Shown here: positions 1 to 64,000 of the stretch, piece after piece
Layout of the letters: each line of letters begins with the position of its first letter
Numbering within the stretch: position 1 is the stretch's first letter
Source: Escherichia phage anhysbys
Strand: one strand, 5' to 3'
Length of the DNA stretch: 64,000 bases
Sequence record: NC_052656.1
Program-made: the position numbers and the translations under genes
Notes under the pieces: generated by a model
Seen by the model: the letters and a program-made list of their open reading frames with translations, nothing else
Told to the model about the DNA's origin: nothing
Database searches by the model: none

Positions 1-310
1 CACCTTTACGGAAGGGAATATAATGTCCCAATGTGAATGCCTTATTGTTCTTTAAACGTCCAGCTAAATTAAGATTAACAATAAGACTACGAAACACGTA
101 GTATTGATAAAGATTGTCAACAGTATATACAGAGTAGTATGCTCTAAGTGCATTATCTCTACTAAGATTACCAACATCCAAACTGCACCAGTTTAAATTA
201 CTTGGATCGTAGTTGTGATTATCAATCCATTCTTCTCTTTCCTCAAATTCTGCATTAACAGCAGACTGCCCTGCTGTAGATACAAAAAGAGAATTTGCAT
301 CAAAGAACAT
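1..310 (-). CDS. hypothetical protein, C-terminus beyond window edge
   Basis: ATG at 308-310 (minus) after GGGGGAG-like RBS; frame open to position 1 (MFFDANSLFVSTAGQ...). Confidence 0.5.
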   Translation of the reverse strand, partial: MFFDANSLFVSTAGQSAVNAEFEEREEWIDNHNYDPSNLNWCSLDVGNLSRDNALRAYYSVYTVDNLYQYYVFRSLIVNLNLAGRLKNNKAFTLGHYIPFRKG

Positions 311-325
311 ACTCACTCCCCCTTT

Positions 326-736
326 TTAGTTTACATCGTTTAGAGCATTACCAATCTTTAAGATAATAACATCATTAAGAGCTTCTTCTCCATTAAGACC
401 AGAGAAAGCAGGAGTAACGAAAGTTACCATATAATAATGGTCTTCTTGTAGGATTGCGATAACGCCGTCTAGTTTAACATCTCCTGTGAAACGAAAAACT
501 TTCAACTTTTGTTCTAAAGGAAGATCTCCTTCAACATTTAAAACCATATCTCCGACACCAAACTTTTCTGCCCCGATGTAGATGTAAGCTTGGTCCTCTT
601 TTTTATGATAATACAATGTTGCTTGTTTGTCTTGTAGTGTTGTGATACCAAACACATCTACATCAATAATATTTTTCAAAAATTCTCCTCCCAAATCCAA
701 TAATTGTCTACATAAGTGGGATGCCTTTTGTCCCAC
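326..736 (-). CDS. hypothetical protein
   Basis: ORF track 136 aa; start uncertain (ATG at 736 overlaps upstream gene by 61 nt; in-frame TTG near 683 follows GGAGGAG). Confidence 0.55.
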   Translation of the reverse strand: MGQKASHLCRQLLDLGGEFLKNIIDVDVFGITTLQDKQATLYYHKKEDQAYIYIGAEKFGVGDMVLNVEGDLPLEQKLKVFRFTGDVKLDGVIAILQEDHYYMVTFVTPAFSGLNGEEALNDVIILKIGNALNDVN

Positions 737-1044
737 TCTTTTCTAGCCCAAGCTACGGCTGCTACCAATACATCTCCATGACAAGGTTGAGGTGAGCAGA
801 AGCAAACTAAATCTTTCCCTTCTAACTCTAATAAATCTTCAAGAGTGATCTTACCACAACGAATTTGCTCCCACAACCACTCTTTATACCTTTGTATGGT
901 TGATCCTCGTGGTTCATCATCTTTTAACTTAAAAGGATTTGCAAACTTAGAGGCTTTTAGTCCCATATGTGGCATTGCTCTACCAATATAAACAGCACTC
1001 TCTGGGATTGTTTTGCCTAAATGGTAAAAGTTTAATACCTTCAT
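676..1044 (-). CDS. hypothetical protein with Cys/His motif (CFCSPQPCHGD)
   Basis: ORF track 122 aa; co-oriented tight packing. Confidence 0.55.
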   Translation of the reverse strand: MKVLNFYHLGKTIPESAVYIGRAMPHMGLKASKFANPFKLKDDEPRGSTIQRYKEWLWEQIRCGKITLEDLLELEGKDLVCFCSPQPCHGDVLVAAVAWARKEWDKRHPTYVDNYWIWEENF

Positions 1045-1045
1045 A

Positions 1046-1408
1046 TTAACCTAAACACATACGTGCGATCAGACCCTGGATAAGTTTATCTGCTTCTTCG
1101 CGATCATAGTCGGTATCTTCTATACCACCATCTTCGTCACGATAAACTTTACCTTCCAGGTACCCAGCATCGATCAAACCAATAATCAAATCGAACTGCC
1201 AGCAAGAGTTACCGAAAGGGCGTTTTCCACTGAAATTATCTTCTTCTTCCCAAAGCGTAGAGAGCAGTCGTCTGAAATATTCACGCACAGTAACAGTGCC
1301 AAGATCATCGTCTTCAAAAACAACATCTAAAGCATCTGGTTCAGCTTTCTCTACAACAGGCACATAACGTTGACCATTAATAACAACATCTACGATTGTT
1401 TCTCTCAT
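1046..1408 (-). CDS. hypothetical acidic protein
   Basis: ORF track 120 aa; 4-nt overlap with downstream gene. Confidence 0.55.
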   Translation of the reverse strand: MRETIVDVVINGQRYVPVVEKAEPDALDVVFEDDDLGTVTVREYFRRLLSTLWEEEDNFSGKRPFGNSCWQFDLIIGLIDAGYLEGKVYRDEDGGIEDTDYDREEADKLIQGLIARMCLG

Positions 1409-1767
1409 TTTTCCTCCTTTTTGTATTCAATGAACATATCTGCATAGTAAGCTTTACGTTCTTCAAATTTAGCAGGGTTTACCACAATGAACAAAACCTT
1501 TCTGTTGTCTTGTGGTTCTTTGACTGTAATATATAAATCTTTTGTGCAATAGAAACCTGTGGCTTTGTAAGCGTCACCCCAATTATCCACTCCACGATCT
1601 ATACGATCAAACTTGCAGTTATACTTTTTATCATCCACCTGGTAGACAGCTTCACCACCATACCAAGTGAAGAATTGGCTACCTTCCACCCCAATCTTGA
1701 AACCATCACGGGCGGCTGTAGCATTGGTGGCAATCATCAACATCAGGACACAAAGTAGCCTTTTCAT
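1405..1767 (-). CDS. putative secreted protein
   Basis: ORF track 120 aa; N-terminal signal-peptide-like MKRLLCVLMLMIATNATA. Confidence 0.6.
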   Translation of the reverse strand: MKRLLCVLMLMIATNATAARDGFKIGVEGSQFFTWYGGEAVYQVDDKKYNCKFDRIDRGVDNWGDAYKATGFYCTKDLYITVKEPQDNRKVLFIVVNPAKFEERKAYYADMFIEYKKEEK

Positions 1768-2073
1768 TTAGAATTCCTCTTCAGTCTTCTGTCGGTTTTT
1801 GAAGAATACTACGTCATACACCTCTCCGTAACCATCATTTACACAGAACATAATAAAACGATCATCTTCTGCTGTTGGTGCGCGATGTTCAAGTTCAAAA
1901 CTTTCAATAAAACCGCGTGAATTTACGTAGTAGATTTCATCCTCACCAGAGAACATCCAATCCCTGTCTATCAGATAGAAAGCTAAACTCACAGGCGACA
2001 ACTCATCCTTCACAGAATCATTGTACAGCATGTGGGCTGCAACTGCCAAACTTAAAGTCGTATTGTGCTGCAT
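1768..2073 (-). CDS. hypothetical protein (tandem paralog 1)
   Basis: ORF track 101 aa; shares LSLAV..H..Y...VKD...P and YELE(H/Y)RAP..EDD..IM(F/Y).VN.G.GE...VVF with next gene. Confidence 0.55.
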   Translation of the reverse strand: MQHNTTLSLAVAAHMLYNDSVKDELSPVSLAFYLIDRDWMFSGEDEIYYVNSRGFIESFELEHRAPTAEDDRFIMFCVNDGYGEVYDVVFFKNRQKTEEEF

Positions 2074-2384
2074 TACATCTCCTCGTCGGACTTCAAGGCT
2101 TTAGAGAATACTACATTAAACGTTTCACCGCAACCATTATTAACATAATACATGATGTGATTGTCATCTTCGTCTACAGGCGCACGATACTCCAGTTCAT
2201 AACTGTATAAATTAGAGTCACTTGTGCAACCCTGTGGATACCAAAAGTAAAGTTCACCACAAGATTCTACCCACTTAAGACCAGTTCTATCTTCAAACAC
2301 CAATGTAGAAGGATTTTCTGAATCTTTCACAGCTTCTTCATACTGTTGATGTACCATGACTGCTAATGATAATGTACTCATCAC
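2073..2384 (-). CDS. hypothetical protein (tandem paralog 2)
   Basis: ORF track 103 aa; paralog of 1768-2073. Confidence 0.55.
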   Translation of the reverse strand: MMSTLSLAVMVHQQYEEAVKDSENPSTLVFEDRTGLKWVESCGELYFWYPQGCTSDSNLYSYELEYRAPVDEDDNHIMYYVNNGCGETFNVVFSKALKSDEEM

Positions 2385-2584
2385 GCCTCCAAATAGTGTT
2401 TACAAATGACAAAACGCCATGTTTGTTTATAATAGTCTCTTTTTTCAAGAGCCTCTTTGTAAGAGGGTATACGTTGCGACAGAAGCATCCATTCACAATC
2501 TGCACCCATTCTTCCATAAAGCGCGTAACGGATGTTACTTTGTTTATCTCCCATAAATGCCTCCTTAATCTTGTTTACAAGCAT
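2381..2584 (-). CDS. hypothetical protein
   Basis: ORF track 67 aa; ATGA overlap with neighbour. Confidence 0.45.
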   Translation of the reverse strand: MLVNKIKEAFMGDKQSNIRYALYGRMGADCEWMLLSQRIPSYKEALEKRDYYKQTWRFVICKHYLEA

Positions 2585-2597
2585 ACCCTCTAATTAG

Positions 2598-2795
2598 TTA
2601 CACTTTTTCCCAAGTACCAAAAGCACAGGAAGGGTAGATTCCAACTTGAGGGTTTCCGTTATCATCTTTGAAAGTAAAACTGTTGTTGTCTTTATCAAGA
2701 ACTGTAGAATAAATCTTACCAACAGTAACGCAGTTGGAAGCTTGACCCAGTTCAGTGAGAGTAAGACATTTCATTTTCTGTTTCTTTGTAGCCAT
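2598..2795 (-). CDS. hypothetical protein
   Basis: ORF track 65 aa. Confidence 0.5.
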   Translation of the reverse strand: MATKKQKMKCLTLTELGQASNCVTVGKIYSTVLDKDNNSFTFKDDNGNPQVGIYPSCAFGTWEKV

Positions 2796-2877
2796 TTATA
2801 AAATCTCCTTAGTAAGTGAATCTTTATTCTACACAAAGAGCTTTGCACATGTCAAGTAACTCTTTGTCAGATTAGTC

Positions 2878-3147
2878 TTAATGATTAGTGATGTTGATGA
2901 CAATCTTAGTTTCAACCTTAGCCCAACAGTAATCTGCTTCATTAAAACGACTAGTCACAATGTATTCTCCTGCACGAGAACCTGTTAAGCACACTGCACC
3001 TGTATCTGTAGCTAAGTAGTAGTCCCGTTCTTGTTCACTTACTTCTGAATCGTAGTAGTAGAAAACAGACATAGGTTCAATTTCAGATAAACGGTATAAC
3101 TTTGGAACAGGGGATTTCTCGATAAACTCAACAGAAGTTTTACTCAT
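2878..3147 (-). CDS. hypothetical protein
   Basis: ORF track 89 aa. Confidence 0.5.
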   Translation of the reverse strand: MSKTSVEFIEKSPVPKLYRLSEIEPMSVFYYYDSEVSEQERDYYLATDTGAVCLTGSRAGEYIVTSRFNEADYCWAKVETKIVINITNH

Positions 3148-3380
3148 TTGTTTTCTCCTAGATCTAAACTAATTAAGAAGTCACGAAGGATGATCATTTG
3201 TTCTGTAGACAATGATAGTACACCTTCTCCATAAATATCACCAGACCATTCAGCAGTTAGATCTAGTGTACCAGTACCAGGAAACCAATCAACAGTGATC
3301 TGATTACCATTAGAGTCAGGTAATATTTCACTGACTAACATAACACACTCTCCTATTATTGTTCTTGATCTTACGATCAT
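3144..3380 (-). CDS. hypothetical protein
   Basis: ORF track 78 aa; preceded on minus strand by conserved 60-bp element. Confidence 0.5.
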   Translation of the reverse strand: MIVRSRTIIGECVMLVSEILPDSNGNQITVDWFPGTGTLDLTAEWSGDIYGEGVLSLSTEQMIILRDFLISLDLGENK

Positions 3381-3454
3381 CTACCGATAAGAACAAGTAC
3401 TTAAATCTCTGTTCTTCGAACATCTAACGATAGAGATTAATCTATTACATAATC

Positions 3455-3514
3455 TATACTCGCTATCGCTCGACCCTTCGGGGTTAGGGTAGCATATTTT
3501 TTGAAAAAAGTCAA
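3455..3514. repeat. conserved ~60-bp intergenic element, copy 1
   Basis: TACTCGCTATCGCTCG-(hairpin)-TTAGGGTAGCATATTTTTTGAAAAAAGTCAA. Confidence 0.55.
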
Positions 3515-3517
3515 CAC

Positions 3518-3835
3518 TTATTTTTTGGTAAGTAGATAAATCAATTGTTCACCTGCTTCTGGTGCATATAGTGCTTTAGTATCGAAGTCAAAGAAGTGAG
3601 TGACTCCTGTTACTTTGGATGCATGAATAGATAATCGTGCAAGCTTAAGCAGATTATCCATTTCCGCAATCTTTGCACGAAATACTGCACGTGTAGCGTC
3701 AAAAGCTGCATGTGGCATGTATTTACGATTTAGACTACTACGCTTAAATTTACGATAATCTGCAATGATCCTGTTACGTTCTTTGTTCAAATGTTTTACC
3801 AGTGCAGTATATACATGTGGTTCTTTGTTAGCCAT
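3518..3835 (-). CDS. hypothetical basic protein
   Basis: ORF track frame; start refined to MANKEPHVY (AAGAGGAG RBS), overlapping stop of upstream gene. Confidence 0.55.
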   Translation of the reverse strand: MANKEPHVYTALVKHLNKERNRIIADYRKFKRSSLNRKYMPHAAFDATRAVFRAKIAEMDNLLKLARLSIHASKVTGVTHFFDFDTKALYAPEAGEQLIYLLTKK

Positions 3836-4040
3836 TGTTAATCTCCTCTTCATATGTTGGTAGTGCATGGTATGCGATCACAGGTGCCAAGTCAAAATAA
3901 AAATGACCATTGATAACAGCTATCGTGCCATTGCGTGTTTTGTTAACTTCACAGAATCCCTTCTTGCCGTTTGCCATGATTACAAGCCACTCTCCGATAG
4001 GAACATCCTCGGTACCAGATACTTTAATCCATCCACTCAC
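3828..4040 (-). CDS. hypothetical protein
   Basis: ORF track 70 aa. Confidence 0.5.
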   Translation of the reverse strand: MSGWIKVSGTEDVPIGEWLVIMANGKKGFCEVNKTRNGTIAVINGHFYFDLAPVIAYHALPTYEEEINNG

Positions 4041-4297
4041 TTTACTTCCCCTTTGTAATCGGACACTATACCAGGTCTTACTTTTGCCTTAAGATGTTTC
4101 AACTCTGCCATAGGAGTTGCCACTTGTATAAGGTTAATAATTTCAACCTCGTAGATAGTATACTCATAACCCGCATACTTCCCGATGGAATGTAGGTATT
4201 TGATAGCATGTTCAGGCGAATCTGCTTCAACATACCCCAAATCTTTTGTAGTGCGGCCTTCACAGTCGCCTTCTGTAGTTACGTGATAAAGTGTCAT
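4037..4297 (-). CDS. hypothetical protein
   Basis: ORF track 86 aa. Confidence 0.5.
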   Translation of the reverse strand: MTLYHVTTEGDCEGRTTKDLGYVEADSPEHAIKYLHSIGKYAGYEYTIYEVEIINLIQVATPMAELKHLKAKVRPGIVSDYKGEVK

Positions 4298-4443
4298 AAA
4301 ACCTCCTCATAGTAAGGTAAAGCCTTGATCAGTTGTTCTGAAGTGCCATTTTGCACCCACGTAACACCCTTGTCAAGAGAAACATACCCTTTCTTATTGA
4401 TAAATTTACGGAGACAACCAGTGAACTTGTTTTTGTAGATCAT
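4294..4443 (-). CDS. small hypothetical protein (~49 aa)
   Basis: Own translation MIYKNKFTGCLRKFINKKGYVSLDKG...; fills gap between co-oriented genes with start/stop overlaps. Confidence 0.35.
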   Translation of the reverse strand: MIYKNKFTGCLRKFINKKGYVSLDKGVTWVQNGTSEQLIKALPYYEEVL

Positions 4444-4883
4444 TTCTTCTTTCCTTTCTTTAATTTGTTGTGACCTTTACCCTTATAAAGCTTGTGATTA
4501 CGAGTAGACGGGTTATTTTGGTTCTCCAGTCGGCTAACAGGTGTATTCCAAAGGTTTCCTGCTACAAAAGATGCTGCCACAAGTTCTTCCAGGTATACAA
4601 AATCCAAAGCAGGTATCTTTGTTTCCCTCATCTCGCGTTCTACATTAGACAACACGCCTTCTTCCTTACTGTCTTCTTTTTCAATTACAGACCAACCCTC
4701 TTCCTGCCAAGCTTCCCCTCTGAACCAAGTTTCCATGTTATAACCTTGTTCGTCGAGAATAACACCATCTCGCATCTCAAACCATTCACCACCACAAAAA
4801 TGGTGGTGCTCAACACGTCTACCTTCCTTCATTGCTTCTTTAGCTTCGGGCCAAGTCAGTTTGATGTTTTGGATGTTTTGCAT
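4440..4883 (-). CDS. hypothetical protein
   Basis: ORF track 147 aa; first gene of minus block at divergent region. Confidence 0.55.
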   Translation of the reverse strand: MQNIQNIKLTWPEAKEAMKEGRRVEHHHFCGGEWFEMRDGVILDEQGYNMETWFRGEAWQEEGWSVIEKEDSKEEGVLSNVEREMRETKIPALDFVYLEELVAASFVAGNLWNTPVSRLENQNNPSTRNHKLYKGKGHNKLKKGKKK

Positions 4884-4997
4884 TTGTTTTCTCCTTTTGT
4901 TTGGTAGGAGTTGATCTTAACAAGATTAAAAAGTATGTCAATACTTGATCTGAAATTATTTTCAGGTATCATGTATGAACATTAACAAGAGAGGTAG

Positions 4998-5291
4998 ATG
5001 ATGAACATTACTTTAGCAACTAAGAATATTTCTGAAACAATTAACGGTTTTGGTGTGATTGTAGCCTTGCACGGTAACAATGAGAAATGGTTGGCTTCTT
5101 TTGAAGAGGATCGTCAACACAACATTATTTTAGATGCCCCTATAAAAGTTATGCATATCGTTGGTGAAAGCAAAGTGCTCACTTCCTCCCGTTCAAAAGA
5201 ACAAATTACAAATGAATTAGTAAAACTGCTTGACAATGTTCTTAACATGTTTGATAATGCACCCATCGATACAAAACGTGTCTTAATGTGA
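4998..5291 (+). CDS. hypothetical protein
   Basis: ORF track 97 aa; GAGAGG RBS. Confidence 0.55.
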   Translation: MMNITLATKNISETINGFGVIVALHGNNEKWLASFEEDRQHNIILDAPIKVMHIVGESKVLTSSRSKEQITNELVKLLDNVLNMFDNAPIDTKRVLM

Positions 5292-5303
5292 GAGGAGAAC
5301 AAA

Positions 5304-5591
5304 ATGTACTATTCACAAGACGAAGTAGCAAACATTAAACTGGCAGTGGGCGATCTTATTGTGTCACCTAACTACTATTGGGATAACACAGATTTGGTTG
5401 AAGTAGTAACCTATGTTGGAGTTGAAGGTATTGTGCTCTACACATTAGGTGGAGGTGTTGTTGGGGAAATGGAACGTTATACGACAACGAAGAAACTGGT
5501 AAGCTCTTATCACATGTTTTTACACCAAGGTTCGGAAGAGTATACAGCTTTCTTGTTGAAATTAGATGCAGATCGGGAGAAGGCACGATGA
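5304..5591 (+). CDS. hypothetical protein
   Basis: ORF track 95 aa. Confidence 0.55.
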   Translation: MYYSQDEVANIKLAVGDLIVSPNYYWDNTDLVEVVTYVGVEGIVLYTLGGGVVGEMERYTTTKKLVSSYHMFLHQGSEEYTAFLLKLDADREKAR

Positions 5592-5944
5592 AAATTGTAC
5601 ACGATGAAATTCAAATAGAAGAAAGTGACCTGATGGATTTGGATGCAGCTTTGGGGAAGGTAATCTATGCAGGAATTAAAGCCTTCCGTGAGAAGGCAAA
5701 CAATAGCACGTTTGTCATGATCCCCACTAAACTGATGCGTGTTTTGTATCCAAATAGAAGTGCGCCGTATACAGATGAAGAAGAGGAGACAGGTAGAAGA
5801 GAGTGGTTAAATATTTTAGAAAAGATGGAGAATGCTTTTATTGATAGTGGTAATCCAGAAATCGTGTATGCTGAAGATCAAAGGAAGGCACGATTAGAAG
5901 GCCGTCTTTTATTCGCTAGTTATTTTGATAATCTTTGGAGCTAA
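5588..5944 (+). CDS. hypothetical protein
   Basis: ORF track 118 aa; ATGA overlap. Confidence 0.55.
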   Translation: MKIVHDEIQIEESDLMDLDAALGKVIYAGIKAFREKANNSTFVMIPTKLMRVLYPNRSAPYTDEEEETGRREWLNILEKMENAFIDSGNPEIVYAEDQRKARLEGRLLFASYFDNLWS

Positions 5945-5946
5945 AT

Positions 5947-6123
5947 ATGTCTGAATTCTTCACAATGGCTTTCTTAGGGATCTATTTGATTATTAGTGCT
6001 GTTGGCTTAATCATGTCTCTAATAGAGGAAATGGGAATTAAGTGGAATTGTGTATTCGGTATAGCTCTTATGCTCACTCCAGTTTGGATTTACATTTGCA
6101 AATCGGTTGAACTAATTGGTTAA
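5947..6123 (+). CDS. small hydrophobic (membrane) protein
   Basis: Track frame 5935-6123; start refined to MSEFFTMAFLGIYLIISAVG. Confidence 0.5.
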   Translation: MSEFFTMAFLGIYLIISAVGLIMSLIEEMGIKWNCVFGIALMLTPVWIYICKSVELIG

Positions 6124-6133
6124 TGGAGGTAAT

Positions 6134-6472
6134 ATGTTTAGTAAAGAAATGAGAGAGGTGATCGCTACTCTGGTAGTTGATCATGGTGTTGAAGTTGAGC
6201 GTCACGTTTGGAAAGATGAGCCTCCTTTCTTTGATTTGGCATCACGGGCTAAAAGTCACATGTATCTCCTTGAAGATGATAAGGATTTTATTCTGCGTAT
6301 GCGTTATGATCGAGAGTTTAGAATTCCTCTTGACACAGATCCTGATGATGTAGTATTGTGGTTGGCAGAGCATTTCGCATTTAACGCTCTACATGGAAGA
6401 AGTTTTGGTAATGAACGTTGGGATACCATTTGTCGTAAACATAATATTGAACCAGAATACGGGAGTATGTAA
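6134..6472 (+). CDS. hypothetical protein
   Basis: Track frame; start refined to MFSKEM after GGAGG RBS. Confidence 0.55.
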   Translation: MFSKEMREVIATLVVDHGVEVERHVWKDEPPFFDLASRAKSHMYLLEDDKDFILRMRYDREFRIPLDTDPDDVVLWLAEHFAFNALHGRSFGNERWDTICRKHNIEPEYGSM

Positions 6473-6723
6473 TGTTAAGCGTTAAGCCTAAGATGATCAG
6501 TGAAGACCAGAAAGATTTCATTTACAAGTGTGGACGAATCTGGAGAGAGTATACCAAGGGTAACGAGGTCGTGGTGGTTACTGAACACCAGATTGAAATC
6601 TCTGATCTTTTCGGTGATTATTTGCAAGTGATCAAATTAGGCATTGACAGAGGTTTGGTGCAGGTGTTAACATTATCCCAAGTTGAAGCAGAACACTTAG
6701 ACAAAATCATTGTCGAGTTCTAA
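6472..6723 (+). CDS. hypothetical protein
   Basis: ORF track 83 aa. Confidence 0.5.
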   Translation: MLSVKPKMISEDQKDFIYKCGRIWREYTKGNEVVVVTEHQIEISDLFGDYLQVIKLGIDRGLVQVLTLSQVEAEHLDKIIVEF

Positions 6724-6736
6724 GAGGAGAAAGAAT

Positions 6737-6901
6737 ATGATCTCTTTAGAATCAATAGCTTTTAAGAAAGGGTATACCGCAGGGTTCAAGTTTGGTATGT
6801 TTAATAAAGTAAATCCATATTGTCCAAAGACACACAAAAAGGAATTCGAAGAATGGGAAGATGGATTTTCTAAAGGCTATCAGGCAAAAGGTTGGTTGTA
6901 A
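6737..6901 (+). CDS. hypothetical protein
   Basis: Track frame; start refined to MISLESIAF after AAGAGGAG. Confidence 0.45.
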   Translation: MISLESIAFKKGYTAGFKFGMFNKVNPYCPKTHKKEFEEWEDGFSKGYQAKGWL

Positions 6902-6910
6902 GGAGAGAAT

Positions 6911-7075
6911 ATGATTTTAAACTTCATCATCAACTTGTGTTTGACATTGGGATTACTCTGTGCAATAGTATCCCCTCTGGTTGGTGAATATTGTTCTGAA
7001 CTGGCGATGTTTATAGTTCTTGGTGCGGCTATTGCTAATATGTTTGTCGCTGCGATTTGTATGTTGTGGGAATAG
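6911..7075 (+). CDS. small hydrophobic (membrane) protein (~54 aa)
   Basis: Own translation MILNFIINLCLTLGLLCAIVSPLVGEYCSELAMFIVLGAAIANMF...; AGGAGAG RBS. Confidence 0.4.
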   Translation: MILNFIINLCLTLGLLCAIVSPLVGEYCSELAMFIVLGAAIANMFVAAICMLWE

Positions 7076-7086
7076 GAGGGAAGTTT

Positions 7087-7443
7087 ATGAAAAAACTAAT
7101 CTTAGCCACATTGCTGGCTACCGTAAGCTTCACCACTTACGCTCAAAAATTTGTAGCAGTTAAAACGGATATTGGTAAAGATGTTGTGATCACAGGCAAC
7201 AAATTTTACTATACACCTGGAAATGGTGTTCTGGAAGAGTGCCAAGATGTTGAGGCATATACAGGAAAAGAAGATAACACGGAACGTCCTTTTTATTCGA
7301 TTATAGCTACTTGCAAAAATGAAATAGTAGCTATTAAACAATACAAAGATGCCCCTGGAGGAGAATACTTGTTAGTCAAGAATATTAAGAGTGAAAAAAC
7401 TGCAAAGTTTACAGTAATTATTTTAAAAGGAGAAACGTTCTAA
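7087..7443 (+). CDS. putative secreted protein
   Basis: Track frame; start refined to MKKLILATLLATVSFTTYAQ (signal peptide) after AGGAGGG. Confidence 0.6.
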   Translation: MKKLILATLLATVSFTTYAQKFVAVKTDIGKDVVITGNKFYYTPGNGVLEECQDVEAYTGKEDNTERPFYSIIATCKNEIVAIKQYKDAPGGEYLLVKNIKSEKTAKFTVIILKGETF

Positions 7444-8582
7444 TGAAATACACTATTTTTGGAGATGTAGCTGTTGTAAATAAGGAATATGGCGTTGAAG
7501 CTAATAAACTTCCTGCTGGAGTTTGGGTTGTCAACTGCGATCCGCACGGTAACTACTCTTTAGTGCGTGGCGAAAGTTTCTCTCTTCCGAACACTCTTTA
7601 TGGGGAAACTAAAGATCGCGCCGCACATGTTATTAAAACATTTGCTCGTCGTAGTAAAGAAGGTAAAAATACTGGGGTGTTACTGACAGGGACAAAGGGC
7701 AGTGGTAAGACGATGTTAGCTAAACTGATTAGCATGTCCCTAATGTCCACAGAAGGTTTAGGTATTCCAACCATTTTGGTGACACAGCCTTACACAGATG
7801 CTGGATTCTTAGAATTTATGAGTAAAATTACAGATCGTGCTGTTGTTTTATTTGACGAATTTGATAAAGTGTACGCTAAGAAAGAAGATCAGGAAGCACT
7901 GTTGACCTTGTTGGATGGAACAGGAAGTGGGAATAAACTTTACATCCTAACTAAAAATAGTGGTTATATCTCGGAATATTTTGTAAACCGTCCTAGTCGT
8001 ATCTATTATAGTTTCAATTACGATAAACTGTCTAGTGAAACTATGTTAGATTACTTGGATAAGAACTTGGTAAATAAAAAACACGTAGATAACTTCCAAC
8101 GTTTATGGGATGTTAGCACAGAGTTGTCTTTCGATGTTATTCAAGGTATTGTAGAAGAATTGAATTTCTATCCAAAAATGACTTTTAAAGAATGTCTTGA
8201 AATGATGGGTATTTCTTTAGGCAACGATGCTAAATGGAATGTGGCTTCTATCGTAGCTAATGGCAAAACCTTGAAGGTGAATTGGATCAATAACTGGCAC
8301 GACTTCACCCCTACTAAGTTTTTGTCGGGTGCTTGTTCCCTGAACATATATCTGCAAAGCTTGAAAGATGATGAAGTGGAAGCAATGGAAACCAACAGTT
8401 ATGTTATCCTGGATGAAGATGGTGATCCACATATTGATCTATGTGCAACTGCTGATGGTCTAACTTGTGATCTGATTGAAGGTGGTAAGATTCTGGTGAT
8501 GAGCACCACACCAGGAAACACTCTGCGAGTGGTACTGGAGCCTGTAACACAACGTTCCACCACACTGGGTAGCGTGTTCTAA
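7443..8582 (+). CDS. AAA+/P-loop ATPase
   Basis: Walker A GTKGSGKT, Walker B-like VVLFDEFDK; 379 aa. Confidence 0.7.
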   Translation: MKYTIFGDVAVVNKEYGVEANKLPAGVWVVNCDPHGNYSLVRGESFSLPNTLYGETKDRAAHVIKTFARRSKEGKNTGVLLTGTKGSGKTMLAKLISMSLMSTEGLGIPTILVTQPYTDAGFLEFMSKITDRAVVLFDEFDKVYAKKEDQEALLTLLDGTGSGNKLYILTKNSGYISEYFVNRPSRIYYSFNYDKLSSETMLDYLDKNLVNKKHVDNFQRLWDVSTELSFDVIQGIVEELNFYPKMTFKECLEMMGISLGNDAKWNVASIVANGKTLKVNWINNWHDFTPTKFLSGACSLNIYLQSLKDDEVEAMETNSYVILDEDGDPHIDLCATADGLTCDLIEGGKILVMSTTPGNTLRVVLEPVTQRSTTLGSVF

Positions 8583-8587
8583 TAAAG

Positions 8588-8612
8588 ATGCCCCACAAGG
8601 GGCATTTCTTAT
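8588..8612 (+). terminator. rho-independent terminator-like hairpin
   Basis: GATGCCCC-ACAA-GGGGCATT then TCTTAT, after ATPase gene. Confidence 0.5.
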
Positions 8613-8623
8613 AGGATGAAATC

Positions 8624-9832
8624 ATGAGTAAAGCTAAAAGTTGGGAAGAATATAAAGCAGAATGCGAGATCATAGCTCTCTCTAAAGGATATAAAATTTT
8701 AGGCCATAAAGAATGGAAAGGGTGTGAGACTAAACTCCTGATAGAATGTCCTGTGCACGGTGTATGGGATACTTGTAAAATAGCTAACTTTAAAAGTGGG
8801 AAGTCTTGCCCTTCTTGTGGTGAATTAACAAAAAGGGAGAAGAGAACGAAGAGCAGGGAGGACCAAGAGAAAGAGTGTGAAGAAGAAGCGTTAAAAAGAG
8901 GTTGGCGCTTCTTGGGTATCTACGGAGAATGGCTCAAAGCTAAAAAGACACGAGTAATCTTACGTTGTGACAGGGGTCACGAGTTTAACACATCTACCAT
9001 AGACAACTTTAAGAATAATAAACAAGGTTGTCCAGTTTGTCGTTTAGAGGATATAGGTAAACACCATAAGCTTTCAGACGATCAGCACATACAAGATTTC
9101 ATGCGTACGGGTGTGTTTCCCGAAGGCACTACCTTCACTAATACAGGGGAAAGAGCTGGGAGGAGCGAAATACTTTGGAGTGTATTTTGCCCTATCTGTG
9201 CTATAGATGAGTTTTCCAAAGCTGGGGTAGGAACGGGATATTTTATCGGTAGAGGTAGTTCATTAAAACAGGGTATGCGCCCTTGTCGTTGTTCTGCCAG
9301 TTACAAATATTCTGAAGAAGAGATGACATTTAGAGCAAAAAGTGACGTAGAACGTAGAGGGTACGTGTGGTTGGGGTGGATCGGGAAAGCTTCTATACTT
9401 GGGGATTTTGAATATGGTTGCAAGGATCATGGGAAACATGTGTGTAGTGCTAATAATTGGTTAAATAAGGGGTGTGGTTGCCCTGGTTGTGCAGGTATGA
9501 ATCAACAACAAGCCTACATTAATTATATTTACGATGAGCAAGATATTATCTGTGCACTGAAGTTTGGTATTGCTAATAATAGTGATCGCCGTATCAAAGA
9601 ACAAAATAGTCGTAATGTGTTTACTATGAAACAGAACCAAGTGTGGCACTTCCCTACTGTGAAGCAATGCAAAGATGCAGAGAAGCGTTGTAAACGTGTC
9701 CTTAACACGGAAGCGGTGAGCAAATATGCTATGCCAGATGGCTACACAGAAACAGTAGAGTTATCTTGCATGGCCTCAATACAAAACATTTATAAACTTT
9801 ATGGTGGAATATTACAGGAGGAAACATGTTAG
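8624..9832 (+). CDS. cysteine-rich zinc-ribbon repeat protein with C-terminal GIY-YIG-like segment
   Basis: Repeated C..HG...CP.CG / C.RGHEF...CPVCR modules; C-terminal YINYIYDEQD ... FGIANNSDRR resembles GIY / YIG+Arg motifs. Confidence 0.6.
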   Translation: MSKAKSWEEYKAECEIIALSKGYKILGHKEWKGCETKLLIECPVHGVWDTCKIANFKSGKSCPSCGELTKREKRTKSREDQEKECEEEALKRGWRFLGIYGEWLKAKKTRVILRCDRGHEFNTSTIDNFKNNKQGCPVCRLEDIGKHHKLSDDQHIQDFMRTGVFPEGTTFTNTGERAGRSEILWSVFCPICAIDEFSKAGVGTGYFIGRGSSLKQGMRPCRCSASYKYSEEEMTFRAKSDVERRGYVWLGWIGKASILGDFEYGCKDHGKHVCSANNWLNKGCGCPGCAGMNQQQAYINYIYDEQDIICALKFGIANNSDRRIKEQNSRNVFTMKQNQVWHFPTVKQCKDAEKRCKRVLNTEAVSKYAMPDGYTETVELSCMASIQNIYKLYGGILQEETC

Positions 9833-10191
9833 TTGACGTTCAAATTATGCGCAACGAAAGAATGGACTTCTTTGAAGCAGTAGAGAAACATCTGATTCGA
9901 TGGGACTATGAATTTGTTCCTGCTGGATGTGGACCAGTAGAGCATTTAGCGGAAGACGATGATGTATACATGATCATTCGTCAAGTGTACCAGACAGACC
10001 AGTGTGAAGAAACTCCTGAACTAATTTTGTTTGAGTGCAAAGATCTTGCAAAATATTTTGACTATGGCGGAAAAGAGGGTCATAATCTCTCCAGATACAA
10101 TAAACGTCTACTTATCTTAGACTACATGCGGAACAACAAACACAAACTCATCGACGCAGACGCAGTTTATGGCTACTGGTGGATGGATTAA
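9826..10191 (+). CDS. hypothetical protein
   Basis: ORF track 121 aa. Confidence 0.55.
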   Translation: MLVDVQIMRNERMDFFEAVEKHLIRWDYEFVPAGCGPVEHLAEDDDVYMIIRQVYQTDQCEETPELILFECKDLAKYFDYGGKEGHNLSRYNKRLLILDYMRNNKHKLIDADAVYGYWWMD

Positions 10192-10204
10192 CAAAGGAGA
10201 AACT

Positions 10205-10393
10205 ATGGCACGTTTAGCAGATAACCCTGTATTCTACCCCGTTCTTGATCTTTATGATGAATTGACATATGTTGTGGAGCGGTATAATTACAATGAAGAC
10301 CTCTTGGAGACAAACCTTAAAGTAGTTCTGATGAAAGCCTATCAGCAAGGGCAACGTGAAATTTTGGAGAGTATGAAAAATGCGAATAACTGA
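10205..10393 (+). CDS. hypothetical protein
   Basis: Track frame; start refined to MARLADNP after AAAGGAG. Confidence 0.5.
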   Translation: MARLADNPVFYPVLDLYDELTYVVERYNYNEDLLETNLKVVLMKAYQQGQREILESMKNANN

Positions 10394-10922
10394 TGAATAT
10401 GTATTCTTCTTTTCACATAAAGATGTGTTTAGTAATTGGTATATTGCACCCTTTACAGAAACCGAACCAGGTTACAATCAGACATTTAATTGTGTCGAAC
10501 AATACATGATGTGGCGTAAAGCTTTGCTTTTTAATGATCACAACACTGCACAGGCTATTCTGACTCATAGTTTGATACGGAAAGATGAGAAGATCCAAGC
10601 TTATTACAAACGTATGGGTAGGGCAGTGTCAGATTTTGATAACAACGTATGGGAAGAGAACCGTGAGCGTATTGTTATGCGAGGTTTATGCTTGAAATAT
10701 GTACAGAATCCAGATTTGTATGCAGACTTACACCTTTACCAATACAAAACGTTTGTTGAAGCAAGTCCTTACGATAAGGTTTACGGTATTGGAATGGGAA
10801 TGTATGAACCAGGGGTGCTAAATCCGGTCAACTGGAAAGGGCAAAATCTTTTAGGTAAATATCATAACAAACTGATCGAAATACTTTTCCCAGACAAAAT
10901 ACCGCAGAGACGATATTTGTGA
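10380..10922 (+). CDS. NADAR-domain (YbiA-like) protein
   Basis: FSN(W/F), CVEQYMMWRKA, MGR, Y(D/G)IGMG and LLGKYH.. blocks align with E. coli YbiA family from memory. Confidence 0.75.
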   Translation: MRITDEYVFFFSHKDVFSNWYIAPFTETEPGYNQTFNCVEQYMMWRKALLFNDHNTAQAILTHSLIRKDEKIQAYYKRMGRAVSDFDNNVWEENRERIVMRGLCLKYVQNPDLYADLHLYQYKTFVEASPYDKVYGIGMGMYEPGVLNPVNWKGQNLLGKYHNKLIEILFPDKIPQRRYL

Positions 10923-10976
10923 TATTTTAACTTTTTTCATTTTTAGAACAAAGGCGTCACTTTGTAGCACAGAAAT

Positions 10977-11012
10977 AAGGCTCCTACAGCACCGTAGAGA
11001 GCCTATTATTTT
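10977..11012 (+). terminator. rho-independent terminator
   Basis: AGGCTCCTAC...GTAGAGAGCCT stem then ATTATTTT, after NADAR gene. Confidence 0.55.
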
Positions 11013-11166
11013 GTCCTATACAAACCCTTGTCTTTTTCAGTTTGCATCACTAGGATTCGATCTGAGTGGGTTCCTGAAGGTCTGCCAATAAGATTAAAGG
11101 TTATCTCAAATTCCCATTACCTATTATCTCAAAAATCCCTCAAATTATTTAAACTTTTTAAGAATT

Positions 11167-11212
11167 TACAAAAGTGAAAGTTGAAAACCAAAATTTAAAG
11201 TTTAGGAAAATT
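11167..11212 (+). repeat. AT-rich ~45-bp direct repeat, copy 1
   Basis: TTACAAAAGTGAAAGTTGAAAACCAAAATTTAAAGTTTAGGAAAATT. Confidence 0.6.
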
Positions 11213-11303
11213 ATCTTAAAATGTTAGATACAAAACAAAACTCAAAAGTCAAGGAAAATTTTAAAAATTTTGCGCGCCCACAGTATTTAAAGTTTTTTTG
11301 CTT

Positions 11304-11350
11304 TTACAAAAATGAAAGTACAAAAGCAAAATTTAAAGTTTACAAAAATT
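11304..11350 (+). repeat. AT-rich ~45-bp direct repeat, copy 2
   Basis: TTACAAAAATGAAAGTACAAAAGCAAAATTTAAAGTTTACAAAAATT. Confidence 0.6.
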
Positions 11351-11389
11351 TATGCAGATGGGGATGAGAAGAGTTCTCATGTGGAAATG

Positions 11390-11470
11390 CAAATGATAAT
11401 GATTCGCATTTAGGTTTATAAATGAGAATGATTCTTATTTAATAAAGTAAATGATAATCATTCTCATTTA
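11390..11470 (+). promoter_or_regulatory. three tandem Fur-box-like 21-bp palindromic sites
   Basis: AAATGATAATGATTCGCATTT / AAATGAGAATGATTCTTATTT / AAATGATAATCATTCTCATTT, about 30 bp apart. Confidence 0.5.
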
Positions 11471-11727
11471 GAGAATGACGCGCAGGGGCGGTGTTTGTCT
11501 CGCGCTCCCGTGTCCCCTCGCCATGTAATAAGAATAACAGATCCAACCAGGAAAGCAAGCGATTATTTTATCTTTACATTTCTTTACGAATATATAGCGC
11601 CCAGCCTACCGGCGATCAACCTTCCAACCAGTGCCCCTGGTATGTTAGCCCCGCCTTTACGCCGTGGGGTGGCGCTTCCTCTTCTGTATGTAAAACAGTA
11701 TAAGCCCTATCCCTGGGCTTGTCAAGA

Positions 11728-11994
11728 TTATTTTTTGTTTTCTTGCCAGGTCAGGACACCTAGCCAAAAATGAATATCACCTTTTCCCCAATGTGGTATA
11801 TTGCTTTCTTTCCCACCTTCACGCGCCCAGGTAAAACCGCCCGTGTAACTTTGTAATTGATAACTATCCTCGACCTTATAATCTGATAGGTTGAGAACGG
11901 TTTCAACCTTTAAGCCCGTTGCGCTTGCTACCTGGTGTACCGTGCCGCCTTGCCAGCCCAATGAGTGCATAAGGTGTAATGTAGTAGTTGTCAT
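11728..11994 (-). CDS. hypothetical protein in GC-rich island (doubtful)
   Basis: ORF track 88 aa; atypical GC-rich composition; isolated on minus strand. Confidence 0.25.
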   Translation of the reverse strand: MTTTTLHLMHSLGWQGGTVHQVASATGLKVETVLNLSDYKVEDSYQLQSYTGGFTWAREGGKESNIPHWGKGDIHFWLGVLTWQENKK

Positions 11995-12104
11995 GGTATC
12001 GCCCTTTCTTTGTTGTGCGCCCTGGTTGGCGCGGTAGAAAGATGATAGCCTTTTCCTTTATATATAGCAAGCAAAAAGAAAATAAAAAAGATTGAAAAAG
12101 TGGT

Positions 12105-12132
12105 TGACGTTCCTCACCTGGTAGCGTAGTAT
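12105..12132 (+). promoter_or_regulatory. candidate promoter for first gene of plus array
   Basis: TTGACG-16-TAGTAT; ~130 nt leader to ATG 12268. Confidence 0.4.
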
Positions 12133-12267
12133 TCATCTTGTCGAGGGGGGCGCGGCACAACGACAATAAACAACAGGAGGGCGCAATGTAGGACGGGCAA
12201 AGGTGAGGATCTCCATAATCCACCGTCAACCAACAAAAAACATCATTCATCACCTGGAGTTAAAATC

Positions 12268-12465
12268 ATGGCAACATTGCACATAGTAGCGAAAGCAGGA
12301 CAAATCAGCGTCGTGGTAAACGGTTTTACTGAGTTCAGTCATCCCCAGGATGATCATGAAACGGTTTTATCTTTCATTGATTCCCTGTTAGAAATGGGAG
12401 TCATTACAGAAGACCAGCACGCTACAAAGTGCAAGCGCGTTAATCAAATTGCAGGGATAGAATAA
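12268..12465 (+). CDS. hypothetical protein
   Basis: ORF track 65 aa; GGAG RBS; first gene of plus array. Confidence 0.5.
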   Translation: MATLHIVAKAGQISVVVNGFTEFSHPQDDHETVLSFIDSLLEMGVITEDQHATKCKRVNQIAGIE

Positions 12466-12471
12466 AAAGTA

Positions 12472-12530
12472 TTGACAACAAACAACAACCTGATAAGATG
12501 TATCACATAGGGCGGGAAGTGGTTTCCCGC
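12472..12530 (+). promoter_or_regulatory. promoter + 5' stem-loop cassette (PeSL-like)
   Basis: TTGACA, -10 TAAGAT, then GCGGGAA-GTGGT-TTCCCGC hairpin before gene 12556. Confidence 0.6.
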
Positions 12531-12555
12531 TCGTAACAGAAGAGAGATTATCATC

Positions 12556-12828
12556 ATGGCATCATATAGCGCAACAATGATCGTAGCTGGCACAACTGGT
12601 AAACCTATGAGCGGTGGCGGATCTTTCGCTAATATCAACATTGACGGGCGTTTATCCCTGGACGCAGCGATCACCGTGGCGCGGGAAACATTTAAGAAAG
12701 AATGTAAATTCAATAAACAAGATTATCTCGGTTTCGCTATTGAAAAAACCGCGCGTTTTGTTGATTATAAAAGCCCAAAAATGGTTGATACTACACTAAA
12801 AGCGCAAGATGTAGCGTTTTTGCTTTAA
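12556..12828 (+). CDS. hypothetical protein
   Basis: ORF track 90 aa; preceded by promoter/stem-loop cassette. Confidence 0.6.
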   Translation: MASYSATMIVAGTTGKPMSGGGSFANINIDGRLSLDAAITVARETFKKECKFNKQDYLGFAIEKTARFVDYKSPKMVDTTLKAQDVAFLL

Positions 12829-12831
12829 GGC

Positions 12832-12886
12832 TTGACATTAACGAATAATTTGTTAATATGTTACATAAAGCGGGAATAGTTCCCGC
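12832..12886 (+). promoter_or_regulatory. promoter + 5' stem-loop cassette
   Basis: TTGACA, TTAATAT, GCGGGAA-TAG-TTCCCGC. Confidence 0.6.
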
Positions 12887-12904
12887 TATTTGTAAGGTGG
12901 TAGA

Positions 12905-13162
12905 ATGTTTTACATCAAATTAAAAGGTCACGTGATCGCGTTCAAAGATAACGCTTTTTACAGATTAGCAAAATATGCGTTAATACATCCCCACTATGTT
13001 TATATAAGGGGGCGTGATGAAATAAATATCTTTGATCAAACAACATGCGAGAACATCGAGATCCGCAAGGTTGGCGTACGTGATTATCGTACATCTTTCT
13101 ACCCTTGCAAGGATTCAGCAAGTCTTTTTAAAGTATGCCAATTGTTGAAAAAAGGTGGTTAA
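12905..13162 (+). CDS. hypothetical protein
   Basis: ORF track 85 aa; cassette upstream. Confidence 0.55.
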   Translation: MFYIKLKGHVIAFKDNAFYRLAKYALIHPHYVYIRGRDEINIFDQTTCENIEIRKVGVRDYRTSFYPCKDSASLFKVCQLLKKGG

Positions 13163-13721
13163 TATGGGCCGCGAATATGTGATCCAGTCTTGGGTAAAAC
13201 ATGAAGCAGATGATCCGCGCATCGTTCCCGATCATCTTATCGATGAATCCACGGGATATAGCGGTGAGCAAATAGGTAACAGATTAGCACGTAGTAACGG
13301 CAACGTAAAAGCGCGTTATGTGCGCCCTGGTTGGCTGGCAAATGGTAACGCTGATTTATCCAGTGCGGAAGATGCGAGCGACGGCGCGAAAGATAATCCT
13401 TTGTACAAAATTGATCCGGCTTTTCGTGTCCTGGATGAATACCCCAGCAAGATAGCGGCGCTTGATGAAGCTCTGGAAAGTAAGCGCATCACCTGGACCG
13501 CTTACAACATGGCAAAAAACGTACTTGATGGTAAATTGATTCAAGCCGAAAGAAAATTAGCCAAAATTGCAGCCATAGCCCAGGAGGAAGACGAGGAGAC
13601 AACGGAAGAGGAAGAGTACGAAGAGATCCCGCCGTTGTTGTGTGTTGATGCTTTTCCTGATTATCAGCCGACAGAGGAAGAAAAAAGGATCGCACTAGAA
13701 AACTTTGAAAATAGTCTTTGA
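13155..13721 (+). CDS. hypothetical protein with acidic C-terminus
   Basis: ORF track 188 aa. Confidence 0.6.
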   Translation: MVNMGREYVIQSWVKHEADDPRIVPDHLIDESTGYSGEQIGNRLARSNGNVKARYVRPGWLANGNADLSSAEDASDGAKDNPLYKIDPAFRVLDEYPSKIAALDEALESKRITWTAYNMAKNVLDGKLIQAERKLAKIAAIAQEEDEETTEEEEYEEIPPLLCVDAFPDYQPTEEEKRIALENFENSL

Positions 13722-13775
13722 CATATCGCCGCCACTGGCATAATATTTACCACGTAGGGCGGCAATGGTGCCGCT
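13718..13775 (+). promoter_or_regulatory. promoter + 5' stem-loop cassette
   Basis: TTGACA, CATAAT, GGCGGCA-ATGG-TGCCGC. Confidence 0.6.
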
Positions 13776-13783
13776 CATAGTGA

Positions 13784-13879
13784 AATTATGCAAGAGGTTT
13801 ACAATGATTAATAAAGAAAATAGCTTGACGGTTGGAACGATTAACGCTATCATTTTCGCCGTTCCATTTTGGGTTGTAG
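13784..13879 (+). CDS. tiny hydrophobic protein (~31 aa)
   Basis: Own translation MINKENSLTVGTINAIIFAVPFWVVVAAIIF; sits between two cassettes. Confidence 0.4.
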
Positions 13880-13887
13880 TAGCGGCT

Positions 13888-13949
13888 ATTATTTTCTAAA
13901 AAATATTCTTGACAACGTTTTTTAATCTGATAAGATGTATCACATAGGG
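13888..13949 (+). promoter_or_regulatory. promoter + 5' stem-loop cassette
   Basis: TTGACA, TAAGAT, GGCGGCGGAA-TAC-TTCCCCGCC. Confidence 0.6.
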
Positions 13950-13989
13950 CGGCGGAATACTTCCCCGCCAAAACAAAAAGGGTAACACA

Positions 13990-14352
13990 ATGAGCAAGCA
14001 AATTAATACTATCATGTTTAATCTGGTATCTTTCCGCGACGATATGAAAAATTTACCACGTGAAACGGTTGATATTCATGTTTCAGCTTATCGCGCCCTT
14101 ATTGACATGTTACCGCTAAAACGTGATCAATATGCCGCTAACACGATGCTTAATGCTATGCTTAAAAAGATGATTCAAACGGATCTCACCCTAGCGTATG
14201 AGTATCAAGGGCGCTTATATGCAACTTATAACAAGGCGGTACCTGGTCTGGGAAGTACCGAAGAGTTGCACGGCTTAAACCTGGATCAAAACACTTGGGA
14301 TAGTATGCGCCGCGTTATGGTATGGGCCGAAAGCGGTAAAATTTACGAATAA
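13990..14352 (+). CDS. hypothetical protein
   Basis: ORF track 120 aa; cassette upstream. Confidence 0.6.
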   Translation: MSKQINTIMFNLVSFRDDMKNLPRETVDIHVSAYRALIDMLPLKRDQYAANTMLNAMLKKMIQTDLTLAYEYQGRLYATYNKAVPGLGSTEELHGLNLDQNTWDSMRRVMVWAESGKIYE

Positions 14353-14358
14353 AAACGG

Positions 14359-14417
14359 TTGACACTGTTTAAACTTCTGGTATAGTTTACCACATAGGGC
14401 GGGAAGTGGTTTCCCGC
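14359..14417 (+). promoter_or_regulatory. promoter + 5' stem-loop cassette
   Basis: TTGACA, TATAGT, GCGGGAA-GTGGT-TTCCCGC. Confidence 0.6.
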
Positions 14418-14440
14418 CAACAATGAAAAAGGTTATCATC

Positions 14441-14806
14441 ATGGCTATTAATATTAATGTTTCCGCTTATGCTACCCTGGCTGCCACGGCTAAAATTGAA
14501 TTGTCCAGCATTGAGGCGGTGCACATTAGCGCCCGTCGCTGGTTTCAACAGTCTTACGGTAACACATATTTTTCTTTAATGGTTGACGTTGAGATCGGCG
14601 GTAAACTGATCGAGGTGGTTAACGTTCCGTTTCAATATGGCTATGGTGATCATTTTGATACCGTCGCCCTGGAAGAATTTAGCAAGGTTATTAATATGGA
14701 AGGTAAAGAGTTTTCACGCGGCGCGTATCTTTCCCGTTTTTGCCGTGACAATGGGATCACTGTATACAGTCATGCGAGCGATGTTAAACGTAAAAAAGAT
14801 TTATAA
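14441..14806 (+). CDS. hypothetical protein
   Basis: Track frame 14423-14806; start refined to MAININ (pattern ..ATCATCATGGC shared with other array genes). Confidence 0.6.
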   Translation: MAININVSAYATLAATAKIELSSIEAVHISARRWFQQSYGNTYFSLMVDVEIGGKLIEVVNVPFQYGYGDHFDTVALEEFSKVINMEGKEFSRGAYLSRFCRDNGITVYSHASDVKRKKDL

Positions 14807-14813
14807 AAAGCAT

Positions 14814-14872
14814 TGACAGCACGAATAAAAAGAGTAAACTGTATTACATAGAGAGCGGGAACACTTCCCGCC
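14814..14872 (+). promoter_or_regulatory. promoter + 5' stem-loop cassette
   Basis: TTGACA, TAAACT, GCGGGAA-CAC-TTCCCGC. Confidence 0.6.
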
Positions 14873-14895
14873 TCACTGAAAAAGAGAGAAAAATC

Positions 14896-15135
14896 ATGGC
14901 TAAATCTAAAATGTACAACGGTCACAAAAACAAAACTCATTGGAATGTAAACCTTTGGATTAATAACGATGAATCGTTATACCGGTTGGCCCAAGATTTT
15001 ATTAACGCTAATGCTAATCGTAATGATGCGGCGCGGGATATGATGCTTTTTCTGGAACAAACTGGACAAGATAAAACGCCAGACGGTTTCAAATATAGCA
15101 CTACTGCGATCCGTGCCGCGATGGTTGGAATGTAA
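14896..15135 (+). CDS. hypothetical protein
   Basis: ORF track 79 aa; cassette upstream. Confidence 0.6.
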   Translation: MAKSKMYNGHKNKTHWNVNLWINNDESLYRLAQDFINANANRNDAARDMMLFLEQTGQDKTPDGFKYSTTAIRAAMVGM

Positions 15136-15144
15136 TAAAAACAG

Positions 15145-15203
15145 TTGACAACGTTTAAAATTAGTGTAAGATGTATCACATAGGGCGGGAAGTGGTTTCC
15201 CGC
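15145..15203 (+). promoter_or_regulatory. promoter + 5' stem-loop cassette
   Basis: TTGACA, TAAGAT, GCGGGAA-GTGGT-TTCCCGC (same as 12472 copy). Confidence 0.6.
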
Positions 15204-15225
15204 CAAAACAGAGAGATTAAAGATT

Positions 15226-15453
15226 ATGGCTATCAATATTGTTCGCGTATCTGGCACCGTTGGCACTTCCCAGGTCATTGCCGTTGTAACAAACAAAAAG
15301 ATTAATGATGTATGTGAGATCTTGAATAAGTGGGCTGTTGCTAATTTTGGGGAATATGCAAGCGTTGAGTACATCGAATCCTACCAGGTGCCAACCATCA
15401 GCCTAACCGATCTCAACGTTGATCGCCTGTTATGCCTGGACGAATTAATCTGA
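15226..15453 (+). CDS. hypothetical protein
   Basis: ORF track 75 aa; cassette upstream. Confidence 0.6.
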   Translation: MAINIVRVSGTVGTSQVIAVVTNKKINDVCEILNKWAVANFGEYASVEYIESYQVPTISLTDLNVDRLLCLDELI

Positions 15454-15462
15454 AAAAGATTG

Positions 15463-15519
15463 TTGACACCGGAAAGAAAAAGAGTAAACTGTATTACGTA
15501 GGGCGGCAATGGTGCCGCT
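15463..15519 (+). promoter_or_regulatory. promoter + 5' stem-loop cassette
   Basis: TTGACA, TAAACT, GGCGGCA-ATGG-TGCCGC. Confidence 0.6.
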
Positions 15520-15543
15520 CACAACAGAAGAGAGATTATTACG

Positions 15544-15759
15544 ATGGCCAATATCCGCACACTGTTAAAAAATGCAAGTCAAGTTTTATTTTCAGATGAC
15601 GAGTATTTCAATAAAGACATTACAGGCGTAAAAAATCTTAAAGATGTAAAGGATGTGATAGGTATTCGCGGATCTTTACGTAAAGGTGACTACTACGGCA
15701 ATAAAGTACAATATAAATTAAATCAGTCTTATGATTTTACTTTGACAATTATTTCATAA
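15544..15759 (+). CDS. hypothetical protein
   Basis: ORF track 71 aa; cassette upstream. Confidence 0.55.
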   Translation: MANIRTLLKNASQVLFSDDEYFNKDITGVKNLKDVKDVIGIRGSLRKGDYYGNKVQYKLNQSYDFTLTIIS

Positions 15760-15764
15760 AACCG

Positions 15765-15827
15765 CTTGCAATCTTAATAAAATAAAGTAAACTGTATTAC
15801 ATCAAGGCGGCGGAATGGTCCACCGCC
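15765..15827 (+). promoter_or_regulatory. promoter + 5' stem-loop cassette
   Basis: CTTGCA, TAAACT, GGCGGCGGA-ATGG-TCCACCGCC. Confidence 0.55.
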
Positions 15828-15851
15828 TAACAAAGAGAAGAGGAAAACACC

Positions 15852-16019
15852 ATGATCACTTTCGCTACCCGTGAAGCCGCTCGCAACGTTGCCCGTAAAG
15901 TTAACGCCGCCAACCTGGGCGCTACGTTTAAAGCACCTGTAAAAGATGAATCAGGAAAATGGATCTTCCCTGGTCTGCGTCACGCTGATAAGCTAGGCAC
16001 TTTAAGCCTTAAAAAATAA
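15852..16019 (+). CDS. small hypothetical protein (~55 aa)
   Basis: Own translation MITFATREAARNVARKVNAANLG...; cassette upstream; shares 5' leader and first codons with 16094 gene. Confidence 0.45.
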   Translation: MITFATREAARNVARKVNAANLGATFKAPVKDESGKWIFPGLRHADKLGTLSLKK

Positions 16020-16022
16020 TCG

Positions 16023-16059
16023 TTGACTTTTCGTTATAGCGCCTTATAATGGGCGCTAT
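16023..16059 (+). promoter_or_regulatory. near-consensus sigma70 promoter with -10 inside a palindrome
   Basis: TTGACT-16-TATAAT; inverted repeat ATAGCGCC-TTATAATG-GGCGCTAT encloses -10. Confidence 0.6.
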
Positions 16060-16093
16060 AGAGAAGAGAAACCACTACTGACAAGGAAACACC

Positions 16094-16315
16094 ATGATCA
16101 CTTTCGCTATTGTCGCCGTTGTTGCTGGTCAAGTTTACGTAAACGATACATTCACCACAGAAGACAAGGCCGCAGGAGATATAACCGCCGTTTACAACGA
16201 GTGCAAGGCAGTAGAAAGGATGTTAGCGCCTTGTATGTTAATGAGTGAACGCCAGGACGGGATAACAGTGTTTACTAACATTGAGACAGGGTACCAAATG
16301 GTAGTAACAAAATAA
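16094..16315 (+). CDS. hypothetical protein
   Basis: ORF track 73 aa; TTGACT-16-TATAAT promoter upstream. Confidence 0.55.
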   Translation: MITFAIVAVVAGQVYVNDTFTTEDKAAGDITAVYNECKAVERMLAPCMLMSERQDGITVFTNIETGYQMVVTK

Positions 16316-16318
16316 AGC

Positions 16319-16375
16319 TTGACACGGATTTAATTTTCAGTAAACTGTTACACGTAGGGCGGGAATAGTTCCCGC
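16319..16375 (+). promoter_or_regulatory. promoter + 5' stem-loop cassette
   Basis: TTGACA, TAAACT, GCGGGAA-TAG-TTCCCGC. Confidence 0.6.
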
Positions 16376-16393
16376 TAAAAAGAGAGAAAAACC

Positions 16394-16747
16394 ATGAAAG
16401 CACAAAATGCAATTAAAGAGTACATCCTTGCCGCTATCGATTTTAATGATTACGGTATTACAACCGAAAAAGAGAAGATCGCGGAATTGATGCGCCGTTT
16501 TAATTCCGAGTACTGGTACCCTGATAACCAATCACGTTTTAATTATAGTATTGTTAAAGCACTTGCATCATGGTTACAAGGTTTGCCATCAGATATTAAT
16601 ATCGCTTTCGAATATTGGGAAATTGATCGCTTGTTAACATCCTGGGGATACATTAAAGAGAATAGCAGCGATGATAAAATCCAACGAGAAAGGGAAAATT
16701 ATTGGCTTTATATTGCAGGCGTGATCCTTGCTTGCTCTTATGAATGA
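16394..16747 (+). CDS. hypothetical protein
   Basis: ORF track 117 aa; cassette upstream. Confidence 0.6.
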   Translation: MKAQNAIKEYILAAIDFNDYGITTEKEKIAELMRRFNSEYWYPDNQSRFNYSIVKALASWLQGLPSDINIAFEYWEIDRLLTSWGYIKENSSDDKIQRERENYWLYIAGVILACSYE

Positions 16748-16753
16748 TAAACC

Positions 16754-16807
16754 TTGACAATTTTACAAAACAGTTTAAATTAATAATATAGCGGCAATGG
16801 TGCCGCT
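16754..16807 (+). promoter_or_regulatory. promoter + 5' stem-loop cassette
   Basis: TTGACA, TAATAA/AATATA, GCGGCA-ATGG-TGCCGC. Confidence 0.55.
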
Positions 16808-16826
16808 CATATAAAGAGGAAACAAA

Positions 16827-16973
16827 ATGAATACATCTAATCGCGCAGAAAAAATCCAATCTTCCAAGATCCGCAAGGCCTGGAACGAGGAAGTGATCCG
16901 CAAAGGCGACAAGCGCAATAAAACAAAGCGCGGGAAGAGTGACAAATATAATTGGATGGATTTAGAGGATTAA
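16827..16973 (+). CDS. small basic protein (~48 aa)
   Basis: Own translation MNTSNRAEKIQSSKIRKAWNEEVIRKGDKRNKTKRGK...; cassette upstream, terminator downstream. Confidence 0.45.
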   Translation: MNTSNRAEKIQSSKIRKAWNEEVIRKGDKRNKTKRGKSDKYNWMDLED

Positions 16974-16979
16974 CATAAC

Positions 16980-17007
16980 AAGGGCGCACCAAGCGCCCTT
17001 TCTTTTT
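16980..17007 (+). terminator. rho-independent terminator
   Basis: AAGGGCGC-ACCA-AGCGCCCTT + TCTTTTT. Confidence 0.7.
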
Positions 17008-17028
17008 ACATGTAGAGGATAAACAAAG

Positions 17029-17214
17029 ATGACTTTAAGCGAGCTTAAAACAGCCTACAACGCAACGTTAAAAATAGCCGTGCGTTACCGTGATGCGTAC
17101 GGTTTTATCGCGCAGGGCGTGATCCTGGGCTTTTCTGACGATGGTTTGATCTATGTTGATGCACATTATAACAAGGTAAAACCTGAAAACGTCATTAGCA
17201 TAAAATATCTTTAA
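17029..17214 (+). CDS. hypothetical protein
   Basis: ORF track 61 aa. Confidence 0.5.
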   Translation: MTLSELKTAYNATLKIAVRYRDAYGFIAQGVILGFSDDGLIYVDAHYNKVKPENVISIKYL

Positions 17215-17220
17215 AAGTGG

Positions 17221-17280
17221 TTGACACCATAACCGGACCTGTTAAACTGTATTACATCAGGCGGGGAATAGTTCCCCACC
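17221..17280 (+). promoter_or_regulatory. promoter + 5' stem-loop cassette
   Basis: TTGACA, TAAACT, GCGGGGAA-TAG-TTCCCCAC. Confidence 0.6.
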
Positions 17281-17299
17281 ATACAAAAAGGTAAATATT

Positions 17300-17506
17300 A
17301 TGATCACCGCAAAACAAGAGAAAATCATTATCGACGTTGCAGCCGTTGCCGCTATTGCTATTATTGGATCTTATTATGATACCCGTTTCCCGTCGGCTAT
17401 GCATGAGATCGCCGCCGTTGCATCAGTTGGCGTACTGTTTTACGTTGGTAAACGCTATTTATCACCAATGATTAACAAGCTGACACCGTGGAAAAATAAA
17501 GGTTGA
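17300..17506 (+). CDS. small membrane protein
   Basis: ORF track 68 aa; hydrophobic IIIDVAAVAAIAIIGSYY / AAVASVGVLFYVG. Confidence 0.55.
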   Translation: MITAKQEKIIIDVAAVAAIAIIGSYYDTRFPSAMHEIAAVASVGVLFYVGKRYLSPMINKLTPWKNKG

Positions 17507-17557
17507 TCCTGTTTTATATTGTGTTATAGTTATCGTGTAGGGCGGCAATGGTGCCGC
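17503..17557 (+). promoter_or_regulatory. promoter + 5' stem-loop cassette
   Basis: TTGATC, TATAGT, GGCGGCA-ATGG-TGCCGC. Confidence 0.55.
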
Positions 17558-17577
17558 GCCCCTTTGAGGATGCAATC

Positions 17578-17862
17578 ATGAGTAAAGCTAACACCGTGCT
17601 AATGTTTTCCCTGATTAATGATCCCGCTTACTTGTCCAACATGACGCAGGAGGGTAACACATTAACGGCAACATTCACCAATAAGCTTGACCGGGTGATC
17701 ATCATCTCACTGAAAACAGTTAGTAAAGGCTTTTACTCGTTAGCTTATCATTGGATCACCGATACCGATGAGACAAGCCAGGACTATAGCGCCCCTTTCC
17801 CTGAATCAATGGCACGGGAGATCATCGCCGCCGTTGTAAATGATGGTTTGTTTACTGCATAA
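17578..17862 (+). CDS. hypothetical protein
   Basis: Track frame; start refined to MSKANTVLMF downstream of cassette. Confidence 0.6.
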   Translation: MSKANTVLMFSLINDPAYLSNMTQEGNTLTATFTNKLDRVIIISLKTVSKGFYSLAYHWITDTDETSQDYSAPFPESMAREIIAAVVNDGLFTA

Positions 17863-17880
17863 AATAATTTAGAAAAAGGC

Positions 17881-17937
17881 TTGCAATCATTTTGAGATAG
17901 TGTATATTTAATTCATAGGGCGGCGGGAATAGTTCCC
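17881..17937 (+). promoter_or_regulatory. promoter + 5' stem-loop cassette
   Basis: TTGCAA, TATATT, GGGAA-TAG-TTCCC. Confidence 0.55.
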
Positions 17938-17960
17938 AAAGCAAACGAGAGGATTACACG

Positions 17961-18080
17961 ATGAGCAAGTACACAGTAGAATACACGGTAGAAAATCCGG
18001 CAGTATCCGAAGGTAAAAAGATGACATTTGCCATCAGTATAATCGCTTTCGTTGTCACTATCTTATCAATCATCTTATAA
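17961..18080 (+). CDS. tiny membrane protein (~39 aa)
   Basis: Own translation MSKYTVEYTVENPAVSEGKKMTFAISIIAFVVTILSIIL; cassette upstream. Confidence 0.4.
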   Translation: MSKYTVEYTVENPAVSEGKKMTFAISIIAFVVTILSIIL

Positions 18081-18090
18081 GGTGCACACC

Positions 18091-18252
18091 ATGAAAACAA
18101 CAGATATTATCAAAGAGATCGCCCATGCCGCTGGCGTTGAGATCGAGGAAGTGATCGCGCTCAATCTTACAGAAAACGATCTGCGCAACTATGAAGCGGA
18201 AAGCGTGAAAGCAAGCGGCGCGGTCCTGGTATATGATCCGGCTAACAAGTAA
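18091..18252 (+). CDS. hypothetical protein
   Basis: Track frame 18052-18252; start refined to MKTTDIIKE after AAGGTG. Confidence 0.5.
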   Translation: MKTTDIIKEIAHAAGVEIEEVIALNLTENDLRNYEAESVKASGAVLVYDPANK

Positions 18253-18261
18253 GGGGATAAC

Positions 18262-18372
18262 ATGAATCCGAAAGATATGCAAGCATGGAAAGGGTACGAC
18301 GATCTAAGCGCCTTGCGCAATAAGTCAAGCCGTAACCTTAGACGGTTGGAAGCAAAGAAAAAGAAAAAATAG
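18262..18372 (+). CDS. tiny basic protein (~36 aa)
   Basis: Own translation MNPKDMQAWKGYDDLSALRNKSSRNLRRLEAKKKKK; AAGGGGA RBS. Confidence 0.35.
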   Translation: MNPKDMQAWKGYDDLSALRNKSSRNLRRLEAKKKKK

Positions 18373-18373
18373 T

Positions 18374-18430
18374 TTGACAAGTCCGCCTAGTCTGATAATA
18401 TGTATCTTGTAGGGCGGCAATGGTGCCGCT
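18374..18430 (+). promoter_or_regulatory. promoter + 5' stem-loop cassette
   Basis: TTGACA, TAATAT, GGCGGCA-ATGG-TGCCGC. Confidence 0.6.
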
Positions 18431-18450
18431 CACAAGAAGAGAGAAAAATC

Positions 18451-18735
18451 ATGAAAATCACAAAAAGCCTAACTAATTATGCAGCACGTCGCGGATTATG
18501 TTTAACCGTTGAAAACTTAGGGAAAGAAGACTTTTTGTGTTTTTGGGAGCTTGAAAATGATTGCGAGTGGATGTTTTCTTATTCTATCTGCGAAGATCAA
18601 AACGGTTGTTTGTTAACCTGGCGCGGTAATATCTATTTACCGGAAGAAATTAAAGAAGAGTTACCAGGTACGATCATGACAGAGAGACAGCTTAAGGAAA
18701 TGATTAATTTTGTAGGGCAAAACATTAAAAAATAA
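18451..18735 (+). CDS. hypothetical protein
   Basis: Track frame; start refined to MKITKSL downstream of cassette. Confidence 0.6.
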   Translation: MKITKSLTNYAARRGLCLTVENLGKEDFLCFWELENDCEWMFSYSICEDQNGCLLTWRGNIYLPEEIKEELPGTIMTERQLKEMINFVGQNIKK

Positions 18736-18736
18736 T

Positions 18737-18797
18737 TTGACAGCACGCAAACAACGTAGTAAAGTTTACCACATAGGGCGGCGGAATGGTCCACCGC
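18737..18797 (+). promoter_or_regulatory. promoter + 5' stem-loop cassette
   Basis: TTGACA, TAAAGT, GGCGGCGGA-ATGG-TCCACCGC. Confidence 0.55.
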
Positions 18798-18820
18798 TCA
18801 CAACAGAAGAGAAACAAATC

Positions 18821-18991
18821 ATGATCCCGACTATGTTTTATGTATCGCGCAAAGGTCACAATATTTTTTGGTCTGAAGATTTAAATGAAGCTATGACGTT
18901 TGCCCGTGATCGTGTTGCTATCGGTGGCGTTAACATCACCGTAACCGATGAAAATGGCATTGAATACTATAACGGCGACGATGAAGAATAA
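18821..18991 (+). CDS. hypothetical protein
   Basis: Track frame; start refined to MIPTMFYVSRKG downstream of cassette. Confidence 0.5.
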   Translation: MIPTMFYVSRKGHNIFWSEDLNEAMTFARDRVAIGGVNITVTDENGIEYYNGDDEE

Positions 18992-19038
18992 TTAATGAGG
19001 CGGGGGAGTATTCCCCGCCGTCAATAAAGAGGTAAATC

Positions 19039-19308
19039 ATGAAAATATCATTGGACGTTGCAATCAAGGCCATCGAATCCGGTTACATCCTGGTAAAAGA
19101 TGATAAGGCTAAAATAGTGCATCATGTTAACAAGGAAACAGGCGAAAGCATGATCACATATAAAGCCGCCTACTTTCTCCAATCAGTAGCAGATCCGCGC
19201 GTACAACGCCAGGTTATGGCGGCTATTGCTAAAAAATTATGTGCTTTACAGGGTACAAGTTTTAACGAGATCGCCCCGTGTTTTGAGTGGTCAAGCTTGA
19301 AAAAATAA
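19039..19308 (+). CDS. hypothetical protein
   Basis: ORF track 89 aa; GC hairpin upstream. Confidence 0.55.
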   Translation: MKISLDVAIKAIESGYILVKDDKAKIVHHVNKETGESMITYKAAYFLQSVADPRVQRQVMAAIAKKLCALQGTSFNEIAPCFEWSSLKK

Positions 19309-19309
19309 T

Positions 19310-19370
19310 TTGACAACAATTATAAATCGGGTAGAATGTATTTCGTAGGGCGGGGCAATAAAGCAACGCC
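19310..19370 (+). promoter_or_regulatory. promoter + degenerate 5' stem-loop cassette
   Basis: TTGACA-16-TAGAAT; GGGCG...CGCCC weaker stem. Confidence 0.5.
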
Positions 19371-19389
19371 CATTAATGAGGGTAGAATC

Positions 19390-19494
19390 ATGTTAGAGAA
19401 AATTTTCACGGTTGTAATAGTGGGCCTGGCGTTATCGGTTGGAGTGGTTGCAACTATGGCTAACATGATCCTATCTTCCCACGGTATCGGTTAA
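19390..19494 (+). CDS. tiny membrane protein (~34 aa)
   Basis: Own translation MLEKIFTVVIVGLALSVGVVATMANMILSSHGIG; cassette upstream. Confidence 0.35.
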   Translation: MLEKIFTVVIVGLALSVGVVATMANMILSSHGIG

Positions 19495-19504
19495 GGTGAA
19501 ACAA

Positions 19505-19720
19505 ATGATCACGAACAAAACAGGCAAAACGGAATTTTTACGCGGCTTACAAGTTGGTAAGCCTGAGATCTGGCATTGCACGAAGTCCGCGCATAATGAA
19601 ATGAAAGATTTTACCGCTACTTTACAACGTGTTAAAATATCTATCACACAGAAAAAAGCCTTGTTAGTAGTAGAAAACGAGATCCCGCAAACTATTATTA
19701 TTGTCGAGCGTACAGCATGA
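19505..19720 (+). CDS. hypothetical protein
   Basis: Track frame 19496-19720 (GTG) ; ATG at 19505 preferred. Confidence 0.5.
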   Translation: MITNKTGKTEFLRGLQVGKPEIWHCTKSAHNEMKDFTATLQRVKISITQKKALLVVENEIPQTIIIVERTA

Positions 19721-20103
19721 AAACAGAAATCATTATTGAAATCATCAACGGCTATAAAGAAGCCTTTATTTTTGCTGAATCAGCAAGGGATCATGAAGGT
19801 AATTTTATTGATAACTTAGACGATTATGATTTTTCTCCTAGCGCGGATCAACGGATCGCACAGGATGTAACAGCCTTTATTAATGCTAATCTTGCCGCTA
19901 TCTCTGAGGCAATGAGCGACGGCGCAACAGCCAACCAGATCGGGAATGATTTACATTTTACCCGTAACGGTCACGGCGTAGGCTTTTGGGATCGCCCTGA
20001 AATATACACCACTAACACGGCGAACCGCCTAACCAATGCAGCTAAGTTTATGCCGAACGTGTCGGCTTACGTTGGTGAAGATAATTTTATTTATATTGAA
20101 TAA
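19717..20103 (+). CDS. hypothetical protein
   Basis: ORF track 128 aa; ATGA overlap. Confidence 0.6.
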   Translation: MKTEIIIEIINGYKEAFIFAESARDHEGNFIDNLDDYDFSPSADQRIAQDVTAFINANLAAISEAMSDGATANQIGNDLHFTRNGHGVGFWDRPEIYTTNTANRLTNAAKFMPNVSAYVGEDNFIYIE

Positions 20104-20109
20104 AAAGTA

Positions 20110-20166
20110 TTGACACAGATCGCCAGTGTGCTAATATTTACCACGTAGGGCGGCAATGGTGCCGCT
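20110..20166 (+). promoter_or_regulatory. promoter + 5' stem-loop cassette
   Basis: TTGACA-16-TAATAT, GGCGGCA-ATGG-TGCCGC. Confidence 0.6.
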
Positions 20167-20187
20167 CCCCGAAAAAGGTAAAACATT

Positions 20188-20379
20188 ATGAAAACTATCA
20201 GCTACCTGGAATCGAATAACATGTTTTTTGCGCCCGTTGATGAAATCATCGAAGCATTAAACAACGAGGAAGGGATCAATGGTTTATCTTATAGCCAGCT
20301 TTTAGGAATGGTTGCAGCAAATGAGGAGCTTGCTTACTATGTTGAAAATTTTGATGAAGCTGTAATCTTTACAAAATAA
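20188..20379 (+). CDS. hypothetical acidic protein
   Basis: ORF track 63 aa; cassette upstream. Confidence 0.55.
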   Translation: MKTISYLESNNMFFAPVDEIIEALNNEEGINGLSYSQLLGMVAANEELAYYVENFDEAVIFTK

Positions 20380-20382
20380 TCC

Positions 20383-20439
20383 TTGATCTAATCTCTCAGA
20401 TAACTTATATTTAATGCGTAGGGCGGCAATGGTGCCGCC
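20383..20439 (+). promoter_or_regulatory. promoter + 5' stem-loop cassette
   Basis: TTGATC, TATATT, GGCGGCA-ATGG-TGCCGCC. Confidence 0.55.
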
Positions 20440-20457
20440 GATAATGAGGAAAACAAA

Positions 20458-20757
20458 ATGGAAACTATCGCTATTGTTACCGTAGAAAAACTGGTTGTTG
20501 GTGATGTATTCGCGTTAATGGTGCCTAACAGCAGCAAGCTGGGCGCTTATGAAGTAATGGATCATAAAAATGAATCATTTGGCGACGGTTGCACAATGGC
20601 GGTAAAATCTTTAAAGGATGGAATCATCCGCCAGGCTAACTGGCACAAAGGGAATCAAGTCGGTTTAATATCAGCTAATTTCTTGCCAGAAGAGCAAACA
20701 TTAGATCAACTATCAGGCGGTAAGACGTTAGCCGAACTACTGGAAACAGCGATCTAA
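20458..20757 (+). CDS. hypothetical protein
   Basis: ORF track 99 aa; cassette upstream. Confidence 0.6.
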   Translation: METIAIVTVEKLVVGDVFALMVPNSSKLGAYEVMDHKNESFGDGCTMAVKSLKDGIIRQANWHKGNQVGLISANFLPEEQTLDQLSGGKTLAELLETAI

Positions 20758-20810
20758 TCGACAAGGGGCGGCAACGCCCCCATTAAACGCAATAGGAAGA
20801 GGATAGACAC

Positions 20811-21095
20811 ATGAAAAAGATGATCGCAGTAGTTGCCCTGGTTGTTGGTATTAACGCGCCTGTAATGGCGAAAGAGTTGCCAGAATCCATCACGTTAACC
20901 GATATTAACGCAGTGAATCGGATCGGTGTTAATTATCGCCTATGCCTTGCCGCTAAAACTTTCCAGGACGGCACAACAGAGTACTACGGATTCGAGGGTA
21001 TCCGCTGCGGTGAGCTTTCACGCGACCTTAAGGAAGATCCAGACCTTGAGGCCATACCGATGACCGTAAACGGTAAAGCCCACGTAAACCGCTAA
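20811..21095 (+). CDS. putative secreted protein
   Basis: ORF track 94 aa; signal-peptide-like MKKMIAVVALVVGINAPVMA. Confidence 0.6.
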   Translation: MKKMIAVVALVVGINAPVMAKELPESITLTDINAVNRIGVNYRLCLAAKTFQDGTTEYYGFEGIRCGELSRDLKEDPDLEAIPMTVNGKAHVNR

Positions 21096-21097
21096 CC

Positions 21098-21232
21098 ATG
21101 AGAAAGGTAATCATCACAATGGGGATCGTAGTAGCAACGCTGGCGCTTATCCCTTTCATGGTTGAATATGTGCTGATTAATGTTGTCCTGGTAGTCAGTG
21201 ACCTATTGGAAACGGTTGGCACCTGGTTTTAA
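21098..21232 (+). CDS. tiny membrane protein (~44 aa)
   Basis: Own translation MRKVIITMGIVVATLALIPFMVEYVLINVVLVVSDLLETVGTWF. Confidence 0.4.
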   Translation: MRKVIITMGIVVATLALIPFMVEYVLINVVLVVSDLLETVGTWF

Positions 21233-21405
21233 GATAATAAATAGGGCTTGCAATAGTCCTATTTTTTGTTATACTTATTGAACGGGCGGCACCTGGGAGC
21301 AGGGGAAGATAATCACCGGAAGACCCCGCTATATATTGATAACTAACGCCTATCAAACAACAAAACATCAAAGGAACAAACTATCAAATCTTTACAATTC
21401 TACCT

Positions 21406-21467
21406 ATTGACACCGGATCACGCTTACATTATTATTTATCACGTAGGGCGAGCAATACAGCAAGCCC
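21406..21467 (+). promoter_or_regulatory. promoter + degenerate 5' stem-loop cassette
   Basis: TTGACA, ATTATT, GGGCGAGCAA...GCAAGCCC imperfect stem. Confidence 0.45.
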
Positions 21468-21484
21468 ACAAAGAGGAAAAGAAG

Positions 21485-21853
21485 ATGAGCAAATCAGCAA
21501 TTAAAGCAGTTGAAAAAGCGCAAGAAGTGATCGCAACGTCTACCACTGGCGCAAAGGTTAATCTGATCGGTTATCTGACAGATGAAACTATCCGTAAAAA
21601 TTGGCGTAATGCTGATTTACTGGCTTGCTTATTGATTAATAGTGTCGCTAATGCTTTCCAGTGTGAAACAGCCGAGAGCCTGGAGGAAAACTTGTTTGAT
21701 AATATGGATCAAGCCATTGAAACCTATATACAATCAAACCTGGATAGCTGGAACAGTAAAACATGGCCAGACAGTTTACGCGATACAACTGATCAACTGA
21801 TCCGCCTTGCCGTGATGGTTGAACGCGATAACGTTTACAACAGCACAAAGTAA
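21485..21853 (+). CDS. hypothetical protein
   Basis: Track frame; start refined to MSKSAIKAVEKAQ after AAGAGGAAAAG; terminator downstream. Confidence 0.6.
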   Translation: MSKSAIKAVEKAQEVIATSTTGAKVNLIGYLTDETIRKNWRNADLLACLLINSVANAFQCETAESLEENLFDNMDQAIETYIQSNLDSWNSKTWPDSLRDTTDQLIRLAVMVERDNVYNSTK

Positions 21854-21861
21854 GATTATAC

Positions 21862-21890
21862 AAGGGGCGCACCAAGCGCCCTTTCTTTTT
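21862..21890 (+). terminator. rho-independent terminator (same sequence as 16980 copy)
   Basis: AAGGGGCGC-ACCA-AGCGCCCTT + TCTTTTT at end of plus array. Confidence 0.7.
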
Positions 21891-22097
21891 GCCCGAACAA
21901 TGTTGATAGCTTTCGCCTATGAAAAACCGACACAGAACAAAATTGAATAAATCGCGGTATCGAGCTAATCAACCATTAAACGAATAACCATACCTCCCAG
22001 GGTAACAGGCTGTTAGAGAGCCATTTATAGCGGTTAAAATCGATCAACAACCAACAACAAACCATCAAAAACACCCTTTTACCTCCTTTCTAGTGCA

Positions 22098-22539
22098 ATG
22101 ATAACCATTATCATCTACCCATGATTATCTATGCAATATAAGCGCATAATTATAATGTTGATAATAGTTCGCAACAACTAACCAACAAACAACATAAAAC
22201 AAGAAGCAAACTAATCATAATCAAAGGAATAATAGCAAGATGATTGATAACGACAAACAATCAAACCATGATGAATACTAAGCAAGATAACGATAACACG
22301 ACAAAACAACCAACTAACGAACAATAACAAACGAAACCATTAAAATAATAACTATTGCCATAATAGTGACTGAATGAAATCATTACAAAACGAATCATTC
22401 CCAGGATCATCATTAGCACGCTATGCCGGACACATAGCGAGCTAATAATAAGCCAACTACACCCCAACAATCATAACCATCGGTGATGGTTATTTCTTGT
22501 TACTGCGTAGCTTGCAATAATTGCAAGCGTAATTACGCT
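22098..22539. repeat. cluster of perfect palindromes in ORF-free region
   Basis: ATGATAACCATTATCAT (22098), ATAACCATCGGTGATGGTTAT (22474), GCTTGCAATAATTGCAAGC (22510), AGCGTAATTACGCT (22526). Confidence 0.5.
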
Positions 22540-22732
22540 TACACTTATTGCGCTGGCTTATTATTAGCATTATATGTAATTACCAAGATCATAACATTAA
22601 CGCAATAACAATAATCATTGTAATGGTTACAATATGAAATCATTGGCAAGATGAATAATTGCACGTAGCAACATGAGCGAATAGCGACAGGTTGCATAGT
22701 GTGCACATAATAGAATAAAAGTCAATAATTTT

Positions 22733-22855
22733 GGGGGCGAAATGTTACCGCCACAGGCGGGAATGTTGAGCACTAAGAAAAGAGATAAACCTTAATCATG
22801 GGGGCGTAAATATCCGCAGGATTGCCAACGGCGATCCGGTAGGATGTTGAGCATC
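22733..22855 (+). repeat. two tandem related units beginning TGGGGGCG and ending GATGTTGAGCA
   Basis: Unit 1 ~22733-22775, unit 2 ~22799-22855; internal GC stems. Confidence 0.4.
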
Positions 22856-22923
22856 TTCTCTTAAACGTAAATAAAATCAGAAAATTCTTGATTTATTTTA
22901 GTTTTTATGTTAATAAACGTTTA

Positions 22924-22950
22924 AATAATAATCATTCTCATATGAATAAT
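22924..22950 (+). promoter_or_regulatory. Fur-box-like site
   Basis: AATAATAATCATTCTCATATGAATAAT. Confidence 0.4.
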
Positions 22951-23101
22951 AGTCTGCTTGTCATGAGCGGGATTAGTTGACATTGTTCCGTCATATGATG
23001 AGGTTGCCAACCTATTGATAAATAAGTGTTTGTGTGATTTATAATCAAGTGGCCCACCTTGTCGCTATGTTGGCATGAGCCTTGCATAAGTCATTGAATA
23101 C

Positions 23102-23130
23102 GAATGATAATTATTCTCATTCGCATGATA
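23102..23130 (+). promoter_or_regulatory. Fur-box-like site
   Basis: GAATGATAATTATTCTCATTCGCATGATA. Confidence 0.4.
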
Positions 23131-23462
23131 TTTGGGAATTGTCGCTGCGTGGACCTGACGGCCCGAAAATTCGCGTTAAGCACTTCTTACGTATGCGCCA
23201 TGATTTTTGCCATATGATATTGATTCTATTAGATATTCTTGCCATGATTGCCATGAAACAGGGTGTCCCGAAATAATCTCTCCCCGTAGATATTTTGGGT
23301 TACTTTTTATACAAGAGTGGGGTGTCAAAAATAATCGATATATATGGGATAATTGATAGGAATCCCCTATGGTAATTCGATTGTAATTGCCGAAGATTGA
23401 TCGTATGATGTTGGTGATTGATGATTGCCATGAAAGATGGCTAACGATGAGAGGAGATTGTC

Positions 23463-23807
23463 ATGCAAGAGAGTAAAAATGTTCCGTTAAGTAGTTTACG
23501 TCTAATGAAGTTTTACAAAGCTTGGCTTGCTGGTGAGGTAGAAGGTCACACAACGAGTGGTTTGTGCATATGTTTGATTAAGTATGTGGAGGGAACATAT
23601 CCTGATGAACTGTTACCTCGTCTACAACAAGAGATGAAATCCCAGTTTATTGGTGCAGGACTAGATTACAATTTTCCGTTTAATGAAGGTGGTTATGAGG
23701 AATACACCTTCGAACATAAAAAACATATTTGCCATAAAAACAAACATCGTATACAATGGGTGTTAGATAGAATTCAGGATTATGAAGGAGAGAAAAATGA
23801 CAAATAA
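23463..23807 (+). CDS. FY-WL/GLC/WVKDR family protein, paralog 1
   Basis: ORF track 114 aa; family motifs FYKAWL, SGLCICL, QFIGAGLDYNFPFN, RIQWVLDRI. Confidence 0.65.
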   Translation: MQESKNVPLSSLRLMKFYKAWLAGEVEGHTTSGLCICLIKYVEGTYPDELLPRLQQEMKSQFIGAGLDYNFPFNEGGYEEYTFEHKKHICHKNKHRIQWVLDRIQDYEGEKNDK

Positions 23808-24165
23808 TATTCCGTTGAGCAGTGCAGCATTGCTTCGCTTCTACAAAGCATGGATTGCCAACTATCCTGCAATGAATCGCACAACGAGTGGCTTATGTGG
23901 TTGTCTGGTAGATTATGTAGATGATTTTGTTGGTGAGACAACTAGAGAAGAAGATAGAAGATGGCGGGATAGTTTGTTAGACCGTTTGAAATATGAAATG
24001 AGGAAACAATTTACATGTGCAGGGCTGGACTACAATCTTCCGTTCAATGCAGATTGCATGGATTACCTTTCAGAGTGTATAAACTTGGCGTGTCATACCA
24101 ACACGTTACGTCTTCAATGGGTGAAAGATCGCATTGAAGATGCAAATAATGCTTGCATTGAATAA
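23797..24165 (+). CDS. FY-WL/GLC/WVKDR family protein, paralog 2
   Basis: Track frame; start refined to MTNNIPLSS; FYKAWI, SGLCGCL, LDYNLPFN, RLQWVKDRI. Confidence 0.65.
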   Translation: MTNNIPLSSAALLRFYKAWIANYPAMNRTTSGLCGCLVDYVDDFVGETTREEDRRWRDSLLDRLKYEMRKQFTCAGLDYNLPFNADCMDYLSECINLACHTNTLRLQWVKDRIEDANNACIE

Positions 24166-24223
24166 AAATGTCTGTATAGTGGTTTGCATACCGCGCATAA
24201 CAAATAGCCAATGAGGAGATGAA

Positions 24224-24445
24224 ATGAAGAATTTGAAAACTGTCACAATGTTCTTGACTGATCCTACACGTGTGCAAGCACTGGCTAAAGCCAGCCGTGT
24301 AGCTGTAGAATTCCAAAACTTTAAGCCGTCCGTTGTGACAGGCAGTGAAACGTGTGTTATCGATTTCATTAACGAATACTTCCGAGGGAATCCGGTTAGT
24401 CGTTACTTCATTAAAAACTTGAAGGATGTGGAGCAGGTACAATGA
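24224..24445 (+). CDS. hypothetical protein
   Basis: ORF track 73 aa. Confidence 0.5.
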   Translation: MKNLKTVTMFLTDPTRVQALAKASRVAVEFQNFKPSVVTGSETCVIDFINEYFRGNPVSRYFIKNLKDVEQVQ

Positions 24446-24681
24446 TCCTTCCAGTAGATAATGAGATAGCTATGAATGTTCTGGATACAGAATACTTCTA
24501 CAATCACTACTCTGAGACAGAGTGGATGAACACGCAAACTCTAAAAGAGAAGACGCAAGCTTTGATTAAGTGTGATCGCTACTTGCAACGTGCCGAGGAA
24601 GATAATATAACATTAGCATCTCGCGCACGACGCGTTTCCATTTTCAATAAAATGTTAGCATTATGGGGAGGTAGAAAATGA
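24442..24681 (+). CDS. hypothetical protein
   Basis: ORF track 79 aa. Confidence 0.5.
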   Translation: MILPVDNEIAMNVLDTEYFYNHYSETEWMNTQTLKEKTQALIKCDRYLQRAEEDNITLASRARRVSIFNKMLALWGGRK

Positions 24682-25139
24682 GACAATTCACTATACTGGC
24701 AGCTTATGTGCAATGTGTTCACGATTATGTTAGTGCTCATACAGGTGTGCTGGAAGTTACCAGTAAAATTGAAGGTAATATGGGTACTGTCTGTGTGCAA
24801 CATACTTTATCCAATGTGCCGTTTAAAGTGTTCACTGTTGTAGCTGCCGATTACAATCGCGTAGATGTGCGTTTCTTGGATCGTAATTTTCGTAACGCAC
24901 TAGATAATATCGAAGATTATCTTCCCGTGAAACCTTTGTCATTTCCACCGAGTCGTGCAAATAATGTAGTGACAAATCTTAATGAAAGAAATGTGGCTAT
25001 GCACAAAAAAGTCCGTCAATTGAAAATGCTGATGGAAATGCAAGAAGAGATTGAAAAAGAACTAAAAGAAGATTTTGGTATGCTTCCAAAAGACGCTTTG
25101 AAATGGTATGATGAACTAGGAGGAGAAAGCTATGAATAA
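24678..25139 (+). CDS. hypothetical protein
   Basis: ORF track 153 aa. Confidence 0.55.
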   Translation: MRQFTILAAYVQCVHDYVSAHTGVLEVTSKIEGNMGTVCVQHTLSNVPFKVFTVVAADYNRVDVRFLDRNFRNALDNIEDYLPVKPLSFPPSRANNVVTNLNERNVAMHKKVRQLKMLMEMQEEIEKELKEDFGMLPKDALKWYDELGGESYE

Positions 25140-25326
25140 AGGAACTACTGTATATTTAGTGACTAAGAATACCCCAGGTTGGAGCCAATGCAGCACTGTT
25201 CCTTACAAGATCTGTGCAACATTAGAACTAGCACAACGTGCAGAAGCAGAAGTTGATGCTATGCGATACAGCTACGGTGAAATCATTCCTTTTACTCTTG
25301 AACAAGAAGGAGCACATCATGTTTAA
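25132..25326 (+). CDS. hypothetical protein
   Basis: ORF track 64 aa. Confidence 0.5.
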   Translation: MNKGTTVYLVTKNTPGWSQCSTVPYKICATLELAQRAEAEVDAMRYSYGEIIPFTLEQEGAHHV

Positions 25327-25774
25327 AGTAGGGTTTACTTATAAATTCAAAAGTGTTGTTGACCAAGGAGCTATGGCAACACAGGACAAAGCAAATATTG
25401 CTGTTTGCCAAGCAATTGGAAACGAAGTTTTCAAAGTTATGAATACAGATGATAAGTATGGTCATGTTCTTGAGTTTTATATCAATGGTACCCTCTATAC
25501 AGCAGGTGTTACCCCAGGGTTTAATTCGTATACTTATTTGATTGATAACGAAGAATTTAAATATTTTGAAGAAGTAAAGGAGGAAACAATGGGTAAAGCA
25601 GAACCACAATGGCATGTTGTGATCGTAGGATCAGAGTGTGTAGATGTTTGTTCTAGTTTTGAAAAAGCTTCTGAAGTCGCTACAAAAGCTAAGAAGGATT
25701 ATCCGTCGAAGACGGTTGAGATTTACGCTCGTGTTGCAGTAGCAAACGCCACAATCACTATTGATAAGGAGTAA
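25319..25774 (+). CDS. hypothetical protein (MFK-family tandem paralog 1)
   Basis: Track frame; start refined to MFKVGFTYKFKS; C-terminal region similar to next gene. Confidence 0.55.
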   Translation: MFKVGFTYKFKSVVDQGAMATQDKANIAVCQAIGNEVFKVMNTDDKYGHVLEFYINGTLYTAGVTPGFNSYTYLIDNEEFKYFEEVKEETMGKAEPQWHVVIVGSECVDVCSSFEKASEVATKAKKDYPSKTVEIYARVAVANATITIDKE

Positions 25775-25779
25775 AGCCA

Positions 25780-26235
25780 ATGTTCAAAGAAGGTCATGTC
25801 TACCGTTTCCAGGATGAAGATTATATGCGATTATATTCTACCTTTGATAACAGTATGGCTGCTATCATTGGAGAGAATTTTTTCGAGGTGTTGAGCACTG
25901 ATGCAAATGGTAATATCTTGTCAATTGTTGTGATAGGGAGAGACGGTATTATCACTGCTAGTGATGGGGATCGTTACATAATCAATTCTGCTCATATAGA
26001 TTATTTTGTTGACGGTGGTATTCGTGGTAGTCGTGGAAAACCCCAAGAAGAACCTGTTGATACAACAAAAGAAGAGTGGTATGTTGTAATGACTGATGAC
26101 ACCTGTATTTCTGGATTTGAAAGTTATGAAGAAGCTTTGAAAGAAGCAGCAGAGCATAAAATGGCTAATCCTACAGAAGAGGTTGAAGTTTATAAACGTT
26201 TGGTTGTTGCTACCATCGGCGTATCTTTTGTTTAA
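25780..26235 (+). CDS. hypothetical protein (MFK-family tandem paralog 2)
   Basis: ORF track 151 aa; MFKEGHVYRFQD; C-terminal ..W(H/Y)VV..(S/D)...(F/S)..(A/E)...A....(D/N)P...VE(I/V)Y.R. Confidence 0.55.
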   Translation: MFKEGHVYRFQDEDYMRLYSTFDNSMAAIIGENFFEVLSTDANGNILSIVVIGRDGIITASDGDRYIINSAHIDYFVDGGIRGSRGKPQEEPVDTTKEEWYVVMTDDTCISGFESYEEALKEAAEHKMANPTEEVEVYKRLVVATIGVSFV

Positions 26236-26247
26236 AAGGGGAATGTT

Positions 26248-26685
26248 ATGTTTAAAGTTAATGCTGTTTACTGTTTCAAAAGTAAAGCTGCCTGTGAAGC
26301 TTTCTCTATGATCTCTGATGAAAATTTCAAAATGGCAGCTTTGATTGAAGGGTCTTGTTTCCGCGTCGAAGATGTTAGTGAATCAGGTTCTGTTTGCTCA
26401 TTGACTTTATTGGACAGCGGGGATATTATTGAAGCTGGACAGTATCCGTTCAGAAGTTGGGAGATATTGTTAGCTCGCGGAGAGCGTAACTTTTTTATGT
26501 GCGTGTCTGCGGGGGAAGTTGTGAAAGAAACTAAGGATGTTTCTGTTTACAATTCTGAATTTATAAGTTATAGTGAGTATCAACATCTGGAAGGCATTGT
26601 TGGTCACTTGTTATCTCTGATTGACATTGAATGTGACTTGCCTGAATCATTGAAAGAAGAGTTGAAAGCATTAGATCTGCTGTAA
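26248..26685 (+). CDS. hypothetical protein (MFK-family tandem paralog 3)
   Basis: ORF track 145 aa; MFKVNAVYCFKS. Confidence 0.55.
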   Translation: MFKVNAVYCFKSKAACEAFSMISDENFKMAALIEGSCFRVEDVSESGSVCSLTLLDSGDIIEAGQYPFRSWEILLARGERNFFMCVSAGEVVKETKDVSVYNSEFISYSEYQHLEGIVGHLLSLIDIECDLPESLKEELKALDLL

Positions 26686-26712
26686 TGTTTGACACAACGA
26701 AAGGAGAATAAG

Positions 26713-27012
26713 ATGAATCTGACTGAACAGTTACGCCGTATTGCAAAAGAAGCTTCCTTCAACTTCCCTGTTGAAGAAGTGATCGAGACATGTTTTGCTG
26801 AAGCACGAGCGGGAAACTCTTCAAGAAATTTCACACCATCTGATTTTGGTTTGGATAATTCTCCTACTCATCCAGGGGAAATCTACAATCAGGTGAAGTG
26901 GATGGATGAAGCAGTAGCAATTCTTCGTGAGCGTGGGCTTATTGTTTATAAAGAAATGGATCTGAACGGGGCATACGAGTGGATCACTATTGATTGGTCC
27001 GAGGTGAAATGA
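26713..27012 (+). CDS. hypothetical protein
   Basis: Track frame; start refined to MNLTEQLRR after AAAGGAG. Confidence 0.55.
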   Translation: MNLTEQLRRIAKEASFNFPVEEVIETCFAEARAGNSSRNFTPSDFGLDNSPTHPGEIYNQVKWMDEAVAILRERGLIVYKEMDLNGAYEWITIDWSEVK

Positions 27013-27245
27013 TGAAAGGTAACAAGATGAAAGTTAATCAAGTGCCGAGCGCATACACTTTGTGGCTTGCGCGAGCGTTACACCAGACGATCAAAAACCC
27101 TAAGAAGCCAATGAAGAGCGGGAAGAAGTTTATGTCTAAGGGCAAAACAACCTTTGGCTTCACTCGTATGTCTGTTAAGATGAAAAGACTGGGGTACAAG
27201 CCAAACTACGCTCGTTACCCTTCTGAATACAACTGGTTTGACTAA
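27009..27245 (+). CDS. hypothetical basic protein
   Basis: Track frame; Lys/Arg-rich. Confidence 0.5.
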   Translation: MMKGNKMKVNQVPSAYTLWLARALHQTIKNPKKPMKSGKKFMSKGKTTFGFTRMSVKMKRLGYKPNYARYPSEYNWFD

Positions 27246-27257
27246 AAGGAGAAAGCA

Positions 27258-27731
27258 ATGGCAGGTTTGAAACTGGAGATGTTGACAAAGCAAGAATTTG
27301 TTCCCGAACACGGTGAAACTTACATTGCTTTCTTGATTAGTGATTTTTATGGGGATTTAGAGTATGTTGAACTGGAATGTGAGTTTCACTACCAAATGAT
27401 TGACGCAGAAACTGGTCATTGTCTGGGTACGTCTGCGGTGTATAATGGTGATAATGGCATTCCTTTTCATACCCCAATGAGGTACGAAGCGAAAAACCGA
27501 TTCAAACTTCTCACAGAAGAAGAAAAAGAGACATATAAATATCACGAAGAGGAGGATCAACGCTTCTGGTGGGAGAAAACTTGGTTCCTGTCTGATCGCC
27601 GTAATCTTCAGATTCACCCAGAAGAACTGGATGAAATGTCTATTGGCATTATGAAGAAGAAAGACTTCATGTTCCAGGTGAGAGAAGCTAATAAGCTCCG
27701 TATTGCAATTAAAGAGGAGAACAAAACATGA
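27258..27731 (+). CDS. hypothetical protein
   Basis: ORF track 157 aa; AAGGAG RBS. Confidence 0.55.
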   Translation: MAGLKLEMLTKQEFVPEHGETYIAFLISDFYGDLEYVELECEFHYQMIDAETGHCLGTSAVYNGDNGIPFHTPMRYEAKNRFKLLTEEEKETYKYHEEEDQRFWWEKTWFLSDRRNLQIHPEELDEMSIGIMKKKDFMFQVREANKLRIAIKEENKT

Positions 27732-28012
27732 AAACATCTATTCGCGTAAAACATGATCCAAACAGCAGTTACCCATACGCGGATGTTGAACGTCATGAAG
27801 GAGACTATTACACCATAAAACGTAAAGTCCCAACTGATACAGGGTTTAACTTTGATGTTATTGCGCTGGATGATCAAGGTGTTGATAATCTGGTGAACGC
27901 ATTACTCGCATTGAAGGAAGTACGACATGAAAATCAGACTAAAGGTAAAGTGGCTTTCGATTCTTGTGATCGTTTAGCCGAAGAGATTGCCGAATGGCGT
28001 GACACTAACTAA
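27728..28012 (+). CDS. hypothetical protein
   Basis: ORF track 94 aa. Confidence 0.55.
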   Translation: MKTSIRVKHDPNSSYPYADVERHEGDYYTIKRKVPTDTGFNFDVIALDDQGVDNLVNALLALKEVRHENQTKGKVAFDSCDRLAEEIAEWRDTN

Positions 28013-28027
28013 AACAGGAGAAAGATT

Positions 28028-28204
28028 ATGGCTACTTTTCAACAACTGAAAGATGTTTCACGTTTAGTAAGAAAAATCCGAGAAGCAGACGCTGCTGTGC
28101 GGAATGCACTAACGCCAGCAGAGCGTGAAGATCTTGAAGAGGAGGTGAAAACAGCCGAGAATGCTTTTGCTGTGTATCTTGCAACACTGCATACAGGAGG
28201 TTAA
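28028..28204 (+). CDS. small hypothetical protein (~58 aa)
   Basis: Own translation MATFQQLKDVSRLVRKIREADAAVRNALTPAERED...; AGGAGAAAG RBS; fills gap. Confidence 0.4.
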   Translation: MATFQQLKDVSRLVRKIREADAAVRNALTPAEREDLEEEVKTAENAFAVYLATLHTGG

Positions 28205-28519
28205 ATGTCAGAGGAACTTAAAGAATTTTATCAGGCATATCATAACTGGCTATTAGCTGGTGCTCCAGATAATAATCCTTTCTGGCATGATAAAGGATTA
28301 TGTAGTTGTCTCTACCTTTGGACTGGTGGTTACGATGATCTAAATTATGAAATGCAAATGCAATTTCGAGAAGCAGGGTTGTCTGAAGAATACCCGTTTG
28401 ATGACGGAGACTGGTTTAAATATGATTTTGCACAAAGAAACGGGCTATTGCATTTGAATGCTGCCCGTATAAAATGGGTAAAAGATCATGCTACACAGGA
28501 GGATGTGCAATGCCAATAG
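28205..28519 (+). CDS. FY-WL/GLC/WVKDR family protein, paralog 3
   Basis: ORF track 104 aa; FYQAYHNWLLAGAP, KGLCSCL, RIKWVKDH. Confidence 0.65.
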   Translation: MSEELKEFYQAYHNWLLAGAPDNNPFWHDKGLCSCLYLWTGGYDDLNYEMQMQFREAGLSEEYPFDDGDWFKYDFAQRNGLLHLNAARIKWVKDHATQEDVQCQ

Positions 28520-28710
28520 TGTTTAGTTTCTTGGTAATTGTTATGGTTGTTCTTTTCGCAGCATGGCTTTGGGATTTTGACCCAGGAGCAGCGCAGCAAA
28601 GAGCTACAGACTGGAAAGAACAATGTATTGTGCTCAAACATGAACGAAATGCGGAGAAATTTCTTGACCTGGAGTGTGATCGCCTTGTAAGATACAAGCA
28701 AGATAAATAA
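28510..28710 (+). CDS. small membrane protein
   Basis: Track frame; start refined to MPIVFSFLVIVMVVLFAAWLW. Confidence 0.45.
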   Translation: MPIVFSFLVIVMVVLFAAWLWDFDPGAAQQRATDWKEQCIVLKHERNAEKFLDLECDRLVRYKQDK

Positions 28711-28724
28711 CTTTGAGGTGCAAA

Positions 28725-28913
28725 ATGGTAATTGAGATTAAACTTGAATATGCTGGCGCTGTTGCTCTGATCGCACAAATGCTTGGAGCAAAGATTGAAG
28801 AAGTGTATATCAATGCCTGGAGCGTAGAGATTGATGTTCCTATGGACAACATTGCTAATCGCTTGCTGGTGGCAGAGTGTGAACGCACCAACATAATCTA
28901 CAAAGGAGCATAA
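28725..28913 (+). CDS. hypothetical protein
   Basis: Track frame; start refined to MVIEIKLEY. Confidence 0.45.
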   Translation: MVIEIKLEYAGAVALIAQMLGAKIEEVYINAWSVEIDVPMDNIANRLLVAECERTNIIYKGA

Positions 28914-28914
28914 T

Positions 28915-29136
28915 ATGAAAATTAGAGTTTGTGATGTATTGGGTTATGTTGGTTTTGAGAATGTTCAGATTCCTTTTGTTGTTGAAGCACATCTTGTTAG
29001 CGATGACATGACAACATTCTTTGTTACGATAGAAGAAATGTCCAAAGTTGAGGGATGGGAGTGGTTTGAAGAAGATGTTTGGGAAGGTTGTGATTACGTA
29101 TTTTTCTCTGATGAAGTGAATGTTCTTTCGGAGTAG
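28915..29136 (+). CDS. hypothetical acidic protein
   Basis: ORF track 73 aa. Confidence 0.5.
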   Translation: MKIRVCDVLGYVGFENVQIPFVVEAHLVSDDMTTFFVTIEEMSKVEGWEWFEEDVWEGCDYVFFSDEVNVLSE

Positions 29137-29138
29137 GT

Positions 29139-29345
29139 ATGTCTTGTTTTACAAAAGCAGTATCCATATGTAAGAAACAGTATGAAAGTGACTACGGAAT
29201 ATTTAATATTCCAGTGGATCATACGGAGTATTGTTCATGTGGTGGCAGAATGAAGAAAACAGTGATTTATGCGGATAATGGAGATGAACTTGTTCCGGTT
29301 ATGGTTTGCAAAGCTTGTCATTCTGTTAAAACATTAAAAGCGTAA
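29139..29345 (+). CDS. small zinc-ribbon protein
   Basis: ORF track 68 aa; C..C ... CSCGG ... CKAC. Confidence 0.5.
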   Translation: MSCFTKAVSICKKQYESDYGIFNIPVDHTEYCSCGGRMKKTVIYADNGDELVPVMVCKACHSVKTLKA

Positions 29346-29440
29346 GGAGTCGGGACACCCGACGATTGGAGCTAAAAATTTTGCGTACAACCCTTTCCGC
29401 CCAACAGGGGCGCGTCGGGTAAATAAAGAGGAGAGTTTAT

Positions 29441-29839
29441 ATGAAAAAGATCATCGTAGGTTTATTGTTACTCATTGCGTCACTTGGAACAGCAAATGCG
29501 TCTCAAGTTTATGAGTGTGTGTCAGATGTGGTTGTTAAAAATCTGAAAGGTGAAGTGATTTCTGGTCCTAAGAAAATGGCTTCTGTTGTCATTAATAAAG
29601 ATAACTCCTTTATCCTTAAAAATTCAGGTGGTGCTTTGATGAGTGGCATTCTGCAATACACAGGAGAAAAAAGTAAAGATGGTAGTGCTATGTACGGTTC
29701 GCAACAGTTTATTGGCACTACTGAAGTTGTGATGATGCGCACAGAGTATCGAGACACTTTAGCTTGGTTTGCATTTCTAAAAAATGATAAAACAATAACG
29801 AATGTTCTTACTCTAGAAGCTGATTGTACGCAACGATAA
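29441..29839 (+). CDS. putative secreted protein
   Basis: ORF track 132 aa; signal peptide MKKIIVGLLLLIASLGTANA; AGGAGAG RBS. Confidence 0.6.
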   Translation: MKKIIVGLLLLIASLGTANASQVYECVSDVVVKNLKGEVISGPKKMASVVINKDNSFILKNSGGALMSGILQYTGEKSKDGSAMYGSQQFIGTTEVVMMRTEYRDTLAWFAFLKNDKTITNVLTLEADCTQR

Positions 29840-29849
29840 GGGGGTATTT

Positions 29850-30296
29850 ATGACTAAAGTGCGACATTATGCTGTAAACTGCAATGATGTTTGGCGTTTG
29901 TGTCCTGATGATCCGACAGAAGGCACATTTGTAAAATATGAGGATTATAAAGAGTTATCGGATGCTGTGATCGCATTGTTAACTGATATCCGTTCACGTT
30001 ATCCAGGACAAGATTTCACTTGCCCTCACATCAAACTTCTTGCTTGTCTGGTAGAAGATGAGAAAGAAGTGGAAGATGGCTTCAAGCGTGTAGAGTATCA
30101 AGGTGAAACTTTAGATGTTCCTGAATTTGTTAATTATATTGCAACAGACTCGGATGGTGATCGTTATGGTTACAGCCATAAGCCAGAGATTCCTGATTGG
30201 ATTCCCGCTTGGCGTATTTCCGTTAGTACCGGAGACTATATCTTCCTTGGCGTAGGTAGTAGTAAGGATTGGCGTTTCTCTTTGACAGAGGTTTAA
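29850..30296 (+). CDS. hypothetical protein
   Basis: ORF track 148 aa. Confidence 0.55.
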   Translation: MTKVRHYAVNCNDVWRLCPDDPTEGTFVKYEDYKELSDAVIALLTDIRSRYPGQDFTCPHIKLLACLVEDEKEVEDGFKRVEYQGETLDVPEFVNYIATDSDGDRYGYSHKPEIPDWIPAWRISVSTGDYIFLGVGSSKDWRFSLTEV

Positions 30297-30300
30297 TAAT

Positions 30301-30564
30301 ATGAAAGAGACATTGCCAGCAGCATACCGTTTGAATGATGAGCGTATTTGGGAGTGGACCGACGTTTCTTGTTTTTACCCTGAGATAGTTCAATATTGGC
30401 GAGCGAAAGGGTGTGTTGTAGTTATCAACCCTTGTGGACCAGTAGATGAAGATTGCTTGTATCTCGATGGAAAGTGGCACAGTTATTGTCGCTGGCCTTT
30501 TGAGTGGATGTGTAAAGAAGATCTCCCAGAGGGTTGGGAGTATCCAAAAGCAAATAGGAGATAA
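30301..30564 (+). CDS. hypothetical protein
   Basis: ORF track 87 aa. Confidence 0.5.
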   Translation: MKETLPAAYRLNDERIWEWTDVSCFYPEIVQYWRAKGCVVVINPCGPVDEDCLYLDGKWHSYCRWPFEWMCKEDLPEGWEYPKANRR

Positions 30565-30565
30565 T

Positions 30566-30928
30566 ATGTCTAAAGATTTTGTTGAAGTATTTGTCAAAGA
30601 TGAAGAAACTGGTTTAGGCACGGGTTTCATTTGTGAAGAAACTTTTAAGCGTGAACAAGAAAAAGCCATTCTTATGCACCGCTATGATCATGCATTAGAA
30701 CAATGGAAAAATGCAGAACAAAAATGCAAAAACCTTTACGCAGAAAATAGAAAACTACAAGATCAAATGGAGTTGTTAGCTATCAGTTTACGATCTCTCA
30801 TTTTGGCTGTAGAAGATGGTTTTAAAAATCCAGATGGTTTTCCTGTGAGCGATATTGAACATGATTTGTATCTTGCTCGTGGTGCTTACTTTTATGTTAA
30901 ACAGAAGCCTGTAGAAGGAGAGAAATGA
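30566..30928 (+). CDS. hypothetical protein
   Basis: Track frame 30446-30928; start refined to MSKDFVEVF after AGGAGA. Confidence 0.55.
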   Translation: MSKDFVEVFVKDEETGLGTGFICEETFKREQEKAILMHRYDHALEQWKNAEQKCKNLYAENRKLQDQMELLAISLRSLILAVEDGFKNPDGFPVSDIEHDLYLARGAYFYVKQKPVEGEK

Positions 30929-31125
30929 TGGAAGAAAAACTGGAACGTATTATCGAGTTAGCCATGTCTATTGGCTACGACGATTGTTTTCTCCAAACTA
31001 TTGGAGAAACACAGAACGATTACGACTCTTGGGTGAAAGAGTTGGAAGAACTCAAAACTTCCTTGATTGCTGACTTTGCTTACGCAGAGAATAAAGCAGA
31101 TCGTTACAACTATCTGTGTCGATAA
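30925..31125 (+). CDS. hypothetical protein
   Basis: ORF track 66 aa. Confidence 0.5.
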   Translation: MMEEKLERIIELAMSIGYDDCFLQTIGETQNDYDSWVKELEELKTSLIADFAYAENKADRYNYLCR

Positions 31126-31187
31126 GCCTTGACATTTATTTTATGTATGGTATACATACATTATCAACGTGAGAAAGGTGGTGTAAT

Positions 31188-31460
31188 ATGAATAAAGATC
31201 GGTTTCTTTCTTTAGTCGCGGAAGCGCCTTTTGATGTTCTTGGGGTGAGATTATGGAAAGACAGAAACTATGGGTTAGATGTTCAAACATATTCTCTTTG
31301 GTTGGTTGGGGAGCACAGCTTAGATGAAAGCTTGTGCATGGGTAGGGATTCTCGTTCCCTTTGTTTAAAGTTTAGAAGCTTAGAACGCGCAAACAAAGAG
31401 CAAGAAAAACTAACGAGGTGGCTAAATGAAAACAAGCGCAGGGTTGATGGAGTTTTATAA
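31188..31460 (+). CDS. hypothetical protein
   Basis: ORF track 90 aa; TTGACA promoter-like upstream. Confidence 0.5.
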   Translation: MNKDRFLSLVAEAPFDVLGVRLWKDRNYGLDVQTYSLWLVGEHSLDESLCMGRDSRSLCLKFRSLERANKEQEKLTRWLNENKRRVDGVL

Positions 31461-31752
31461 AATTTATCTAGCATGGATTGATGTTGGTGCTCCTGATGGT
31501 AAACCTTTTCGGCGAGATTGCGGTTTGTGTGCCAACTTGTTCGATTATGTGCACGCAGATGGCTACAATCTCCTTATAACAACCTTGTCAGACGAAATGC
31601 ACTCACAGTTCTACTACAAAGGGTTGAGTCAACAACTCCCTTTCAATGAGAACTACGATGCATATGTCTTAGAATCAGATGCAGAGGTATGTCACCTGAA
31701 CGTGGACAGGATTAATTGGGTAAGAGATCGTATTGCAGAGGAGGATGAATAA
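31426..31752 (+). CDS. FY-WL/GLC/WVKDR family protein, paralog 4
   Basis: ORF track 108 aa; FYKIYLAWIDVGAPDGKPF, CGLCANL, RINWVRDRI. Confidence 0.65.
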   Translation: MKTSAGLMEFYKIYLAWIDVGAPDGKPFRRDCGLCANLFDYVHADGYNLLITTLSDEMHSQFYYKGLSQQLPFNENYDAYVLESDAEVCHLNVDRINWVRDRIAEEDE

Positions 31753-31979
31753 TGTCGGATTATAACTGGTATGAACTTGAGGCTGTTTGTCAGTTTTATG
31801 ACTCAATAGTTCTGCGTGATCCAATCTGTCAAGAATTGAGTCGCCGTGCAAGTGCATTGGCAATCAATGTTAAAGTGCACGATTGGAACGCAGATCTGGA
31901 AAAAGAATTGGAATTCCTTTTGGAAACAACCTGTGTCTTCCATAAAGTGTTCCCTGAATGGTTTGAGATGGAGGAATAA
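31752..31979 (+). CDS. hypothetical protein
   Basis: ORF track 75 aa. Confidence 0.5.
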   Translation: MSDYNWYELEAVCQFYDSIVLRDPICQELSRRASALAINVKVHDWNADLEKELEFLLETTCVFHKVFPEWFEMEE

Positions 31980-31981
31980 GC

Positions 31982-32194
31982 ATGTGGATTGTCCGTCTTA
32001 AGTATGATGGCAAGTTTCCGTGGGAGAAAGATGTTTGTGCCTGTGATTCAGCAGCACATGCCAAAGCAGCGGGTCAGGCAGTAGTTGACATGTATAACAA
32101 CACCCCCTTTGATCCAGAAATGGCAGGTGTTACAATGAGCATGTTCACTTACTATTCTTTTGAGGTTTACTATCACGAAGGAGAGTGGAAATGA
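31982..32194 (+). CDS. hypothetical protein
   Basis: ORF track 70 aa. Confidence 0.5.
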   Translation: MWIVRLKYDGKFPWEKDVCACDSAAHAKAAGQAVVDMYNNTPFDPEMAGVTMSMFTYYSFEVYYHEGEWK

Positions 32195-32511
32195 GCGAAG
32201 AGCTATTAACATTTTACCGCACGTATTTGGCATGGTTGGAAGCTGGTGCTCCTGAAGGTGAACCGTTCACCCGTTGCACAGGTTTGTGCACGAACCTCTA
32301 TGATTTTTACGACATAGGAGAAAGCGAACGATACGAACCTGTACTGGATGAAATGCATGAGCAGTTCTACCTCAAAGGTTTGGTTATGGTGTTGCCTTTC
32401 AACAGTAATTTTGGAAAGTACACCTTAGAAGCGGAAAAAGGCCGTTGTCATTTGAATGTGGATCGTGTGAACTGGGTAAAAGAACGTGTAGCAGAAGAAA
32501 TAATTGGTTGA
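32191..32511 (+). CDS. FY-WL/GLC/WVKDR family protein, paralog 5
   Basis: Track frame; FYRTYLAWLEAGAPEGEPF, TGLCTNL, RVNWVKERV; closest to paralog 4. Confidence 0.65.
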   Translation: MSEELLTFYRTYLAWLEAGAPEGEPFTRCTGLCTNLYDFYDIGESERYEPVLDEMHEQFYLKGLVMVLPFNSNFGKYTLEAEKGRCHLNVDRVNWVKERVAEEIIG

Positions 32512-32565
32512 CAGAAGGATCTGTCTTTGTCATAATCGTCTCATCGAAACAGAGAGGAGAAAATC

Positions 32566-32979
32566 ATGAAAAAGTTTATTTGCACCCGTTCCACTAACAG
32601 TGATATCCTTGTAGGTAAAGTTATCAAAGGAGAACTCTTCCATGCAAACGGTAAGAAATATATTCTGCTGAAAGATTCTTTCAACGGGGAATATCCGCGC
32701 TGCACTTTCTTCAATTACAATACTCCATTTGCTTTAGAAGGAGATGCTTGGGACTGGGCTGAACTTCATCCTTGTTGTGAGGAAGAAGAATCTATGTTCT
32801 TAGGTTTAAACGTTTACCGTGTAGATTACACCATGTGCGGAGCGGAATATTCTGTTCGCGTAGAAGCCGAATCCAAACTACAAGCACCTTTCAAGGCGGG
32901 ATTGACTTTGGGTCATTGTTTGGCAAACATTGAAGATGTTGTGATCCAAAGAGTTGTTTTAGAGAAAGAGGCTATTTGA
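32566..32979 (+). CDS. hypothetical protein
   Basis: ORF track 137 aa; GAGAGGAG RBS. Confidence 0.55.
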   Translation: MKKFICTRSTNSDILVGKVIKGELFHANGKKYILLKDSFNGEYPRCTFFNYNTPFALEGDAWDWAELHPCCEEEESMFLGLNVYRVDYTMCGAEYSVRVEAESKLQAPFKAGLTLGHCLANIEDVVIQRVVLEKEAI

Positions 32980-33031
32980 CAGAAGACGGTACAATATTTA
33001 AAATATAAAGATTAACCACAAAGGAGAGAAT

Positions 33032-33331
33032 ATGCAAGTTGAAGACCTGATCCACATTCTGAATAAAGCTAAAGAGAAGGGTGCTATCAAAGACTGGAAA
33101 CGTGAAACAAGTGAAGATTTATCTCATTGTTGCCGAGAATTTTACATCGAAGGTATTGCTGACGATCATTATACTATTGAATGGTATATCAACTTAATGA
33201 CTCTTAAGCACGGTTCATTTGAGGTTTGGTTTGATGATATTGATGTAAATGGTTTCCATCCTGGCTATAAAATCGCTATGCAGTTATCTTATCGTAGAGA
33301 AGTTGTAGCACATTTGGGTTTACATAACTAA
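33032..33331 (+). CDS. hypothetical protein
   Basis: ORF track 99 aa. Confidence 0.55.
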   Translation: MQVEDLIHILNKAKEKGAIKDWKRETSEDLSHCCREFYIEGIADDHYTIEWYINLMTLKHGSFEVWFDDIDVNGFHPGYKIAMQLSYRREVVAHLGLHN

Positions 33332-33341
33332 GGAGAAAAGA

Positions 33342-33665
33342 ATGCAAGCAGTTGTTAACGAAGCTATTATGAACTTATCCTTCTTGTTAGCTGGTTTAGG
33401 AGGTGTTCTCATAGGTTTGGCTCTTATCTGGTGTATTCGTCGATTAATCGGGTACCGACAAAAAGGTGTTTCATGTTTTGTATCTTACAATTTTACAACT
33501 GCTTACAGCAATGAGGTTGGATCTGGCAATGCTCAAGCATTTTTACCAACATATCCTCCTACGGTGGAAGATATTCGAAACTTGGAAGTAGAACTTATGG
33601 GACTAGGTGATAACTATACATCTCTAGTTATTCAAAATATTTTTCGACTAAAACAGGGGGCGTGA
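33342..33665 (+). CDS. membrane protein
   Basis: ORF track 107 aa; hydrophobic LSFLLAGLGGVLIGLALIWCI. Confidence 0.5.
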   Translation: MQAVVNEAIMNLSFLLAGLGGVLIGLALIWCIRRLIGYRQKGVSCFVSYNFTTAYSNEVGSGNAQAFLPTYPPTVEDIRNLEVELMGLGDNYTSLVIQNIFRLKQGA

Positions 33666-33878
33666 ATGAAGGTATATTACCCTCATCCGTTTGATCCTAA
33701 AAACAAAGCCGTAATTCTTCGTCAGTGGCAACGGGTTTGTCGTACTAAATGTCCAATCAATAGCCCACACAATGTAGACAAGGACTATCTTGGGACATTT
33801 GTTGAATACACTTACATAGACAAAAACAAGCGTAAACAACATGTCGAGGAATACTGCTTAAGAGTAGAATGGCTGTAA
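33666..33878 (+). CDS. hypothetical protein
   Basis: ORF track 70 aa. Confidence 0.5.
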   Translation: MKVYYPHPFDPKNKAVILRQWQRVCRTKCPINSPHNVDKDYLGTFVEYTYIDKNKRKQHVEEYCLRVEWL

Positions 33879-33948
33879 ATAATAAATACCTTGACAAGTG
33901 TTTATTCATTTTGTAAAGTGAGAATACAGCAATGGTTTAGGAGTGGTT

Positions 33949-34620
33949 ATGAAAAAGTTTGTTGTTTACAGTCGTCTTTCTAAACAGAAAAAAGGCGAGG
34001 CACAATATGGTATGGAGAGCCAAGAGAACGATATCCGTTACTTCTTAGACTCTGTGCCTGATGCGGAAGTTATTGGTCAATTTTCTGAATACTATTCGGG
34101 TAAGGGCGATTGGAAGCAACGTAAGGAACTGGTTAAAGCGGTTGAAATGTGTAAAGCTACCGGAGCAACTTTATTGGTAGCTAAAGTTGACCGCTTGGGT
34201 CGTAACAACGCCTCCGTAGCAACTCTTCTAGAAATGATTGATGTTAAGATAGCCATTATGCCAGATGCAGATAAAATGGTTATACAGCTTCTGTCTGTTC
34301 TGGCTGAACAAGAGGTTAGAGGTATTGCTGATCGTATTAAAAAGGGTCTTGCTGTAGCAAAAAGCAAAGGTGTTTTATTAGGCAGTGCTAATCCTAAAAC
34401 TGCCGCTGCACGTAGAAAAGGAAAAATGGAATACAACTCTGTTAAAGCAGACGCTTTTGCAGAGACATTTCGTGAACGTTTGGAGATCCTGAGAGATTTA
34501 AATACACCTTACAAAACTATTGCTGAAAAATTCAATAGTAAGAAAATAGCAACAGCACGTGGTGGTAAATGGGATGCTAAGACTGTTTCTCGTTTGTGTG
34601 CCAGACTGAACATTAAATAG
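33949..34620 (+). CDS. serine recombinase (resolvase/invertase family)
   Basis: N-terminal VYSRLS (catalytic Ser context), LLVAKVDRLGRN, E.R.I..RIKKGL..AK; C-terminal ARGGKWDAKTVSRL; own TTGACA promoter upstream. Confidence 0.7.
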   Translation: MKKFVVYSRLSKQKKGEAQYGMESQENDIRYFLDSVPDAEVIGQFSEYYSGKGDWKQRKELVKAVEMCKATGATLLVAKVDRLGRNNASVATLLEMIDVKIAIMPDADKMVIQLLSVLAEQEVRGIADRIKKGLAVAKSKGVLLGSANPKTAAARRKGKMEYNSVKADAFAETFRERLEILRDLNTPYKTIAEKFNSKKIATARGGKWDAKTVSRLCARLNIK

Positions 34621-34628
34621 GAGAGGAT

Positions 34629-35051
34629 ATGAAACAAGAAAATGAATCTGTAGATCACTTAATCATGCTGTCAGCCCTTTTTGCAGGATGGGACGTATTT
34701 TTTGAAAATTTGTTCAATTCTGCTACAGATGGTTCCGATTTTATGCGCCAATTTAAACGACGAACTGTTGAGGACTATACCTTCTATTCAGGTCTGATTG
34801 AAAAAGGTTACGAAGATACAAATACAACACTCACCATTAAAGTTTTAGATGTGATGTTTAGTGTTATAGATGCTATCGACGAAAGTCTTCCGATCCTAGA
34901 CAATTGTAATACGAAAGCCTATGTTTACAAAATAGCTCGTGCTTATGTGTCTGCAAACAGTTGTCTTCTTTCCACCCAGATTGCCGTGAACAATCTTGCC
35001 AACTTGTTTGATGAAGGAGAAACTTTTTATGACAATCGATTTGAAGTGTAA
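34629..35051 (+). CDS. hypothetical protein
   Basis: ORF track 140 aa. Confidence 0.55.
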   Translation: MKQENESVDHLIMLSALFAGWDVFFENLFNSATDGSDFMRQFKRRTVEDYTFYSGLIEKGYEDTNTTLTIKVLDVMFSVIDAIDESLPILDNCNTKAYVYKIARAYVSANSCLLSTQIAVNNLANLFDEGETFYDNRFEV

Positions 35052-35394
35052 GAGGATTCTTTTAGATTTCTATAATAATTGGTTAGAACACCTCCGTCTC
35101 TTTCCAAGAGAAAGTGGTTACGCTGATGTTGGCTTATGCCGAGGTCTGCGTATGTATATAAGCGATGAATTTCGGGCAGAGCATTCTTTAGCATATTCTG
35201 TTTATGGTATGCAATTAGCCAGTTTTGAAAACGCTGGCTTAGATACAACTTTCCCATTTAACACAGCAAAATCTTTTGAGCAAGAGTGTAAGGAAAAACG
35301 TTGTATGTTTAATGAAAAACGTGTACAGTGGGTTAAGGATCGAGTTAAACAACTGGAACAAGAGTTGGATTTCTTTTATGACGAGGCAGAATAA
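35029..35394 (+). CDS. FY-WL/GLC/WVKDR family protein, paralog 6
   Basis: Track frame; LLDFYNNWL, VGLCRGL, FENAGLDTTFPFN, RVQWVKDRV. Confidence 0.6.
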   Translation: MTIDLKCKRILLDFYNNWLEHLRLFPRESGYADVGLCRGLRMYISDEFRAEHSLAYSVYGMQLASFENAGLDTTFPFNTAKSFEQECKEKRCMFNEKRVQWVKDRVKQLEQELDFFYDEAE

Positions 35395-35666
35395 TGGATA
35401 GACAAACCTTAAAAACAATGGCAGATGCTACTAATTCTCCGTACTTTGAAAAAGTAAGTAAATTGGTAGCTCAAGCCGCAGAGGAAGGATATTATAACAT
35501 AAACATCCACAACCCAAGTCTTATACTAGAAATGCCAAGTGATAAAAAGATACAAGAGAGTATCTGTGAAGGTATTGTTAGTTACTGGCGCGAGCGTGGG
35601 TGTGGTGCAAACATGGCTTTAGACAGTGCAAACATTGTAAGATATATAAATATTTCTTGGGGGTGA
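35394..35666 (+). CDS. hypothetical protein
   Basis: ORF track 90 aa. Confidence 0.5.
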   Translation: MDRQTLKTMADATNSPYFEKVSKLVAQAAEEGYYNINIHNPSLILEMPSDKKIQESICEGIVSYWRERGCGANMALDSANIVRYINISWG

Positions 35667-35670
35667 TTTT

Positions 35671-36282
35671 ATGATTCAATGCACTCATATCCAAATTACT
35701 TGGAGAGATGAACTTTACCATTTGGGACAATTTACTGTAGGGGAAACATACCCTATCATTAAACATAATCCTAACATCGCAAACTTTGACAGGATGGTTC
35801 TTGTTGAGGACGATCTAGGTCAAACTTATTCTTTAGATCTAAAATATCCGTTTTCTTACGGCTACGATTGGATCGTTACTTTTGAAGACGCGGAGGAAAA
35901 TAAAACAATGAACGAAAAAAATTCTTGGTATTATCGTTGCGAACTGCCGCCAGTAGGTGAAAAGGTTATCTTTGTTCCCGATTTGGAAAGATATTCTTGG
36001 GATAGTTCTTATTCTGTTCCTAAAGAAGGCACCGAAGTTGAAGTTATTGCACATCGCACAACTTCGCATGGTAACGACGTAGCAGTTGTTTTCTGGGATG
36101 ATGAAGGTGCTGCTTGTGCAGGTGGCTTTGTTGCAGGTAATTTTGAACCCCTGCCAGATCCTCTGAAGGAGGCAATTTTAGGCGTAGCTTCTTTTGGACT
36201 CTCTTACACGTCTGCACAAGAGATTGTAGAAGGTATTTTAAACGGTACCGTTCCAAACGAAATTTTCAAACAGATTAAATAA
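35671..36282 (+). CDS. hypothetical protein
   Basis: ORF track 203 aa; hairpin/terminator downstream. Confidence 0.6.
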   Translation: MIQCTHIQITWRDELYHLGQFTVGETYPIIKHNPNIANFDRMVLVEDDLGQTYSLDLKYPFSYGYDWIVTFEDAEENKTMNEKNSWYYRCELPPVGEKVIFVPDLERYSWDSSYSVPKEGTEVEVIAHRTTSHGNDVAVVFWDDEGAACAGGFVAGNFEPLPDPLKEAILGVASFGLSYTSAQEIVEGILNGTVPNEIFKQIK

Positions 36283-36287
36283 CAGTT

Positions 36288-36312
36288 GCACCCCGTTCTT
36301 CGGGGTGTTATT
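36288..36312 (+). terminator. terminator-like hairpin
   Basis: CACCCCG-TTCTT-CGGGGTG + TTATTGTAT. Confidence 0.45.
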
Positions 36313-36333
36313 GTATACGTAAAGGAGGAGATA

Positions 36334-36672
36334 ATGTATTACACTGAAGACTACATACTGTATAACTTTTTTAAAGGCTGGTTGGAATGGGCGGAAAAAG
36401 CTCCTGTTGGAGATTGTGTTTTTCCTTGGGACTCTCGTCAAGGTTTGTGTCGTTGTTTGGAAGACTGGCTTATAACCACAAGCTACAACTCAGAAACTAA
36501 GAAATCTACATCACAAAGGTTAAAAATTTTATTTGAAGAAGATGGTTTAGATCCAATTTATCCTTTCGGTGAGGAAAGTTTCCACAATGGTCTTTTCCTT
36601 GGCACTCAACATTATGATAAAGATCGTGTAGATTGGGTAAAAGAAAAGGTAGCACAGTATGAATGGGGTTAA
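36334..36672 (+). CDS. FY-WL/GLC/WVKDR family protein, paralog 7
   Basis: Track frame; start refined after AAAGGAGGAG; FFKGWLEWAEKAP, QGLCRCL, RVDWVKEKV. Confidence 0.6.
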   Translation: MYYTEDYILYNFFKGWLEWAEKAPVGDCVFPWDSRQGLCRCLEDWLITTSYNSETKKSTSQRLKILFEEDGLDPIYPFGEESFHNGLFLGTQHYDKDRVDWVKEKVAQYEWG

Positions 36673-36862
36673 GAATTATCACCGCTGGTTACAAAGCTAT
36701 CTTAAGAAATGTGAACTTGGTGTTCCAGGTTATACTTACGACACAGACGAGATCCTTGATGAAATGGAAGTTTGGTTTAAAGAACCTCGTGAGCTATTGG
36801 CAAATATTCTAATGGCTTGGGATGGTACGGCACAAAGCATCGAAGGGGGTAGAAATGAGTAA
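36659..36862 (+). CDS. hypothetical protein
   Basis: ORF track 67 aa. Confidence 0.45.
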   Translation: MNGVKNYHRWLQSYLKKCELGVPGYTYDTDEILDEMEVWFKEPRELLANILMAWDGTAQSIEGGRNE

Positions 36863-36989
36863 GAAATTGTTTAATATTCGTGAGAATCGTGATGGATCGT
36901 TCTCTGTAGTCAATGAATTTAACGTTTCGGTTGGGACTTTTATTACTAAACGTCAAGCAGAACAAGTAAGAGATACTTTAAACAAGTAA
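36855..36989 (+). CDS. small hypothetical protein (~44 aa)
   Basis: Own translation MSKKLFNIRENRDGSFSVVNEFNVSVGTFITKRQAEQVRDTLNK. Confidence 0.35.
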   Translation: MSKKLFNIRENRDGSFSVVNEFNVSVGTFITKRQAEQVRDTLNK

Positions 36990-37006
36990 ATTTTTAAGGG
37001 GGACTT

Positions 37007-37426
37007 ATGTTAGGTAAGATCAAAGCTTTTTTCAAACGTATTGTTGAAGGAAGTCCAACAGAAGGTGCATTAGGAAGATCTCTAACAGGAGAACCACTTG
37101 CCATAATTTCTATCAGTCGGCATGGCGGATATTCCATTCGACAAACACCTTTAGGTATAAAAGGTAGTATGCTTTCTTGGACAATATCTCAAGTTGGTGA
37201 TAACAGACTTGCAGCTATAGCATTGCTTCGTGGGGAGTATGACTATTGTTTATCAGCATCTTGTAAAAAGCACCTCATAGAGCACATTAGAGACAGAGTA
37301 GAAAGAGAAGGCGGATACTTCTTCGAAACTAAGAGAAACGAACAAGGAACTCTTGACTTCACTAAGGTTTACTGGGACAATCATACTCGTCAAACTGTTG
37401 AACAACTTCTGGAGGAAAGATGTTAA
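37007..37426 (+). CDS. hypothetical protein
   Basis: ORF track 139 aa; AAGGGGGA RBS. Confidence 0.55.
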   Translation: MLGKIKAFFKRIVEGSPTEGALGRSLTGEPLAIISISRHGGYSIRQTPLGIKGSMLSWTISQVGDNRLAAIALLRGEYDYCLSASCKKHLIEHIRDRVEREGGYFFETKRNEQGTLDFTKVYWDNHTRQTVEQLLEERC

Positions 37427-37629
37427 AAGCTTTTGCTGTATACTCTACTGTAGGATTCTTTTATTGGATTATAGTTATTGTCGGATGTTGGTTAGGTTCT
37501 TGTGTTGTGATGGGAGAATGGTTAACATACAACGTATTTGAATGGGATGTAGTTTGTAGATCATTACTTGTTATATGGACTGCTATTGTTTGTTGGACAA
37601 CTGTTAGTCTAACATTGGATCTATACTGA
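37420..37629 (+). CDS. small membrane protein
   Basis: ORF track 69 aa; hydrophobic, Trp/Cys-rich. Confidence 0.5.
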   Translation: MLKAFAVYSTVGFFYWIIVIVGCWLGSCVVMGEWLTYNVFEWDVVCRSLLVIWTAIVCWTTVSLTLDLY

Positions 37630-37730
37630 TTAATAGATGGTAGATAGATGATCATAGTTTATCTACCTTCACTTACGTTTCATACCTCACTATCGTGAGT
37701 AACATGAAACATTATTATATAGAAATCTAC

Positions 37731-37788
37731 TACTCGCTATCGCTCGTAAACATATGTTTAGGGTACCATATTTTTTTGAAAAAGTCAA
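37731..37788. repeat. conserved ~60-bp intergenic element, copy 2
   Basis: TACTCGCTATCGCTCG-(AAACATATGTTT palindrome)-TTAGGGTACCATATTTTTTTGAAAAAGTCAA. Confidence 0.55.
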
Positions 37789-37797
37789 TGCTGATTC

Positions 37798-37889
37798 ACC
37801 TATCAATTATCTGTTTAAGATAAGTCTTACCTATCAATCTAACTCTTAACTAGTATTGCACCTATAGTAAGATTATTCCTATGGTTATT
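37798..37889 (+). repeat. iteron-like ACCTAT(C/A) repeats (4 copies)
   Basis: CACCTATCAATTA, TACCTATCAATCTA, CACCTATAGTAAG, TCCTATGGTTATT. Confidence 0.45.
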
Positions 37890-37989
37890 AACCCTCTTCT
37901 TCTATAGAATGTAATTAGATCCTTGACAAACTCACAAAACTTGTGTTACATTGTGTCTCACAGGTGAATAATACCGAACAGGAGGAAGA

Positions 37990-38205
37990 ATGAGTTCCAA
38001 TTTTCTATACAAAGCAAAAGATTCACGAGATGGAGAGAAACATTGGTGGTTGATCACAGGAGATGGTGTTATCATCCTACCGTGGGACGGAGAGACAAAA
38101 GTTCAAATACTGGAGAAAGTAAAAGGTGTTAGTTTTAATGTTAGTCATGACATAACAACTTTCAAAGCTTTTGCAATGAATCCCAGTCTTGTTGCTGAAT
38201 GGTAA
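37990..38205 (+). CDS. hypothetical protein
   Basis: ORF track 71 aa; TTGACA promoter and AGGAGGAAG RBS upstream. Confidence 0.5.
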   Translation: MSSNFLYKAKDSRDGEKHWWLITGDGVIILPWDGETKVQILEKVKGVSFNVSHDITTFKAFAMNPSLVAEW

Positions 38206-38218
38206 TCCAGGAGAAAAT

Positions 38219-38437
38219 ATGACTAAAATGTATGCAGCCGTTGATAAGCTGGATGGGTCTGATTCTGTTTTTATTTTGAATAAAATGGGTGTCTTAGTTT
38301 ATGCCCGAACTTCTCAAAACATAGAGCACCAAGTGGAAGCAGCACAAATTTTAGAGCAAATAACCCCTCCATACCTATACTCAAATGTTGAGCGTTTTAA
38401 CGATGCACTTGGTTTGACGTTAATAGCGGAATGGTAA
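38219..38437 (+). CDS. hypothetical protein
   Basis: Track frame 38189-38437; start refined to MTKMYAAV after CAGGAGAAAA. Confidence 0.5.
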   Translation: MTKMYAAVDKLDGSDSVFILNKMGVLVYARTSQNIEHQVEAAQILEQITPPYLYSNVERFNDALGLTLIAEW

Positions 38438-38439
38438 TA

Positions 38440-38637
38440 ATGGCGAAAATGTTGAAAATTGATAATGTCGTAACAATCACTACGTCTATACCTTGTCCTC
38501 CTATGCCTTGCCCCTATTGTGGTGGTGCAGGATATGTTATGGCGGATGTAGGTCAAATTTACGAGTGTAACCCGTGCAAAACCACAGGTTATATCCAAAT
38601 AGAATCAGAGGAGAAACACTATGAGCCAAAACGCTAA
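38440..38637 (+). CDS. small zinc-ribbon protein
   Basis: Track frame; CPPMPCPYCGG ... CNPCKTTG. Confidence 0.45.
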   Translation: MAKMLKIDNVVTITTSIPCPPMPCPYCGGAGYVMADVGQIYECNPCKTTGYIQIESEEKHYEPKR

Positions 38638-39070
38638 AGAAAAAGAAGTAATCACGGTAATCCGTCAGATGGAAGGTGCCGAAAACAATGCTTTTGTTAC
38701 TAAGATTCTTCTTAATATCTTTGAAGATGTTATTTTAAACAACCCTGGTCATAAAGATTATCAGTATGATGTTATGATGGGTGCTTTACTTGAGATTAAC
38801 AAAAACACTTTTGCTGAATATGAGCAACACATGCTTTTACCAGAGGAAGATCAGGATTATTTGTTATCTGGTGCTTTAAGTGCACAAGAAAATTTCTACC
38901 ACGTTCTTAATATGGCTTATGCAGATGAACTTGCTGTTTCCCTTGAAGAGCGGATTCAAATGGTTCGTGACGTAATGAATGAACAAATCCAAGAAGTTGA
39001 AGACTTGGTAGCAGAACCTTTAGCAGAAATTCGTGCAGCTATTGAAAAACAAAAAGGAACTCAATCATGA
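38621..39070 (+). CDS. hypothetical protein
   Basis: ORF track 149 aa. Confidence 0.55.
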   Translation: MSQNAKEKEVITVIRQMEGAENNAFVTKILLNIFEDVILNNPGHKDYQYDVMMGALLEINKNTFAEYEQHMLLPEEDQDYLLSGALSAQENFYHVLNMAYADELAVSLEERIQMVRDVMNEQIQEVEDLVAEPLAEIRAAIEKQKGTQS

Positions 39071-39234
39071 TGCAAGTAGGTGATGTGGTTTGTCTTAAAG
39101 GTGCAAACAAACAAATGACAGTAATAGAAAGTTATGGTGAATCTTGTAAAGTAACTTGGTTCGATGAAAACGGGGAATTGCAACACGCCATATTCGATCA
39201 AAAAGCTTTGAGGAAGGTTGAAGAAAAAGAATGA
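39067..39234 (+). CDS. small hypothetical protein (~55 aa)
   Basis: Own translation MMQVGDVVCLKGANKQMTVIESYGESCKVTWFDENGELQHAIF... Confidence 0.4.
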   Translation: MMQVGDVVCLKGANKQMTVIESYGESCKVTWFDENGELQHAIFDQKALRKVEEKE

Positions 39235-39494
39235 GCCATCCGTCAATATTTTTCTGTTTTGTAGATCTTGAAAACGAGTCTTTAATCGTTGATAGTGAGG
39301 GTTACTTCACTTATTGGGAATCCGAGCACGAAACTATAAGTGTAGTGAAAGAAATTATGCAAACCAATCCAAGCCTACCAGCGCATAAGTACGGTATTGC
39401 AAAAGTGTTTGTTACTAAAACAGAGTACACAAAAGAGCGAAGCACTTTGTACCATAATATTGAAGTGATTCACTATTTCAAAGATGTTATTTAG
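39231..39494 (+). CDS. hypothetical protein
   Basis: ORF track 87 aa. Confidence 0.5.
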   Translation: MSHPSIFFCFVDLENESLIVDSEGYFTYWESEHETISVVKEIMQTNPSLPAHKYGIAKVFVTKTEYTKERSTLYHNIEVIHYFKDVI

Positions 39495-39502
39495 GAGGTT
39501 AT

Positions 39503-40111
39503 ATGGAAGAGAAGATTTGGGATGGTAAAGATCCTTTAGAAGTTGGACACGTAGCGCGTGTCAAAAAATCTACTACAGGTCCTGGTTTTTCTGGTTTGTA
39601 TCATATACCAGAAGAAGGTCAGCACGTTACAATTTTGGCTCGTGACAAACAAAACGGAGCAACGCCTGTGTGGATTGTTCGTTGGTATGACAAAGATCTT
39701 AACATTTGCTTGTCACCTATTATGGCTCATTTGCTGGAAGCCCCTTGCTCTGAAGAAGCTCTAATTTTTGTTTCGGCTTTTCAGAAAGCCACAGGTTTAA
39801 CATTAGATGCAAAAGATGTGCAAAAAGCATTTGACATTATTCAGGAAGACAACGATACTACATCTAACGACGAACTGGTTGAAGTTACAATCTTATCTTC
39901 AGCAGATATCCGAGAGATTGATAATTGTGATTTTCCAATCACATTTAAAATGTCGCAGAAAGACATGCAGTCATCTGGAAGTTGTTTTGGTATACCTCGT
40001 TGGTTTTTTGATTCTATCAAAAATTCTACTACAGAGGGATCAGACTATGATCAAGATGACGTGCTTTGGTTCTTAAAAAACCGAGAGATTGTTCTCTCAC
40101 CACTTAAATAA
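39503..40111 (+). CDS. hypothetical protein
   Basis: ORF track 202 aa; AGGAGG RBS. Confidence 0.6.
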   Translation: MEEKIWDGKDPLEVGHVARVKKSTTGPGFSGLYHIPEEGQHVTILARDKQNGATPVWIVRWYDKDLNICLSPIMAHLLEAPCSEEALIFVSAFQKATGLTLDAKDVQKAFDIIQEDNDTTSNDELVEVTILSSADIREIDNCDFPITFKMSQKDMQSSGSCFGIPRWFFDSIKNSTTEGSDYDQDDVLWFLKNREIVLSPLK

Positions 40112-40121
40112 GGAGAAATAA

Positions 40122-40223
40122 TGGTTTCATTTATCGTAGGTGTAGTTGTAGGCTATCTTATTAACAAATATCAAGACGTTATCACGGCAAAAGTAAAAGA
40201 CATTTTAGACTCATCTAAATAAT
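40122..40223 (+). CDS. tiny membrane protein (~33 aa)
   Basis: Own translation MVSFIVGVVVGYLINKYQDVITAKVKDILDSSK; AAGGAGA RBS. Confidence 0.3.
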
Positions 40224-40274
40224 CTATCAAAGCTGCATCTTCAATAGGTGCAGCCTTTTAAAAGGAGATATGGC

Positions 40275-40448
40275 ATGACTAAACGCACTGATTTTAAATG
40301 TATGCATTGTGGGAAATCTTTTGGGGATCATCAAGCTCGCACATTCAACTGTCCACGTAAAGGTCGCGGAAATTTTAAAGGTTTTAATCCCGCACATGTT
40401 TATTCTCCAGATTACGATAAGCCAGAAGAAGAAAAATTTGTTATTTAA
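40275..40448 (+). CDS. small zinc-ribbon protein
   Basis: Track frame 40248-40448; start refined to MTKRTDFKCMHCGKSFGDHQARTFNCPRKG. Confidence 0.5.
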   Translation: MTKRTDFKCMHCGKSFGDHQARTFNCPRKGRGNFKGFNPAHVYSPDYDKPEEEKFVI

Positions 40449-40460
40449 TAAGGAGGTCAT

Positions 40461-40742
40461 ATGGAACTCGTTCAAGAATTGTATAATGCTTTAGGAGCAA
40501 AAGGAAAAGATTGGCCCGAACATGCGCTTATTGCTATAAGAGACTCCGATGGTGAGATTAAGTTTTCAAGCGTAAGTAAAGAGCACATCGTAGAAACAAA
40601 ACTGGGTATTTACATGCGTGGAACTTATTGCTTATTCAACACCAGAATGGTAGAAGCCCCTGTTATCGAGGATGGAACAAAAGATTGCCCCACAATCGTA
40701 ACAAAATCTGAATATGAGAAGTTTTTCTACGCTAAGGCTTGA
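40461..40742 (+). CDS. hypothetical protein
   Basis: ORF track 93 aa; AAGGAGG RBS. Confidence 0.55.
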   Translation: MELVQELYNALGAKGKDWPEHALIAIRDSDGEIKFSSVSKEHIVETKLGIYMRGTYCLFNTRMVEAPVIEDGTKDCPTIVTKSEYEKFFYAKA

Positions 40743-40782
40743 CACAGAAACAATACTATAGGATAGTGATCCTATCGTAGCA

Positions 40783-40806
40783 ATAGAACCCGCTTCGGCG
40801 GGTTTT
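40783..40806 (+). terminator. rho-independent terminator
   Basis: AACCCGC-TTCG-GCGGGTT + TTTTCAT. Confidence 0.65.
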
Positions 40807-40833
40807 TTCATATCTGTAGCAATAGGAGGTCGT

Positions 40834-41064
40834 GTGTTAAATAAAATCGAAGAAGGTTGTATGGCATTTTTGGTAGATAACCCGTTTCCCTTTATGGTTA
40901 AGGTCCATGTAGGAGAGTATTTAGGTTATGACGAATGGGATTGTAGTATCAATAGTGAAATGCACCACTACCAACCAACAATACTTAAGACGGATCAAAT
41001 GGCGCGTATTACAGTAGAGGATGAATTGATCATTGAGTTATACGAGAGAGCACTACACAAGTAA
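40834..41064 (+). CDS. hypothetical protein
   Basis: ORF track 76 aa (GTG start after AGGAGG; alternative ATG ~40861). Confidence 0.45.
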   Translation: MLNKIEEGCMAFLVDNPFPFMVKVHVGEYLGYDEWDCSINSEMHHYQPTILKTDQMARITVEDELIIELYERALHK

Positions 41065-41107
41065 GCTAGAACCCACCTAAATCGAACAGAGACGCTCTAA
41101 AATAGAA

Positions 41108-41139
41108 AAGGCACCCACTTGGGTGCCTTTGTTTTATTC
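41108..41139. terminator. bidirectional terminator between convergent blocks
   Basis: AAAGGCACCCA-CTT-GGGTGCCTTT flanked by T-runs on both strands. Confidence 0.65.
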
Positions 41140-41406
41140 TTCGTTAGATTGCGTCTCAGACGCGTTAAATTCGGTTTCAGTACAACTTGCTAAGTAACTT
41201 ATATTTTGCATCACTACAACTACAGGTGTTTGAAGTTTATCTTCTAGCCCCGCAGCCACTTGAGCCAAGGCATTATCAATATTTGATTTCCTAACGCCTG
41301 TTCCATGTCCTGTTGCCAAGTAAAGATTACCTTCCCCTTTTTGTGTAGCATTGGCAAAGTAGTAAACGTAATGTGCAAGGTAGTAATCACGGATTTCTTC
41401 AGTCAT
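41134..41406 (-). CDS. hypothetical protein
   Basis: ORF track 90 aa; AGGAGAA RBS; last gene before bidirectional terminator. Confidence 0.55.
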   Translation of the reverse strand: MTEEIRDYYLAHYVYYFANATQKGEGNLYLATGHGTGVRKSNIDNALAQVAAGLEDKLQTPVVVVMQNISYLASCTETEFNASETQSNEE

Positions 41407-41424
41407 TTTATTCTCCTAATAAGA

Positions 41425-41442
41425 AAGGGGCCGAAGCCCCTT
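41425..41442 (-). other. intercistronic CUUCGG-type hairpin
   Basis: Minus-strand AAGGGGC-UUCG-GCCCCUU between Sir2 gene and 41134 gene. Confidence 0.55.
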
Positions 41443-41449
41443 GAGTGGT

Positions 41450-42265
41450 TTATTTGTTTAAGTGGTCTTCGACCATTTTAATGAAACCTTCATTGCTGAA
41501 GGCTGTTGCAGCTTTTTCTCGGTAAACAAAAACTCCACGATCTTCATAGAGAAGTGTTTCTTCGTAATTAACTCCAGGGTTAACTACAACCATTTTTGTA
41601 CCCATACTAAGTGCAGGAAATAATTCCCAATTAAAATTGATAATTTGGTTTGAACATCCTACTACTACAACCAAATCTTGCATGGTCAAAGTATCGAACA
41701 AGTGAGCCATATCTGCATACAAAGGTGCAGCCTCACCAAAAAATACAACATTAGGCTTCACCCAGTTATAATCATCTATGTTTATACTATTGTAACCAAT
41801 ATCTACCAGTGTTTTGTAATCTCCAGGATGCATACGGTAAACTACTTCAGGAAGATAGCCGTGTACGTGAATAACAGAATCTCTGTCTACACCTGCTCGC
41901 TCTAGTAGATCATCAACGTTTGTTGTCAAGTTTACTATTTGGTTAGGATATTCCTTAAACCACTTTGCTATTTGAATATGTGCAGCATTAGGTTGTACAT
42001 CTTTAAGCTCAACACGTCTTTTGTTATAAAATTCGTGTGTTTTGGCATACAAATCCATACCGTTCTCGTCTACACCACCGACCACTGGAAGATCTGGAGA
42101 TGTTCTAACACGATAACCTGCTTGGAAAGCTCCAATATCGCAGACCTCTTCTAAATCATATTCTTCCCATAAAGCACGACCACTATCTGTGTCTGTTCTA
42201 AATGTTCGAATCCCACTGTCTGCACTTAAACCTGCACCGCTTACAAAAATCACTCGTCTTGGCAT
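41450..42265 (-). CDS. SIR2-family NAD-dependent protein
   Basis: N-terminal VIFVSGAGLSADSGIRTFR resembles sirtuin GAG(I/L)S..GIP.FR NAD-binding motif; 271 aa. Confidence 0.7.
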   Translation of the reverse strand: MPRRVIFVSGAGLSADSGIRTFRTDTDSGRALWEEYDLEEVCDIGAFQAGYRVRTSPDLPVVGGVDENGMDLYAKTHEFYNKRRVELKDVQPNAAHIQIAKWFKEYPNQIVNLTTNVDDLLERAGVDRDSVIHVHGYLPEVVYRMHPGDYKTLVDIGYNSINIDDYNWVKPNVVFFGEAAPLYADMAHLFDTLTMQDLVVVVGCSNQIINFNWELFPALSMGTKMVVVNPGVNYEETLLYEDRGVFVYREKAATAFSNEGFIKMVEDHLNK

Positions 42266-42735
42266 TCTTCCTCCTCAAATGGATCATAAGAATTGTACTC
42301 GTAAGTATCATCTTCTGAAAATTCTACTTCGAAATAAATATCAAACTCTGCAAACAGACGTAGGATGTTAGACATGCTGTAATAATTATCGTAGGCAGAT
42401 TCAGCTTCATAGTAAACATAAAGCAAATGGTTAGCCTTATCATCTTCCAAATATTTCCCGTCTGCATACGCATAGTCTGCATATGCTTTACCTGCATCTT
42501 CCACAAGAGAACGATCAAGCAGAGTAGGAAATGGTTTCTCTTTTTCTTTTAGTTTGCTCACTAACCAATGTGCAATATCATTCCATTCTGCATCCATACC
42601 ACTAAAGCAACTTGCTTCTTCTCCAAAAGAAGCTTCTCCTAAATCGCCACTAATACGAATAACATTAGATGAATTATAGCCACACGTTTCACAATCAGAG
42701 TAACTATTATGCACATTGACATTTACTTGAAACAT
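42250..42735 (-). CDS. hypothetical acidic protein
   Basis: ORF track 161 aa; overlaps Sir2 start by 16 nt. Confidence 0.55.
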   Translation of the reverse strand: MFQVNVNVHNSYSDCETCGYNSSNVIRISGDLGEASFGEEASCFSGMDAEWNDIAHWLVSKLKEKEKPFPTLLDRSLVEDAGKAYADYAYADGKYLEDDKANHLLYVYYEAESAYDNYYSMSNILRLFAEFDIYFEVEFSEDDTYEYNSYDPFEEEECQDE

Positions 42736-42793
42736 ATTCCCTCCTATAAAAGAAAAGCCCCCTGAAACAGGAGGCTTTGTTCAGATGCTGGCA

Positions 42794-43447
42794 CTATACC
42801 AGACTTTGTAGGTATTTGTCAAGGGCTTCTTGATCGCCTTGACAAACATAGCAACGGAAGTCTTGAGCCGAAGGTTGTTTATTTTCATCCCAGTCCCAAT
42901 AAACATTACCCTTATAACGTGAACCAGGAAACTCAAAAGAGGCTGTATGTGTAATGTATCCTGGGCCACCAGTGAAATCACAGAATGAGAATTGGGGGTA
43001 TGCCGCCTTTACTGCCTCAATAAACCAAGCTTTACGATCTAAAGCTTCATTGATGCTATACGCATGTCTCTCCATTTCTTCCCACGTTTTCCAGACACTT
43101 CTCTCATCAGGAGAAAAGACAAGCCATTCTGGAAGGTATAGAGTGTCATAGTAATCATCATATTCGATCTCGGAGGCGCACGAAGCTGACTCCTCCAGTT
43201 TTGAGTAATCAAAAGCAGAATATACCCACCAACCATCTTCCAGTAACGCTTTGATAGGGACGAAGCCTTTATCAGCATATTGATCGAATTGTTTGACACG
43301 GTGGCTTGTGCAGTCTTCAAACTCACATTCTAAACGATATGCACCTTTTCGACGAGCCTCAAGACCGTGTGTACTGAAAATAACAACACTTCCTTCACCA
43401 TCATTACGATCTACTTGATAAGCAACCACTGGTTTTGAATTTGACAT
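42794..43447 (-). CDS. hypothetical protein
   Basis: ORF track 217 aa. Confidence 0.6.
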   Translation of the reverse strand: MSNSKPVVAYQVDRNDGEGSVVIFSTHGLEARRKGAYRLECEFEDCTSHRVKQFDQYADKGFVPIKALLEDGWWVYSAFDYSKLEESASCASEIEYDDYYDTLYLPEWLVFSPDERSVWKTWEEMERHAYSINEALDRKAWFIEAVKAAYPQFSFCDFTGGPGYITHTASFEFPGSRYKGNVYWDWDENKQPSAQDFRCYVCQGDQEALDKYLQSLV

Positions 43448-44130
43448 TATTTCTCCTTATCTAGAAGATTGTTAGACAAAAACACTGCACGAGCAAAACC
43501 ACGTGCGGTTAGTGATCTAAGTTGTTTTGTTTTTGCACTAGCTCCACCTAAGCTTTTCCAACCCCAGAAGCAGCCTATATGATCTACTGGTTTCTTAACT
43601 GGTTGAACAAAACCATTGCCGTGCCAAATACAAGTTTTCTTTGTATACCCATCACGGGTAGGCATTTTAGGATGAAAGCTTCCTTCCTCTTCAAACAAAT
43701 ACCCACCATACTCATAAGGATCAAAGTAAAAATCGGGTTTACGCCATAAGGTTGAAAGTTTACCTACTGGGTTCTCAATCATCCAAGGAACATTATATTT
43801 GTTACCCAAAGCTTCCACTACACGAATATTAGCTAAAGCTTCATCCAATTCCTCTGTGCTGCGTTCGTGTTTGCTACCACTACCTGCTAACATAGTGCAA
43901 GGTGGAAATCCAAAAATAATATCGGGTTTAGGTATCCCATGATCTTCAGGGTTGAATGTAGAATCTATCCAGGCATTCACATAGGTTATGTTTGGGTGCT
44001 CCATCCTAACCTCGTATTTACCGTGATCCCCTTCATCAGCGTTTACACAAAAACACTTGTGACCTGCTTCGGCATAACGTAACACCATGATCCCAGATCC
44101 GTCAAACATAGACAAAACTGTTTTACTCAT
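43447..44130 (-). CDS. C5-cytosine methyltransferase-like protein
   Basis: Start refined to MSKTVLSMFDGSG (motif I-like F.G.G), FGFPPCT (PC motif IV-like), IENPVG (ENV motif VI-like); short for a complete MTase. Confidence 0.5.
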   Translation of the reverse strand: MSKTVLSMFDGSGIMVLRYAEAGHKCFCVNADEGDHGKYEVRMEHPNITYVNAWIDSTFNPEDHGIPKPDIIFGFPPCTMLAGSGSKHERSTEELDEALANIRVVEALGNKYNVPWMIENPVGKLSTLWRKPDFYFDPYEYGGYLFEEEGSFHPKMPTRDGYTKKTCIWHGNGFVQPVKKPVDHIGCFWGWKSLGGASAKTKQLRSLTARGFARAVFLSNNLLDKEK

Positions 44131-44536
44131 TACCCCTCCATTCAAGACAAGCCATAACTTTACGCCAATCACTTTCTGTAAGAAAAATCTCGTTTGCTTT
44201 CTTCCACAAATCTAAATCGTGAAGGGTTGGAATACGATATGTTAGTTCACAGAATCTATGCTCTTCTTCTGTAATATAACCAAAATGCAGAGCCACATCG
44301 TGAAACCAACACCAACCATGCATCTCTCGAACAACATGGTCATGTTGAGACATTATTTTATGCCGTAAACCTAACCAACAAGGAACAGATACTTTAGTAG
44401 TCTTTAATCTGTGATCAACAGTATTAGAGTATTCAATAATAGCTGTCAGTTTCAATCGTGCTTTTTCTAAATCCTCATGCGTCACTTTGAAATAACTTTC
44501 TGAAAGATATCCACACATATTAATAACCTCCTTCAA
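44123..44536 (-). CDS. hypothetical protein
   Basis: ORF track 137 aa. Confidence 0.55.
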   Translation of the reverse strand: MKEVINMCGYLSESYFKVTHEDLEKARLKLTAIIEYSNTVDHRLKTTKVSVPCWLGLRHKIMSQHDHVVREMHGWCWFHDVALHFGYITEEEHRFCELTYRIPTLHDLDLWKKANEIFLTESDWRKVMACLEWRGNE

Positions 44537-45461
44537 AAGGCTTTACTACATGTTGATTAGCTTTAAAACGTTCAACATAGTCGTTTTCGCCCATGTTTTC
44601 ATATAGCTTAATAACAACATAAAAGTTTTCCCAAGCATATTCCCTAAACCAACCACTAGTGATGGATGTGCAGACTTTAGATAAAGCCATTATAAAACTT
44701 TGCTTAGGGGTTGGACCTCCGATCTCTCCACCGAAAGGAATTTGTGAACGTTCCAAAGCCAAAACACACGCTTCTTCATAAACACCTAACAGGCGCACAT
44801 GTTTTGGTTGAGCAAAAAACTTTTCTTTGCTGGTCATAACTTCACTTCCATCTTTCATATAAGATTTATATGCTGGGGCATCCATTACCGCGATTGCTTC
44901 ATGGATAGAATCATGATCATAAACATACGGAACCTCATCACCTTTAAAAAAGTCTTTACTTTTTACGTTTAAGTTCGGATGAGAGTAAGTGTATGTTTCT
45001 TTCTCACGCAACTCATAAATACTCTTAAGATTTTCTGGGATCTTTGCGCCAAGTGACCGCATGAAATGAATATCTTTCATAGTTTTAAAGAAGTGAGGAC
45101 TATCCTTTTTAAAACGATGACTCATTTTAAGAAGGTAGAGCACATCTAAAGGAGCAACAACATGTCCAGCATAAGTTCGACGAACATCATCAGAATCTTC
45201 ACAATAACTAATCAAAGCTTCTGTGCTATCTCCTTGAGAAGCAATATCGTATTCCAAATGTGCACCAGCTATCATTTTGACATGGCCTTTGTTCCCTTTA
45301 CGTTCTACAAGTTCAACAAACTCATCTTGAGAGAACATTTTTGATAATTCTTCCCACTCTTGTTCTGTACACAGGTAATCTAAATCTACACAAGGGCGAT
45401 ACAAGTCTTTTCCCATGTCCATAGCATGAATTTGTAATGCACGGCTACCAATTAACACCAT
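44520..45461 (-). CDS. hypothetical protein (possible nucleotidyltransferase-like N-terminus)
   Basis: ORF track 313 aa; N-terminal LIGSRAL...DMGKD...DLDYL loosely resembles GS..D.D motif; TTGACA-17-TAAACT promoter upstream. Confidence 0.55.
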   Translation of the reverse strand: MVLIGSRALQIHAMDMGKDLYRPCVDLDYLCTEQEWEELSKMFSQDEFVELVERKGNKGHVKMIAGAHLEYDIASQGDSTEALISYCEDSDDVRRTYAGHVVAPLDVLYLLKMSHRFKKDSPHFFKTMKDIHFMRSLGAKIPENLKSIYELREKETYTYSHPNLNVKSKDFFKGDEVPYVYDHDSIHEAIAVMDAPAYKSYMKDGSEVMTSKEKFFAQPKHVRLLGVYEEACVLALERSQIPFGGEIGGPTPKQSFIMALSKVCTSITSGWFREYAWENFYVVIKLYENMGENDYVERFKANQHVVKPFEGGY

Positions 45462-45474
45462 AATATTTCTCCTC

Positions 45475-45520
45475 TATTGGTTGATAGGTTAAGTTTATCA
45501 AGCTTCCAGATTCCTGTCAA
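45475..45520 (-). promoter_or_regulatory. candidate promoter (minus strand)
   Basis: Reverse complement TTGACA-17-TAAACT upstream of gene 44520-45461. Confidence 0.45.
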
Positions 45521-45524
45521 TAAA

Positions 45525-45544
45525 AAACCCGCCGAAGCGGGTTA
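45525..45544 (-). terminator. rho-independent terminator (minus strand)
   Basis: Minus-strand AACCCGC-TTCG-GCGGGTT + TTTTTATT. Confidence 0.6.
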
Positions 45545-45551
45545 TTATTTA

Positions 45552-45824
45552 CTAACACATTGAGGAAGAAGAGATCCAAACACCTCTTGTGGTTAAACCA
45601 TTTTCATCCAACTCTACACCATAATCTTCACAAATGAAATCAATATAGTGATCTGCGGCTGGCGTTCCTGTAGGGTAATAAGTTTCTCCGTTACCGTAGT
45701 CACCTATCCAAGCTTGTTCCTGAAACTGTTCACAAAGTTCTTCAATTTCCTTACGAAACTTTCTTTGTGCTTGTTCCATCTCTTTAACTTTCTTTTTTAT
45801 CAGCAGTTCGCCTTCAGACTCCAC
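45552..45824 (-). CDS. small acidic protein with C-terminal GVWISSSSMC
   Basis: ORF track 90 aa; terminator hairpin downstream. Confidence 0.55.
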   Translation of the reverse strand: MESEGELLIKKKVKEMEQAQRKFRKEIEELCEQFQEQAWIGDYGNGETYYPTGTPAADHYIDFICEDYGVELDENGLTTRGVWISSSSMC

Positions 45825-45833
45825 AATCTCTCC

Positions 45834-46052
45834 TTAACAGCTACTACTGTGCCAAACGCCTTGAGAATTAACGACGAAACCATCATCACCTTCACCATAA
45901 CAAGAAGAGGATTGCCAATCTTCAAAACAGATTGCGTCATTTTCTAAACTAAGACCAAAACCAGCATCTTCAGCTTCTTTTGTAAGTTCGTCCACTAAAG
46001 CCATAATAGCTTGGGCTTTTTCAGTTAATTCTTCAACATTACGATCACTCAT
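45834..46052 (-). CDS. small acidic protein with C-terminal GVWHSSSC
   Basis: Track frame 45834-46094; start refined to MSDRNVEEL after AGAGGAGAAA. Confidence 0.5.
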   Translation of the reverse strand: MSDRNVEELTEKAQAIMALVDELTKEAEDAGFGLSLENDAICFEDWQSSSCYGEGDDGFVVNSQGVWHSSSC

Positions 46053-46360
46053 TAGTATTTCTCCTCTGGTTGGAAAACTGAACGACAGGCCCACATAGAA
46101 GCTTCTTTCAACTTAGTCTTTGCTATTGAAATTTGGTCAAGGCGGGTGGATATATTGGTAGACTCTTCCAAATCTTCACAATCATCCAGTTCAGCCCACA
46201 ATTCAGACATTAGAGCATCAAAGATTAATCCTAATCGAACTTCAGCATCTTTAATAGCATTCACTTTACCAATTTTGTCATCGGTATGCGGTTTATAACC
46301 TTTGATATCTTCGATTCCCACTTTACCTCCTATTAACAACTTAAAGAAGATGGATGCCAA
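46052..46360 (-). CDS. hypothetical protein
   Basis: ORF track 102 aa. Confidence 0.5.
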   Translation of the reverse strand: MASIFFKLLIGGKVGIEDIKGYKPHTDDKIGKVNAIKDAEVRLGLIFDALMSELWAELDDCEDLEESTNISTRLDQISIAKTKLKEASMWACRSVFQPEEKY

Positions 46361-46530
46361 TTTGTTCCAGTATTCTCATTTTCATCTTCTGGATCATAAT
46401 AACCTCCCATCCCATATTCAGGGGAGAAACTGAAACCTTCACCAGTCTCGTCTGCTAACTGTTCTGCTTCCGCTAAAGCCTCATAAGCTGCTTTTACGGC
46501 TTCTTCTACTGTTTTAAACTTGGTCGTCAT
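46333..46530 (-). CDS. small acidic protein with C-terminal NWHPSSLSC
   Basis: ORF track 65 aa. Confidence 0.5.
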   Translation of the reverse strand: MTTKFKTVEEAVKAAYEALAEAEQLADETGEGFSFSPEYGMGGYYDPEDENENTGTNWHPSSLSC

Positions 46531-46804
46531 AAAATTTCTCCTCTCCTAAAGACATGTTGACATGAAATGCACGATATGTAAATTCGTTGTCCGTTGTGTT
46601 TGAATAAAACTCAAATTGAACAACACCGTCTTGAGAAGACAGATACATGCCAATTTGAACTGTTCCTTCTGGTACCAGGTAAGCATACTCTGGACGTAGT
46701 GTTACATTGTAAAAATAAAGTTCCCCAACACCCATTTCATCCCAAGCTTCCCAAGCGGTAACGAAGTTACTTTCAAAACTTGTTACTGATCCGAACTCTG
46801 CCAT
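46514..46804 (-). CDS. hypothetical protein
   Basis: ORF track 96 aa. Confidence 0.55.
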   Translation of the reverse strand: MAEFGSVTSFESNFVTAWEAWDEMGVGELYFYNVTLRPEYAYLVPEGTVQIGMYLSSQDGVVQFEFYSNTTDNEFTYRAFHVNMSLGEEKFYDDQV

Positions 46805-47295
46805 AAAACCTCCTCAATCTTGTAGTTTGACTCCATCTCCAACACATTTCCACGAACGTCTCTCCGAAGAAAGGCATAAGCTTTATTAGGTATTGTAGAC
46901 TCATATTTAACCATATCTGGCACAGCAAAAGATACTACTACTCCTGCTGGGCTTCTGTCAAGAGCCTTATTAATATTTCTAAGGATATCGTTAGCCAAAA
47001 TTTCTGCCAATTCTCCAAGAACGGTTTCGGTTATATCTTTATATCCCATTAAGTATTTGTTGATATCTTTCATCTCTGTATTGTTCAGAGTATAATCCAA
47101 AGGATAGAAATTCAAAGCGGAGTCACTTTTATGTGTCCACATGAAATGCACCCGATCCGAGCAGAATCGTAACCCTCTTTGAAGAATATCTTCTACAACA
47201 GGCAGAATTTCTTTTGTCACATCATTAACCATGTTGTAATCTAAGATTTCTGCCAAGTTTGTTCTTTGTTCACCACGTTTACGTTTAGGAATCAC
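46783..47295 (-). CDS. hypothetical protein
   Basis: ORF track 170 aa. Confidence 0.55.
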   Translation of the reverse strand: MIPKRKRGEQRTNLAEILDYNMVNDVTKEILPVVEDILQRGLRFCSDRVHFMWTHKSDSALNFYPLDYTLNNTEMKDINKYLMGYKDITETVLGELAEILANDILRNINKALDRSPAGVVVSFAVPDMVKYESTIPNKAYAFLRRDVRGNVLEMESNYKIEEVLWQSSDQ

Positions 47296-47890
47296 TTGTT
47301 ATTGCCCTCATTACCAAAGGTCGTAGAAAATCGTAAATCTCTTGTTTTGTTTTCCCACGAATGTTTAAACAAGGAACATTATTGGCTTTAGCTATCTTCC
47401 AAGCCGTAGCTGTTCCACCTTTTGCATCTCCATGTTTATCAGTATTAGCACAAGCCAACAAGAAACATGATGGAGCAGGATTCTCCAAATCTCTACCTAA
47501 CACTTGATGCACATTACGTTGGTGCAATTTTCTAGCACCCTGCTTAAGCTTTTCATAGGCTGGGTGAACATCTTTGATCCATTGCACAGAGATAGCATAG
47601 TTCATTGTATCTGGTTTTGCAAGAACAATAACATCCCCTGGAATCTGATTACCTTTGAAATTTTCCCAAGGAACATAAATCTCCTTGTTAGTAGGATTTT
47701 CAGACTCTTGGACACCTGTTTCAAAAGCAGAATCACTACCCTCTGCCTTCCCAGACCTTAATTTAAACCCAAGGTTTGAAAGCCATTTCCCTATGCCTAC
47801 CATCAAAGCCCACTCTTCTTCGGATATGTCTCTACTTCCAACTCCCGTATAGAACAGTTCTGCCATAATCACCTCAACAAGTAATTTCAA
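47285..47890 (-). CDS. DprA/Smf-like Rossmann-fold protein
   Basis: TGVGSRDIS..., RSGKAEGSDSAFETG, GGTATAWKIAKANNVPCLNI resemble DprA/SLOG-type nucleotide-binding fold (by eye). Confidence 0.5.
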   Translation of the reverse strand: MKLLVEVIMAELFYTGVGSRDISEEEWALMVGIGKWLSNLGFKLRSGKAEGSDSAFETGVQESENPTNKEIYVPWENFKGNQIPGDVIVLAKPDTMNYAISVQWIKDVHPAYEKLKQGARKLHQRNVHQVLGRDLENPAPSCFLLACANTDKHGDAKGGTATAWKIAKANNVPCLNIRGKTKQEIYDFLRPLVMRAITSDS

Positions 47891-48182
47891 AAGGTGTATA
47901 GGGTTCCGTATTTCTCATGATCCAAGGACTGCTAGGATTGCTCGGATCATAAGGGCCAAAAGGTTTTATGGTAGGTTGTGTTTCTTTCTTCTGAATCTCT
48001 TCAAAAATACGACGAAGTTCAGAATATTCTTGATCCACCATAAGATTCGGTGCATCTGATTCTACAGCTTGCAGGTTATCTTCCTTAAGAACAATCTCAC
48101 GAACAAGATTAACATCTTCTGTTTCTAAGATAACTTCTTTACGGATATTACCTACACTTTGAATAATTGTAATCTTATACAT
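47874..48182 (-). CDS. hypothetical protein
   Basis: ORF track 102 aa. Confidence 0.5.
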   Translation of the reverse strand: MYKITIIQSVGNIRKEVILETEDVNLVREIVLKEDNLQAVESDAPNLMVDQEYSELRRIFEEIQKKETQPTIKPFGPYDPSNPSSPWIMRNTEPYTPFEITC

Positions 48183-48925
48183 TAATCCTCCTCAAGAGTT
48201 GAATAAAATTGAAGACCACCGTCCATATCGAAATAAGCAAATGTTAAGTTATTATTGAACACAGATCCAGTATCCATATAAACACGATTCGCATTGATAA
48301 TAGGTGTTTTTACATAAGAGTGTCCATGAAACACATAATCCACACCCATCACAACAGGAAGTTTCATTCCCTCTTTAGCACAATCCACCATATCTCTGTC
48401 CCACATAAGTGCTTCAGCAAAACGGTTTTCCTGTGTTTTTGTCATCTTCGAAGTGTATTCTGGAATATCTGTTACAGGGAGATATTCCAAAGAAGACGGA
48501 TACCCACCATGAATAAACGCAAGTTTCATGCCTCTGTAGTTAACAATGAGAACAACAGGTAAATCTTCTGTCATCATTGCTAAGGCTGTAGCTCCTTCTT
48601 CACCACATTCTTCAAAGACCGTATATCCTCCATTTTGATACCAACACTCGTAGTAGCTACGATCTCCTTCCAGCATACCTTTAATCATCATGTCTTCATG
48701 ATTGCCACGAATAGCGTAGCGATTGTGTTTACGAGTAAATTCTAAAACACAACGAAAATTTTGCTTTCCACGGTCAGTAAGATCTCCTAGAGATACAACC
48801 ACATCTGTATCTCGGATACCTAACTTTGCCTTTCCTTTTTCATACAAATTATAACAACCGTGTAGATCTCCAATTATAAAAAGATCTTGATCGCTTTTAA
48901 CAGTAATTTCTCTGTGTATGATCAC
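48182..48925 (-). CDS. Ser/Thr protein phosphatase (calcineurin-like metallophosphoesterase)
   Basis: GDLHGC, GDLTDRG, GNHE signature motifs in order. Confidence 0.8.
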   Translation of the reverse strand: MIIHREITVKSDQDLFIIGDLHGCYNLYEKGKAKLGIRDTDVVVSLGDLTDRGKQNFRCVLEFTRKHNRYAIRGNHEDMMIKGMLEGDRSYYECWYQNGGYTVFEECGEEGATALAMMTEDLPVVLIVNYRGMKLAFIHGGYPSSLEYLPVTDIPEYTSKMTKTQENRFAEALMWDRDMVDCAKEGMKLPVVMGVDYVFHGHSYVKTPIINANRVYMDTGSVFNNNLTFAYFDMDGGLQFYSTLEED

Positions 48926-49251
48926 TTATCCTCCTCAAAATCTAAGAAAATAAAAATATTCACCTTTCCTTCAATCTCTTGTTCTAAAACAAGATCGGCA
49001 AATTCTGCATAAGCTTTCTCTTCAACTTTTTCAATATGTTCTGCGGCATCTTTAAAAGGCGTATCCCCATCCACCTTTACTAATAAGAAAAGAGATCGCA
49101 TTTCGACGTTTTTACTGTTACGAGGAAGGAAATCTACAGCTTCAACAATTCTCCAACCCAAATAGCCAGGGGTTTTATGAATCTCCCCTAAATACTTTTC
49201 TAAGATTTTACGACCCTCGTCGATAAGGGCTTGTTCTGTAGTAATTTCCAT
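48922..49251 (-). CDS. hypothetical protein
   Basis: ORF track 109 aa. Confidence 0.55.
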   Translation of the reverse strand: MEITTEQALIDEGRKILEKYLGEIHKTPGYLGWRIVEAVDFLPRNSKNVEMRSLFLLVKVDGDTPFKDAAEHIEKVEEKAYAEFADLVLEQEIEGKVNIFIFLDFEEDK

Positions 49252-49261
49252 TCCTTCCTCC

Positions 49262-49852
49262 TCAAATTATTAACGAAACCGCATGACTAAATCTTGGTTC
49301 AGATATAACCTCTGCTACAGTCACATATGTATCGTGCAGCCAAAAAGATTCTACTCTACAAACACAAATACCGTTGATAATGAAATCTACACAGGCTTTA
49401 TTATTTTCGCACACTTGTTGACTATAAACAACCCCTAAAGAGTCATAAAGTGATCTCACTGTTGCTACCATTTCATCTGTTTCGTCTTCCTGTGAAACAA
49501 AGAAAACGAATACAGACAAGTTATTAGCGAAAGTATTGCTATTCTCTACTTCAACCGACTTACAAGGTAAAAAGGAGTAATATTTACCGTTAGGTATCAA
49601 TTTCGCCTCAACCTGGTTAAGTATGCTTTGAGATGGTTTTGTTACATAAAAAAGATTTTCTGTTGGGTTTTCAACATTGCTCCTTACTATGCAACGAGTG
49701 GGGTTCGAAGGATCAAAAACATGATCGAAATCGACACACACAGGTAAGTTAACAACTTTAAACTTTTTGCTAAGAATGCTTACTGCTGTAAAAATCAAAC
49801 CAGCATTTATTTTGCCAGTGAAAGTTGAACGCATAACTACTCCTCGGATCAT
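49262..49852 (-). CDS. hypothetical protein
   Basis: ORF track 196 aa. Confidence 0.55.
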   Translation of the reverse strand: MIRGVVMRSTFTGKINAGLIFTAVSILSKKFKVVNLPVCVDFDHVFDPSNPTRCIVRSNVENPTENLFYVTKPSQSILNQVEAKLIPNGKYYSFLPCKSVEVENSNTFANNLSVFVFFVSQEDETDEMVATVRSLYDSLGVVYSQQVCENNKACVDFIINGICVCRVESFWLHDTYVTVAEVISEPRFSHAVSLII

Positions 49853-50043
49853 TCTACCAAAGAGAATTCCGCCTCTTCTAGGTAGATTACAGACCTTGTT
49901 GCATGATATTTAACGCTCCAGAAATTACCTTCGCGCCGTAAAAGTATCTCATTCACATCAAGATTGCTTAGAAAAACCATATAACTTAAAGCTTGTTGAC
50001 GCGTTGAGAATTGTTTCTCTAAAAGTTCTTCTCCGCTCTGCAT
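49849..50043 (-). CDS. hypothetical protein
   Basis: ORF track 64 aa. Confidence 0.5.
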   Translation of the reverse strand: MQSGEELLEKQFSTRQQALSYMVFLSNLDVNEILLRREGNFWSVKYHATRSVIYLEEAEFSLVE

Positions 50044-50089
50044 AATCCCTCCTTAAAAATACTCCCTCCGAAAAGGGAGTATAAGTATA

Positions 50090-50293
50090 TCACGTAGTTG
50101 TTATGTTGTCTTCTTGGATACTAGAATCCACTTCTGCAAACATATCTTCTGCACTGTAATTATTTCCAGTCCAGCGTGATAAAAGGATAGCACCAATCTC
50201 TTTTGCATGAGATTCGGACTCCGCATAAACGTTAGTCCCAGTGTCACCTTTTTTCTTTTCATGTGCATAAATGCAGTAATAATTGTAAGCCAT
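50090..50293 (-). CDS. hypothetical protein
   Basis: ORF track 67 aa. Confidence 0.5.
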   Translation of the reverse strand: MAYNYYCIYAHEKKKGDTGTNVYAESESHAKEIGAILLSRWTGNNYSAEDMFAEVDSSIQEDNITTT

Positions 50294-50529
50294 TAATCTT
50301 CCCAGTCATTGCCCTCGGTAGAGTGAACTAAAGCTCGCACGATACCACCGTAATCTACTGCCTGATTTGCAGCATGTTCGGCATAAACTTCAATGGCTTT
50401 TTTGAAGAAAAGAGCAGTAGCTGCTTCAATATTATCCATTTCGCCATCTACGTCAGTAGAAAGTGAAAGGTTGAGGCTTTCATCTACTTCATCAAAATCA
50501 ATAGCCACTGTCATAATTAGTTTACCCAT
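50293..50529 (-). CDS. hypothetical acidic protein
   Basis: ORF track 78 aa. Confidence 0.5.
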   Translation of the reverse strand: MGKLIMTVAIDFDEVDESLNLSLSTDVDGEMDNIEAATALFFKKAIEVYAEHAANQAVDYGGIVRALVHSTEGNDWED

Positions 50530-50541
50530 AGTTCACACTCC

Positions 50542-51051
50542 TTAAACAAAATAAAATGGTTGAGAGAGGCCCAAACGATTCTTTGGGTCGTATACATACC
50601 AAGCGTATGCTGTTTTATCTGTTCCACCTGCAACAAACGAAGGCCGTTCTGAAAGGACTATAAGGTTTGTTGGTGGATTCTTTTGATGGAACTCTCGTCG
50701 TTTCTTTGACTCCAAGAAGCCCAACCGAAGAAGATAAATACAAACATCCGCCTCTTTTAAGCTCTTTTCCAAGAACTCCATTGCTAACTTAAATGGAGGA
50801 TTTGTGATTATAATGTCGGGACGATTTTCCCATTCATGACTAAAATAATCTTTACCTTCTTCAAGTTCGCAATATTCTGAACCTTCAGGAAAATGGCGAT
50901 AAATCGCTTCAGCTTCACCTCTGCAAGGTTCTGCAAAAACCCAACCTTCTTCCTTTAGATTTTTGAAATCTATAACACTAAACAAACTATTGATTGCTTT
51001 TTGCGGTGTCGGATAATAATCGCTCGTTGGGCGATCATAATCTAATGCCAT
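50542..51051 (-). CDS. putative DNA N6-adenine/N4-cytosine methyltransferase (small, NPPF motif)
   Basis: IIITNPPF catalytic tetrapeptide; YYPTP near N-terminus; 169 aa. Confidence 0.55.
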   Translation of the reverse strand: MALDYDRPTSDYYPTPQKAINSLFSVIDFKNLKEEGWVFAEPCRGEAEAIYRHFPEGSEYCELEEGKDYFSHEWENRPDIIITNPPFKLAMEFLEKSLKEADVCIYLLRLGFLESKKRREFHQKNPPTNLIVLSERPSFVAGGTDKTAYAWYVYDPKNRLGLSQPFYFV

Positions 51052-51469
51052 CTAAAATCTCCTCTTTTGTAATATTATCCAACTCTTTAAAGGATGAAAT
51101 CTCGTTTAATAATCCTATTTGATCAGCTTCTAGAGGATAAGTGTTTTTATCTGTTTTTCTAGACAGAATATCTTCAACAAACTTATCAATAGCCAAAGAA
51201 GAATCATAAAATTTTAAAAGTTGGTAATCCATAGGAGATATTTTGTCATCTCTTAGAAATATTTCTAACATGTTTTCAGGAGTATCATGGTTTAGTTTAT
51301 GTTCACCAAAAATATTAACTTCGTAAACATCTTTGCCAAACCAACGTTTCTTCTTTTCAACAGTATAGGTTTTTTCCACCAGACCATCTAAACAGTTTCT
51401 TGCCCTCTTACATGTTTGACGGTAAGAGTGGATAGCGCCTTCAACAAACTTAGCAGGAACTTGTAACAT
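51035..51469 (-). CDS. hypothetical protein
   Basis: ORF track 144 aa. Confidence 0.55.
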   Translation of the reverse strand: MLQVPAKFVEGAIHSYRQTCKRARNCLDGLVEKTYTVEKKKRWFGKDVYEVNIFGEHKLNHDTPENMLEIFLRDDKISPMDYQLLKFYDSSLAIDKFVEDILSRKTDKNTYPLEADQIGLLNEISSFKELDNITKEEILDGIRL

Positions 51470-51493
51470 TATTAATCTCCTATGTTTAAGAAA

Positions 51494-51509
51494 TGCCCCC
51501 GAAGGGGCA
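51494..51509 (-). other. intercistronic CUUCGG-type hairpin
   Basis: Minus-strand UGCCCC-UUCG-GGGGCA after HslV-like gene. Confidence 0.5.
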
Positions 51510-51514
51510 GTTTG

Positions 51515-52207
51515 TTAAATAGCGGTTCCTTCGAAATCCGCCACATTTACGAGATTAATATTTTCAGATTTAGAAGTCAAGTTGTTTTCTGCAACAGATT
51601 TTTCTTCAGTATCCGCCTCGTTACCTGCCACGTTACGAGGTTCTTCTTCACCGTAGGGATTACCGAATTTCAAAAGATTGATCAATTCTTCTTTGGAGAA
51701 GTTTTCTAAATCATCATCTGTTAATTCAATAATCTCGTCTTGTTCTTCAATAAATGTTTCACCACCAGAAAAAGCATCTCGCTTTTTAGCTACTTCCATA
51801 GCCTGTTCTGGTGTTGCTCCTGCATCAAGAGCAGCTAAAGCAAAGTCTGACCCGCTTCCTACCGCATAATATTCTTCATCAATCGGATATGCACGTGTTG
51901 GGTTGTTACCTTCGTGCAGGAAAATACGTCCGTCTGGATGAACAACAAGTGCAATAAACTCTTCATCTTCTTTATCTGGATCAGAGTGAATCATCAAACC
52001 AGGGACAGCATCACGTGCTGCTTCGCACTGTAGATTTTGTTCAAACCATTGAAAGAAAGAAAGCACGGAGGTCAGACGACCAGCACCACCTACAAGGTAA
52101 TCTCCAATTTTTCGGACCTTTTTGAAATTAATAGAATCTACACGTCCACCAAAAGTTACCTTACCGTCACTCAAAATCTTATTTTTGGTCGCAATAATTG
52201 TCGTCAC
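51515..52207 (-). CDS. HslV-like N-terminal-threonine peptidase with acidic C-terminal extension
   Basis: MTTIIATKNK (Thr after Met), KKVRKIGDYLVGGAG, YAVGSGSDFALAALDAG match HslV/ClpQ blocks from memory. Confidence 0.65.
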   Translation of the reverse strand: MTTIIATKNKILSDGKVTFGGRVDSINFKKVRKIGDYLVGGAGRLTSVLSFFQWFEQNLQCEAARDAVPGLMIHSDPDKEDEEFIALVVHPDGRIFLHEGNNPTRAYPIDEEYYAVGSGSDFALAALDAGATPEQAMEVAKKRDAFSGGETFIEEQDEIIELTDDDLENFSKEELINLLKFGNPYGEEEPRNVAGNEADTEEKSVAENNLTSKSENINLVNVADFEGTAI

Positions 52208-52710
52208 TATTCTTCCTCCTCTGTTAATGTTTTAAGAACCGCTTTCCCGCCATTCACATATTTGCAGATGTATTCTATCGCACGTAGTGTCTCTTTGTCA
52301 ACAAAAATTTGATCAGACGTTGCGAGCGGGTTATTAAGAAGATCACTGCAATCACGAACAAGCAGTGCTTTCTTATTAAACAAATTACTTAAGAACAGTA
52401 ACTTCGCCTCTTCTTCTGTTATGTGCAGAAGGCTAGGATCGGAGCCAGCTATTCCTATTATACAATCAAACAAGCTTTCTTTACTATCAGAAAGTTCTTG
52501 AAAATGGTTTAAAAGCCAATCTTCTCCTAGACACCAACATTTAAACATTTCCAGTTTATCTCGGAGGGTCATATTCTCTAAAGTAAGAGCAATCTCTTTT
52601 TCAATATGGTTTACACAAATTTGACGAAATTCGTTAGGTTTTACGAGTCCCGTTTGATAGCACTCATCTATACCGCTTCTTCCGATAGCTATTGTTGCTA
52701 CACCCATCAA
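52207..52710 (-). CDS. hypothetical protein
   Basis: ORF track 167 aa; ATGA-coupled upstream of HslV-like gene. Confidence 0.55.
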   Translation of the reverse strand: MMGVATIAIGRSGIDECYQTGLVKPNEFRQICVNHIEKEIALTLENMTLRDKLEMFKCWCLGEDWLLNHFQELSDSKESLFDCIIGIAGSDPSLLHITEEEAKLLFLSNLFNKKALLVRDCSDLLNNPLATSDQIFVDKETLRAIEYICKYVNGGKAVLKTLTEEEE

Positions 52711-52742
52711 TCCTCCTTATAAATGGCTTCCCTGCCACATTA

Positions 52743-53501
52743 TTAAATAAACACTTCAGTAATCAGTTTAGACAAACGTCCACGTTTATTATCGTCCGTT
52801 GTCAGTTCAACATATCCAATAAAATCTACAATTGGCTCACGAACACCTTCTTCATTCTCTGGATATAAAAGTTCCAAAATTTGATGCAGACCATTGCTAC
52901 GTTTTTTAATTGCATATGTCTGGCGAACATCGCCTAATACAATAACATGCGTATTAATACCTGCACGTTCAATAAGAAGTTTAAGTGTTTCTGTTGACAT
53001 AAGTTGTGCTTCGTCAATAATGACGATTGTATTATCCAGGGTAGCCCCCAACAAATAGTTAGGAATATTCAATTCGATCTTACCTGATCCAATATCGTTT
53101 TCCAATTTGTTGGCTGTCATGAATTGCTGGAAAATACGTTTTGTAGATTCATAGTGTGCTGCTAGTTTATCTGTTTTATCCCCAGACAAGAAACCAATCT
53201 GGTCATCTCCGACTTCAGTAGGGTTCTTGATAAAAAGTAGTTTACGGAAGTCTCCTGAACGAAGCATCTGCAAAGCTTTCCATAAAGCAACAGAGGTTTT
53301 ACCAGTCCCTGCCGGAGCATTTACAACAGTCAGATCATTCCAAATCATGCTTTGAACAATCTTATTTTGGTCCCCTTCAGGCATAAATTCATCTAAACGG
53401 TAATCGTCATTACCTACCGCTTTTGCTGCATAACGGCTTTCAATCTTTGCTGAATTAGCCAGTTTCTGCCGTTGTGTTTTAGCTGCGGTTTTATTTCCCA
53501 T
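52743..53501 (-). CDS. phoH: PhoH-like ATPase
   Basis: Walker A NAPAGTGKTS; Walker B VIIDEAQ; start refined to MGNKTAAKT (AAAGGAG RBS) to clear hairpin and lysozyme. Confidence 0.8.
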   Translation of the reverse strand: MGNKTAAKTQRQKLANSAKIESRYAAKAVGNDDYRLDEFMPEGDQNKIVQSMIWNDLTVVNAPAGTGKTSVALWKALQMLRSGDFRKLLFIKNPTEVGDDQIGFLSGDKTDKLAAHYESTKRIFQQFMTANKLENDIGSGKIELNIPNYLLGATLDNTIVIIDEAQLMSTETLKLLIERAGINTHVIVLGDVRQTYAIKKRSNGLHQILELLYPENEEGVREPIVDFIGYVELTTDDNKRGRLSKLITEVFI

Positions 53502-53518
53502 AGTAGCACTCCTTTTAG

Positions 53519-53536
53519 AAGGGGCCGAAGCCCCTT
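53519..53536 (-). other. intercistronic CUUCGG-type hairpin
   Basis: Minus-strand AAGGGGC-UUCG-GCCCCUU between lysozyme and phoH. Confidence 0.55.
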
Positions 53537-53538
53537 TA

Positions 53539-54039
53539 TTAGTTGTAAGCATCTAAAGTTCCAGAAGTCAGAACTTTAATTACTCGTTCAGCACGGTTTG
53601 GCGTCTGGCTATACCATCGGCTTTTACGCATGTTTTTACCTGCTTGAGTATAATATGCATTGCTGATTAAAGTCAAGCTATTTTGAAACCCTTCAGCACC
53701 TTTTAACCCCAACTGGAAAACCATGTTGATTATTCCCAATTTACGAGTATCACTAACCTTATCATAGATTGGTGATAAGATAGTACTGTTTTTTATGTCT
53801 CTCTTCACTTTTGCAACATCGTCAGCAAAGATTTGACGGGCTTCTTTTTCTGTGATAACTCCATTAGTCTTACGACCAAGAAGATTATCTAAGATTTGAA
53901 TAGCCTTTGCTTTATCTTTTATTTTAGTCAGAAGGTGTCCTATGCCGACTGTCCAATAACCAAGATGGTCTTGATAAACAGTAAGCTTCAGTCCTTCATC
54001 GACTCGTAGCATATCAAACTCATCTACTACTTTAGCCAT
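53539..54039 (-). CDS. T4-type lysozyme (endolysin)
   Basis: MLRVDEGLKLTVYQDHLGYWTVGIGHLLTK ... INMVFQLG ... KSRWYSQTPNRAERVI closely parallels T4 gene e. Confidence 0.9.
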   Translation of the reverse strand: MAKVVDEFDMLRVDEGLKLTVYQDHLGYWTVGIGHLLTKIKDKAKAIQILDNLLGRKTNGVITEKEARQIFADDVAKVKRDIKNSTILSPIYDKVSDTRKLGIINMVFQLGLKGAEGFQNSLTLISNAYYTQAGKNMRKSRWYSQTPNRAERVIKVLTSGTLDAYN

Positions 54040-54046
54040 TTACTTC

Positions 54047-54196
54047 CTACTCGTCGTCTCCTACTCCGTGATCCAACTCGTTAAACAACAGATGTTCTGG
54101 AGAAGTTTCACGTTTTGGTTTCGTTTTCTTTATGTTGGACTTCAGCTCATTTGCCAAAGCACGAGAAAAGATCTTACGTTTCTGTTTACTTTTCAT
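54047..54196 (-). CDS. small basic protein (~49 aa)
   Basis: Own translation MKSKQKRKIFSRALANELKSNIKKTKPKRETSPEHLLFNELDH... Confidence 0.35.
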   Translation of the reverse strand: MKSKQKRKIFSRALANELKSNIKKTKPKRETSPEHLLFNELDHGVGDDE

Positions 54197-54201
54197 AATT
54201 G

Positions 54202-54462
54202 TTACTCCGCAATTTGAGCCATGAGATCACGCAGTTCGGTAAAACCGCCTACGTATGTTACCTCCCCGTTCACTTCAGACAGAATTTGTGGAAATGTGCG
54301 TGGAGGAACTCCGGTAAGATCAACAACTGTTTTAGTCATTGATTCTAAATCATAGTCTTGATCAAGACTTAAATATTCAAACTGTTTATTGCGCATGGTT
54401 AATAGTTGTTTTGACATTTCGCAAAATTGACAGTTAGGTTTACCAAAAATTACAAATTCCAT
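54202..54462 (-). CDS. glutaredoxin/NrdH-like redoxin
   Basis: CQFC active site near N-terminus (FGKPNCQFCEMSK); 86 aa; adjacent to nrdAB. Confidence 0.75.
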   Translation of the reverse strand: MEFVIFGKPNCQFCEMSKQLLTMRNKQFEYLSLDQDYDLESMTKTVVDLTGVPPRTFPQILSEVNGEVTYVGGFTELRDLMAQIAE

Positions 54463-55304
54463 TACCTCTCCTTATTAAGTAATACTGCTAAAGACTGTTC
54501 AATACCTTTATTTAAATCTGATTTTGTAAGATAGTGACTGGTTACTAATTGTGACTTCACCGGACGTGCTGCTGGAGCATTATAGGTTGAAGCTGATACC
54601 GCCGATATCTTAACAGGTTCTGGCATCTGTGTCAAGATCTTTTCCGCAAACTCCGCCCAAGAAATAAAATGGCTTCCTGCAAAATGGTAAGTCTTAACAG
54701 ACCTTGACCAACCTGTTTTTAATACTTCAAAAATAGCTTCTGCTAAATCTGGAGCATATGTTGGACAAGAGAACTGATCAGCAACAACAATAAAATCACG
54801 TTGTCCATCATTATAGCGAGACAACATGGTTTTTAGAAAGTTATTTCCAAATTCGCTATATACCGAGGCTGTTCGAATAATATATGCATTTGGGTTAACT
54901 CCTCGCACCATTTTTTCACCGAGTTCTTTCGTATACCCATAATTGTTTATTGGGTTAGGTGTAGTATCTTCAAAAATAGGATGAGAATAATTAAAAATAT
55001 AATCTGTAGAAATATGCACAAAATCAATTTTAAGTTTGCTGCACACTGCCGCAATATTTGCAGGTCCATACGCATTAACAGCCAAAGCAGTAGCAAAATC
55101 ATGTTCTGCTTTATCTACAGCCGTATAAGCAGCGCAGTTAATAACACCGTCTACATAATCTTCAACAATAGCGTTTCGCACAGCTTCAAAATTTGTAATA
55201 TCTACACGTTCTTTAGGATAAATTAAAGATACATTCGAAGGAACCACTTTACGTAAAGCTTGTCCCAGTTGTCCATTACCACCTAATACCAGATATGTTA
55301 GCAT
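54462..55304 (-). CDS. rmlD: dTDP-4-dehydrorhamnose reductase-like (RmlD family)
   Basis: N-terminal Rossmann LVLGGNGQLGQAL; 280 aa; overlaps rmlC by 7 nt. Confidence 0.75.
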   Translation of the reverse strand: MLTYLVLGGNGQLGQALRKVVPSNVSLIYPKERVDITNFEAVRNAIVEDYVDGVINCAAYTAVDKAEHDFATALAVNAYGPANIAAVCSKLKIDFVHISTDYIFNYSHPIFEDTTPNPINNYGYTKELGEKMVRGVNPNAYIIRTASVYSEFGNNFLKTMLSRYNDGQRDFIVVADQFSCPTYAPDLAEAIFEVLKTGWSRSVKTYHFAGSHFISWAEFAEKILTQMPEPVKISAVSASTYNAPAARPVKSQLVTSHYLTKSDLNKGIEQSLAVLLNKER

Positions 55305-55864
55305 ACACCCTCACTACGTAGCTGTTGAAAAGATTTAGCCATTGCATCTTTTGTTGATAAAATAGGTTTAAAATCTTCATCAAAAATCATATCAAAGCCC
55401 CAATCGATCCCTATATCAGGATCATCCCAACGTAAACTTTGTTCACTAGAAGGGTCGTATGGAGTTGTGCATTTGTATTCAAAGATAGCATCCATACTCA
55501 AAACTATAAAACCGTGTGCCAAACCAGGTGGAAGCCAAAACTGCGTATGGTGTCGTGCACGAAGAACAACACCGTCCCAAGCACCGTAAGTTGGACTATC
55601 TTTACGTAAATCTACAGCGAAATCCAATACTTCTCCACTTACACAACGAACAAGCTTACCTTGCGGGTTGTTTGTTTGGAAGTGCATTCCTCGCAAAACA
55701 CCGAAGTTTGATTTAGACATGTTATCTTGAACGAAAGTTTGTCTACCAATAATATCTTCGTATTTTTGTTCATTGTATGTTTCTAAAAAGAAACCACGAT
55801 CATCTTTATAAACGTCTGGTTTGATAATTACCGCACCTTCAATTTTTGTTTTTTCTACTTTCAT
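55298..55864 (-). CDS. rmlC: dTDP-4-dehydrorhamnose 3,5-epimerase (RmlC cupin)
   Basis: DDRGFFLETY, LRGMHFQ, KLVRCVSGEVLDFAVDLRKDSPTYG, PPGLAHGF match RmlC. Confidence 0.85.
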   Translation of the reverse strand: MKVEKTKIEGAVIIKPDVYKDDRGFFLETYNEQKYEDIIGRQTFVQDNMSKSNFGVLRGMHFQTNNPQGKLVRCVSGEVLDFAVDLRKDSPTYGAWDGVVLRARHHTQFWLPPGLAHGFIVLSMDAIFEYKCTTPYDPSSEQSLRWDDPDIGIDWGFDMIFDEDFKPILSTKDAMAKSFQQLRSEGVC

Positions 55865-55873
55865 TTTCTCTCC

Positions 55874-56200
55874 TTACCAGACATGTTGAGAAATAATAGT
55901 TTCCGTTTTAATGTTATATTTTTCAAGTAGCTCTGCATAGGCTTCTTTTGCATTCTCATTTAATTGCTCAAGATCTACAGCTACGCTTCCTTCTCCGCCT
56001 TCTAAATAAATACCATATATGCAATAAGACTCATCAGCATCGTAGAAAGGAGAGATGCGACTTAAGTCCAGACCTTCTTGTAAGAACCAGTTAAAATCTC
56101 CGTCAAATTCTTCTTCAATTCTAGGATCTTCTCCTACAGCCTCTTCCCACTTATTAAAAGGTGCACCCTGTAACATACGCCATTCGATATCAATACCCAT
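55874..56200 (-). CDS. hypothetical acidic protein
   Basis: ORF track 108 aa. Confidence 0.55.
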   Translation of the reverse strand: MGIDIEWRMLQGAPFNKWEEAVGEDPRIEEEFDGDFNWFLQEGLDLSRISPFYDADESYCIYGIYLEGGEGSVAVDLEQLNENAKEAYAELLEKYNIKTETIISQHVW

Positions 56201-56354
56201 TTTTCATCTCCTCCTCTTCTTGAGCAGCTTTAATAATTGCTTCATAAATATCGTAAGCAATGCCTCCACAACATCTAGCTTCGAAAGCTATTGCTTCTGC
56301 AATGTGGTCTGTTAATTCTCGTGGAATTCGGACATACTCTTTTTCACTCTCCAT
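56190..56354 (-). CDS. small hypothetical protein (~54 aa)
   Basis: Own translation MESEKEYVRIPRELTDHIAEAIAFEARCCGG...; GGAGG RBS. Confidence 0.35.
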   Translation of the reverse strand: MESEKEYVRIPRELTDHIAEAIAFEARCCGGIAYDIYEAIIKAAQEEEEMKNGY

Positions 56355-56496
56355 CTTCTACCTCCGACCCTGCTTTTTCAAATACTACTACTCGTCCTTC
56401 ACCATGACAATTCAGGCAAGGAAATGTTACCATAATTTCCACTTCCATCTGTCCAGTCCCACCACACACAGGACAAAAAATAAGTTTTTCAGCCAT
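56344..56496 (-). CDS. small zinc-ribbon protein (~50 aa)
   Basis: Own translation MAEKLIFCPVCGGTGQMEVEIMVTFPCLNCHGEGRVVVFEKAG...; AGGAGGAA RBS. Confidence 0.4.
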   Translation of the reverse strand: MAEKLIFCPVCGGTGQMEVEIMVTFPCLNCHGEGRVVVFEKAGSEVEDGE

Positions 56497-56705
56497 TATT
56501 CCTCCTTAATTATTTCAAACTTGGCAACACCATTTACAATAATATGACCACAAGACATAACTCCTAGCCAAGGATCGCCGTTTTTCTTCAGGCGTTTACC
56601 GAATACATCACAAAAACCATTCTTCATTTCGGAGGCTTCATAAGAAGCCCCTTTGTCAAAAACGTCTTTGAATGTGTCGATTATACCAACACATCTCAAA
56701 ATCAT
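56496..56705 (-). CDS. hypothetical protein
   Basis: ORF track 69 aa; immediately downstream of nrdB. Confidence 0.5.
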   Translation of the reverse strand: MILRCVGIIDTFKDVFDKGASYEASEMKNGFCDVFGKRLKKNGDPWLGVMSCGHIIVNGVAKFEIIKEE

Positions 56706-57790
56706 TAGAAGTCAAGCTCCTCATCATCAGAGAGATCTTTGTTAGCTGAATTCAATTTGTAATTAGTTAACTGAATCTCTTGGGCTGCTGACTGAATCAA
56801 ATCAGGATTCAACCATTTTTCCATCCAAGCTAAAGGACTATGTTTAGGTGCTTTAAACTTGGCTTTCATTTTCAATCGACGATAAATAGGAGCAGCATTG
56901 AAATAAACCCACTGTTTAGACAATTCGGCGTTAAGACCTACAATAAAACGACCTTCACTAAACAGGTAGTCACACCACTGTTCCTCTTGTTCAACAACAG
57001 TGTCGAGGATCAAAGTCAACTCTTCAATATTGTCTTCGTAAATTTTACGCCAAATTGGGTCATGCATCAATGCATCAATTACAGCATAATCCATCTTAAC
57101 ATGCAAGATTTCATCTAGCATAATTTTCTGGATCAGCTTACAAGCCCCAACAAACAATTGTTGTTCTGCCATAGCAAAAGTAGCAGAGAAGGAAGATATA
57201 AACTGAATACCTTCTAATCCAATCAGGGCTACCATCCCTTTAAGAATCAGCAATCGAAGTTCATCGTTAGCTTCAATCAATCCTAGAGCATACTTATGAC
57301 CAGCTTCTTCCAACTGACCCATGATATCAGCAATGATACCCATACGATTGAAAATTTTATCATTAATCATAATCTGATTGATGACTTCAATTGGATCTGG
57401 AGTACATTGACGGATTATTTCAGAATACGTTAACGCATGGAGAACTTCCATTTCACTCTGCTTCATCATCATAGCACAGGCTTCATTGTTACTCAAGAAT
57501 GGAGAGAACAAAGTGATGATTGATTTTGCAAGAGAATCATTTTCCCATTGGAACGATAAGTTTTTAATCATAACATCATAGTTGTTTTTAGAACAAGCTA
57601 CGAAATCTTTACGTGTCTGATCCAAGTTAACTTCGTTTTCATCCCAATCTTGTGCTTTTTGAAGTTTGTAGAGTTTGTGCATTTCTGGATAAGTTACGTT
57701 AACAGAATCAAAGATCCCTAATTGCTCCCCCAAAAATACTGGATATTTTCCTGTTTTGTAAACTTCGTTGTGTAAATTAATTGCTGCCAT
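56705..57790 (-). CDS. nrdB: ribonucleotide reductase class Ia beta subunit
   Basis: Di-iron/tyrosyl radical blocks EMEVLHALTYSE and DEILHVKMDY; 361 aa. Confidence 0.9.
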   Translation of the reverse strand: MAAINLHNEVYKTGKYPVFLGEQLGIFDSVNVTYPEMHKLYKLQKAQDWDENEVNLDQTRKDFVACSKNNYDVMIKNLSFQWENDSLAKSIITLFSPFLSNNEACAMMMKQSEMEVLHALTYSEIIRQCTPDPIEVINQIMINDKIFNRMGIIADIMGQLEEAGHKYALGLIEANDELRLLILKGMVALIGLEGIQFISSFSATFAMAEQQLFVGACKLIQKIMLDEILHVKMDYAVIDALMHDPIWRKIYEDNIEELTLILDTVVEQEEQWCDYLFSEGRFIVGLNAELSKQWVYFNAAPIYRRLKMKAKFKAPKHSPLAWMEKWLNPDLIQSAAQEIQLTNYKLNSANKDLSDDEELDF

Positions 57791-57810
57791 TTAAAATTCT
57801 CCTCAATAAA

Positions 57811-57827
57811 AAGGGGCCGAAGCCCCT
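57811..57827 (-). other. intercistronic CUUCGG-type hairpin
   Basis: Minus-strand AGGGGC-UUCG-GCCCCU + UUUUUAUU between nrdA and nrdB. Confidence 0.6.
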
Positions 57828-57834
57828 AGTTTCA

Positions 57835-60075
57835 TCACATCTTGCAAGCTTCACAACCACCATCAGAATCTTCTTGTGCTAAAGAGTCTGCTGATTTTGT
57901 TCTACTATTAAGGTAATACAACGACTTACCACCCAGTCTAGCAAAATTCAGAATAAACTGCATCTCAGCTTTCACTGATAAACGTCCACCTACCAATTTA
58001 GAATAATCTAGCCAAGAATCACAAGAAATTCCTTGGTCCGTAAACTTGGTAAAGATACCATACATTTCTGCAAGGTCTTTAGCAGGAGTGTCCCAGGCGG
58101 ACTGGTAGAACATTTTCAGTTTTTCGTAGTCTGGAACAATAAATAATACACTACCTTTCTGACTTTGTTTATACATAATAGTATCACGAACAGGATACAG
58201 AGAGTTAGTAGTATTGCTTACCAAACTGCTGGACTCATTAGGTGCGATAGCAGCCAAGACACTGTTACGGATACCACCTTGTTCAATGATTTCAGCACGT
58301 AAGCCTTCCCAATCCATTTTAAGATCAAAATTACCGATACTATCTACTGTTTTAGCATAAGTGTCAATTGGTAGCCAACCTTGAGGCCATTTGGTCTTAT
58401 CGATCCATTCCGCATTACCTTTTTCCTTAGCCAGACGCAGAGAGGCTTTTGCCAACCAAAAGTAATGACGTTCTGCAAGTTCATGCATTAATTTTTTAGC
58501 ATAAGCATCTGAATAATTTACAAAATTACTTGCCAAGTAATGTGCTAAGTTTGTAATACCTACACCAATAGATCTACGTGCTTTAGCAGTTATTTCGTTA
58601 TGTTTAAATGGATAATCCATTGTTTCAATAACGTTGTCAATTGTCAATACAGTGTAGTATGCAACATCCTCATATTCTTCAGGTAAGACACGACCAGCAA
58701 CAATAGAAGATAAGAAGCATAAAGCCAATTCTTGATCTTCTGTATTCTCACCAGTAAAGAGATCCGGCATACTGTGGAAAGCTTTAGTTGGTAAGAAGAT
58801 CTCTTGACACAGGTTTGATTGATACACCGTATCCAGGAAAGGTGTATGGTTGTTAACGTTGTCCGCAAAGAACATGTAAATACGTCCTGTTTCTGCACGT
58901 TGAACAATAATCTCTGTCAGAAGATCACGAGCCTTAACAAATTTTTTCTTAATGCGACGACGGCTTACTTTGTCATAAACTGCATCAAACTCTTCTTCAC
59001 TTTTATACAAAGCTTCATAAAGTTCAGGAGCATCATCACAACTAACTAACATCCAATCTTCGTTTTTTGCTGCTCGACGCAAGAACGAACGGTTAACAAC
59101 AATAGAATAATCCAGTTTGTCTACTCGTTTATCTATAGGTGTTGTTGGATTCTTCAGTCGAATCAGATCGTCGAAGTCTGGTTCAAGTATGGTAAAGGTA
59201 ACTGTAGCACTACCTCCACGGCTTGCTTGCTTCGAAGCTCCAACACTATCTTCCATCCATTTCAGATACGGAAGAAGACCACCATGAATAATACGATTAT
59301 TCTTAACACCTTGACCTGTGGCACGAGTTTGAAGATTAACACCAATACCTGCGTTATTCAACGTATACTCATGAGCTAAGTAATTAGCAATGGCTAAAGA
59401 CTCTGCTGTGTCATCTGCACGGAATAAACAACAAGACGCACTTCCTTTGATTGGAGTTCGTAGAGTTGTCAGATATGGTGATGGCAGATTAATCTTAAGA
59501 TCGCTAACATAAGTATACAGTTTTTTAATATCTTCTATACGGCGTTCTTTTGGTTGGATCTCCATAACCTTCATTGCGATACCAATGAAAAGAAACTGTG
59601 GAGACTCATGCACCACATCGTTTACTGCATCTCGGATAAGATATTTATCCACCATCTGACGTAAAACAGAATAGCCATAAGTTAGATTTTTATTATGCTT
59701 TACAATCTTACCAATTTCTTTGATCTCTTCATCAGTATAATCCATTTTAGCCCAATGTCCACGTTCTACCATATCATGATAAAAGGTATTCAGTGAAGGG
59801 ATACTGTGGTATCCCCCATGAGCCTGTTTGTAAATCATACCCAGAAGAAGTCTTCCTGCCATATCACTGTAAGCTTGTGTTTTCTTGTCAATACACGCTG
59901 CAATCATTGCTTTATGCAGATCACGTGTAGACACACCGTCATAACACCGCTTCACAGCTTCTAATTCAATTTCAGACCAGTTTAGTTTACCTGCTGCAAA
60001 TTCAGACCACTTGCGAAGTTTTTCTGGATTAAACTCCTCTATCTTACCGTTAGATTTAGTTACAAAACGAATCAA
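57835..60075 (-). CDS. nrdA: ribonucleotide reductase class Ia alpha subunit
   Basis: 746 aa; N-terminal ATP-cone-like region, C-terminal Cys pair; paired with nrdB. Confidence 0.9.
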   Translation of the reverse strand: MIRFVTKSNGKIEEFNPEKLRKWSEFAAGKLNWSEIELEAVKRCYDGVSTRDLHKAMIAACIDKKTQAYSDMAGRLLLGMIYKQAHGGYHSIPSLNTFYHDMVERGHWAKMDYTDEEIKEIGKIVKHNKNLTYGYSVLRQMVDKYLIRDAVNDVVHESPQFLFIGIAMKVMEIQPKERRIEDIKKLYTYVSDLKINLPSPYLTTLRTPIKGSASCCLFRADDTAESLAIANYLAHEYTLNNAGIGVNLQTRATGQGVKNNRIIHGGLLPYLKWMEDSVGASKQASRGGSATVTFTILEPDFDDLIRLKNPTTPIDKRVDKLDYSIVVNRSFLRRAAKNEDWMLVSCDDAPELYEALYKSEEEFDAVYDKVSRRRIKKKFVKARDLLTEIIVQRAETGRIYMFFADNVNNHTPFLDTVYQSNLCQEIFLPTKAFHSMPDLFTGENTEDQELALCFLSSIVAGRVLPEEYEDVAYYTVLTIDNVIETMDYPFKHNEITAKARRSIGVGITNLAHYLASNFVNYSDAYAKKLMHELAERHYFWLAKASLRLAKEKGNAEWIDKTKWPQGWLPIDTYAKTVDSIGNFDLKMDWEGLRAEIIEQGGIRNSVLAAIAPNESSSLVSNTTNSLYPVRDTIMYKQSQKGSVLFIVPDYEKLKMFYQSAWDTPAKDLAEMYGIFTKFTDQGISCDSWLDYSKLVGGRLSVKAEMQFILNFARLGGKSLYYLNSRTKSADSLAQEDSDGGCEACKM

Positions 60076-60091
60076 CTTCTCCTCCCTATTA

Positions 60092-60346
60092 TTAATGCAT
60101 ATTCAAAACATCTACATCATAACCGAACTTCATTTCATTAAAAAGTCCATTAGCATATAGAAAACCTTCAAAATGAGTTATGTCATCAAACCCTTTTGCT
60201 TTTGCTCGACGGTCTGCTTCTTGTCTTTTAGGAGATAAACGTTTTGAAGTGTCTAGAATTACAGTTACATTACAACCAACAGTTTCATCAAAATAGACTT
60301 CGATTTCACAGCCTTCATATTTATTATCAGTCATTGTCCCTCTCAT
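60092..60346 (-). CDS. hypothetical protein
   Basis: ORF track 84 aa. Confidence 0.55.
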   Translation of the reverse strand: MRGTMTDNKYEGCEIEVYFDETVGCNVTVILDTSKRLSPKRQEADRRAKAKGFDDITHFEGFLYANGLFNEMKFGYDVDVLNMH

Positions 60347-60753
60347 TGATTAGTATCATCTGCTTTCGCAGGATCATAAGAGTTACCGAAATCATCCATC
60401 TTAATATGTGACGCACCCCAACCTGTAAATTCTTCATCACCAAAATGAAAAATATCGTTTTCTTGATAGATTCGTTTAAAACCACAATTAGGTGAAACAG
60501 GGAAAGTGAAAAGCGTTGTATTTGCAAACACTACTCGCTTATCGTTATTGCTTCGGATATTCACATTACGCTCAACAGAATAGTGTGAATCTTCAGCCAT
60601 ACCCAGCATTACAAGCGACGCTCTAATAACAGCATTTTGTTTCTCGTGTGGGATATTGCCATTGTGTTTATTTGATTCTAGTTTCCAGATAGGGGTAGAC
60701 ATTACAGTAGACATGCTTACGGTAGCCCAAGTTGTAGTATTTACTAATGACAT
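60343..60753 (-). CDS. hypothetical protein
   Basis: Track frame 60343-60786; start refined to MSLVNTTTWA after GAAGGAGAAAA. Confidence 0.55.
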   Translation of the reverse strand: MSLVNTTTWATVSMSTVMSTPIWKLESNKHNGNIPHEKQNAVIRASLVMLGMAEDSHYSVERNVNIRSNNDKRVVFANTTLFTFPVSPNCGFKRIYQENDIFHFGDEEFTGWGASHIKMDDFGNSYDPAKADDTNQ

Positions 60754-60851
60754 ATTTTCTCCTTCATTTTGAATGGGAGGACTCACCTCCTCCCAGTATT
60801 GTGCTATATTATACTAAAACTAATACTAAAGTCAATAATTATTTAAACAGA

Positions 60852-61850
60852 TCACCATTTAGTATGATTTGTTAAAAGTTGACGATGTTGAATCCAGCCT
60901 TTGAAATTGCCAGACCAAAACTTACCATTACGATCTACATGGGTAATACCTGGTTCCCAAGAGTTAAAATCCCAAGGAGCATTGATAAACAAATCTTCAA
61001 AACAGTTCTCCCCATATTGTTCGCATGTTTCTTGCATTGGGGTGGCTTGATGTTCAAACGGAGAAGCATGAACCTTGCGCCCAGTCAGCAAACGACCATA
61101 GATATCTAAAGCTTTATCTTTAGTTGCATTCAAACGACGATAGCTAACCTGTGCACAACACGAAGCTGAAATAGCTTTGGCTTCTTCCAAAGTAAGCACA
61201 ACAACTTCTCCAGATTCATCTTGAACATAGTATCCACCAAAAACAAAATGATCGTCACCTTCTGTGCCAATATTATCATAGAAATGGTCTACATAAGGTG
61301 TGTGCCATTGCCCTGGTTTCAGCACTTCTGGTGTAGATTCTTCATACTCTTTGTGCATCTCTTTAGCCAAAGCTTCGATAGTAGGATCGGCTTCTTTGTC
61401 ATCACGTAGCCACCAGAAATTTTCATATTCTGTTGCTGTCAGAACTGTTTTAATTCGTTGGAAAGGTTCCAGAAGACGGTTTGCAACTTGTTTGTGGTAC
61501 CCTGCCAAAGAGAATTCTTCTGCAAAACGTGCTGCACTAAGCGCGGCAAGATCCCACCACTCTTGAGCAGTATAACCTGCATCAATAAGAGCATCATGGT
61601 CAACACCTTTGTCCTGCATACCAGGTTGGTTAGCCCCAAAACGATAAGGACGAGCAGGCTGATTTCGAACCATTTCGATCAGTGTTTTAACAGGTATAGC
61701 ACGGCTAGAAGCAGCATTACGACTGAACAGGCGGTGAGTCATCAGTTCTGAATGAATAATACGTGGATATTCAAGTTCGAAAGTTACAATCTCTTTTCCG
61801 TCTTCAGTGATGGAATGCGCAATAATACTAGCCGAAATCTGTTTTGTCAT
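60852..61850 (-). CDS. thyX: flavin-dependent thymidylate synthase-like (ThyX family)
   Basis: HRLFSRNAASSRA fits ThyX HR.FS....S.R signature; 332 aa, longer than typical. Confidence 0.7.
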   Translation of the reverse strand: MTKQISASIIAHSITEDGKEIVTFELEYPRIIHSELMTHRLFSRNAASSRAIPVKTLIEMVRNQPARPYRFGANQPGMQDKGVDHDALIDAGYTAQEWWDLAALSAARFAEEFSLAGYHKQVANRLLEPFQRIKTVLTATEYENFWWLRDDKEADPTIEALAKEMHKEYEESTPEVLKPGQWHTPYVDHFYDNIGTEGDDHFVFGGYYVQDESGEVVVLTLEEAKAISASCCAQVSYRRLNATKDKALDIYGRLLTGRKVHASPFEHQATPMQETCEQYGENCFEDLFINAPWDFNSWEPGITHVDRNGKFWSGNFKGWIQHRQLLTNHTKW

Positions 61851-61859
61851 TTTTTCTCC

Positions 61860-62468
61860 TTAGTTTTTAAAATTGTTCAAAGTGTTAAAAACATCCAAAC
61901 ATGTTAGCCACTGATCTTCTAAACCTGTGATCACAACATTTGGTTTTTTCTTTAGTTCTTCTAGATGGTTATCTTTATAAGGCGTATTAAAATATATTTT
62001 AACCACTTCATCTGGAAAATATAGTAGGTTATCAGCCCTGTCATCTATTGCTATATCACAAGGCAATAAGTATTTTTCTTTCGTAGCAAAAAAGCCGTTG
62101 CCAGATCCTTTGCTAAAATCAATCGTATCTAATGTTCTTAAAACATGCTTATGTTTAGAACTTAAGTGACCACCTTTTGTCACACTTGCGATCAAAAGAT
62201 TGCTACCTTTCCTTGAAACATACTTTAAGAAATCTGGCATACCTGGAACAAAACCCATTGTATCATAGAGATGAGGATTATCCAGAAATCCGTAAGGATC
62301 TATATTGAACTCCTCCCTGAAACCAGGAAAGTAGTTGGTAAGATCATAGTCTGCATTTTTTGTGAATGTGTCTATCTTAACACCAAGTCCACTAATCTTA
62401 TTCAACCATTCTAACCAAGCAACATCTAATGGAGCCACAACTAAATCCCAATCACATACTATCTGCAT
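61860..62468 (-). CDS. HAD-superfamily hydrolase (possible 5'-nucleotidase)
   Basis: N-terminal DWDLV fits HAD motif I D.D.(T/V); later IASVTKGG and IAIDDRADN. Confidence 0.55.
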   Translation of the reverse strand: MQIVCDWDLVVAPLDVAWLEWLNKISGLGVKIDTFTKNADYDLTNYFPGFREEFNIDPYGFLDNPHLYDTMGFVPGMPDFLKYVSRKGSNLLIASVTKGGHLSSKHKHVLRTLDTIDFSKGSGNGFFATKEKYLLPCDIAIDDRADNLLYFPDEVVKIYFNTPYKDNHLEELKKKPNVVITGLEDQWLTCLDVFNTLNNFKN

Positions 62469-62504
62469 AAAACCTCCTCTCTCTTTTAGTATAGTTATCT
62501 TATA

Positions 62505-63080
62505 CTAACTTTCAATTTCCTGCAATAGGATTTTGACTATTTGTTTACGGCGTTTTGCTACTGTGCTTTCAGGTTCTATTTTACGCTTCTTCAGCCATGC
62601 TTTATCTTTCTTAGCTCTGCACAAAGCTATCGCTTCTTTTTCAGCTTTCGCTTCTTCAAAAGATATACCTTGTTTATCTGCATAAGCAAGAATAGAGTTG
62701 CACAATTTACAAACCATTCGCAAATCTTCTTCTTTCACATAGATTAAACGGAAAACAAAAAGAGGAATATCATCAAAACATTGAAGTTGTTTTGCTGCGT
62801 GAATATGATCCACTTGGAAGTCTTTCATTCCTCCTCTATGTCCACATATTTCGCACTCACAATTCCAAACTTGTTTTGGTTTTCCAGTTTTCTTGTCTAT
62901 CATCACATTGCCGTCTTTATCTACTCGATCAACTTTAAAACGCCTTGCATTGATAACCTTAATTTTATTAGGGTGTCTCATCCATGCTTTTCTAAAACAT
63001 CCCCTAAGATAAGTATAAAATTCAGCTTGTGTTTTCCAGGGTGTTCCTTCACCCCACATTATTTTTGGTTCACCTGCCAA
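62505..63080 (-). CDS. HNH endonuclease (likely free-standing homing endonuclease)
   Basis: CECEICGH ... QVDHIHA ... CKLCNSILA; flanked by terminator and own promoter region. Confidence 0.75.
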   Translation of the reverse strand: MAGEPKIMWGEGTPWKTQAEFYTYLRGCFRKAWMRHPNKIKVINARRFKVDRVDKDGNVMIDKKTGKPKQVWNCECEICGHRGGMKDFQVDHIHAAKQLQCFDDIPLFVFRLIYVKEEDLRMVCKLCNSILAYADKQGISFEEAKAEKEAIALCRAKKDKAWLKKRKIEPESTVAKRRKQIVKILLQEIES

Positions 63081-63138
63081 TATTGCTCACCTTTTTAGCT
63101 GTATATTCCCCTGGTGGGATATTGTGTTTAAAAAACAA

Positions 63139-63175
63139 AAGGCGGTCTAACCCCGCCTTGCACATTGTTTCTGGA
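63139..63175 (-). terminator. rho-independent terminator (minus strand)
   Basis: Minus-strand AAGGCGGGG-TTAGA-CCGCCTT + TTGTTTTTT between 63248 gene and HNH gene. Confidence 0.55.
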
Positions 63176-63247
63176 ATAGTCAAAGTTAGTAAAAGTTTAT
63201 CACCTTTTCGGTTGAATATTTTATAAACTTCTCCTGCTCCATATTGT

Positions 63248-63649
63248 TTAGTATTGCTCGCCACTAATACGTTCCTTAAGTTGTTTAATAGCTTCGATTG
63301 CATCTACATAAGAAGAGTTATACATGTGTTTCAGTGCTACTCGTACTAAAGGATCTTTTGTGAAGAAATCAATAAGAAGCATAGCTTGATCATGTTTAGC
63401 TGCATTTGTCATAGATGGATAATTTTCACGAACCATATACGTGTTATTTTGCATAAGGGTTCTTTCTAGTTCAATACAATGAATAGCTTTATCTAGGTTA
63501 ATCTGACGTTCACCTTTAATACGTGTTGCGTATTTTGCCAATTTGCAAAAACAAGGTGTGCCACCAACCAAATAAGCTAGTTCAATAGGTTGCATTGCCA
63601 TTTTTGTGTAGTGATCACCGTCAACCTGATTATCAAAAGCATTAGACAT
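63248..63649 (-). CDS. hypothetical protein
   Basis: ORF track 133 aa; terminator hairpin downstream. Confidence 0.55.
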   Translation of the reverse strand: MSNAFDNQVDGDHYTKMAMQPIELAYLVGGTPCFCKLAKYATRIKGERQINLDKAIHCIELERTLMQNNTYMVRENYPSMTNAAKHDQAMLLIDFFTKDPLVRVALKHMYNSSYVDAIEAIKQLKERISGEQY

Positions 63650-63869
63650 AATTTTCCTCCTGAATTCCTACTGCGCCTTCTTCTGGGTAATCTGTATAAT
63701 AAGCTACCCTACCTTGATAGATAACATCACCATCATCATTGTAGATTGCTGTATCTTCTTGAATTGTTATTTCAACGTCAAGTAAATCTGGGTCTTTCTC
63801 GATGGTATAGTTTAAACCTAACATTTCAAACAGTTCGAAAATTTCGTTACCTGTTAATGTAATGCTCAT
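63642..63869 (-). CDS. hypothetical protein
   Basis: Track frame 63642-63914; start refined to MSITLTGNEIF after AAAGGAGGAAA. Confidence 0.5.
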   Translation of the reverse strand: MSITLTGNEIFELFEMLGLNYTIEKDPDLLDVEITIQEDTAIYNDDGDVIYQGRVAYYTDYPEEGAVGIQEENYV

Positions 63870-63896
63870 ATTTCCTCCTTTTATTGTGGTTAGCAG

Positions 63897-63925
63897 AGTA
63901 TACACTAATATCAAATTTTTGTCAA
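63897..63925 (-). promoter_or_regulatory. near-consensus sigma70 promoter (minus strand)
   Basis: Reverse complement reads TTGACA-17-TATACT; drives gene starting ~63869. Confidence 0.6.
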
Positions 63926-63938
63926 TAAAAAAGGGAGC

Positions 63939-63957
63939 AATAAGCTCCCTGATTATT
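63939..63957 (-). terminator. rho-independent terminator (minus strand)
   Basis: Minus-strand GGGAGC-TTATT-GCTCCC + TTTTTTATT upstream of promoter 63897-63925. Confidence 0.55.
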
Positions 63958-64000
63958 AGATTCCAATAATAGTTGCTGCTCGTTTATCTTTGGATCTGGT

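Follow-up and report, generated by a model that had tools for sequence, protein, structure and literature searches.

In phages T7 and T3, a short terminal repeat forms the concatemer junction together with adjoining packaging signals; early promoters of the host type lie just within the left end, and a hairpin intermediate has been proposed for duplication of the repeat. The cos site of phage lambda combines a nicking site, cosN, with cosB, in which terminase-binding R sites are placed around an IHF bend. T5 carries a terminal non-coding ‘injection stop’ region that is rich in repeats, palindromes and host-factor boxes. Helper packaging sites are also copied by satellites, including P4 with the cos site of P2 and the cos-type PICIs; another satellite, PLE, has the lytic myovirus ICP1 as its helper.

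We assign the stretch of DNA analyzed here (the 64-kb window, to which all positions refer) to Phapecoctavirus (phAPEC8-like). All Stephanstirmvirinae genomes end in direct terminal repeats (PMC12695924); a repeat of 328 bp has been published for vB_EcoM_Schickermooser (PMC6563267), and one of 342 bp was found with PhageTerm (PMC12210895). Terminal repeats are thus already known for the subfamily, and our core finding is not new. In the searchable literature, we did not find the internal anatomy of the terminal repeat, its Fur and IHF sites or the E. coli islands described below.

Positions 21854–23462 form the longest gap without an ORF of at least 80 amino acids in the window (1609 nt, the next gap being 1019 nt), in agreement with a preliminary description of this DNA that had noted no plausible ORF there. 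Its further statement that intergenic spacers are otherwise shorter than 100 nt was overstated: a second unannotated gap of ~800 nt lies at 10923–11727. This gap likewise contains Fur-like boxes, and the RNA folding of 11470–11730 was not significant against shuffles (z = −0.2). ARAGORN detected no tRNA and no tmRNA in the 64-kb window. The region itself is matched at 80–97% identity by 72 phage records, all of phAPEC8 type and nearly all without annotation there.

We interpret the gene-free stretch as the genome-end (concatemer) junction of Phapecoctavirus, a reading to which we assign a probability of about 0.88. The preliminary description had offered a replication origin, a packaging or regulatory hub, or a locus for non-coding RNAs. 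Packaging is strongly supported, because the region contains, as placed from relatives, the ends of the genome, a direct terminal repeat of 328 bp and the two cut sites, and because the right-cut module recurs in chromosomal islands. A regulatory role is plausible but unproven; it is suggested by the conservation of Fur-like boxes and of an IHF-consensus site and by promoter-like sequences in the leader. No support emerged for the origin option, and the non-coding RNA option gained no positive evidence beyond conserved hairpins.

The locus resembles the T7/T3 junction in having a repeat of a few hundred base pairs with site-specific cuts, non-coding DNA on both sides, promoter-like sites after the left end and an inverted repeat directly before the repeat, on its right-end side. 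It differs in belonging to a 150-kb myovirus, in having no T7-type RNA polymerase promoters in the region, in the likeness of its two cut sites to each other and in the IHF- and Fur-like sites inside the repeat. With T5, it shares a long gene-free stretch near the genome end with dense repeats, palindromes and sites resembling those of host proteins, whereas the T5 terminal repeats are ~10 kb long and coding, and the T5 boxes are of DnaA type. We know of no sequence relationship to T5.

The terminal repeat and its two probable cut sites

Exact duplications of the genome ends are present in the linear records of Schickermooser (329 bp), WPEC4 (328 bp) and Mt1B1_P17 (328 bp), and they correspond to 22850–23177/8 in the window, with 96–99% identity between these repeats and ours. 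The direct terminal repeat would accordingly span 22850–23177 (328 bp), or 329 bp if it ends at 23178; these end coordinates are transferred to the present isolate from relatives that are 91–97% identical. The phi92 record (NC_023693) assigns its 343-bp features DTR-L and DTR-R to the homologous place, which is syntenic and alignable, flanks included. Additional phage records likewise start or end inside the region.

The repeats of phi92 and Schickermooser occupy the same position as that in the window and have the same boundary motifs, TGTTG/AGC.. and CGCGTTA/AGCAC (the slash marks the boundary). They also contain the same landmarks, namely TCTTGATTT, Fur-like boxes, the IHF consensus, TAAGTCATTGAAT and TGATATTTGRG. 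The phi92 repeat differs in length (343 bp versus 328/329 bp), and the repeat interior is poorly conserved. In the window, the left-cut module is duplicated and the right end is CA-rich rather than CTAAC-rich. Across the phages compared, the boundary motifs GTTG/AGC and CGCGTTA/AGC are spaced by 329, 332 or 343–344 bp, a distance that is constant per group (15 of 16 phages), and both boundaries share GTTR/AGCA, which is kept in all lineages compared. Most of the at least 72 related GenBank records open at arbitrary points and leave the stretch blank; their sequence alone suffices to locate the true ends and the terminal repeat by means of GTTG/AGCA and CGCGTTA/AGCA.

The tandem TGGGGGCG units noted in the preliminary description are present at 22733 and 22800, 67 bp apart, and we identify them as two copies of the left-cut module, both of which include a hairpin that co-varies. 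Copy 1 (22733–22774, plus strand), which is not the terminal copy, consists of GGGGGCG, the hairpin CCGCC-ACA-GGCGG and AATGTTG/AGCA. Copy 2 (22800–22853, plus strand) is the terminal copy, with a putative cut between 22849 and 22850 (GGATGTTG/AGCATCTTCTCTTAAACG). In Schickermooser, WPEC4 and Mt1B1_P17, the terminal repeat begins at the base homologous to 22850, and in WPEC4, a two-copy phage, the repeat begins after the last copy of the module. Copy number is one in phAPEC8 and Schickermooser, two in the window and WPEC4, and three in nepoznato. The sequence of the left-cut hairpin varies between phages, with its palindromicity retained.

The right-cut module (23126–23206, plus strand) comprises TGATATTTGGG, a 35-nt G-rich spacer and AAAATTCGCGTTA/AGCACTTCTTACGTATGCGCC, with the cut placed at 23177/8. 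Its elements TGATATTTGRG and TCGCGTTR/AGC are unchanged across 15 phage junctions and the island, and the module is probably a terminase recognition and cleavage signal. As single-stranded DNA, the left- and right-site sequences folded no better than shuffles (z = −2.6, −1.2 and +0.35).

These features suggest that, in replicating DNA, the last early operon would be followed by a terminator, ~1 kb of non-coding right end and the left cut site, and then by the 328-bp repeat, the right cut site, a 285-nt leader and the first genes. Virion DNA would be linear, starting at 22850 and ending one genome length on at 23177/8, so that the 328 bp would be present at both ends. The terminase would recognize two directly oriented sites that share GTTR/AGCAnCTTCT, with GGGGGCG and a short hairpin-forming palindrome ahead of the left one and TGATATTTGRG and the G-rich spacer ahead of the right one. 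Offset cutting and strand-displacement synthesis would duplicate the repeat, as proposed for T7-type phages. In this scheme, homology, repeat coordinates, motif conservation, co-variation and the copies in islands are observed, whereas the binding proteins, the cutting chemistry and any transcription are inferred. The comparison yields a compact definition of a candidate packaging signal for a large group of phages that are therapeutic candidates, in which two mutually similar cut sites are combined with a hairpin that co-varies, an IHF-type site at the center and a pair of Fur-like boxes.

Copies of the right-cut module in E. coli islands

The right-cut module is also found in an att-bounded island of ~12.5 kb in 243 of 5426 E. 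coli genomes, and related sequence lies at tRNA-Leu or tRNA-Thr sites in 751 of the 5426 complete genomes. The leuX type is exemplified by strain O25:H16 F5505-C1 and the thrW type by FORC_042 and AH25. The island is bounded by 44-bp repeats of the tRNA-Leu 3′ end that lie 12.5 kb apart. Its module begins exactly at TGATATTTG and occurs in a Phapecoctavirus-type or a phi92-type version: the island spacer equals the Phapecoctavirus version at all 27 spacer positions compared by eye, and the islands at tRNA-Thr carry a phi92-type module (93–96% identical over 46 bp). The sequence GAGGTTG/AGCC is maintained among island variants at ~170 bp from the tRNA and is a possible second cut site, the motif alone being too short for significance.

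The island genes include a tyrosine integrase (PF00589), an O-like replication initiator (phrog_270, E about 1e-8), a Dit-like protein and a tape-measure homologue that, among 50,697 phage records, matches Stephanstirmvirinae-type phages only. An HMM scan of 11 island proteins (of ~14–17 annotated) detected no terminase or portal family. A capsid-like island protein had no tblastn match in the phage collection, and the island proteins have no homologue in the 64-kb window. Because they combine copies of the module with no recognizable terminase, we regard the islands as candidate satellites; the literature that we searched yielded nothing relevant on satellites of phAPEC8- or phi92-type phages. 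Like P4, PICIs and PLE, the islands encode an integrase and an initiator-like protein, with att repeats that lie at a tRNA gene and with no recognizable terminase; their copy of the cut-site module corresponds to one of the two phage types. Unlike these satellites, they have a virulent 150-kb terminal-repeat phage as presumed helper and encode the tape-measure homologue and Dit-like protein.

We tentatively propose, at slightly less than even odds, that the ~80-bp right-cut module (TGATATTTGRG, 33–36 nt, CGCGTTR/AGC) is a portable packaging signal of phages of the phAPEC8 and phi92 types. The ~12.5-kb islands, a widespread family, would copy helper-specific versions of it for packaging by these virulent 150-kb myoviruses; they would then be a satellite family not described before, whose helper is lytic and has terminal repeats. 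Through the Fur and IHF sites of the repeat, the iron status of the host and the bending of DNA would be coupled to packaging or to transcription at the termini. If the islands do use the module, E. coli would harbor common satellites of virulent broad-host-range phages, which would affect phage therapy and gene transfer, and would offer a model comparable to PLE and ICP1.

An exact-match scan of IMG/VR for the island modules returned 15 matches, none of them for the leuX-type module; by their numeric genome identifiers, these appear to be prophage calls in isolate genomes, not particle preparations. Three stray contigs emerged from a pattern scan of species-representative genomes, two being island fragments in MAGs and one a phage fragment.

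Fur-box-like and IHF-consensus sites

Fur-box-like sites, which had been noted in the region, are enriched about 20-fold over shuffles. Five distinct sites match the consensus GATAATGATAATCATTATC at 14 or more of 19 positions, against 0.25 expected, and none of 500 dinucleotide-preserving shuffles reached five. Close matches score 16/19 at 11447, 15/19 at 22094 and 23106, and 14/19 at 22921 and 23100, and they reach 17/19 in phi92 and phiWec phages. One palindrome, TGATAAC-C-ATTATCA (22097–22115; 15/19), lies in the right-end non-coding region. Two others lie inside the terminal repeat: palindrome A, TAATAAT-C-ATTCTCA (22924–22942), at the position of which phi92 has the perfect TGATAAT-C-ATTATCA (17/19), and palindrome B, TGATAAT-T-ATTCTCA (23103–23121), the core of which, AATGATAATTATTCTCAT, is identical in phi92. 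Fur-box-like sites recur at the same offsets in all lineages compared; all 16 phages have one at about +245, to which phi92-type phages add another at about +303.

At the center of the repeat, between palindromes A and B, a site matching the IHF consensus WATCAANNNNTTR is predicted on the minus strand (23008–23020). The consensus is kept in 16 of 16 phages, 171–175 bp before the right cut in the 15 with a located motif, and only seven matches to WATCAANNNNTTR occur in the entire 64-kb window. Its four N positions vary freely (CCTA, CCCC, ACCA, GCCA, GTAG, ACTA), and the consensus positions are fixed. The central IHF-type bend and the two flanking Fur-like palindromes probably shape the DNA or control terminal promoters. 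As in lambda cos, a cleavage site lies beside an array of repeated protein-binding sites on either side of an IHF site, here in the order box A, IHF site, box B and right cut. The locus differs from cos in having a terminal repeat in place of the 12-nt cohesive ends of lambda and in the Fur-box-like character of the flanking boxes. The islands that copy the signal omit box B, so the Fur-like boxes lie outside the minimal signal.

The palindromes resemble the E. coli Fur box (GATAATGATAATCATTATC; 7-1-7 form TGATAATnATTATCA) at 14–16 of 19 positions here and at 17 of 19 in relatives, and they form clusters, as at strongly Fur-regulated promoters. They differ from it in their location, which is the terminal repeat and non-coding DNA of a virulent phage and not demonstrably over a promoter, and in that one half-site prefers ATTCTCA. 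Promoter-like sites that overlap the Fur-like boxes are weak (9/12, for example at 23138–23110 on the minus strand), and none is conserved between lineages. Inspection by eye and a scan of the terminal repeat likewise gave no convincing promoter and none common to lineages.

Host Fur and a phage protein are about equally probable as the binder of these palindromes. The palindromes could be operators for a phage-encoded dimeric DNA-binding protein, or mere hairpins, with the resemblance to host-Fur sites a by-product of AT-rich palindromes, and we judge this reading to fall just short of an even chance. It is consistent with the symmetric variation of the half-site (TGATAAT versus TGAGAAT) and with the boxes of Klebsiella phages, which form the perfect palindrome TGAGAAT-G-ATTCTCA, off the Fur consensus. 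It also accords with the other non-coding gap, which holds three tandem boxes ~29 bp apart, and with one box that is at the same time a terminator-like hairpin. The 20-fold enrichment argues against it, as do the agreement with the Fur consensus at 16 of 19 positions in the window and, in phi92, the 17/19 match with a perfect 7-1-7 core. If host Fur does bind, Fur boxes in the terminal repeat of a lytic phage would be an unexpected link from iron sensing to phage development; our literature search found nothing relevant on Fur boxes in phage genomes. For the Klebsiella phages, the symmetric changes are as compatible with a phage-encoded dimer, or with a hairpin, as with Fur.

The conserved right end and the leader

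The upstream early-gene array is closed by an intrinsic terminator (GGGGCGC..GCGCCCC followed by a T-run; 21862–21884, plus strand) with a 9-bp stem that includes six GC pairs; it is annotated in phAPEC8 and Schickermooser and conserved in phi92. The non-coding right end of the genome (21894–22573, plus strand) follows, a G-depleted region with a co-varying hairpin cluster; the region is 91–100% identical among eight close relatives. Compared with phiWec phages, it is 74–100% identical per 40-nt bin, with most bins at 85% or more, versus only 46–91% for the phiWec terminal repeat. Conserved islands of sequence are also present in phi92, such as ATCGCGGTATCGAGCTAATCAA at 21951–21972.

The preliminary description was also right about strand asymmetry and palindromes. 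The segment 22040–22470 contains 45.7% A, 23.0% C, 10.7% G and 20.6% T, as compared with 19.6% G across the 64-kb window, and its GC skew is −0.22 to −0.30. Every lineage shows this depletion of G, with C exceeding G, even where, as with phi92, the sequence itself cannot be aligned. Three CA-rich units of ~30 nt (CAACAACCAAC.AACAAAC...AAAAC; 22044–22332, plus strand) lie in the segment at 22055, 22183 and 22311, with an exact spacing of 128 bp. Palindromes in the region include GCTTGCAATAATTGCAAGC and AAGCGTAATTACGCTT; repeats, Fur-box-like sites and palindromes are all in excess of chance there.

As single-stranded DNA, the hairpin cluster at 22405–22550 is more stable than expected (z = −7.4; none of 200 shuffles folds as well). 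Hairpin H1, ATTAGC-A-CGCTATG (CCGGACA) CATAGCG-A-GCTAAT (22412–22446, 13 pairs), is 100% paired in eight distinct sequences, in which three pairs differ at both positions and no pair at a single position; its loop is invariant. Hairpin H2 (22466–22501), ATAACCATC-GGT-GATGGTTAT with an outer stem and then TTTCTTGTT, is terminator-like on the plus strand and shows one compensatory C-G to T-A change in phiWec188. In H3, the hairpin or palindrome GCTTGCAA-TAA-TTGCAAGC (22505–22538), the arms are invariant across lineages and the center alone varies. A variable spacer with indels (22574–22732) separates this cluster from the left-cut modules and occurs as two alternative haplotypes, one of which, found in relatives, has a further Fur-like box.

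Candidate roles for 21894–22573 are a Rho-loading or insulator zone, a set of protein-binding repeats and a transcript. Situated behind a strong terminator, with a C-rich and G-poor sense strand, the region is probably a Rho-loading or insulating zone, which would keep early transcription out of the packaging site. A further, sequence-specific role is suggested by the conservation of the hairpins and by the CA-rich repeats.

As an alternative, a CA-rich, G-poor transcript of ~330–600 nt would run rightward through 22040–22500, end at H2 and act as a sponge or regulator, for example of Hfq or Rho. We consider this unlikely, even though a T-rich tail follows H2 on the plus strand, all lineages retain a sense strand poor in G and 22214–22333 is 93–100% identical to phiWec phages. 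Rfam 15 gave no match at the gathering score in the 64-kb window and chance-level matches only at an E-value of 1 or below on 21800–23500 and 10800–12400. The terminator stands directly upstream, and no convincing or conserved upstream promoter was found (best sites 9/12; 20 in the region versus 13.3 ± 4.2 expected). Compensatory changes in H1 and H2 would suit an RNA, but in inverted repeats they are equally expected for DNA hairpins or the sites of a dimeric protein, and a role at the DNA level explains the conserved hairpins equally well.

Similarly improbable is a replication start in the AT-rich, repeat-bearing right end (21894–22733), in which the CA-rich repeats would be iterons and the three hairpins priming or unwinding signals. 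The exact spacing of the three CA-rich units, the very high conservation even against phiWec phages, the low GC content (30–35%) and the stability of the hairpin cluster, which loosely recalls single-strand initiation signals, would fit an origin. Against it, DnaA boxes are not enriched (one near-match versus 0.6 expected), and the CA-rich units are not conserved in phi92-type phages, in which G depletion alone survives. The cumulative GC skew shows no more than a local dip, with a rise to either side and no switch on the genome scale, and there is no adjacent initiator gene. A relaxed search of the region also gave no DnaA boxes, and GATC is not enriched. An origin function could coexist with the packaging role that we assign to the junction and would not replace it.

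Some short ORFs of 50–69 amino acids are present in the region, and some automatic annotations call them genes. The inner minus-strand ORFs of 69 and 53 amino acids have stops or frameshifts in close relatives, and a plus-strand ORF of 64 amino acids, intact in close Phapecoctavirus relatives, is broken in phiWec phages and straddles the DNA end. Decay of genes lost in the present lineage, which intact genes at this locus in related phages would have indicated, is effectively excluded, because we looked for such genes and found none in the lineages compared, phi92 included, in all of which the region is syntenic and non-coding, with conservation following discrete motifs and palindromes and not reading frames. 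A 13-codon ORF at 22240–22281 was considered as a gene and rejected, its conservation being no higher than that of its surroundings.

On the other side of the right cut, the left-end leader (23178–23462, plus strand) extends to the first gene, with an RBS before the ATG at 23463. Sigma-70-like sites are predicted on the plus strand at 23248–23277, 23306–23335 and 23381–23409 and may act as promoters, and a small hairpin, ATAGG..CCTAT, lies at 23357–23371. Two repeated motifs that had been picked out earlier both map to this leader: GGTGTC..AAATAATC occurs twice (23262–23278 and 23321–23336), and GATTGCCATGAAA has copies at 23244 and 23421. The leader block 23300–23375 is conserved with phi92.

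Junction of two genome ends

The ORF-free region at 21854-23462 is the longest in the window lacking an ORF of at least 80 amino acids (1609 nt versus 1019 nt for the next), and the preliminary description of its composition was confirmed. The CA-rich stretch at 22040-22470 (A, 45.7%; C, 23.0%; G, 10.7%) has a GC skew of -0.22 to -0.30, a repeat scan of the region recovered the palindromes, and both units starting TGGGGGCG, the GATTGCCATGAAA pair and the GGTGTC..AAATAATC pair were found. Five distinct Fur-box-like sites match 14 or more of the 19 consensus positions, against 0.25 expected (about twenty-fold), a number reached in 0 of 500 shuffles. The statement that other spacers are under 100 nt was too strong, given a second gap of ~800 nt at 10923-11727.

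In a nucleotide search, the 1609 bases matched 72 phage records (80-97% identity), practically all of them from myoviruses of the phAPEC8 type (genus Phapecoctavirus, subfamily Stephanstirmvirinae). A more sensitive search aligned the first ~670 nt at ~72% identity with phi92-like phages (Justusliebigvirus) and some Klebsiella phages. The region is left blank in the annotation of nearly all 72 records, with that of phAPEC8 checked, and one automatic annotation places seven tiny 'hypothetical proteins' in it. Of the candidate genes, the ORFs of 69 and 53 aa are both interrupted in close relatives, where they contain stops or frameshifts; a third, of 64 aa, is intact in those relatives, is broken in phiWec phages and spans the DNA end. 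Host labels look doubtful for the records named Campylobacter, Acinetobacter, Pseudomonas and 'Dompiswa' phage, since these share 92-97% identity with this coliphage region.

Several GenBank records begin or end within the ORF-free region. The terminal repeat of Schickermooser is reported as 328 bp (Korf et al., PMC6563267); comparing the ends of its record, we found an exact 329-bp duplication, one copy per end, and the WPEC4 and Mt1B1_P17 records each have 328 bp duplicated at their ends. All three duplications map to 22850-23177/8. In the phi92 record, direct terminal repeats of 343 bp (left and right) are annotated at the homologous position, with the same genes on either side, inside a ~1.8-kb non-coding junction that aligns with the window as discrete conserved islands. 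A phi92 relative has a 342-bp repeat by PhageTerm (PMC12210895), and direct terminal repeats end the genomes of all subfamily members (PMC12695924). Because the end duplications of relatives, the phi92 repeats and these reports place termini here, we assign the ORF-free region, by homology, as the junction of two genome ends, in which 21885-22849 is the non-coding right end, 22850-23177 the terminal repeat and 23178-23462 the left-end leader. A genome end with a short terminal repeat is the core identity already known for the subfamily; the detailed cut-site anatomy and IHF/Fur architecture appear to be undescribed so far.

Inferred cut sites and predicted protein-binding motifs of the repeat

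The left and right boundaries of the repeat resemble each other (..GGATGTTG/AGCATCTTCTCTTAAACG and ..TTCGCGTTA/AGCACTTCTTACG, respectively; slashes mark inferred terminase cuts), and the phi92 repeat is bounded by the same two motifs (TTTGTTG/AGCC.. and ATCGCGTTA/AGCACC..). The distance from the last left motif to the right motif is constant per group, at 329, 332 or 343-344 bp, in 15 of the 16 junctions collected (Phapecoctavirus, phiWec-group, Justusliebigvirus and Klebsiella phages). GGGGGCG and a short palindrome stand before the left motif; the palindrome varies in sequence among phages and always keeps its self-complementarity (CCGCC-ACA-GGCGG, ATCGC-GTA-GCGAT and CCGTTACG-CGTAACGG; a longer one in this window). 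The previously noted tandem units are, on this alignment, two copies of the putative left-cut module, which is present once in phAPEC8, three times in nepoznato and twice in WPEC4, where the repeat begins after the last copy.

The spacer before the left-cut modules (22660-22715) occurs as two sharply different haplotypes among otherwise near-identical phages, which suggests recombination at the genome end; one haplotype brings an extra Fur-like box, GAGGATGATTATCATCATT. In Klebsiella phage FKP3, a segment of ~500 bp that contains the repeat's Fur-like boxes is present twice, 500 bp apart, by the record start, probably an assembly or linearization artifact at the terminal repeat.

In a subfamily-wide alignment of the repeat, TCTTGATTT near the left end is followed by a Fur-box-like palindrome (box A, 22924-22942; a perfect TGATAAT-C-ATTATCA in phi92), a central IHF consensus match (23008-23020), TAAGTCATTGAAT, a second Fur-box-like palindrome (box B, 23103-23121; core identical in phi92), an invariant TGATATTTGRG, a G-rich spacer that differs by phage type and AAAATCGCGTTA/AGCAC. 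This order of box, bend, box and cut is reminiscent of lambda cosB. The IHF match is present in 16 of 16 phages, 171-175 bp ahead of the right cut in the 15 for which that motif was located, and its four unspecified positions vary freely among them, as would be expected of a real site; we regard it as a predicted one.

Host Fur is suggested as the ligand of the boxes by their close match to the E. coli consensus (15-16 of 19 positions here, 17 of 19 in relatives) and by their positional conservation as well as enrichment. Simple Fur operators are nevertheless at odds with the lack of a conserved promoter overlapping the boxes, with symmetric departures from consensus in Klebsiella phages and with the omission of box B by E. 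coli islands. We give about even odds to predicted host Fur sites and to the alternative that the boxes are sites of a phage protein, or hairpins. Among the roles initially proposed for the region, that of a packaging hub held up and a regulatory one is plausible, whereas a transcript or non-coding RNA lacks promoter and Rfam support, and a replication origin is unsupported because the region contains no DnaA boxes and its skew dip is local.

The second gap (10923-11727) is unannotated, lies between convergent genes and is conserved in 143 phage records. It contains three tandem Fur-box-like palindromes at 11389-11471, ~29 bp apart (best, 16 of 19). A minus-strand promoter close to consensus (TTGACA, 17 nt, TATACT; 11725-11697) points at them across a GC-rich stretch; RNA folding of 11470-11730 was not significant.

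Right end and leader

Within the right end, close relatives share 91-100% identity over 21894-22573, and phiWec phages are mostly 85-100% identical there, compared with just 46-91% for the phiWec terminal repeat. This segment includes ATCGCGGTATCGAGCTAATCAA, a block also present in phi92, a Fur-like box at 22097 whose position is conserved, three CA-rich units spaced exactly 128 bp and three hairpins clustered at 22405-22550 (folding z = -7.4 versus shuffles). Across eight aligned sequences, pairing in the hairpins is 96.8%, as opposed to 23-46% with partners slid, and the hairpin at 22412-22446 has three compensatory pairs and zero one-sided changes. The CA-rich sequence is not conserved in phi92-type phages, which retain strong G depletion, with C>G, on that strand. 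Since it is the sense strand and a strong terminator lies upstream, the right end may serve as a Rho-loading or insulating zone that would keep early transcription from the packaging site; its sequence-level conservation implies a further, sequence-specific role. A 13-codon ORF at 22240-22281 (+) (MIDNDKQSNHDEY), preceded by AAGGAA at 11 nt, is unbroken in 10 of 11 relatives. It is unlikely to be a gene, because the surrounding DNA is 93-100% conserved anyway and the ORF is absent from phi92-type phages.

The leader has three sigma-70-like sites (best, 23248-23277 at 10 of 12), both repeat pairs of the preliminary description and, at 23300-23375, a block that is also conserved in phi92; this content fits predicted promoters and operators of the first genes. 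Upstream, fifteen promoters of the host type, close to consensus and built to a single design, lie in 12508-21444 (+): A-tract, TTGACA, 17 nt, TAnnAT, 6-7 nt and (A/G)TAGGGCGG, which starts a conserved GC hairpin. The annotated 'PHIRE promoters' of phAPEC8 are the 5' leader hairpins of this set, and within the window no promoter of this design lies to the right of the ORF-free region.

Chromosomal islands with the right-cut module

Using the repeat as a query against 5426 complete E. coli genomes, we found a 52-81 bp match across the right boundary (23126-23206) in 243. In strain F5505-C1, 44-bp repeats of the tRNA-Leu 3' end delimit a 12.5-kb element that contains the match and encodes a tyrosine integrase, a serine recombinase, an O-like replication initiator, a Dit-like tail protein and a weakly capsid-like protein; no terminase or portal was recognized among 11 island proteins scanned. 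This copy begins exactly at TGATATTTG and equals the Phapecoctavirus-specific spacer at all 27 spacer positions compared by eye. Related tRNA-Thr islands instead carry the phi92-type module (93-96% identical over 46 bp), which also begins exactly at TGATATTTG, irrespective of upstream sequence. A 613-aa tape-measure-like island protein (phrog_16051, E = 2.7e-33) has tblastn matches only in Stephanstirmvirinae-type phages (132 of 50,697 phage records), at 28-31% identity among the matches listed.

Two helper-type-specific copies of a cis-element in elements without a recognized terminase are best explained by packaging-signal mimicry. The copies give independent support to the right-cut module working as a unit in the phage, and they mark the islands as candidate satellites of virulent Phapecoctavirus/phi92-type phages. 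We found no description of these islands in the searchable literature, and islands copying the module appear to be undescribed. Together with the cut-site anatomy and IHF/Fur architecture, it is above all these islands that raise interest beyond the known terminal repeat.

The island family (~12.5 kb, at tRNA-Leu or tRNA-Thr) has related sequence in 751 of 5426 complete genomes; examples are L021 (NZ_CP024257.1 4520497-4538548, module at locus 9001-9079), L022, L023, L024 and L025. All variants have, roughly 170 bp from the tRNA, a hairpin AGACGG.GGC.CGTCT, ~25 nt and GAGGTTG/AGCCTG (L021, 9925; L023, 4196; L024, 4915; L025, 12015), a possible analog of the phage left-cut site, although the motif is too short to judge. 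Two metagenome-assembled contigs labeled 'Bacillota' are E. coli island fragments, and one contig labeled 'Lysobacteraceae' is a Phapecoctavirus fragment (L041-L043); these labels look like binning or contamination errors.

Follow-up and report, generated by a model that had tools for sequence, protein, structure and literature searches.

What could a site-specific recombinase be doing in a strictly virulent phage? The question is raised by a gene of Escherichia phage anhysbys (NC_052656.1), located in the stretch of 64,000 nucleotides analysed here, hereafter the window. Recombinase genes are routinely taken as markers of lysogeny when phages are screened for therapy, and this one is fixed and strongly selected in the strictly virulent, widely used group of phAPEC8-like and phi92-like phages, which such screens may usefully take into account. 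The biological puzzle is that lytic phages conserve a site-specific recombinase with intact catalytic residues and no substrate in sight. The gene is already annotated in several GenBank records, as 'serine recombinase', 'resolvase', 'DNA invertase' or 'putative site-specific recombinase', while the literature on it is limited to annotation-level mentions and one remark, made without data, on a 'resolvase for concatemers', with nothing experimental. An earlier note, made from the sequence alone, described a resolvase-like gene with its own promoter inside an array of paralogous genes of a virulent phage, and suggested programmed rearrangement of the array, a co-opted regulator or the remnant of an IS607-like element.

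The phage and the gene

The window is about 98% identical to the genomes of the phAPEC8-like phages, which belong to the genus Phapecoctavirus, subfamily Stephanstirmvirinae, and are virulent myoviruses of about 150 kb. Megablast with a 3-kb region against 5,426 complete E. coli genomes gave no match, and lysogeny with integration into a host attB site is rejected on this result. The virulent context assumed in the earlier note is borne out by both the identity to Phapecoctavirus and the lack of a copy in these E. coli genomes. The gene and its translation signal are located as follows.

33949..34620, + strand: serine recombinase coding sequence, from ATG (33949) to TAG (34618-34620), 223 amino acids plus stop
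33939..33943, + strand: ribosome-binding site AGGAG, 5 nt before the ATG, read off the sequence

The alternative start given by the open reading frame lister, GTG at 33943, is less likely than the ATG at 33949.

Domain architecture of the recombinase

The predicted protein is composed of a catalytic domain with a long helix and a small C-terminal domain.

33949..34374, + strand: catalytic domain and long E-helix, residues 1-142 (helix 109-139 in the AF2 model; PF00239 over residues 5-142)
33979..33981, + strand: codon of the nucleophile Ser11, in the motif Y7-S-R9-L-S11, invariant in 43 homologues
34393..34605, + strand: C-terminal five-helix domain of DNA-binding type, residues ~149-219 (helices from the AF2 model)

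The resolvase motifs quoted in the earlier note, namely VVYSRLSK, LLVAKVDRLGRN, LAEQEVRGIADRIKKG and RGGKWDAKTVSRL, are all found in the protein. The Pfam family Resolvase (PF00239) is matched over residues 5-142 with 66 bits, where the curated cutoff is 23.3 (E=5e-18), and by 43/43 homologues; PHROG 125, 'DNA invertase', is matched at 3e-32. The catalytic segment aligns with Tn3 and gamma-delta resolvase residues 34-142, covering D67/R68/R71. Searched against the PDB, a profile of the 43 homologues retrieved Gin, Tn3, gamma-delta and Sin at 1e-17 to 1e-15 and, with TP901-1 included, matches down to 1e-13. The AF2 model built on the homologue alignment (pLDDT 88.6) displays an alpha/beta domain and the long helix 109-139, and its Foldseek matches are Sin, gamma-delta and TP901-1 (probability 1.00), as well as Bxb1. 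Residues Y7, R9, S11, R58, D81, R82 and R85 are invariant among the 43 homologues, which range from 31 to 78% identity; we take them to be the counterparts of Y6, R8, S10, R45, D67, R68 and R71 of gamma-delta resolvase. The catalytic serine read from the motif by the earlier note holds on alignment, since Ser11 is present in this protein and in every homologue aligned. The alignments and the modelled fold strongly argue that the open reading frame encodes an active, stand-alone small serine recombinase.

The C-terminal domain is of another kind. No match to HTH_7 was found with Pfam in this protein at E<=1, nor in any of the 43 homologues. PF07508, 'Recombinase', which in large serine recombinases is the second domain, gives the only additional Pfam signal; it is matched weakly here (E=0.003, residues 187-216, model positions 19-48 of 102) and in 22 of the 43 family members, with 5.9e-6 as the best value, and PF20552, 'Recombinase-like HTH', in two of the 43. 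Because HTH_7 is absent and signals of PF07508 and PF20552 occur in the family, the architecture combines a small serine recombinase with part of the DNA-binding module known from the large ones; its C-terminal domain resembles the first part of their 'Recombinase' domain and not the resolvase HTH. A compact serine recombinase of 223 amino acids with a large-type DNA-binding module may be of interest to genome engineers.

No NCBIfam equivalog reaches its own cutoff for the recombinase. The protein matches no PADLOC model, and a component of a defence system is ruled out on these zero matches.

Neighbourhood and paralogous genes

Then, could the surrounding genes be the substrate? The recombinase gene lies within a + strand block of about 36 kb (about 5-41 kb), which converges with a - strand block at about 41 kb and is composed, from about 23.5 kb rightwards, mostly of small genes of unknown function. 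Its neighbours, phrog_28757, DUF7202 and phrog_25865, have no known function either. The paralog array described in the earlier note is real, being formed by seven dispersed, co-oriented copies of phrog_2510, and the recombinase gene is located between copies 5 and 6.

23463-23807, 23782-24165, 28205-28519, 31426-31752, 32191-32511, 35011-35394 and 36334-36672, + strand: the seven phrog_2510 paralogs, spanning 23463..36672

It is this location that speaks for the shuffling of a paralog-defined segment, together with the best inverted repeat in 28-40 kb, the longest in these 12 kb, which happens to flank the gene (arms 33476-33513 and 35612-35649, 28/38 matches). However, this repeat is at chance level, as it was equalled or beaten in 6/12 shuffles, and its left arm falls in a gene missing from phiWec181. 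Apart from inverted repeats no better than chance, the repeats in 28-40 kb reflect the similarity of the paralogs' coding sequences; crossover repeats in the flanks, for which the earlier note had recommended a search, are rejected, as repeats near the gene are at chance level. When the whole phAPEC8 genome was compared with itself (BLAST), none of the significant repeats, direct or inverted, had a copy within 1 kb of the gene. Neither a res with accessory subsites nor a pair of inverted crossover sites was found beside the gene, whose leader is only 70 bp long. The dominant repeat of the phAPEC8 genome is a phage promoter motif, which is located elsewhere.

The paralogs themselves are old, and all are in direct orientation. 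They share 28-52% identity as proteins (all-against-all BLASTP) and, at the DNA level, a 38-nt stretch only, which is 62-74% identical. The 22-kb neighbourhood lies on one strand and is collinear in more than 60 assemblies, none of which displays an inversion or deletion; the few records found at two places in this comparison represent a match reaching the record end. When the two flanks were joined into a synthetic 'empty-site' query, no empty site was found among the 54 listed Phapecoctavirus records carrying both flanks, in which the flank-to-flank span is 1542 nt (flanks 742 nt apart) with the exceptions of EP57 (1541) and Schickermooser (1516). Furthermore, phrog_2510 paralogs are absent beside the recombinase in Justusliebigvirus, Klebsiella phages and ICP1, and the recombinase is the sole protein of this neighbourhood shared with its neighbourhoods there. 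Because the repeat and isoform tests are negative and the sister genera share the recombinase alone, the paralogs appear to be a genus-specific backdrop rather than a substrate. As far as genome comparison can establish it, the recombinase does not rearrange the neighbouring array, and the programmed rearrangement suggested in the earlier note finds no support.

The remnant of an IS607-like element fares no better. In this protein the catalytic domain is N-terminal and a MerR-type HTH is lacking; no TnpB-like gene is present nearby, as the earlier note had already remarked (no open reading frame exceeds 225 aa within 24-41 kb); and the ratio of non-synonymous to synonymous differences is about 0 (0 against 39), which is not that of a decaying gene. 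A cryptic integrase would be contradicted by the lack of a match in the 5,426 E. coli genomes. Shuffling of the paralogs, an IS607-like remnant and an integrase are thus largely refuted, and we regard this set of explanations as very improbable.

Two further candidates were rejected. For tail-fibre inversion of the Gin type, the Mu S/U-like fibre genes of phAPEC8 (91-93 kb) are single and co-oriented (see also the BASEL paper). Cyclisation of the Cre/lox type at a genome end is not supported either: in BME3, over 40 kb separate the recombinase from the left end. The terminus-equivalent region is located at about 22.8-23.2 kb of the window, where conserved dyads covary like nucleic-acid structure, unlike protein sites.

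Promoter and leader

The gene is preceded by a short leader, in which the following elements could be recognised.

33879..33948, + strand: cassette leader, the 70-bp gap from the stop of the DUF7202 gene (TAA 33876-78) to the recombinase ATG
33891..33919, + strand: sigma-70-type promoter TTGACA-17 nt-TAAAGT (TTGACA 33891-96, TAAAGT 33914-19), scan score 10/12
33898..33927, no strand assigned: weak dyad TGTTTATTCATTTT-GT-AAAGTGAGAATACA, overlapping the -10 element; 10/14, chance level

The own promoter claimed in the earlier note is therefore found, sigma-70-type and within the 70-bp gap. By itself it is not special in the early region, because similar promoters are present in other gaps there (32508, 32976 and 37923). 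However, the homologues in Justusliebigvirus EmilieFrey, Klebsiella phage FBKp34 and Vibrio phage ICP1 are each preceded, at the same distance, by a TTGAC(A/T) promoter, and promoters scoring at least 10/12 occur upstream of 14% of 78 homologues, compared with 1% of control windows. Based on these same-distance promoters in other genera and the family-wide enrichment, the own promoter is a conserved property of the recombinase gene. There is strong support from the sequence for early transcription, which would be carried out by the host RNA polymerase from this predicted promoter. In FBKp34, L020 and L022 a terminator is seen upstream of the gene. Like moron-like autonomous units, the gene combines its own promoter with differing genomic contexts in related phages.

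No candidate binding site other than the leader dyad is linked in cis to the gene, and this one is speculative. The sole reason for listing it is that family members show an enrichment of upstream dyads at -62 to -28: with spacers of 0-4 nt, dyads of at least 11/14 were found upstream in 28% of 85 loci, against 10% of control windows, and 14/24 of them lie at -62 to -28, although the loci are partly related and the counts are not independent. One subgroup shares TACAAAA-N5-TAACG-NN-CGTTA-N5-TTTTGTA. Some dyads include the ribosome-binding site (L016, L039) and could be 5'-UTR hairpins. Since the loci are related and some dyads take in the ribosome-binding site, the enrichment is a lead, not proof. 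For this phage, a conserved 5'-UTR hairpin is rejected (z = +0.37).

A dyad over the -10 element of its own gene is what might be expected of a domesticated DNA-binding regulator, which would bind an operator at its own or another early promoter after the loss of recombination. The resolvases of Tn3 and gamma-delta (TnpR) are known autoregulators, and the assemblies show no recombination products. However, the catalytic residues are all invariant in the 43 homologues, down to 31% identity, and a pure repressor would not need them. The co-opted regulator of the earlier note thus has the invariant catalytic residues against it, and we consider it improbable.

Selection and distribution

Between the window and its relatives, the recombinase gene differs at synonymous codons only, 10 in UP17, 17 in nieznany and 12 in phAPEC8, so that the sum is 39 synonymous to 0 non-synonymous differences. 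For most flanking genes the ratio is about 1:1 to 4:1, and all but one have non-synonymous changes. About 60 phage records have the protein at 100% identity, and the phages that share it were isolated on widely differing strains of E. coli, Shigella and Klebsiella. Because of the zero non-synonymous differences and the protein identity across records, the gene is not a decaying remnant. It may be dispensable in culture, since the copy in the Schickermooser record, with eight indels, seems to be disrupted.

Homologues of 52-60% identity are found throughout Stephanstirmvirinae, and this level between genera is inside the range of the other shared proteins (25-100%). In Vibrio and Shewanella phages of 130-150 kb the identity is 30-38%. 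About 130 of 166 tblastn records are enterobacterial-type phages, a number estimated from organism counts, compared with 130 records that match the region by DNA; by this estimate, the gene is probably present in essentially every relative.

Relatives in other phages and plasmids

More than 540 relatives are present in IMG/VR. Among 80 viral loci no neighbour is conserved, and a conserved partner gene is rejected, as the commonest neighbour cluster occurs in only 12/80. Inverted repeats flanking adjacent segments were not found in the viral loci, and there are none beside the homologues in two prophages or 75 viral loci. In contigs of temperate phages, the neighbours that can be named are RecE/Erf, replication initiators, primosomal proteins and DNA methylases, or else the gene lies just before the terminase; some of these phages also carry a tyrosine integrase, alongside RecE-like or Erf-like proteins. 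Two cellular homologues are located in prophages, beside tail/baseplate genes and with no detectable invertible segments. The ICP1 homologue belongs to a variable accessory block, flanked by gp30 and gp41, whose genes are given in the record without a 'previously called' gp number.

Full-length relatives are common on small plasmids, at 35-39% identity and with 95-99% of the protein aligned. For example, pMaD11 (5.8 kb) encodes RepA, a ParA-like protein and the recombinase, with about 680 bp of non-coding DNA upstream of the recombinase gene. On a Klebsiella plasmid of 5.8 kb, the stretch 34-67 nt upstream of the gene is a 34-bp palindrome, TATCATTTGTTTGCCG-AA-CGGCAAATTTATGATA, whose centre is 2 nt long.

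Relocation of the cassette

Another locus of the gene, site B, is shared by four lineages (Justusliebigvirus EmilieFrey and KKP_3264, the Klebsiella phi1_175008-like L095 and L019, and the metagenomic L016). There the gene, with its own promoter, is located between homologues of the window open reading frames 50090-50293(-) and 49262-49852(-), in a long block whose synteny is conserved by tblastn. The window has an empty counterpart.

49853..50089, - strand: empty counterpart of site B, with a terminator-like hairpin and a small open reading frame (synteny by tblastn)

In FBKp34 the gene occupies a third locus, adjoining homologues of window 676-1044 and 5588-10922. The cassette fits tightly between the flanking genes, its boundaries falling at the adjacent stop codon and ribosome-binding site. 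Filled and empty forms of site B differ by replacement, not by clean insertion. Within Phapecoctavirus, phiWec181 and ESCO13 have other flanking genes around the recombinase, and the homology of the window to this type of context extends from AATAAAT, about 12 bp before the -35 element, to the stop codon. ESCO13 combines a phiWec181-type promoter with a window-type coding sequence; the junction is in a shared 23-nt stretch at the start codon, and the leader dyad is not located there.

The conserved and relocated unit thus consists of promoter plus gene, self-contained in about 0.74 kb. Comparison of the genomes strongly supports the view that this cassette is an old, selected component of Stephanstirmvirinae, which has changed position at least twice. 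Site B, between the homologues of 50090-50293 and 49262-49852, is probably ancestral, and the other two positions are the present Phapecoctavirus site and the FBKp34 site. The moves are rare.

Has the cassette moved itself? A promoter-gene unit of about 0.74 kb whose recombinase moves its own gene between intergenic positions would be a minimal selfish element, and one and the same unit with tight boundaries at three loci in otherwise syntenic genomes is suggestive of it, as are the lack of a conserved neighbour in 80 viral loci, the variable region in ICP1 and the enrichment of leader dyads. Carrying a dyad site in its leader, such an element would occasionally re-insert between genes, which would cover the three loci and the ICP1 variable region; to this account we give little credence. 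In the 54 listed Phapecoctavirus records with both flanks, the cassette always occupies the same site, and none of them has an empty one, while the sharing of site B by four diverged lineages implies that moves are very rare. In addition, empty and filled sites differ by replacement, and the purifying selection is extreme, unlike that on typical selfish genes. Because moves are rare and the sites differ by replacement, ordinary mosaic recombination explains the relocations as well as self-mobility does, and a selfish cassette seems to us distinctly unlikely. If true, it would be a new kind of selfish gene or IS-like element, equivalent among serine recombinases to the free-standing homing endonucleases.

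A possible role on replicating phage DNA

Which DNA, then, does the enzyme act on? We tentatively propose that it acts in the manner of a resolvase on the replicating DNA of the phage, at a single site in each genome, which we hold to be plausible rather than probable. The enzyme would bind as a dimer to a short dyad site that occurs once per phage genome, possibly in its own leader, and resolvase-type exchange would take place between copies of that site on replicating phage DNA. As a result, multimers or concatemer units would be converted into monomer circles, or arms would be exchanged between co-replicating genomes. This model is the most economical because lone recombinases of the family occur on small replicons, relatives are found in replication/recombination modules, and candidate sites exist in cis. 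The lone serine recombinases of like architecture beside rep/par on small plasmids presumably have the same role, by analogy. The same resolvase guess is made, without data, in a note on Phapecoctavirus SKA64 (PMC10282059). Against it, the leader dyad of this phage, at 10/14, is no better than chance; multimer resolution is not an obvious need of a virulent phage with packaging from concatemers; and the plasmid and temperate-phage relatives, on which the analogy is based, are uncharacterised and only about 35% identical.

Alternatively, the recombinase might target the DNA of the host or of a competitor (a host site, prophage, invertible element or satellite), in early takeover or counter-defence. 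Expression from an early promoter of host type, in a region of about 100 small early genes, would suit such a role, and no site pair was detected in the phage genome by the repeat scans. The location of the ICP1 homologue in the variable accessory block gp30-gp41 is also in line with it, ICP1 being engaged in an arms race with PLE satellites, which use a serine integrase (PMC6002521). However, the sequences offer zero evidence of any host site and zero PADLOC matches, the protein is identical across phages of very different E. coli, Shigella and Klebsiella strains, and the relatives on small plasmids point to a replicon-autonomous role. We therefore consider a host or competitor target unlikely. 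The identity of the site would tell Cre/lox-like resolution, attack on a host or satellite and a new selfish element apart.

Comparison with known systems

The small serine resolvases and invertases are the best PDB matches of the phage recombinase in both sequence and fold. Tn3 and gamma-delta TnpR, Sin, beta and Gin/Hin/Cin have the catalytic domain, the E-helix and the YxRxS and DRLxR motifs in common with it, in about 200 aa, and tnpR also has its own promoter directly upstream, as in the phage gene. In contrast, their C-terminal domain is HTH_7, which the phage protein lacks, and the phage gene has no adjacent three-subsite res or inverted crossover pair, and no transposase, invertible tail-fibre segment or plasmid backbone.

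With the large serine recombinases (the phiC31, Bxb1, TP901-1 and A118 integrases, and TnpX/TndX) the phage protein shares the motif (I/A)A..LN..G..T.RG..W....V, at PF07508 positions 19-48, and Foldseek aligns 259 columns with Bxb1. However, these proteins exceed about 400 aa and have a complete recombinase domain, a zinc-ribbon and a coiled coil, none of which is present in the 223 aa of the phage protein; and, unlike the large serine integrases, it belongs to a phage without lysogeny and without an integrated copy in E. coli genomes.

IS607 TnpA is similar in being a serine recombinase that can be the sole protein needed by a mobile element. Its catalytic domain comes after a MerR-like HTH at the N-terminus, and TnpB is usually encoded alongside, whereas the order is reversed in the phage protein and TnpB is absent. 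Cre-lox of P1 is a phage-encoded site-specific recombination system with one site per genome, which cyclises or resolves phage DNA. It is a functional analogy only, as Cre is a tyrosine recombinase of a temperate plasmid-prophage, and no lox-like site is identified in this phage.

The recombinases of small plasmids, namely pMaD11, the Klebsiella plasmids of 5.8-6.5 kb and the 6.4-kb Synechococcus plasmids, are uncharacterised proteins of low identity, carried by circular plasmids rather than by a 150-kb virulent phage. Nevertheless, at 35-39% identity they are composed of the same two domains, and each is the lone recombinase on its replicon, with non-coding DNA upstream.

Position of the recombinase relative to the genome terminus

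The following features were identified on the left side of the window, upstream of the recombinase gene:

20131-20165, 20404-20438 and 21429-21463: repeated motif GTAGGGCGGCAATGGTGCCGC(TCAC), preceding small genes
22415-22580: conserved non-coding element, inside the non-coding stretch at ~20.1-23.46 kb
22514-22551: 38-bp palindrome GCAATAATTGCAAGCGTAA/TTACGCTTACACTTATTGC, 17/19 matches
~22840-23180: terminus-equivalent stretch
22924-22942 and 23103-23121: two copies of the Fur-box-like motif AATGATAATTATTCTCATT

The terminus equivalent was located by means of phage BME3 of the sister genus Justusliebigvirus, for which a 342-bp direct terminal repeat has been published, and whose left end maps to this stretch in reverse orientation. 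The records of two Phapecoctavirus relatives, ESCO5 and Schickermooser, start at positions equivalent to ~22.85-23.43 kb of the window. With the terminus placed here, the distance between the left physical end and the recombinase would be ~10.7 kb, and the gene would belong to the first early block. Within the BME3 terminal repeat, the reverse complement of the Fur-box-like copy at 23103-23121 is found with 100% conservation, although the DNA around this copy is only ~76% identical to that of BME3.

Conserved non-coding element and promoter repeats

The element at 22415-22580 shows 80% conservation compared with BME3, and several of its dyads are maintained through compensatory changes between the two genera. 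For example, TTAGCACGCTATG..CATAGCGAGCTAA in one genus corresponds to TTAGCAGCCTATG..CATAGGCGGCTAA in the other, and a second dyad reads ATAACCATC..GATGGTTAT versus ATAACTATC..GATAGTTAT, while the third example is a long-range pair, 22441-55 with 22554-68. The palindrome at 22514-22551 outranks every other inverted repeat across the whole genome of the relative phAPEC8, and only its left part is retained in BME3, as the 19-bp palindrome GCTTGCAATAATTGCAAGC. The element at 22415-22580 matched no Rfam family and resembles either a structured RNA or a single-stranded-DNA origin element.

Among the repeat families of the phAPEC8 genome, the motif GTAGGGCGGCAATGGTGCCGC(TCAC) dominates, with many copies at 0.5-3.2 kb and 143.7-147.6 kb; the phAPEC8 record labels it a phage-specific (PHIRE) promoter.

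The recombinase gene and its neighbors in related phages

The gene preceding the recombinase is as follows:

33666-33878: DUF7202 protein, 70 aa

Many GenBank records name this protein “methionine ABC transporter ATP-binding protein,” which is almost certainly a propagated mis-annotation. In nieznany, another relative, and in Schickermooser, a single 222-nt gene takes the place of the fifth phrog_2510 paralog (32191-32511) together with the gene just upstream of it (window 31982-32511); therefore, the phrog_2510 copy number varies among otherwise ~97% identical genomes. The Schickermooser record (NC_048196) also shows eight small deletions of 1-7 nt each at 3846-4230 (window 33790-34175). All of them fall either near the end of the DUF7202 gene, on its 3' side, or within the initial ~230 nt of the recombinase, with ~97% identity outside them. 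The gene may have been knocked out naturally in this phage; alternatively, the deletions could reflect heterogeneity in the population or an error in the local assembly.

In Shewanella phages 1/40 and 1/4, a 28-bp dyad, CCCAGT-GACTTAATATAAGGTT-ACTGGG, precedes the recombinase homologue by ~45 nt. Between these two phages, the 16-bp core of the dyad is exactly reverse-complemented, while the flanks are identical.

Follow-up and report, generated by a model that had tools for sequence, protein, structure and literature searches.

The DNA analysed here, a 64,000-nucleotide stretch referred to as the window, belongs to a Phapecoctavirus, i.e. a phAPEC8-like coliphage of the subfamily Stephanstirmvirinae. 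The 2 kb surrounding the repeats of interest share 98.5% identity with ESCO25, ESCO5 and Ro121c4YLVW and 98.4% with phAPEC8, with comparable similarity to about 60 further Phapecoctavirus phages; window positions equal phAPEC8 positions plus 17321, wrapping across the record ends. The repeat locus lies inside a long series of small plus-strand early genes, and the features considered below are as follows:

3457-3514, minus strand: second copy of the cassette core, without boxes, repeating 37729-37790 and preceding minus-strand genes
37420-37629, plus strand: gene for a 69-aa hydrophobic membrane protein, left neighbour of the repeat spacer
37639-37842 (204 nt), no strand assigned: non-coding cassette, homologous to phiWec179 and containing boxes 1 and 2 and the inverted half-site
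37639-37667, no strand assigned: hairpin A, GGTAGATA...TATCTACC, at the left edge of the cassette; annotated in ASO2A as a terminator
37677-37710, no strand assigned: hairpin B, GTTTCAT...ATGAAAC around CTCAC-TATC-GTGAG, with 2 compensatory pairs between the phAPEC8 and phiWec clades
37704-37823, plus strand: 39-codon ORF (42 codons from a start at 37695), annotated in relatives (phAPEC8 gp264, ASO2A_058)
37733-37777, plus strand: stem-loop overlapping the -10 of the leftward promoter-like site, with arms in CTCGCTATCGCTCG (37733-37746) and TTAGGGTAC (37758-37766), an apical palindrome (37747-37760) and a run of seven T (37771-37777)
37760-37788, minus strand: leftward sigma-70-type promoter-like site, TTGACT (37788-37783), 17-nt spacer, TGG (37768-37766) and TACCCT (37765-37760)
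37798-37807, plus strand: box 1, ACCTATCAAT, exact copy (core CCTAT at 37799-37803)
37819-37824, no strand assigned: inverted half-site GATAAG, the reverse complement of CCTATC at 5/6 positions, 14 nt after box 1
37829-37838, plus strand: box 2, ACCTATCAAT, exact copy, 31 bp start-to-start from box 1
37859-37866, plus strand: box 3, CACCTATA (ACCTATA), in phase at +31 from box 2; weak, lineage-specific
37876-37884, plus strand: box 4, TTCCTATGG (TCCTATG), out of phase, 17-18 bp past box 3; weak, lineage-specific
37923-37952, plus strand: rightward promoter-like TTGACA-N18-TACATT, 10/12 consensus with a TG, preceding gene 37990-38205
37973-37985, plus strand: box-like ACCGAAC before the Shine-Dalgarno (SD) AGGAGG (SD at 37980) of gene 37990
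37990-38205, plus strand: gene for a 71-aa protein, right neighbour of the repeat spacer

A sequence-only reading of this DNA had described four spaced copies of a CACCTATCAAT-like sequence in a 360-nt ORF-free spacer, just upstream of a TTGACA promoter at about 37922. The spacer has the length given (37630-37989, 360 nt). It does contain the 39-codon ORF, whose annotated frame differs by lineage, each frame being interrupted by stops in some lineage. Because no frame is kept across lineages the ORF is probably not a gene, and "ORF-free" is effectively right, given that the frame is broken or shifted elsewhere. The TTGACA promoter-like site was confirmed as a consensus match (TTGACA at 37923, N18, TACATT to 37952); it is kept inside the phAPEC8 clade and absent from other lineages. 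The ACCGAAC sequence preceding gene 37990 resembles the junctions between box 2 and the SD (ACCGATAAGGAG, ACCGATTAGGAGG) that precede the orthologue of this gene in other lineages.

No DNA-binding gene was found next to the site, the ten neighbouring proteins giving no informative Pfam or PHROG match. Further to the left, positions 33943-34620 (plus strand) encode a 225-aa protein with an N-terminal serine-recombinase domain (Resolvase, PF00239; E = 5e-18), a gene that sits in the early region of a lytic phage and has no adjoining box motif. To the right, positions 38431-38637 (plus strand) encode a zinc-ribbon, DnaJ-like protein of 68 aa in which CxxCxGxG occurs twice and for which the PHROG label "DNA ligase" looks wrong. 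This zinc-ribbon gene is located 0-4 genes downstream of the cassette in the window, phiWec179, EmilieFrey, KP13-26 and phi1_175008, with Tr1 as the exception; as a candidate cognate protein for the boxes it is only a lead.

The four repeats lie where the sequence-only reading had placed them, two being good copies and the other two weak, with box 4 having just CCTAT in common with the other boxes; the inverted half-site between boxes 1 and 2 had been missed. Tested against background, the short motif proved not to be enriched, ACCTATM occurring 13 times in the window against 13.3 expected (and 21 times, scattered, in the phAPEC8 genome), and ACCTATCAAT with at most one mismatch 8 times against 6.1 expected. 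By the condition for refutation that the sequence-only reading had itself set, a similar frequency throughout the window, enrichment of the short motif therefore fails, and the local cluster alone stands out. The CCTAT cluster comprises four copies in 84 nt, where any 230-nt window elsewhere, on either strand, holds a maximum of two, and the box 1/box 2 pair is the sole occurrence of the exact 10-mer ACCTATCAAT in the 147.7-kb phAPEC8 genome. Short spaced repeats are themselves frequent in this DNA: exact direct repeats of at least 10 nt within 11-60 nt number 16 in the window against 3.9 in Markov simulations, equally spaced 6-mer triples number 7 against 0.7 expected, and a pair with an in-phase third copy arose in 22 of 400 simulated windows (5.5%). 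The statistics alone are suggestive, not decisive, and boxes 1 and 2 are set beyond chance by their conservation rather than by sequence statistics.

Conservation within the genus was assessed from an alignment of eight Phapecoctavirus genomes, five from the phAPEC8 clade and three from the phiWec/PsgM04F clade. Only 1 of the 20 positions in the 10-mers of boxes 1 and 2 varies, whereas the remaining 30 positions of 37791-37840 include 12 variable ones (Fisher p = 0.0075; eight genomes), and the 9-mer cores of the two boxes show no variation at all (0/18; p = 0.0016, same genomes). Boxes 3 and 4 show no constraint in this alignment (3/17 positions variable versus 13/65 in their surroundings): in ukendt, box 3 reads CACCCAT and box 4 TTCTTAT (TTCTTATGG), and in ASO2A, B15 and ECML183 box 4 reads TTCCTATAG. 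Within the phAPEC8 clade, variable columns amount to 3% in the hairpin region, 1.6% in what has been termed the "conserved element", 12% in the block of boxes 1 and 2 (all of them outside the boxes), 19.5% in the block of boxes 3 and 4, and 4.5% from the TTGACA promoter through the ATG.

Comparison with the phiWec clade delimits the conserved unit. Homology starts at 37639 and breaks off at 37842, just past box 2, with 83% identity to phiWec179 across this interval, against 67-68% or undetectable similarity in the neighbouring genes and 39% identity for the protein upstream of the cassette. The phiWec clade lacks boxes 3 and 4, and has another gene and promoter directly after box 2. Given that this homology ends after box 2, we tie boxes 1 and 2 to the "conserved element" on their left and not to the TTGACA promoter; as judged from the alignments, they are part of a 204-nt cassette conserved above its flanking genes, with boxes 3 and 4 outside it. 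The latter two fall within a fast-evolving insert of approximately 130 nt between box 2 and the ancestral box-SD junction, and the TTGACA promoter lies in the same insert. Box 4 with its flank, AGATTATTCCTATGGTTA (AGATTATTCCTAT-GTTA), is nearly identical to the box-1 context of Citrobacter phage Tr1, AGATTATTCCTATCGTTA, which suggests that boxes 3 and 4 stem from recombination of one related cassette with another, the process put forward for the promoter-early stem-loop cassettes (PeSLs) of T4-like phages (PMC2839356, PMC4122927). In the phAPEC8 clade they may serve as weak additional sites.

Beyond the genus, we compared 11 Stephanstirmvirinae lineages, drawn from GenBank and metagenomes, by aligning the sequence that follows the cassette core on the right. 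The same antisense layout is also seen in Justusliebigvirus (EmilieFrey, 99.4 kb), Citrobacter phage Tr1, the Klebsiella phages KP13-26 and phi1_175008, and five metagenomic lineages. Present in the 11 lineages are three islands, CCkAT, rATmGr and CkAT, with invariant columns CC-AT, ATA-like and C-AT, separated by bases that cannot be aligned across the same lineages. Box 1 (CCkAT) lies 8 nt beyond the complement of the -35 in 11/11 lineages, the inverted half-site reaches a perfect GATAGG in Tr1 and in the lineages L174 and L187, and box 2 (CkAT) is found at +31 from box 1 in ten lineages and at +32 in one. From the -35 complement to box 2, no indel was observed in ten lineages and one extra base in phi1_175008, while the leftward portion of the cassette differs in length between lineages. 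Different genes flank the cassette in different lineages; outside Phapecoctavirus, the gene after box 2 encodes a membrane protein, a zinc-ribbon protein of the CxxCxGxG type, or a member of the "LYK...NPxLIAEW" family (the orthologue of gene 37990).

A scan of IMG/VR with the box pair recovered one true relative, the phiWec-like L159, the remaining matches being unrelated repeats; a loose pattern for the cassette core gave chance matches only in the same collection. In the two Klebsiella phages the DNA upstream of the cassette (KP13-26, positions 600-690) consists of tandem TAATTAGTTAATAAT-like repeats, which are absent from the window. The records of JLBYU50 and inny (Justusliebigvirus) start about 100 nt to the left of the cassette; a genome end at this point was considered and rejected, since the start bases differ between the two, and the record starts probably reflect an annotation or orientation convention.

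Read on the minus strand, every copy of the cassette core shows the series TTGACT, N17 (N18 in the third copy), TGn and TACCCTA, after which come a short palindrome and CGAGCGATAGCGAG. The TG-TACCCTA element and the 17-nt spacing (18 in one paralog) are constant in all copies and lineages seen, whereas the -35 drifts among TTGACT, TTGATT and TTTACT. With TACCCT matching the -10 consensus at 3/6 positions, the site falls below the threshold of the promoter scan and hence was not called; its form would place a leftward start near 37753. A plus-strand stem joins GCTATCGCTCG to TTAGGGTAGC, enclosing a variable apical hairpin, and a T-run follows. In plus-strand folds the TAGGGTAGC arm lies in a stem in 6/7 copies, and the apical hairpin varies with compensation and is palindromic in most. 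The lower stem of the 37.7-kb copy in the window is broken by a G to C change, so that only a short apical stem forms (-5.9 kcal/mol, weak); the hairpin of the 3.4-kb copy is strong (-16.4, z = -2.6). Because the -35 drifts at fixed spacing, and because the promoter hexamers are kept in L187 and in the 57.86-kb copy, both of which lack the T-run, we take the promoter reading as primary, with an additional plus-strand terminator or attenuator role being possible.

The phAPEC8 genome contains three copies of this core, of which only the antisense copy is accompanied by boxes. The third copy, at phAPEC8 57862-57920 and outside the window, lies on the other strand and, like that at 3457-3514, is box-less; both read TTGACT-N17/18-TGCTACCCTA, palindrome, CGAGCG(AT/C)AGCGAG and face downstream genes. 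The paralogs at 3.4 kb, at 70.8 kb in EmilieFrey and at 57.86 kb in phAPEC8 all point toward downstream genes, unlike the 37.7-kb copy, which points against them, and these forward-facing copies carry AT-rich DNA in place of the boxes. Hairpin B also bears at its top CACTATCG, a diverged copy of the cassette arm CGCTATCG (a 17-nt repeat at 76% identity, 47 nt apart). The two strands of the structured cassette RNA fold about equally well, an Rfam search of 36.5-39 kb returned two chance snoRNA matches only, and no intrinsic terminator or minus-strand U-tract follows the leftward start in the cassette sequences examined. In the literature on Stephanstirmvirinae we found no transcript maps, binding data or motif descriptions.

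Among known systems, the cassette most resembles PeSLs, for which promoter and terminator activity have been measured (Arbiol et al. 2010, PMC2839356; Comeau et al. 2014, PMC4122927). Shared features include a short conserved intergenic cassette among small variable early genes, a sigma-70-type promoter (a promoter-like site in the present case) with a stem-loop overlapping its -10, an edge at the Shine-Dalgarno of the next gene, repetition in the genome, variable attached genes, and breakpoints at the cassette edge, here an exchange point at 37842. As to sigma-70-like hexamers 16-18 bp apart, the TTGACT-N17-TGnTACCCT spacing is kept in all copies, with a -10 that agrees with the consensus at 3/6 positions and is not called by the scan. 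Several differences were identified: the promoter here points against the flanking genes, there are only three copies per genome, the -10 is an unusual invariant TACCCTA, the CGAGCGATAGCGAG arm is conserved, and the position upstream of the -35 that is AT-rich in PeSLs is occupied by a fixed module of box, inverted box and second box. Also, the activity of the present cassette is a prediction from sequence, as opposed to the measured activity of PeSLs. Elsewhere in the window, at 12869-20437, we found 12 copies of the stem-loop GGCGGSAATRGTKCCS (0.16 expected). Copies of this GGCGGCAATGGTGCCG family that were checked against phAPEC8 sit just 3' of TTGACA-N17-TAnnnT, at sites carrying the phAPEC8 annotation "PHIRE promoters"; the 12-copy family (TTGACA-N17-TAnnnT followed by GGCGGCAATGGTGCCG) looks like a separate and more PeSL-like promoter/stem-loop family.

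From the anatomy, conservation and fixed geometry of the site we infer promoter activity, protein binding and a regulatory effect. Specifically, and with slightly less than even confidence, we favour a reading in which boxes 1 and 2 (CCTATCAAT) and GATAAG are predicted protein docking sites beside the conserved leftward promoter-like core. The core would act as a sigma-70-type promoter firing leftward, against the rightward early genes, with a stem-loop over its -10. Box 1, the inverted half-site and box 2 would be centred at approximately -48, -68 and -79 from the putative start at 37753, i.e. about 2 and 3 helical turns apart, which would place the three sites on one face of the DNA. A DNA-binding protein, of phage or host origin, docked on these sites could set the activity of the leftward promoter, and the same protein, lying across the path of the rightward operon, could alter read-through into gene 37990. 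Boxes 3 and 4 would then be lineage-specific extras in the fast-evolving insert that also brought the TTGACA promoter. That their geometry is fixed, phased and copy-specific is our main ground for regarding the boxes as DNA targets of a protein acting on the leftward promoter. Points against this reading are the 3/6 match of the -10, which the scan does not call, the lack of a DNA-binding gene next to the site and of an intrinsic terminator after the leftward start, and the placement of box 2 against the SD in nine lineages, which would suit a role at the RNA level as well. The box motif is found nowhere else in the phAPEC8 genome, so that the boxes provide no regulon by which a factor could be corroborated.

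Operator and activator sites are arrayed at phage promoters in lambda OR and P22 immI, and the present sites are similar in being repeated and inverted, spaced by whole turns beside a promoter, and better conserved than the DNA between them. Both hallmarks of such an array, conservation above the spacers and a fixed, phased geometry, are seen in boxes 1 and 2, and the earlier suggestion of a regulator binding array is reasonable for these two (invariant in eight genomes, with fixed spacing in 11 lineages) and does not extend to boxes 3 and 4. The islands differ from the known arrays in measuring 5-10 bp rather than the 17-21 bp of the operators, and in being placed away from the promoter itself, at -48 to -79. 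Small antisense RNAs inside phage early operons, exemplified by lambda OOP and P22 sar, offer a further parallel, with a promoter antisense in an early operon just past the end of a gene and hairpins in a predicted transcript of about 115 nt. Features of a cis-antisense sRNA are present in the promoter-like site and in hairpin B with its two compensatory pairs; unlike OOP and sar, the cassette is without a minus-strand U-tract terminator or an Rfam match, its upstream gene is not conserved between lineages, and its transcript is predicted only. A bolder extension, which we consider improbable, is that the site represents a regulated leftward transcription unit conserved across Stephanstirmvirinae, in which the three phased sites would recruit a phage or host factor to switch on, within the early operon, the structured antisense RNA of about 115 nt, or a replication-priming transcript. 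The RNA would govern when the early genes upstream are shut off or insulated. Given that the cassette copy at 37.7 kb is inverted, rightward read-through RNA containing CUCGCUAUCGCUCG would be complementary to the 5' leaders of the two sense copies, and could act in trans.

Several other identities were tried for the boxes and rejected. With WATCAANNNNTTR, the IHF consensus, box 1 agrees at 8/9 positions and box 2 at 6/9; sites with at most one mismatch number 119 in the window against 139 expected, and the TTR is not conserved in the phiWec clade. A rightward sigma-70 promoter with box 1 as its -10 would have C in place of the essential A at -11, despite TTnnCA lying 17 nt upstream in every lineage. 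A type I toxin-antitoxin pair, comprising the 69-aa hydrophobic protein and a convergent RNA, is disfavoured by the unrelated upstream genes of other lineages. The boxes also resemble the NarL heptamer TACYYMT, FNR half-sites and the OmpR-like TTTACTTTTG, resemblances to which we give no weight. As a separate observation, an ORF-poor region of the window (approximately 11050-11500) contains at 11391-11470 three copies, 29 bp apart, of the palindromic AAATGAtAATsATTCtcATTT, adjoined by the short repeats ATTTAAAGTTT and TTTACAAAAAT; these palindromes resemble E. coli Fur boxes (GATAATGATAATCATTATC).

A serious if rather unlikely alternative, the main rival, is that the boxes act not as DNA but in the leader of the plus-strand mRNA, as anti-Shine-Dalgarno-like UUCC/CACCU sequences, as hairpins with the inverted box, or as unpaired targets of a translational repressor. 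In 9/11 lineages only 1-3 nt separate box 2 from the AGGAGG of the following gene, in KP13-26 box 2 falls between the SD and the ATG, and the window retains ACCGAAC directly before the SD of gene 37990; the Phapecoctavirus boxes are nevertheless invariant at about 140-170 nt from the SD in the phAPEC8 clade, and with at least one inserted gene between them and the SD in the phiWec clade. A hairpin with a UUCCkA loop is possible in L174 (GGAUUA/UAAUCC), L188 (AGAUUA/UAAUCU) and, with G.U pairs, L184, and pairing between the inverted box and box 2 is perfect in five lineages, covarying once (L188, AUCG:CGAU). When both hairpins were tested, with the flanks of box 1 pairing mutually and the inverted box pairing with box 2, 70% of cells paired versus 67% in shuffles (39 of 500 shuffles being as high), covariation did not exceed that of the shuffles, and the T/G change of the box is unmatched in the inverted box of phi1, L184 and L187. 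RNA hairpins involving the boxes were consequently set aside as lacking covariation support. Less probable again, and to our minds distinctly unlikely, is that the boxes have no function. They would then be fortuitous matches, or marks left by recombination or duplication where a mobile regulatory cassette ends, and would owe their conservation to hitch-hiking with its core. The short motif is not enriched, 16 comparable 10-mer repeats occur in the window, simulations yield a pair with an in-phase third copy at the rate given above, and boxes 3 and 4 change at the pace of the sequence around them. The similarity of box 4 and its flank to the box-1 context of Tr1 is what recombination from cassette to cassette would be expected to leave, the homology breakpoint falls directly after box 2, and PeSL cassettes are known recombination sites (PMC2839356, PMC4122927). 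Hitch-hiking leaves unexplained, however, why 11 lineages preserve the boxes at exact distances when the spacers are scrambled, as well as the contrast between boxes and spacers within one genus.

The least credible of the readings, very improbable on the present evidence, is the one implied by the term "iteron-like": that the locus is a replication origin, with the boxes as iterons for an initiator and the adjoining promoter priming or activating replication. Iteron-type origins, exemplified by lambda ori and the iteron plasmids, similarly contain repeats of the same orientation and regular spacing in non-coding DNA. The repeats here are regularly spaced and direct, they lie beside a promoter, and a leftward transcript would begin with the G-rich CGAGCGATAGCGAG and continue into AT-rich DNA. 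The boxes differ from iterons in unit length and copy number: where an iteron origin would have a jointly conserved series of at least three direct repeats, each of about 17-22 bp, here 10 bp are common to two copies and 5-7 bp to the others, so that the repeat core measures 5-10 bp and two copies only are conserved. Neither an initiator, a helicase loader nor any other replication gene was detected among the ten neighbouring proteins (Pfam/PHROG), and in phAPEC8 the genes for primase/helicase and polymerase are located at 103-109 kb, about 80 kb away. GC skew is flat and positive (approximately +0.14) over 32-40 kb, with no switch in composition at the boxes; its only turns, near 5 kb and 41 kb, coincide with changes of gene orientation. 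In a study of rV5, skew changes likewise track transcription direction only (PMC3606486). Of three cassette-core copies per genome, moreover, only one has boxes. On unit length, copy number, the lack of a nearby initiator gene and the absence of a skew turn, the earlier reading of the repeats as iterons bound by an initiator is not supported.

For that original claim, the value of these results is mainly negative: nothing supports an iteron origin at the locus, and of the four repeats only two merit further study. The site falls into a known general class, cis sites associated with a promoter within a PeSL-like cassette of a phage; both this motif and this cassette were previously undescribed. 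Phages of the rV5/phAPEC8-like group are widely isolated and are candidates for therapy, with a gene regulation that is essentially unmapped. Given its conservation above the surrounding genes, its predicted promoter directed against the early operon and its fixed module of three sites, the cassette provides a testable handle on the timing or insulation of early transcription, and it probably also serves as a junction at which early genes are shuffled.
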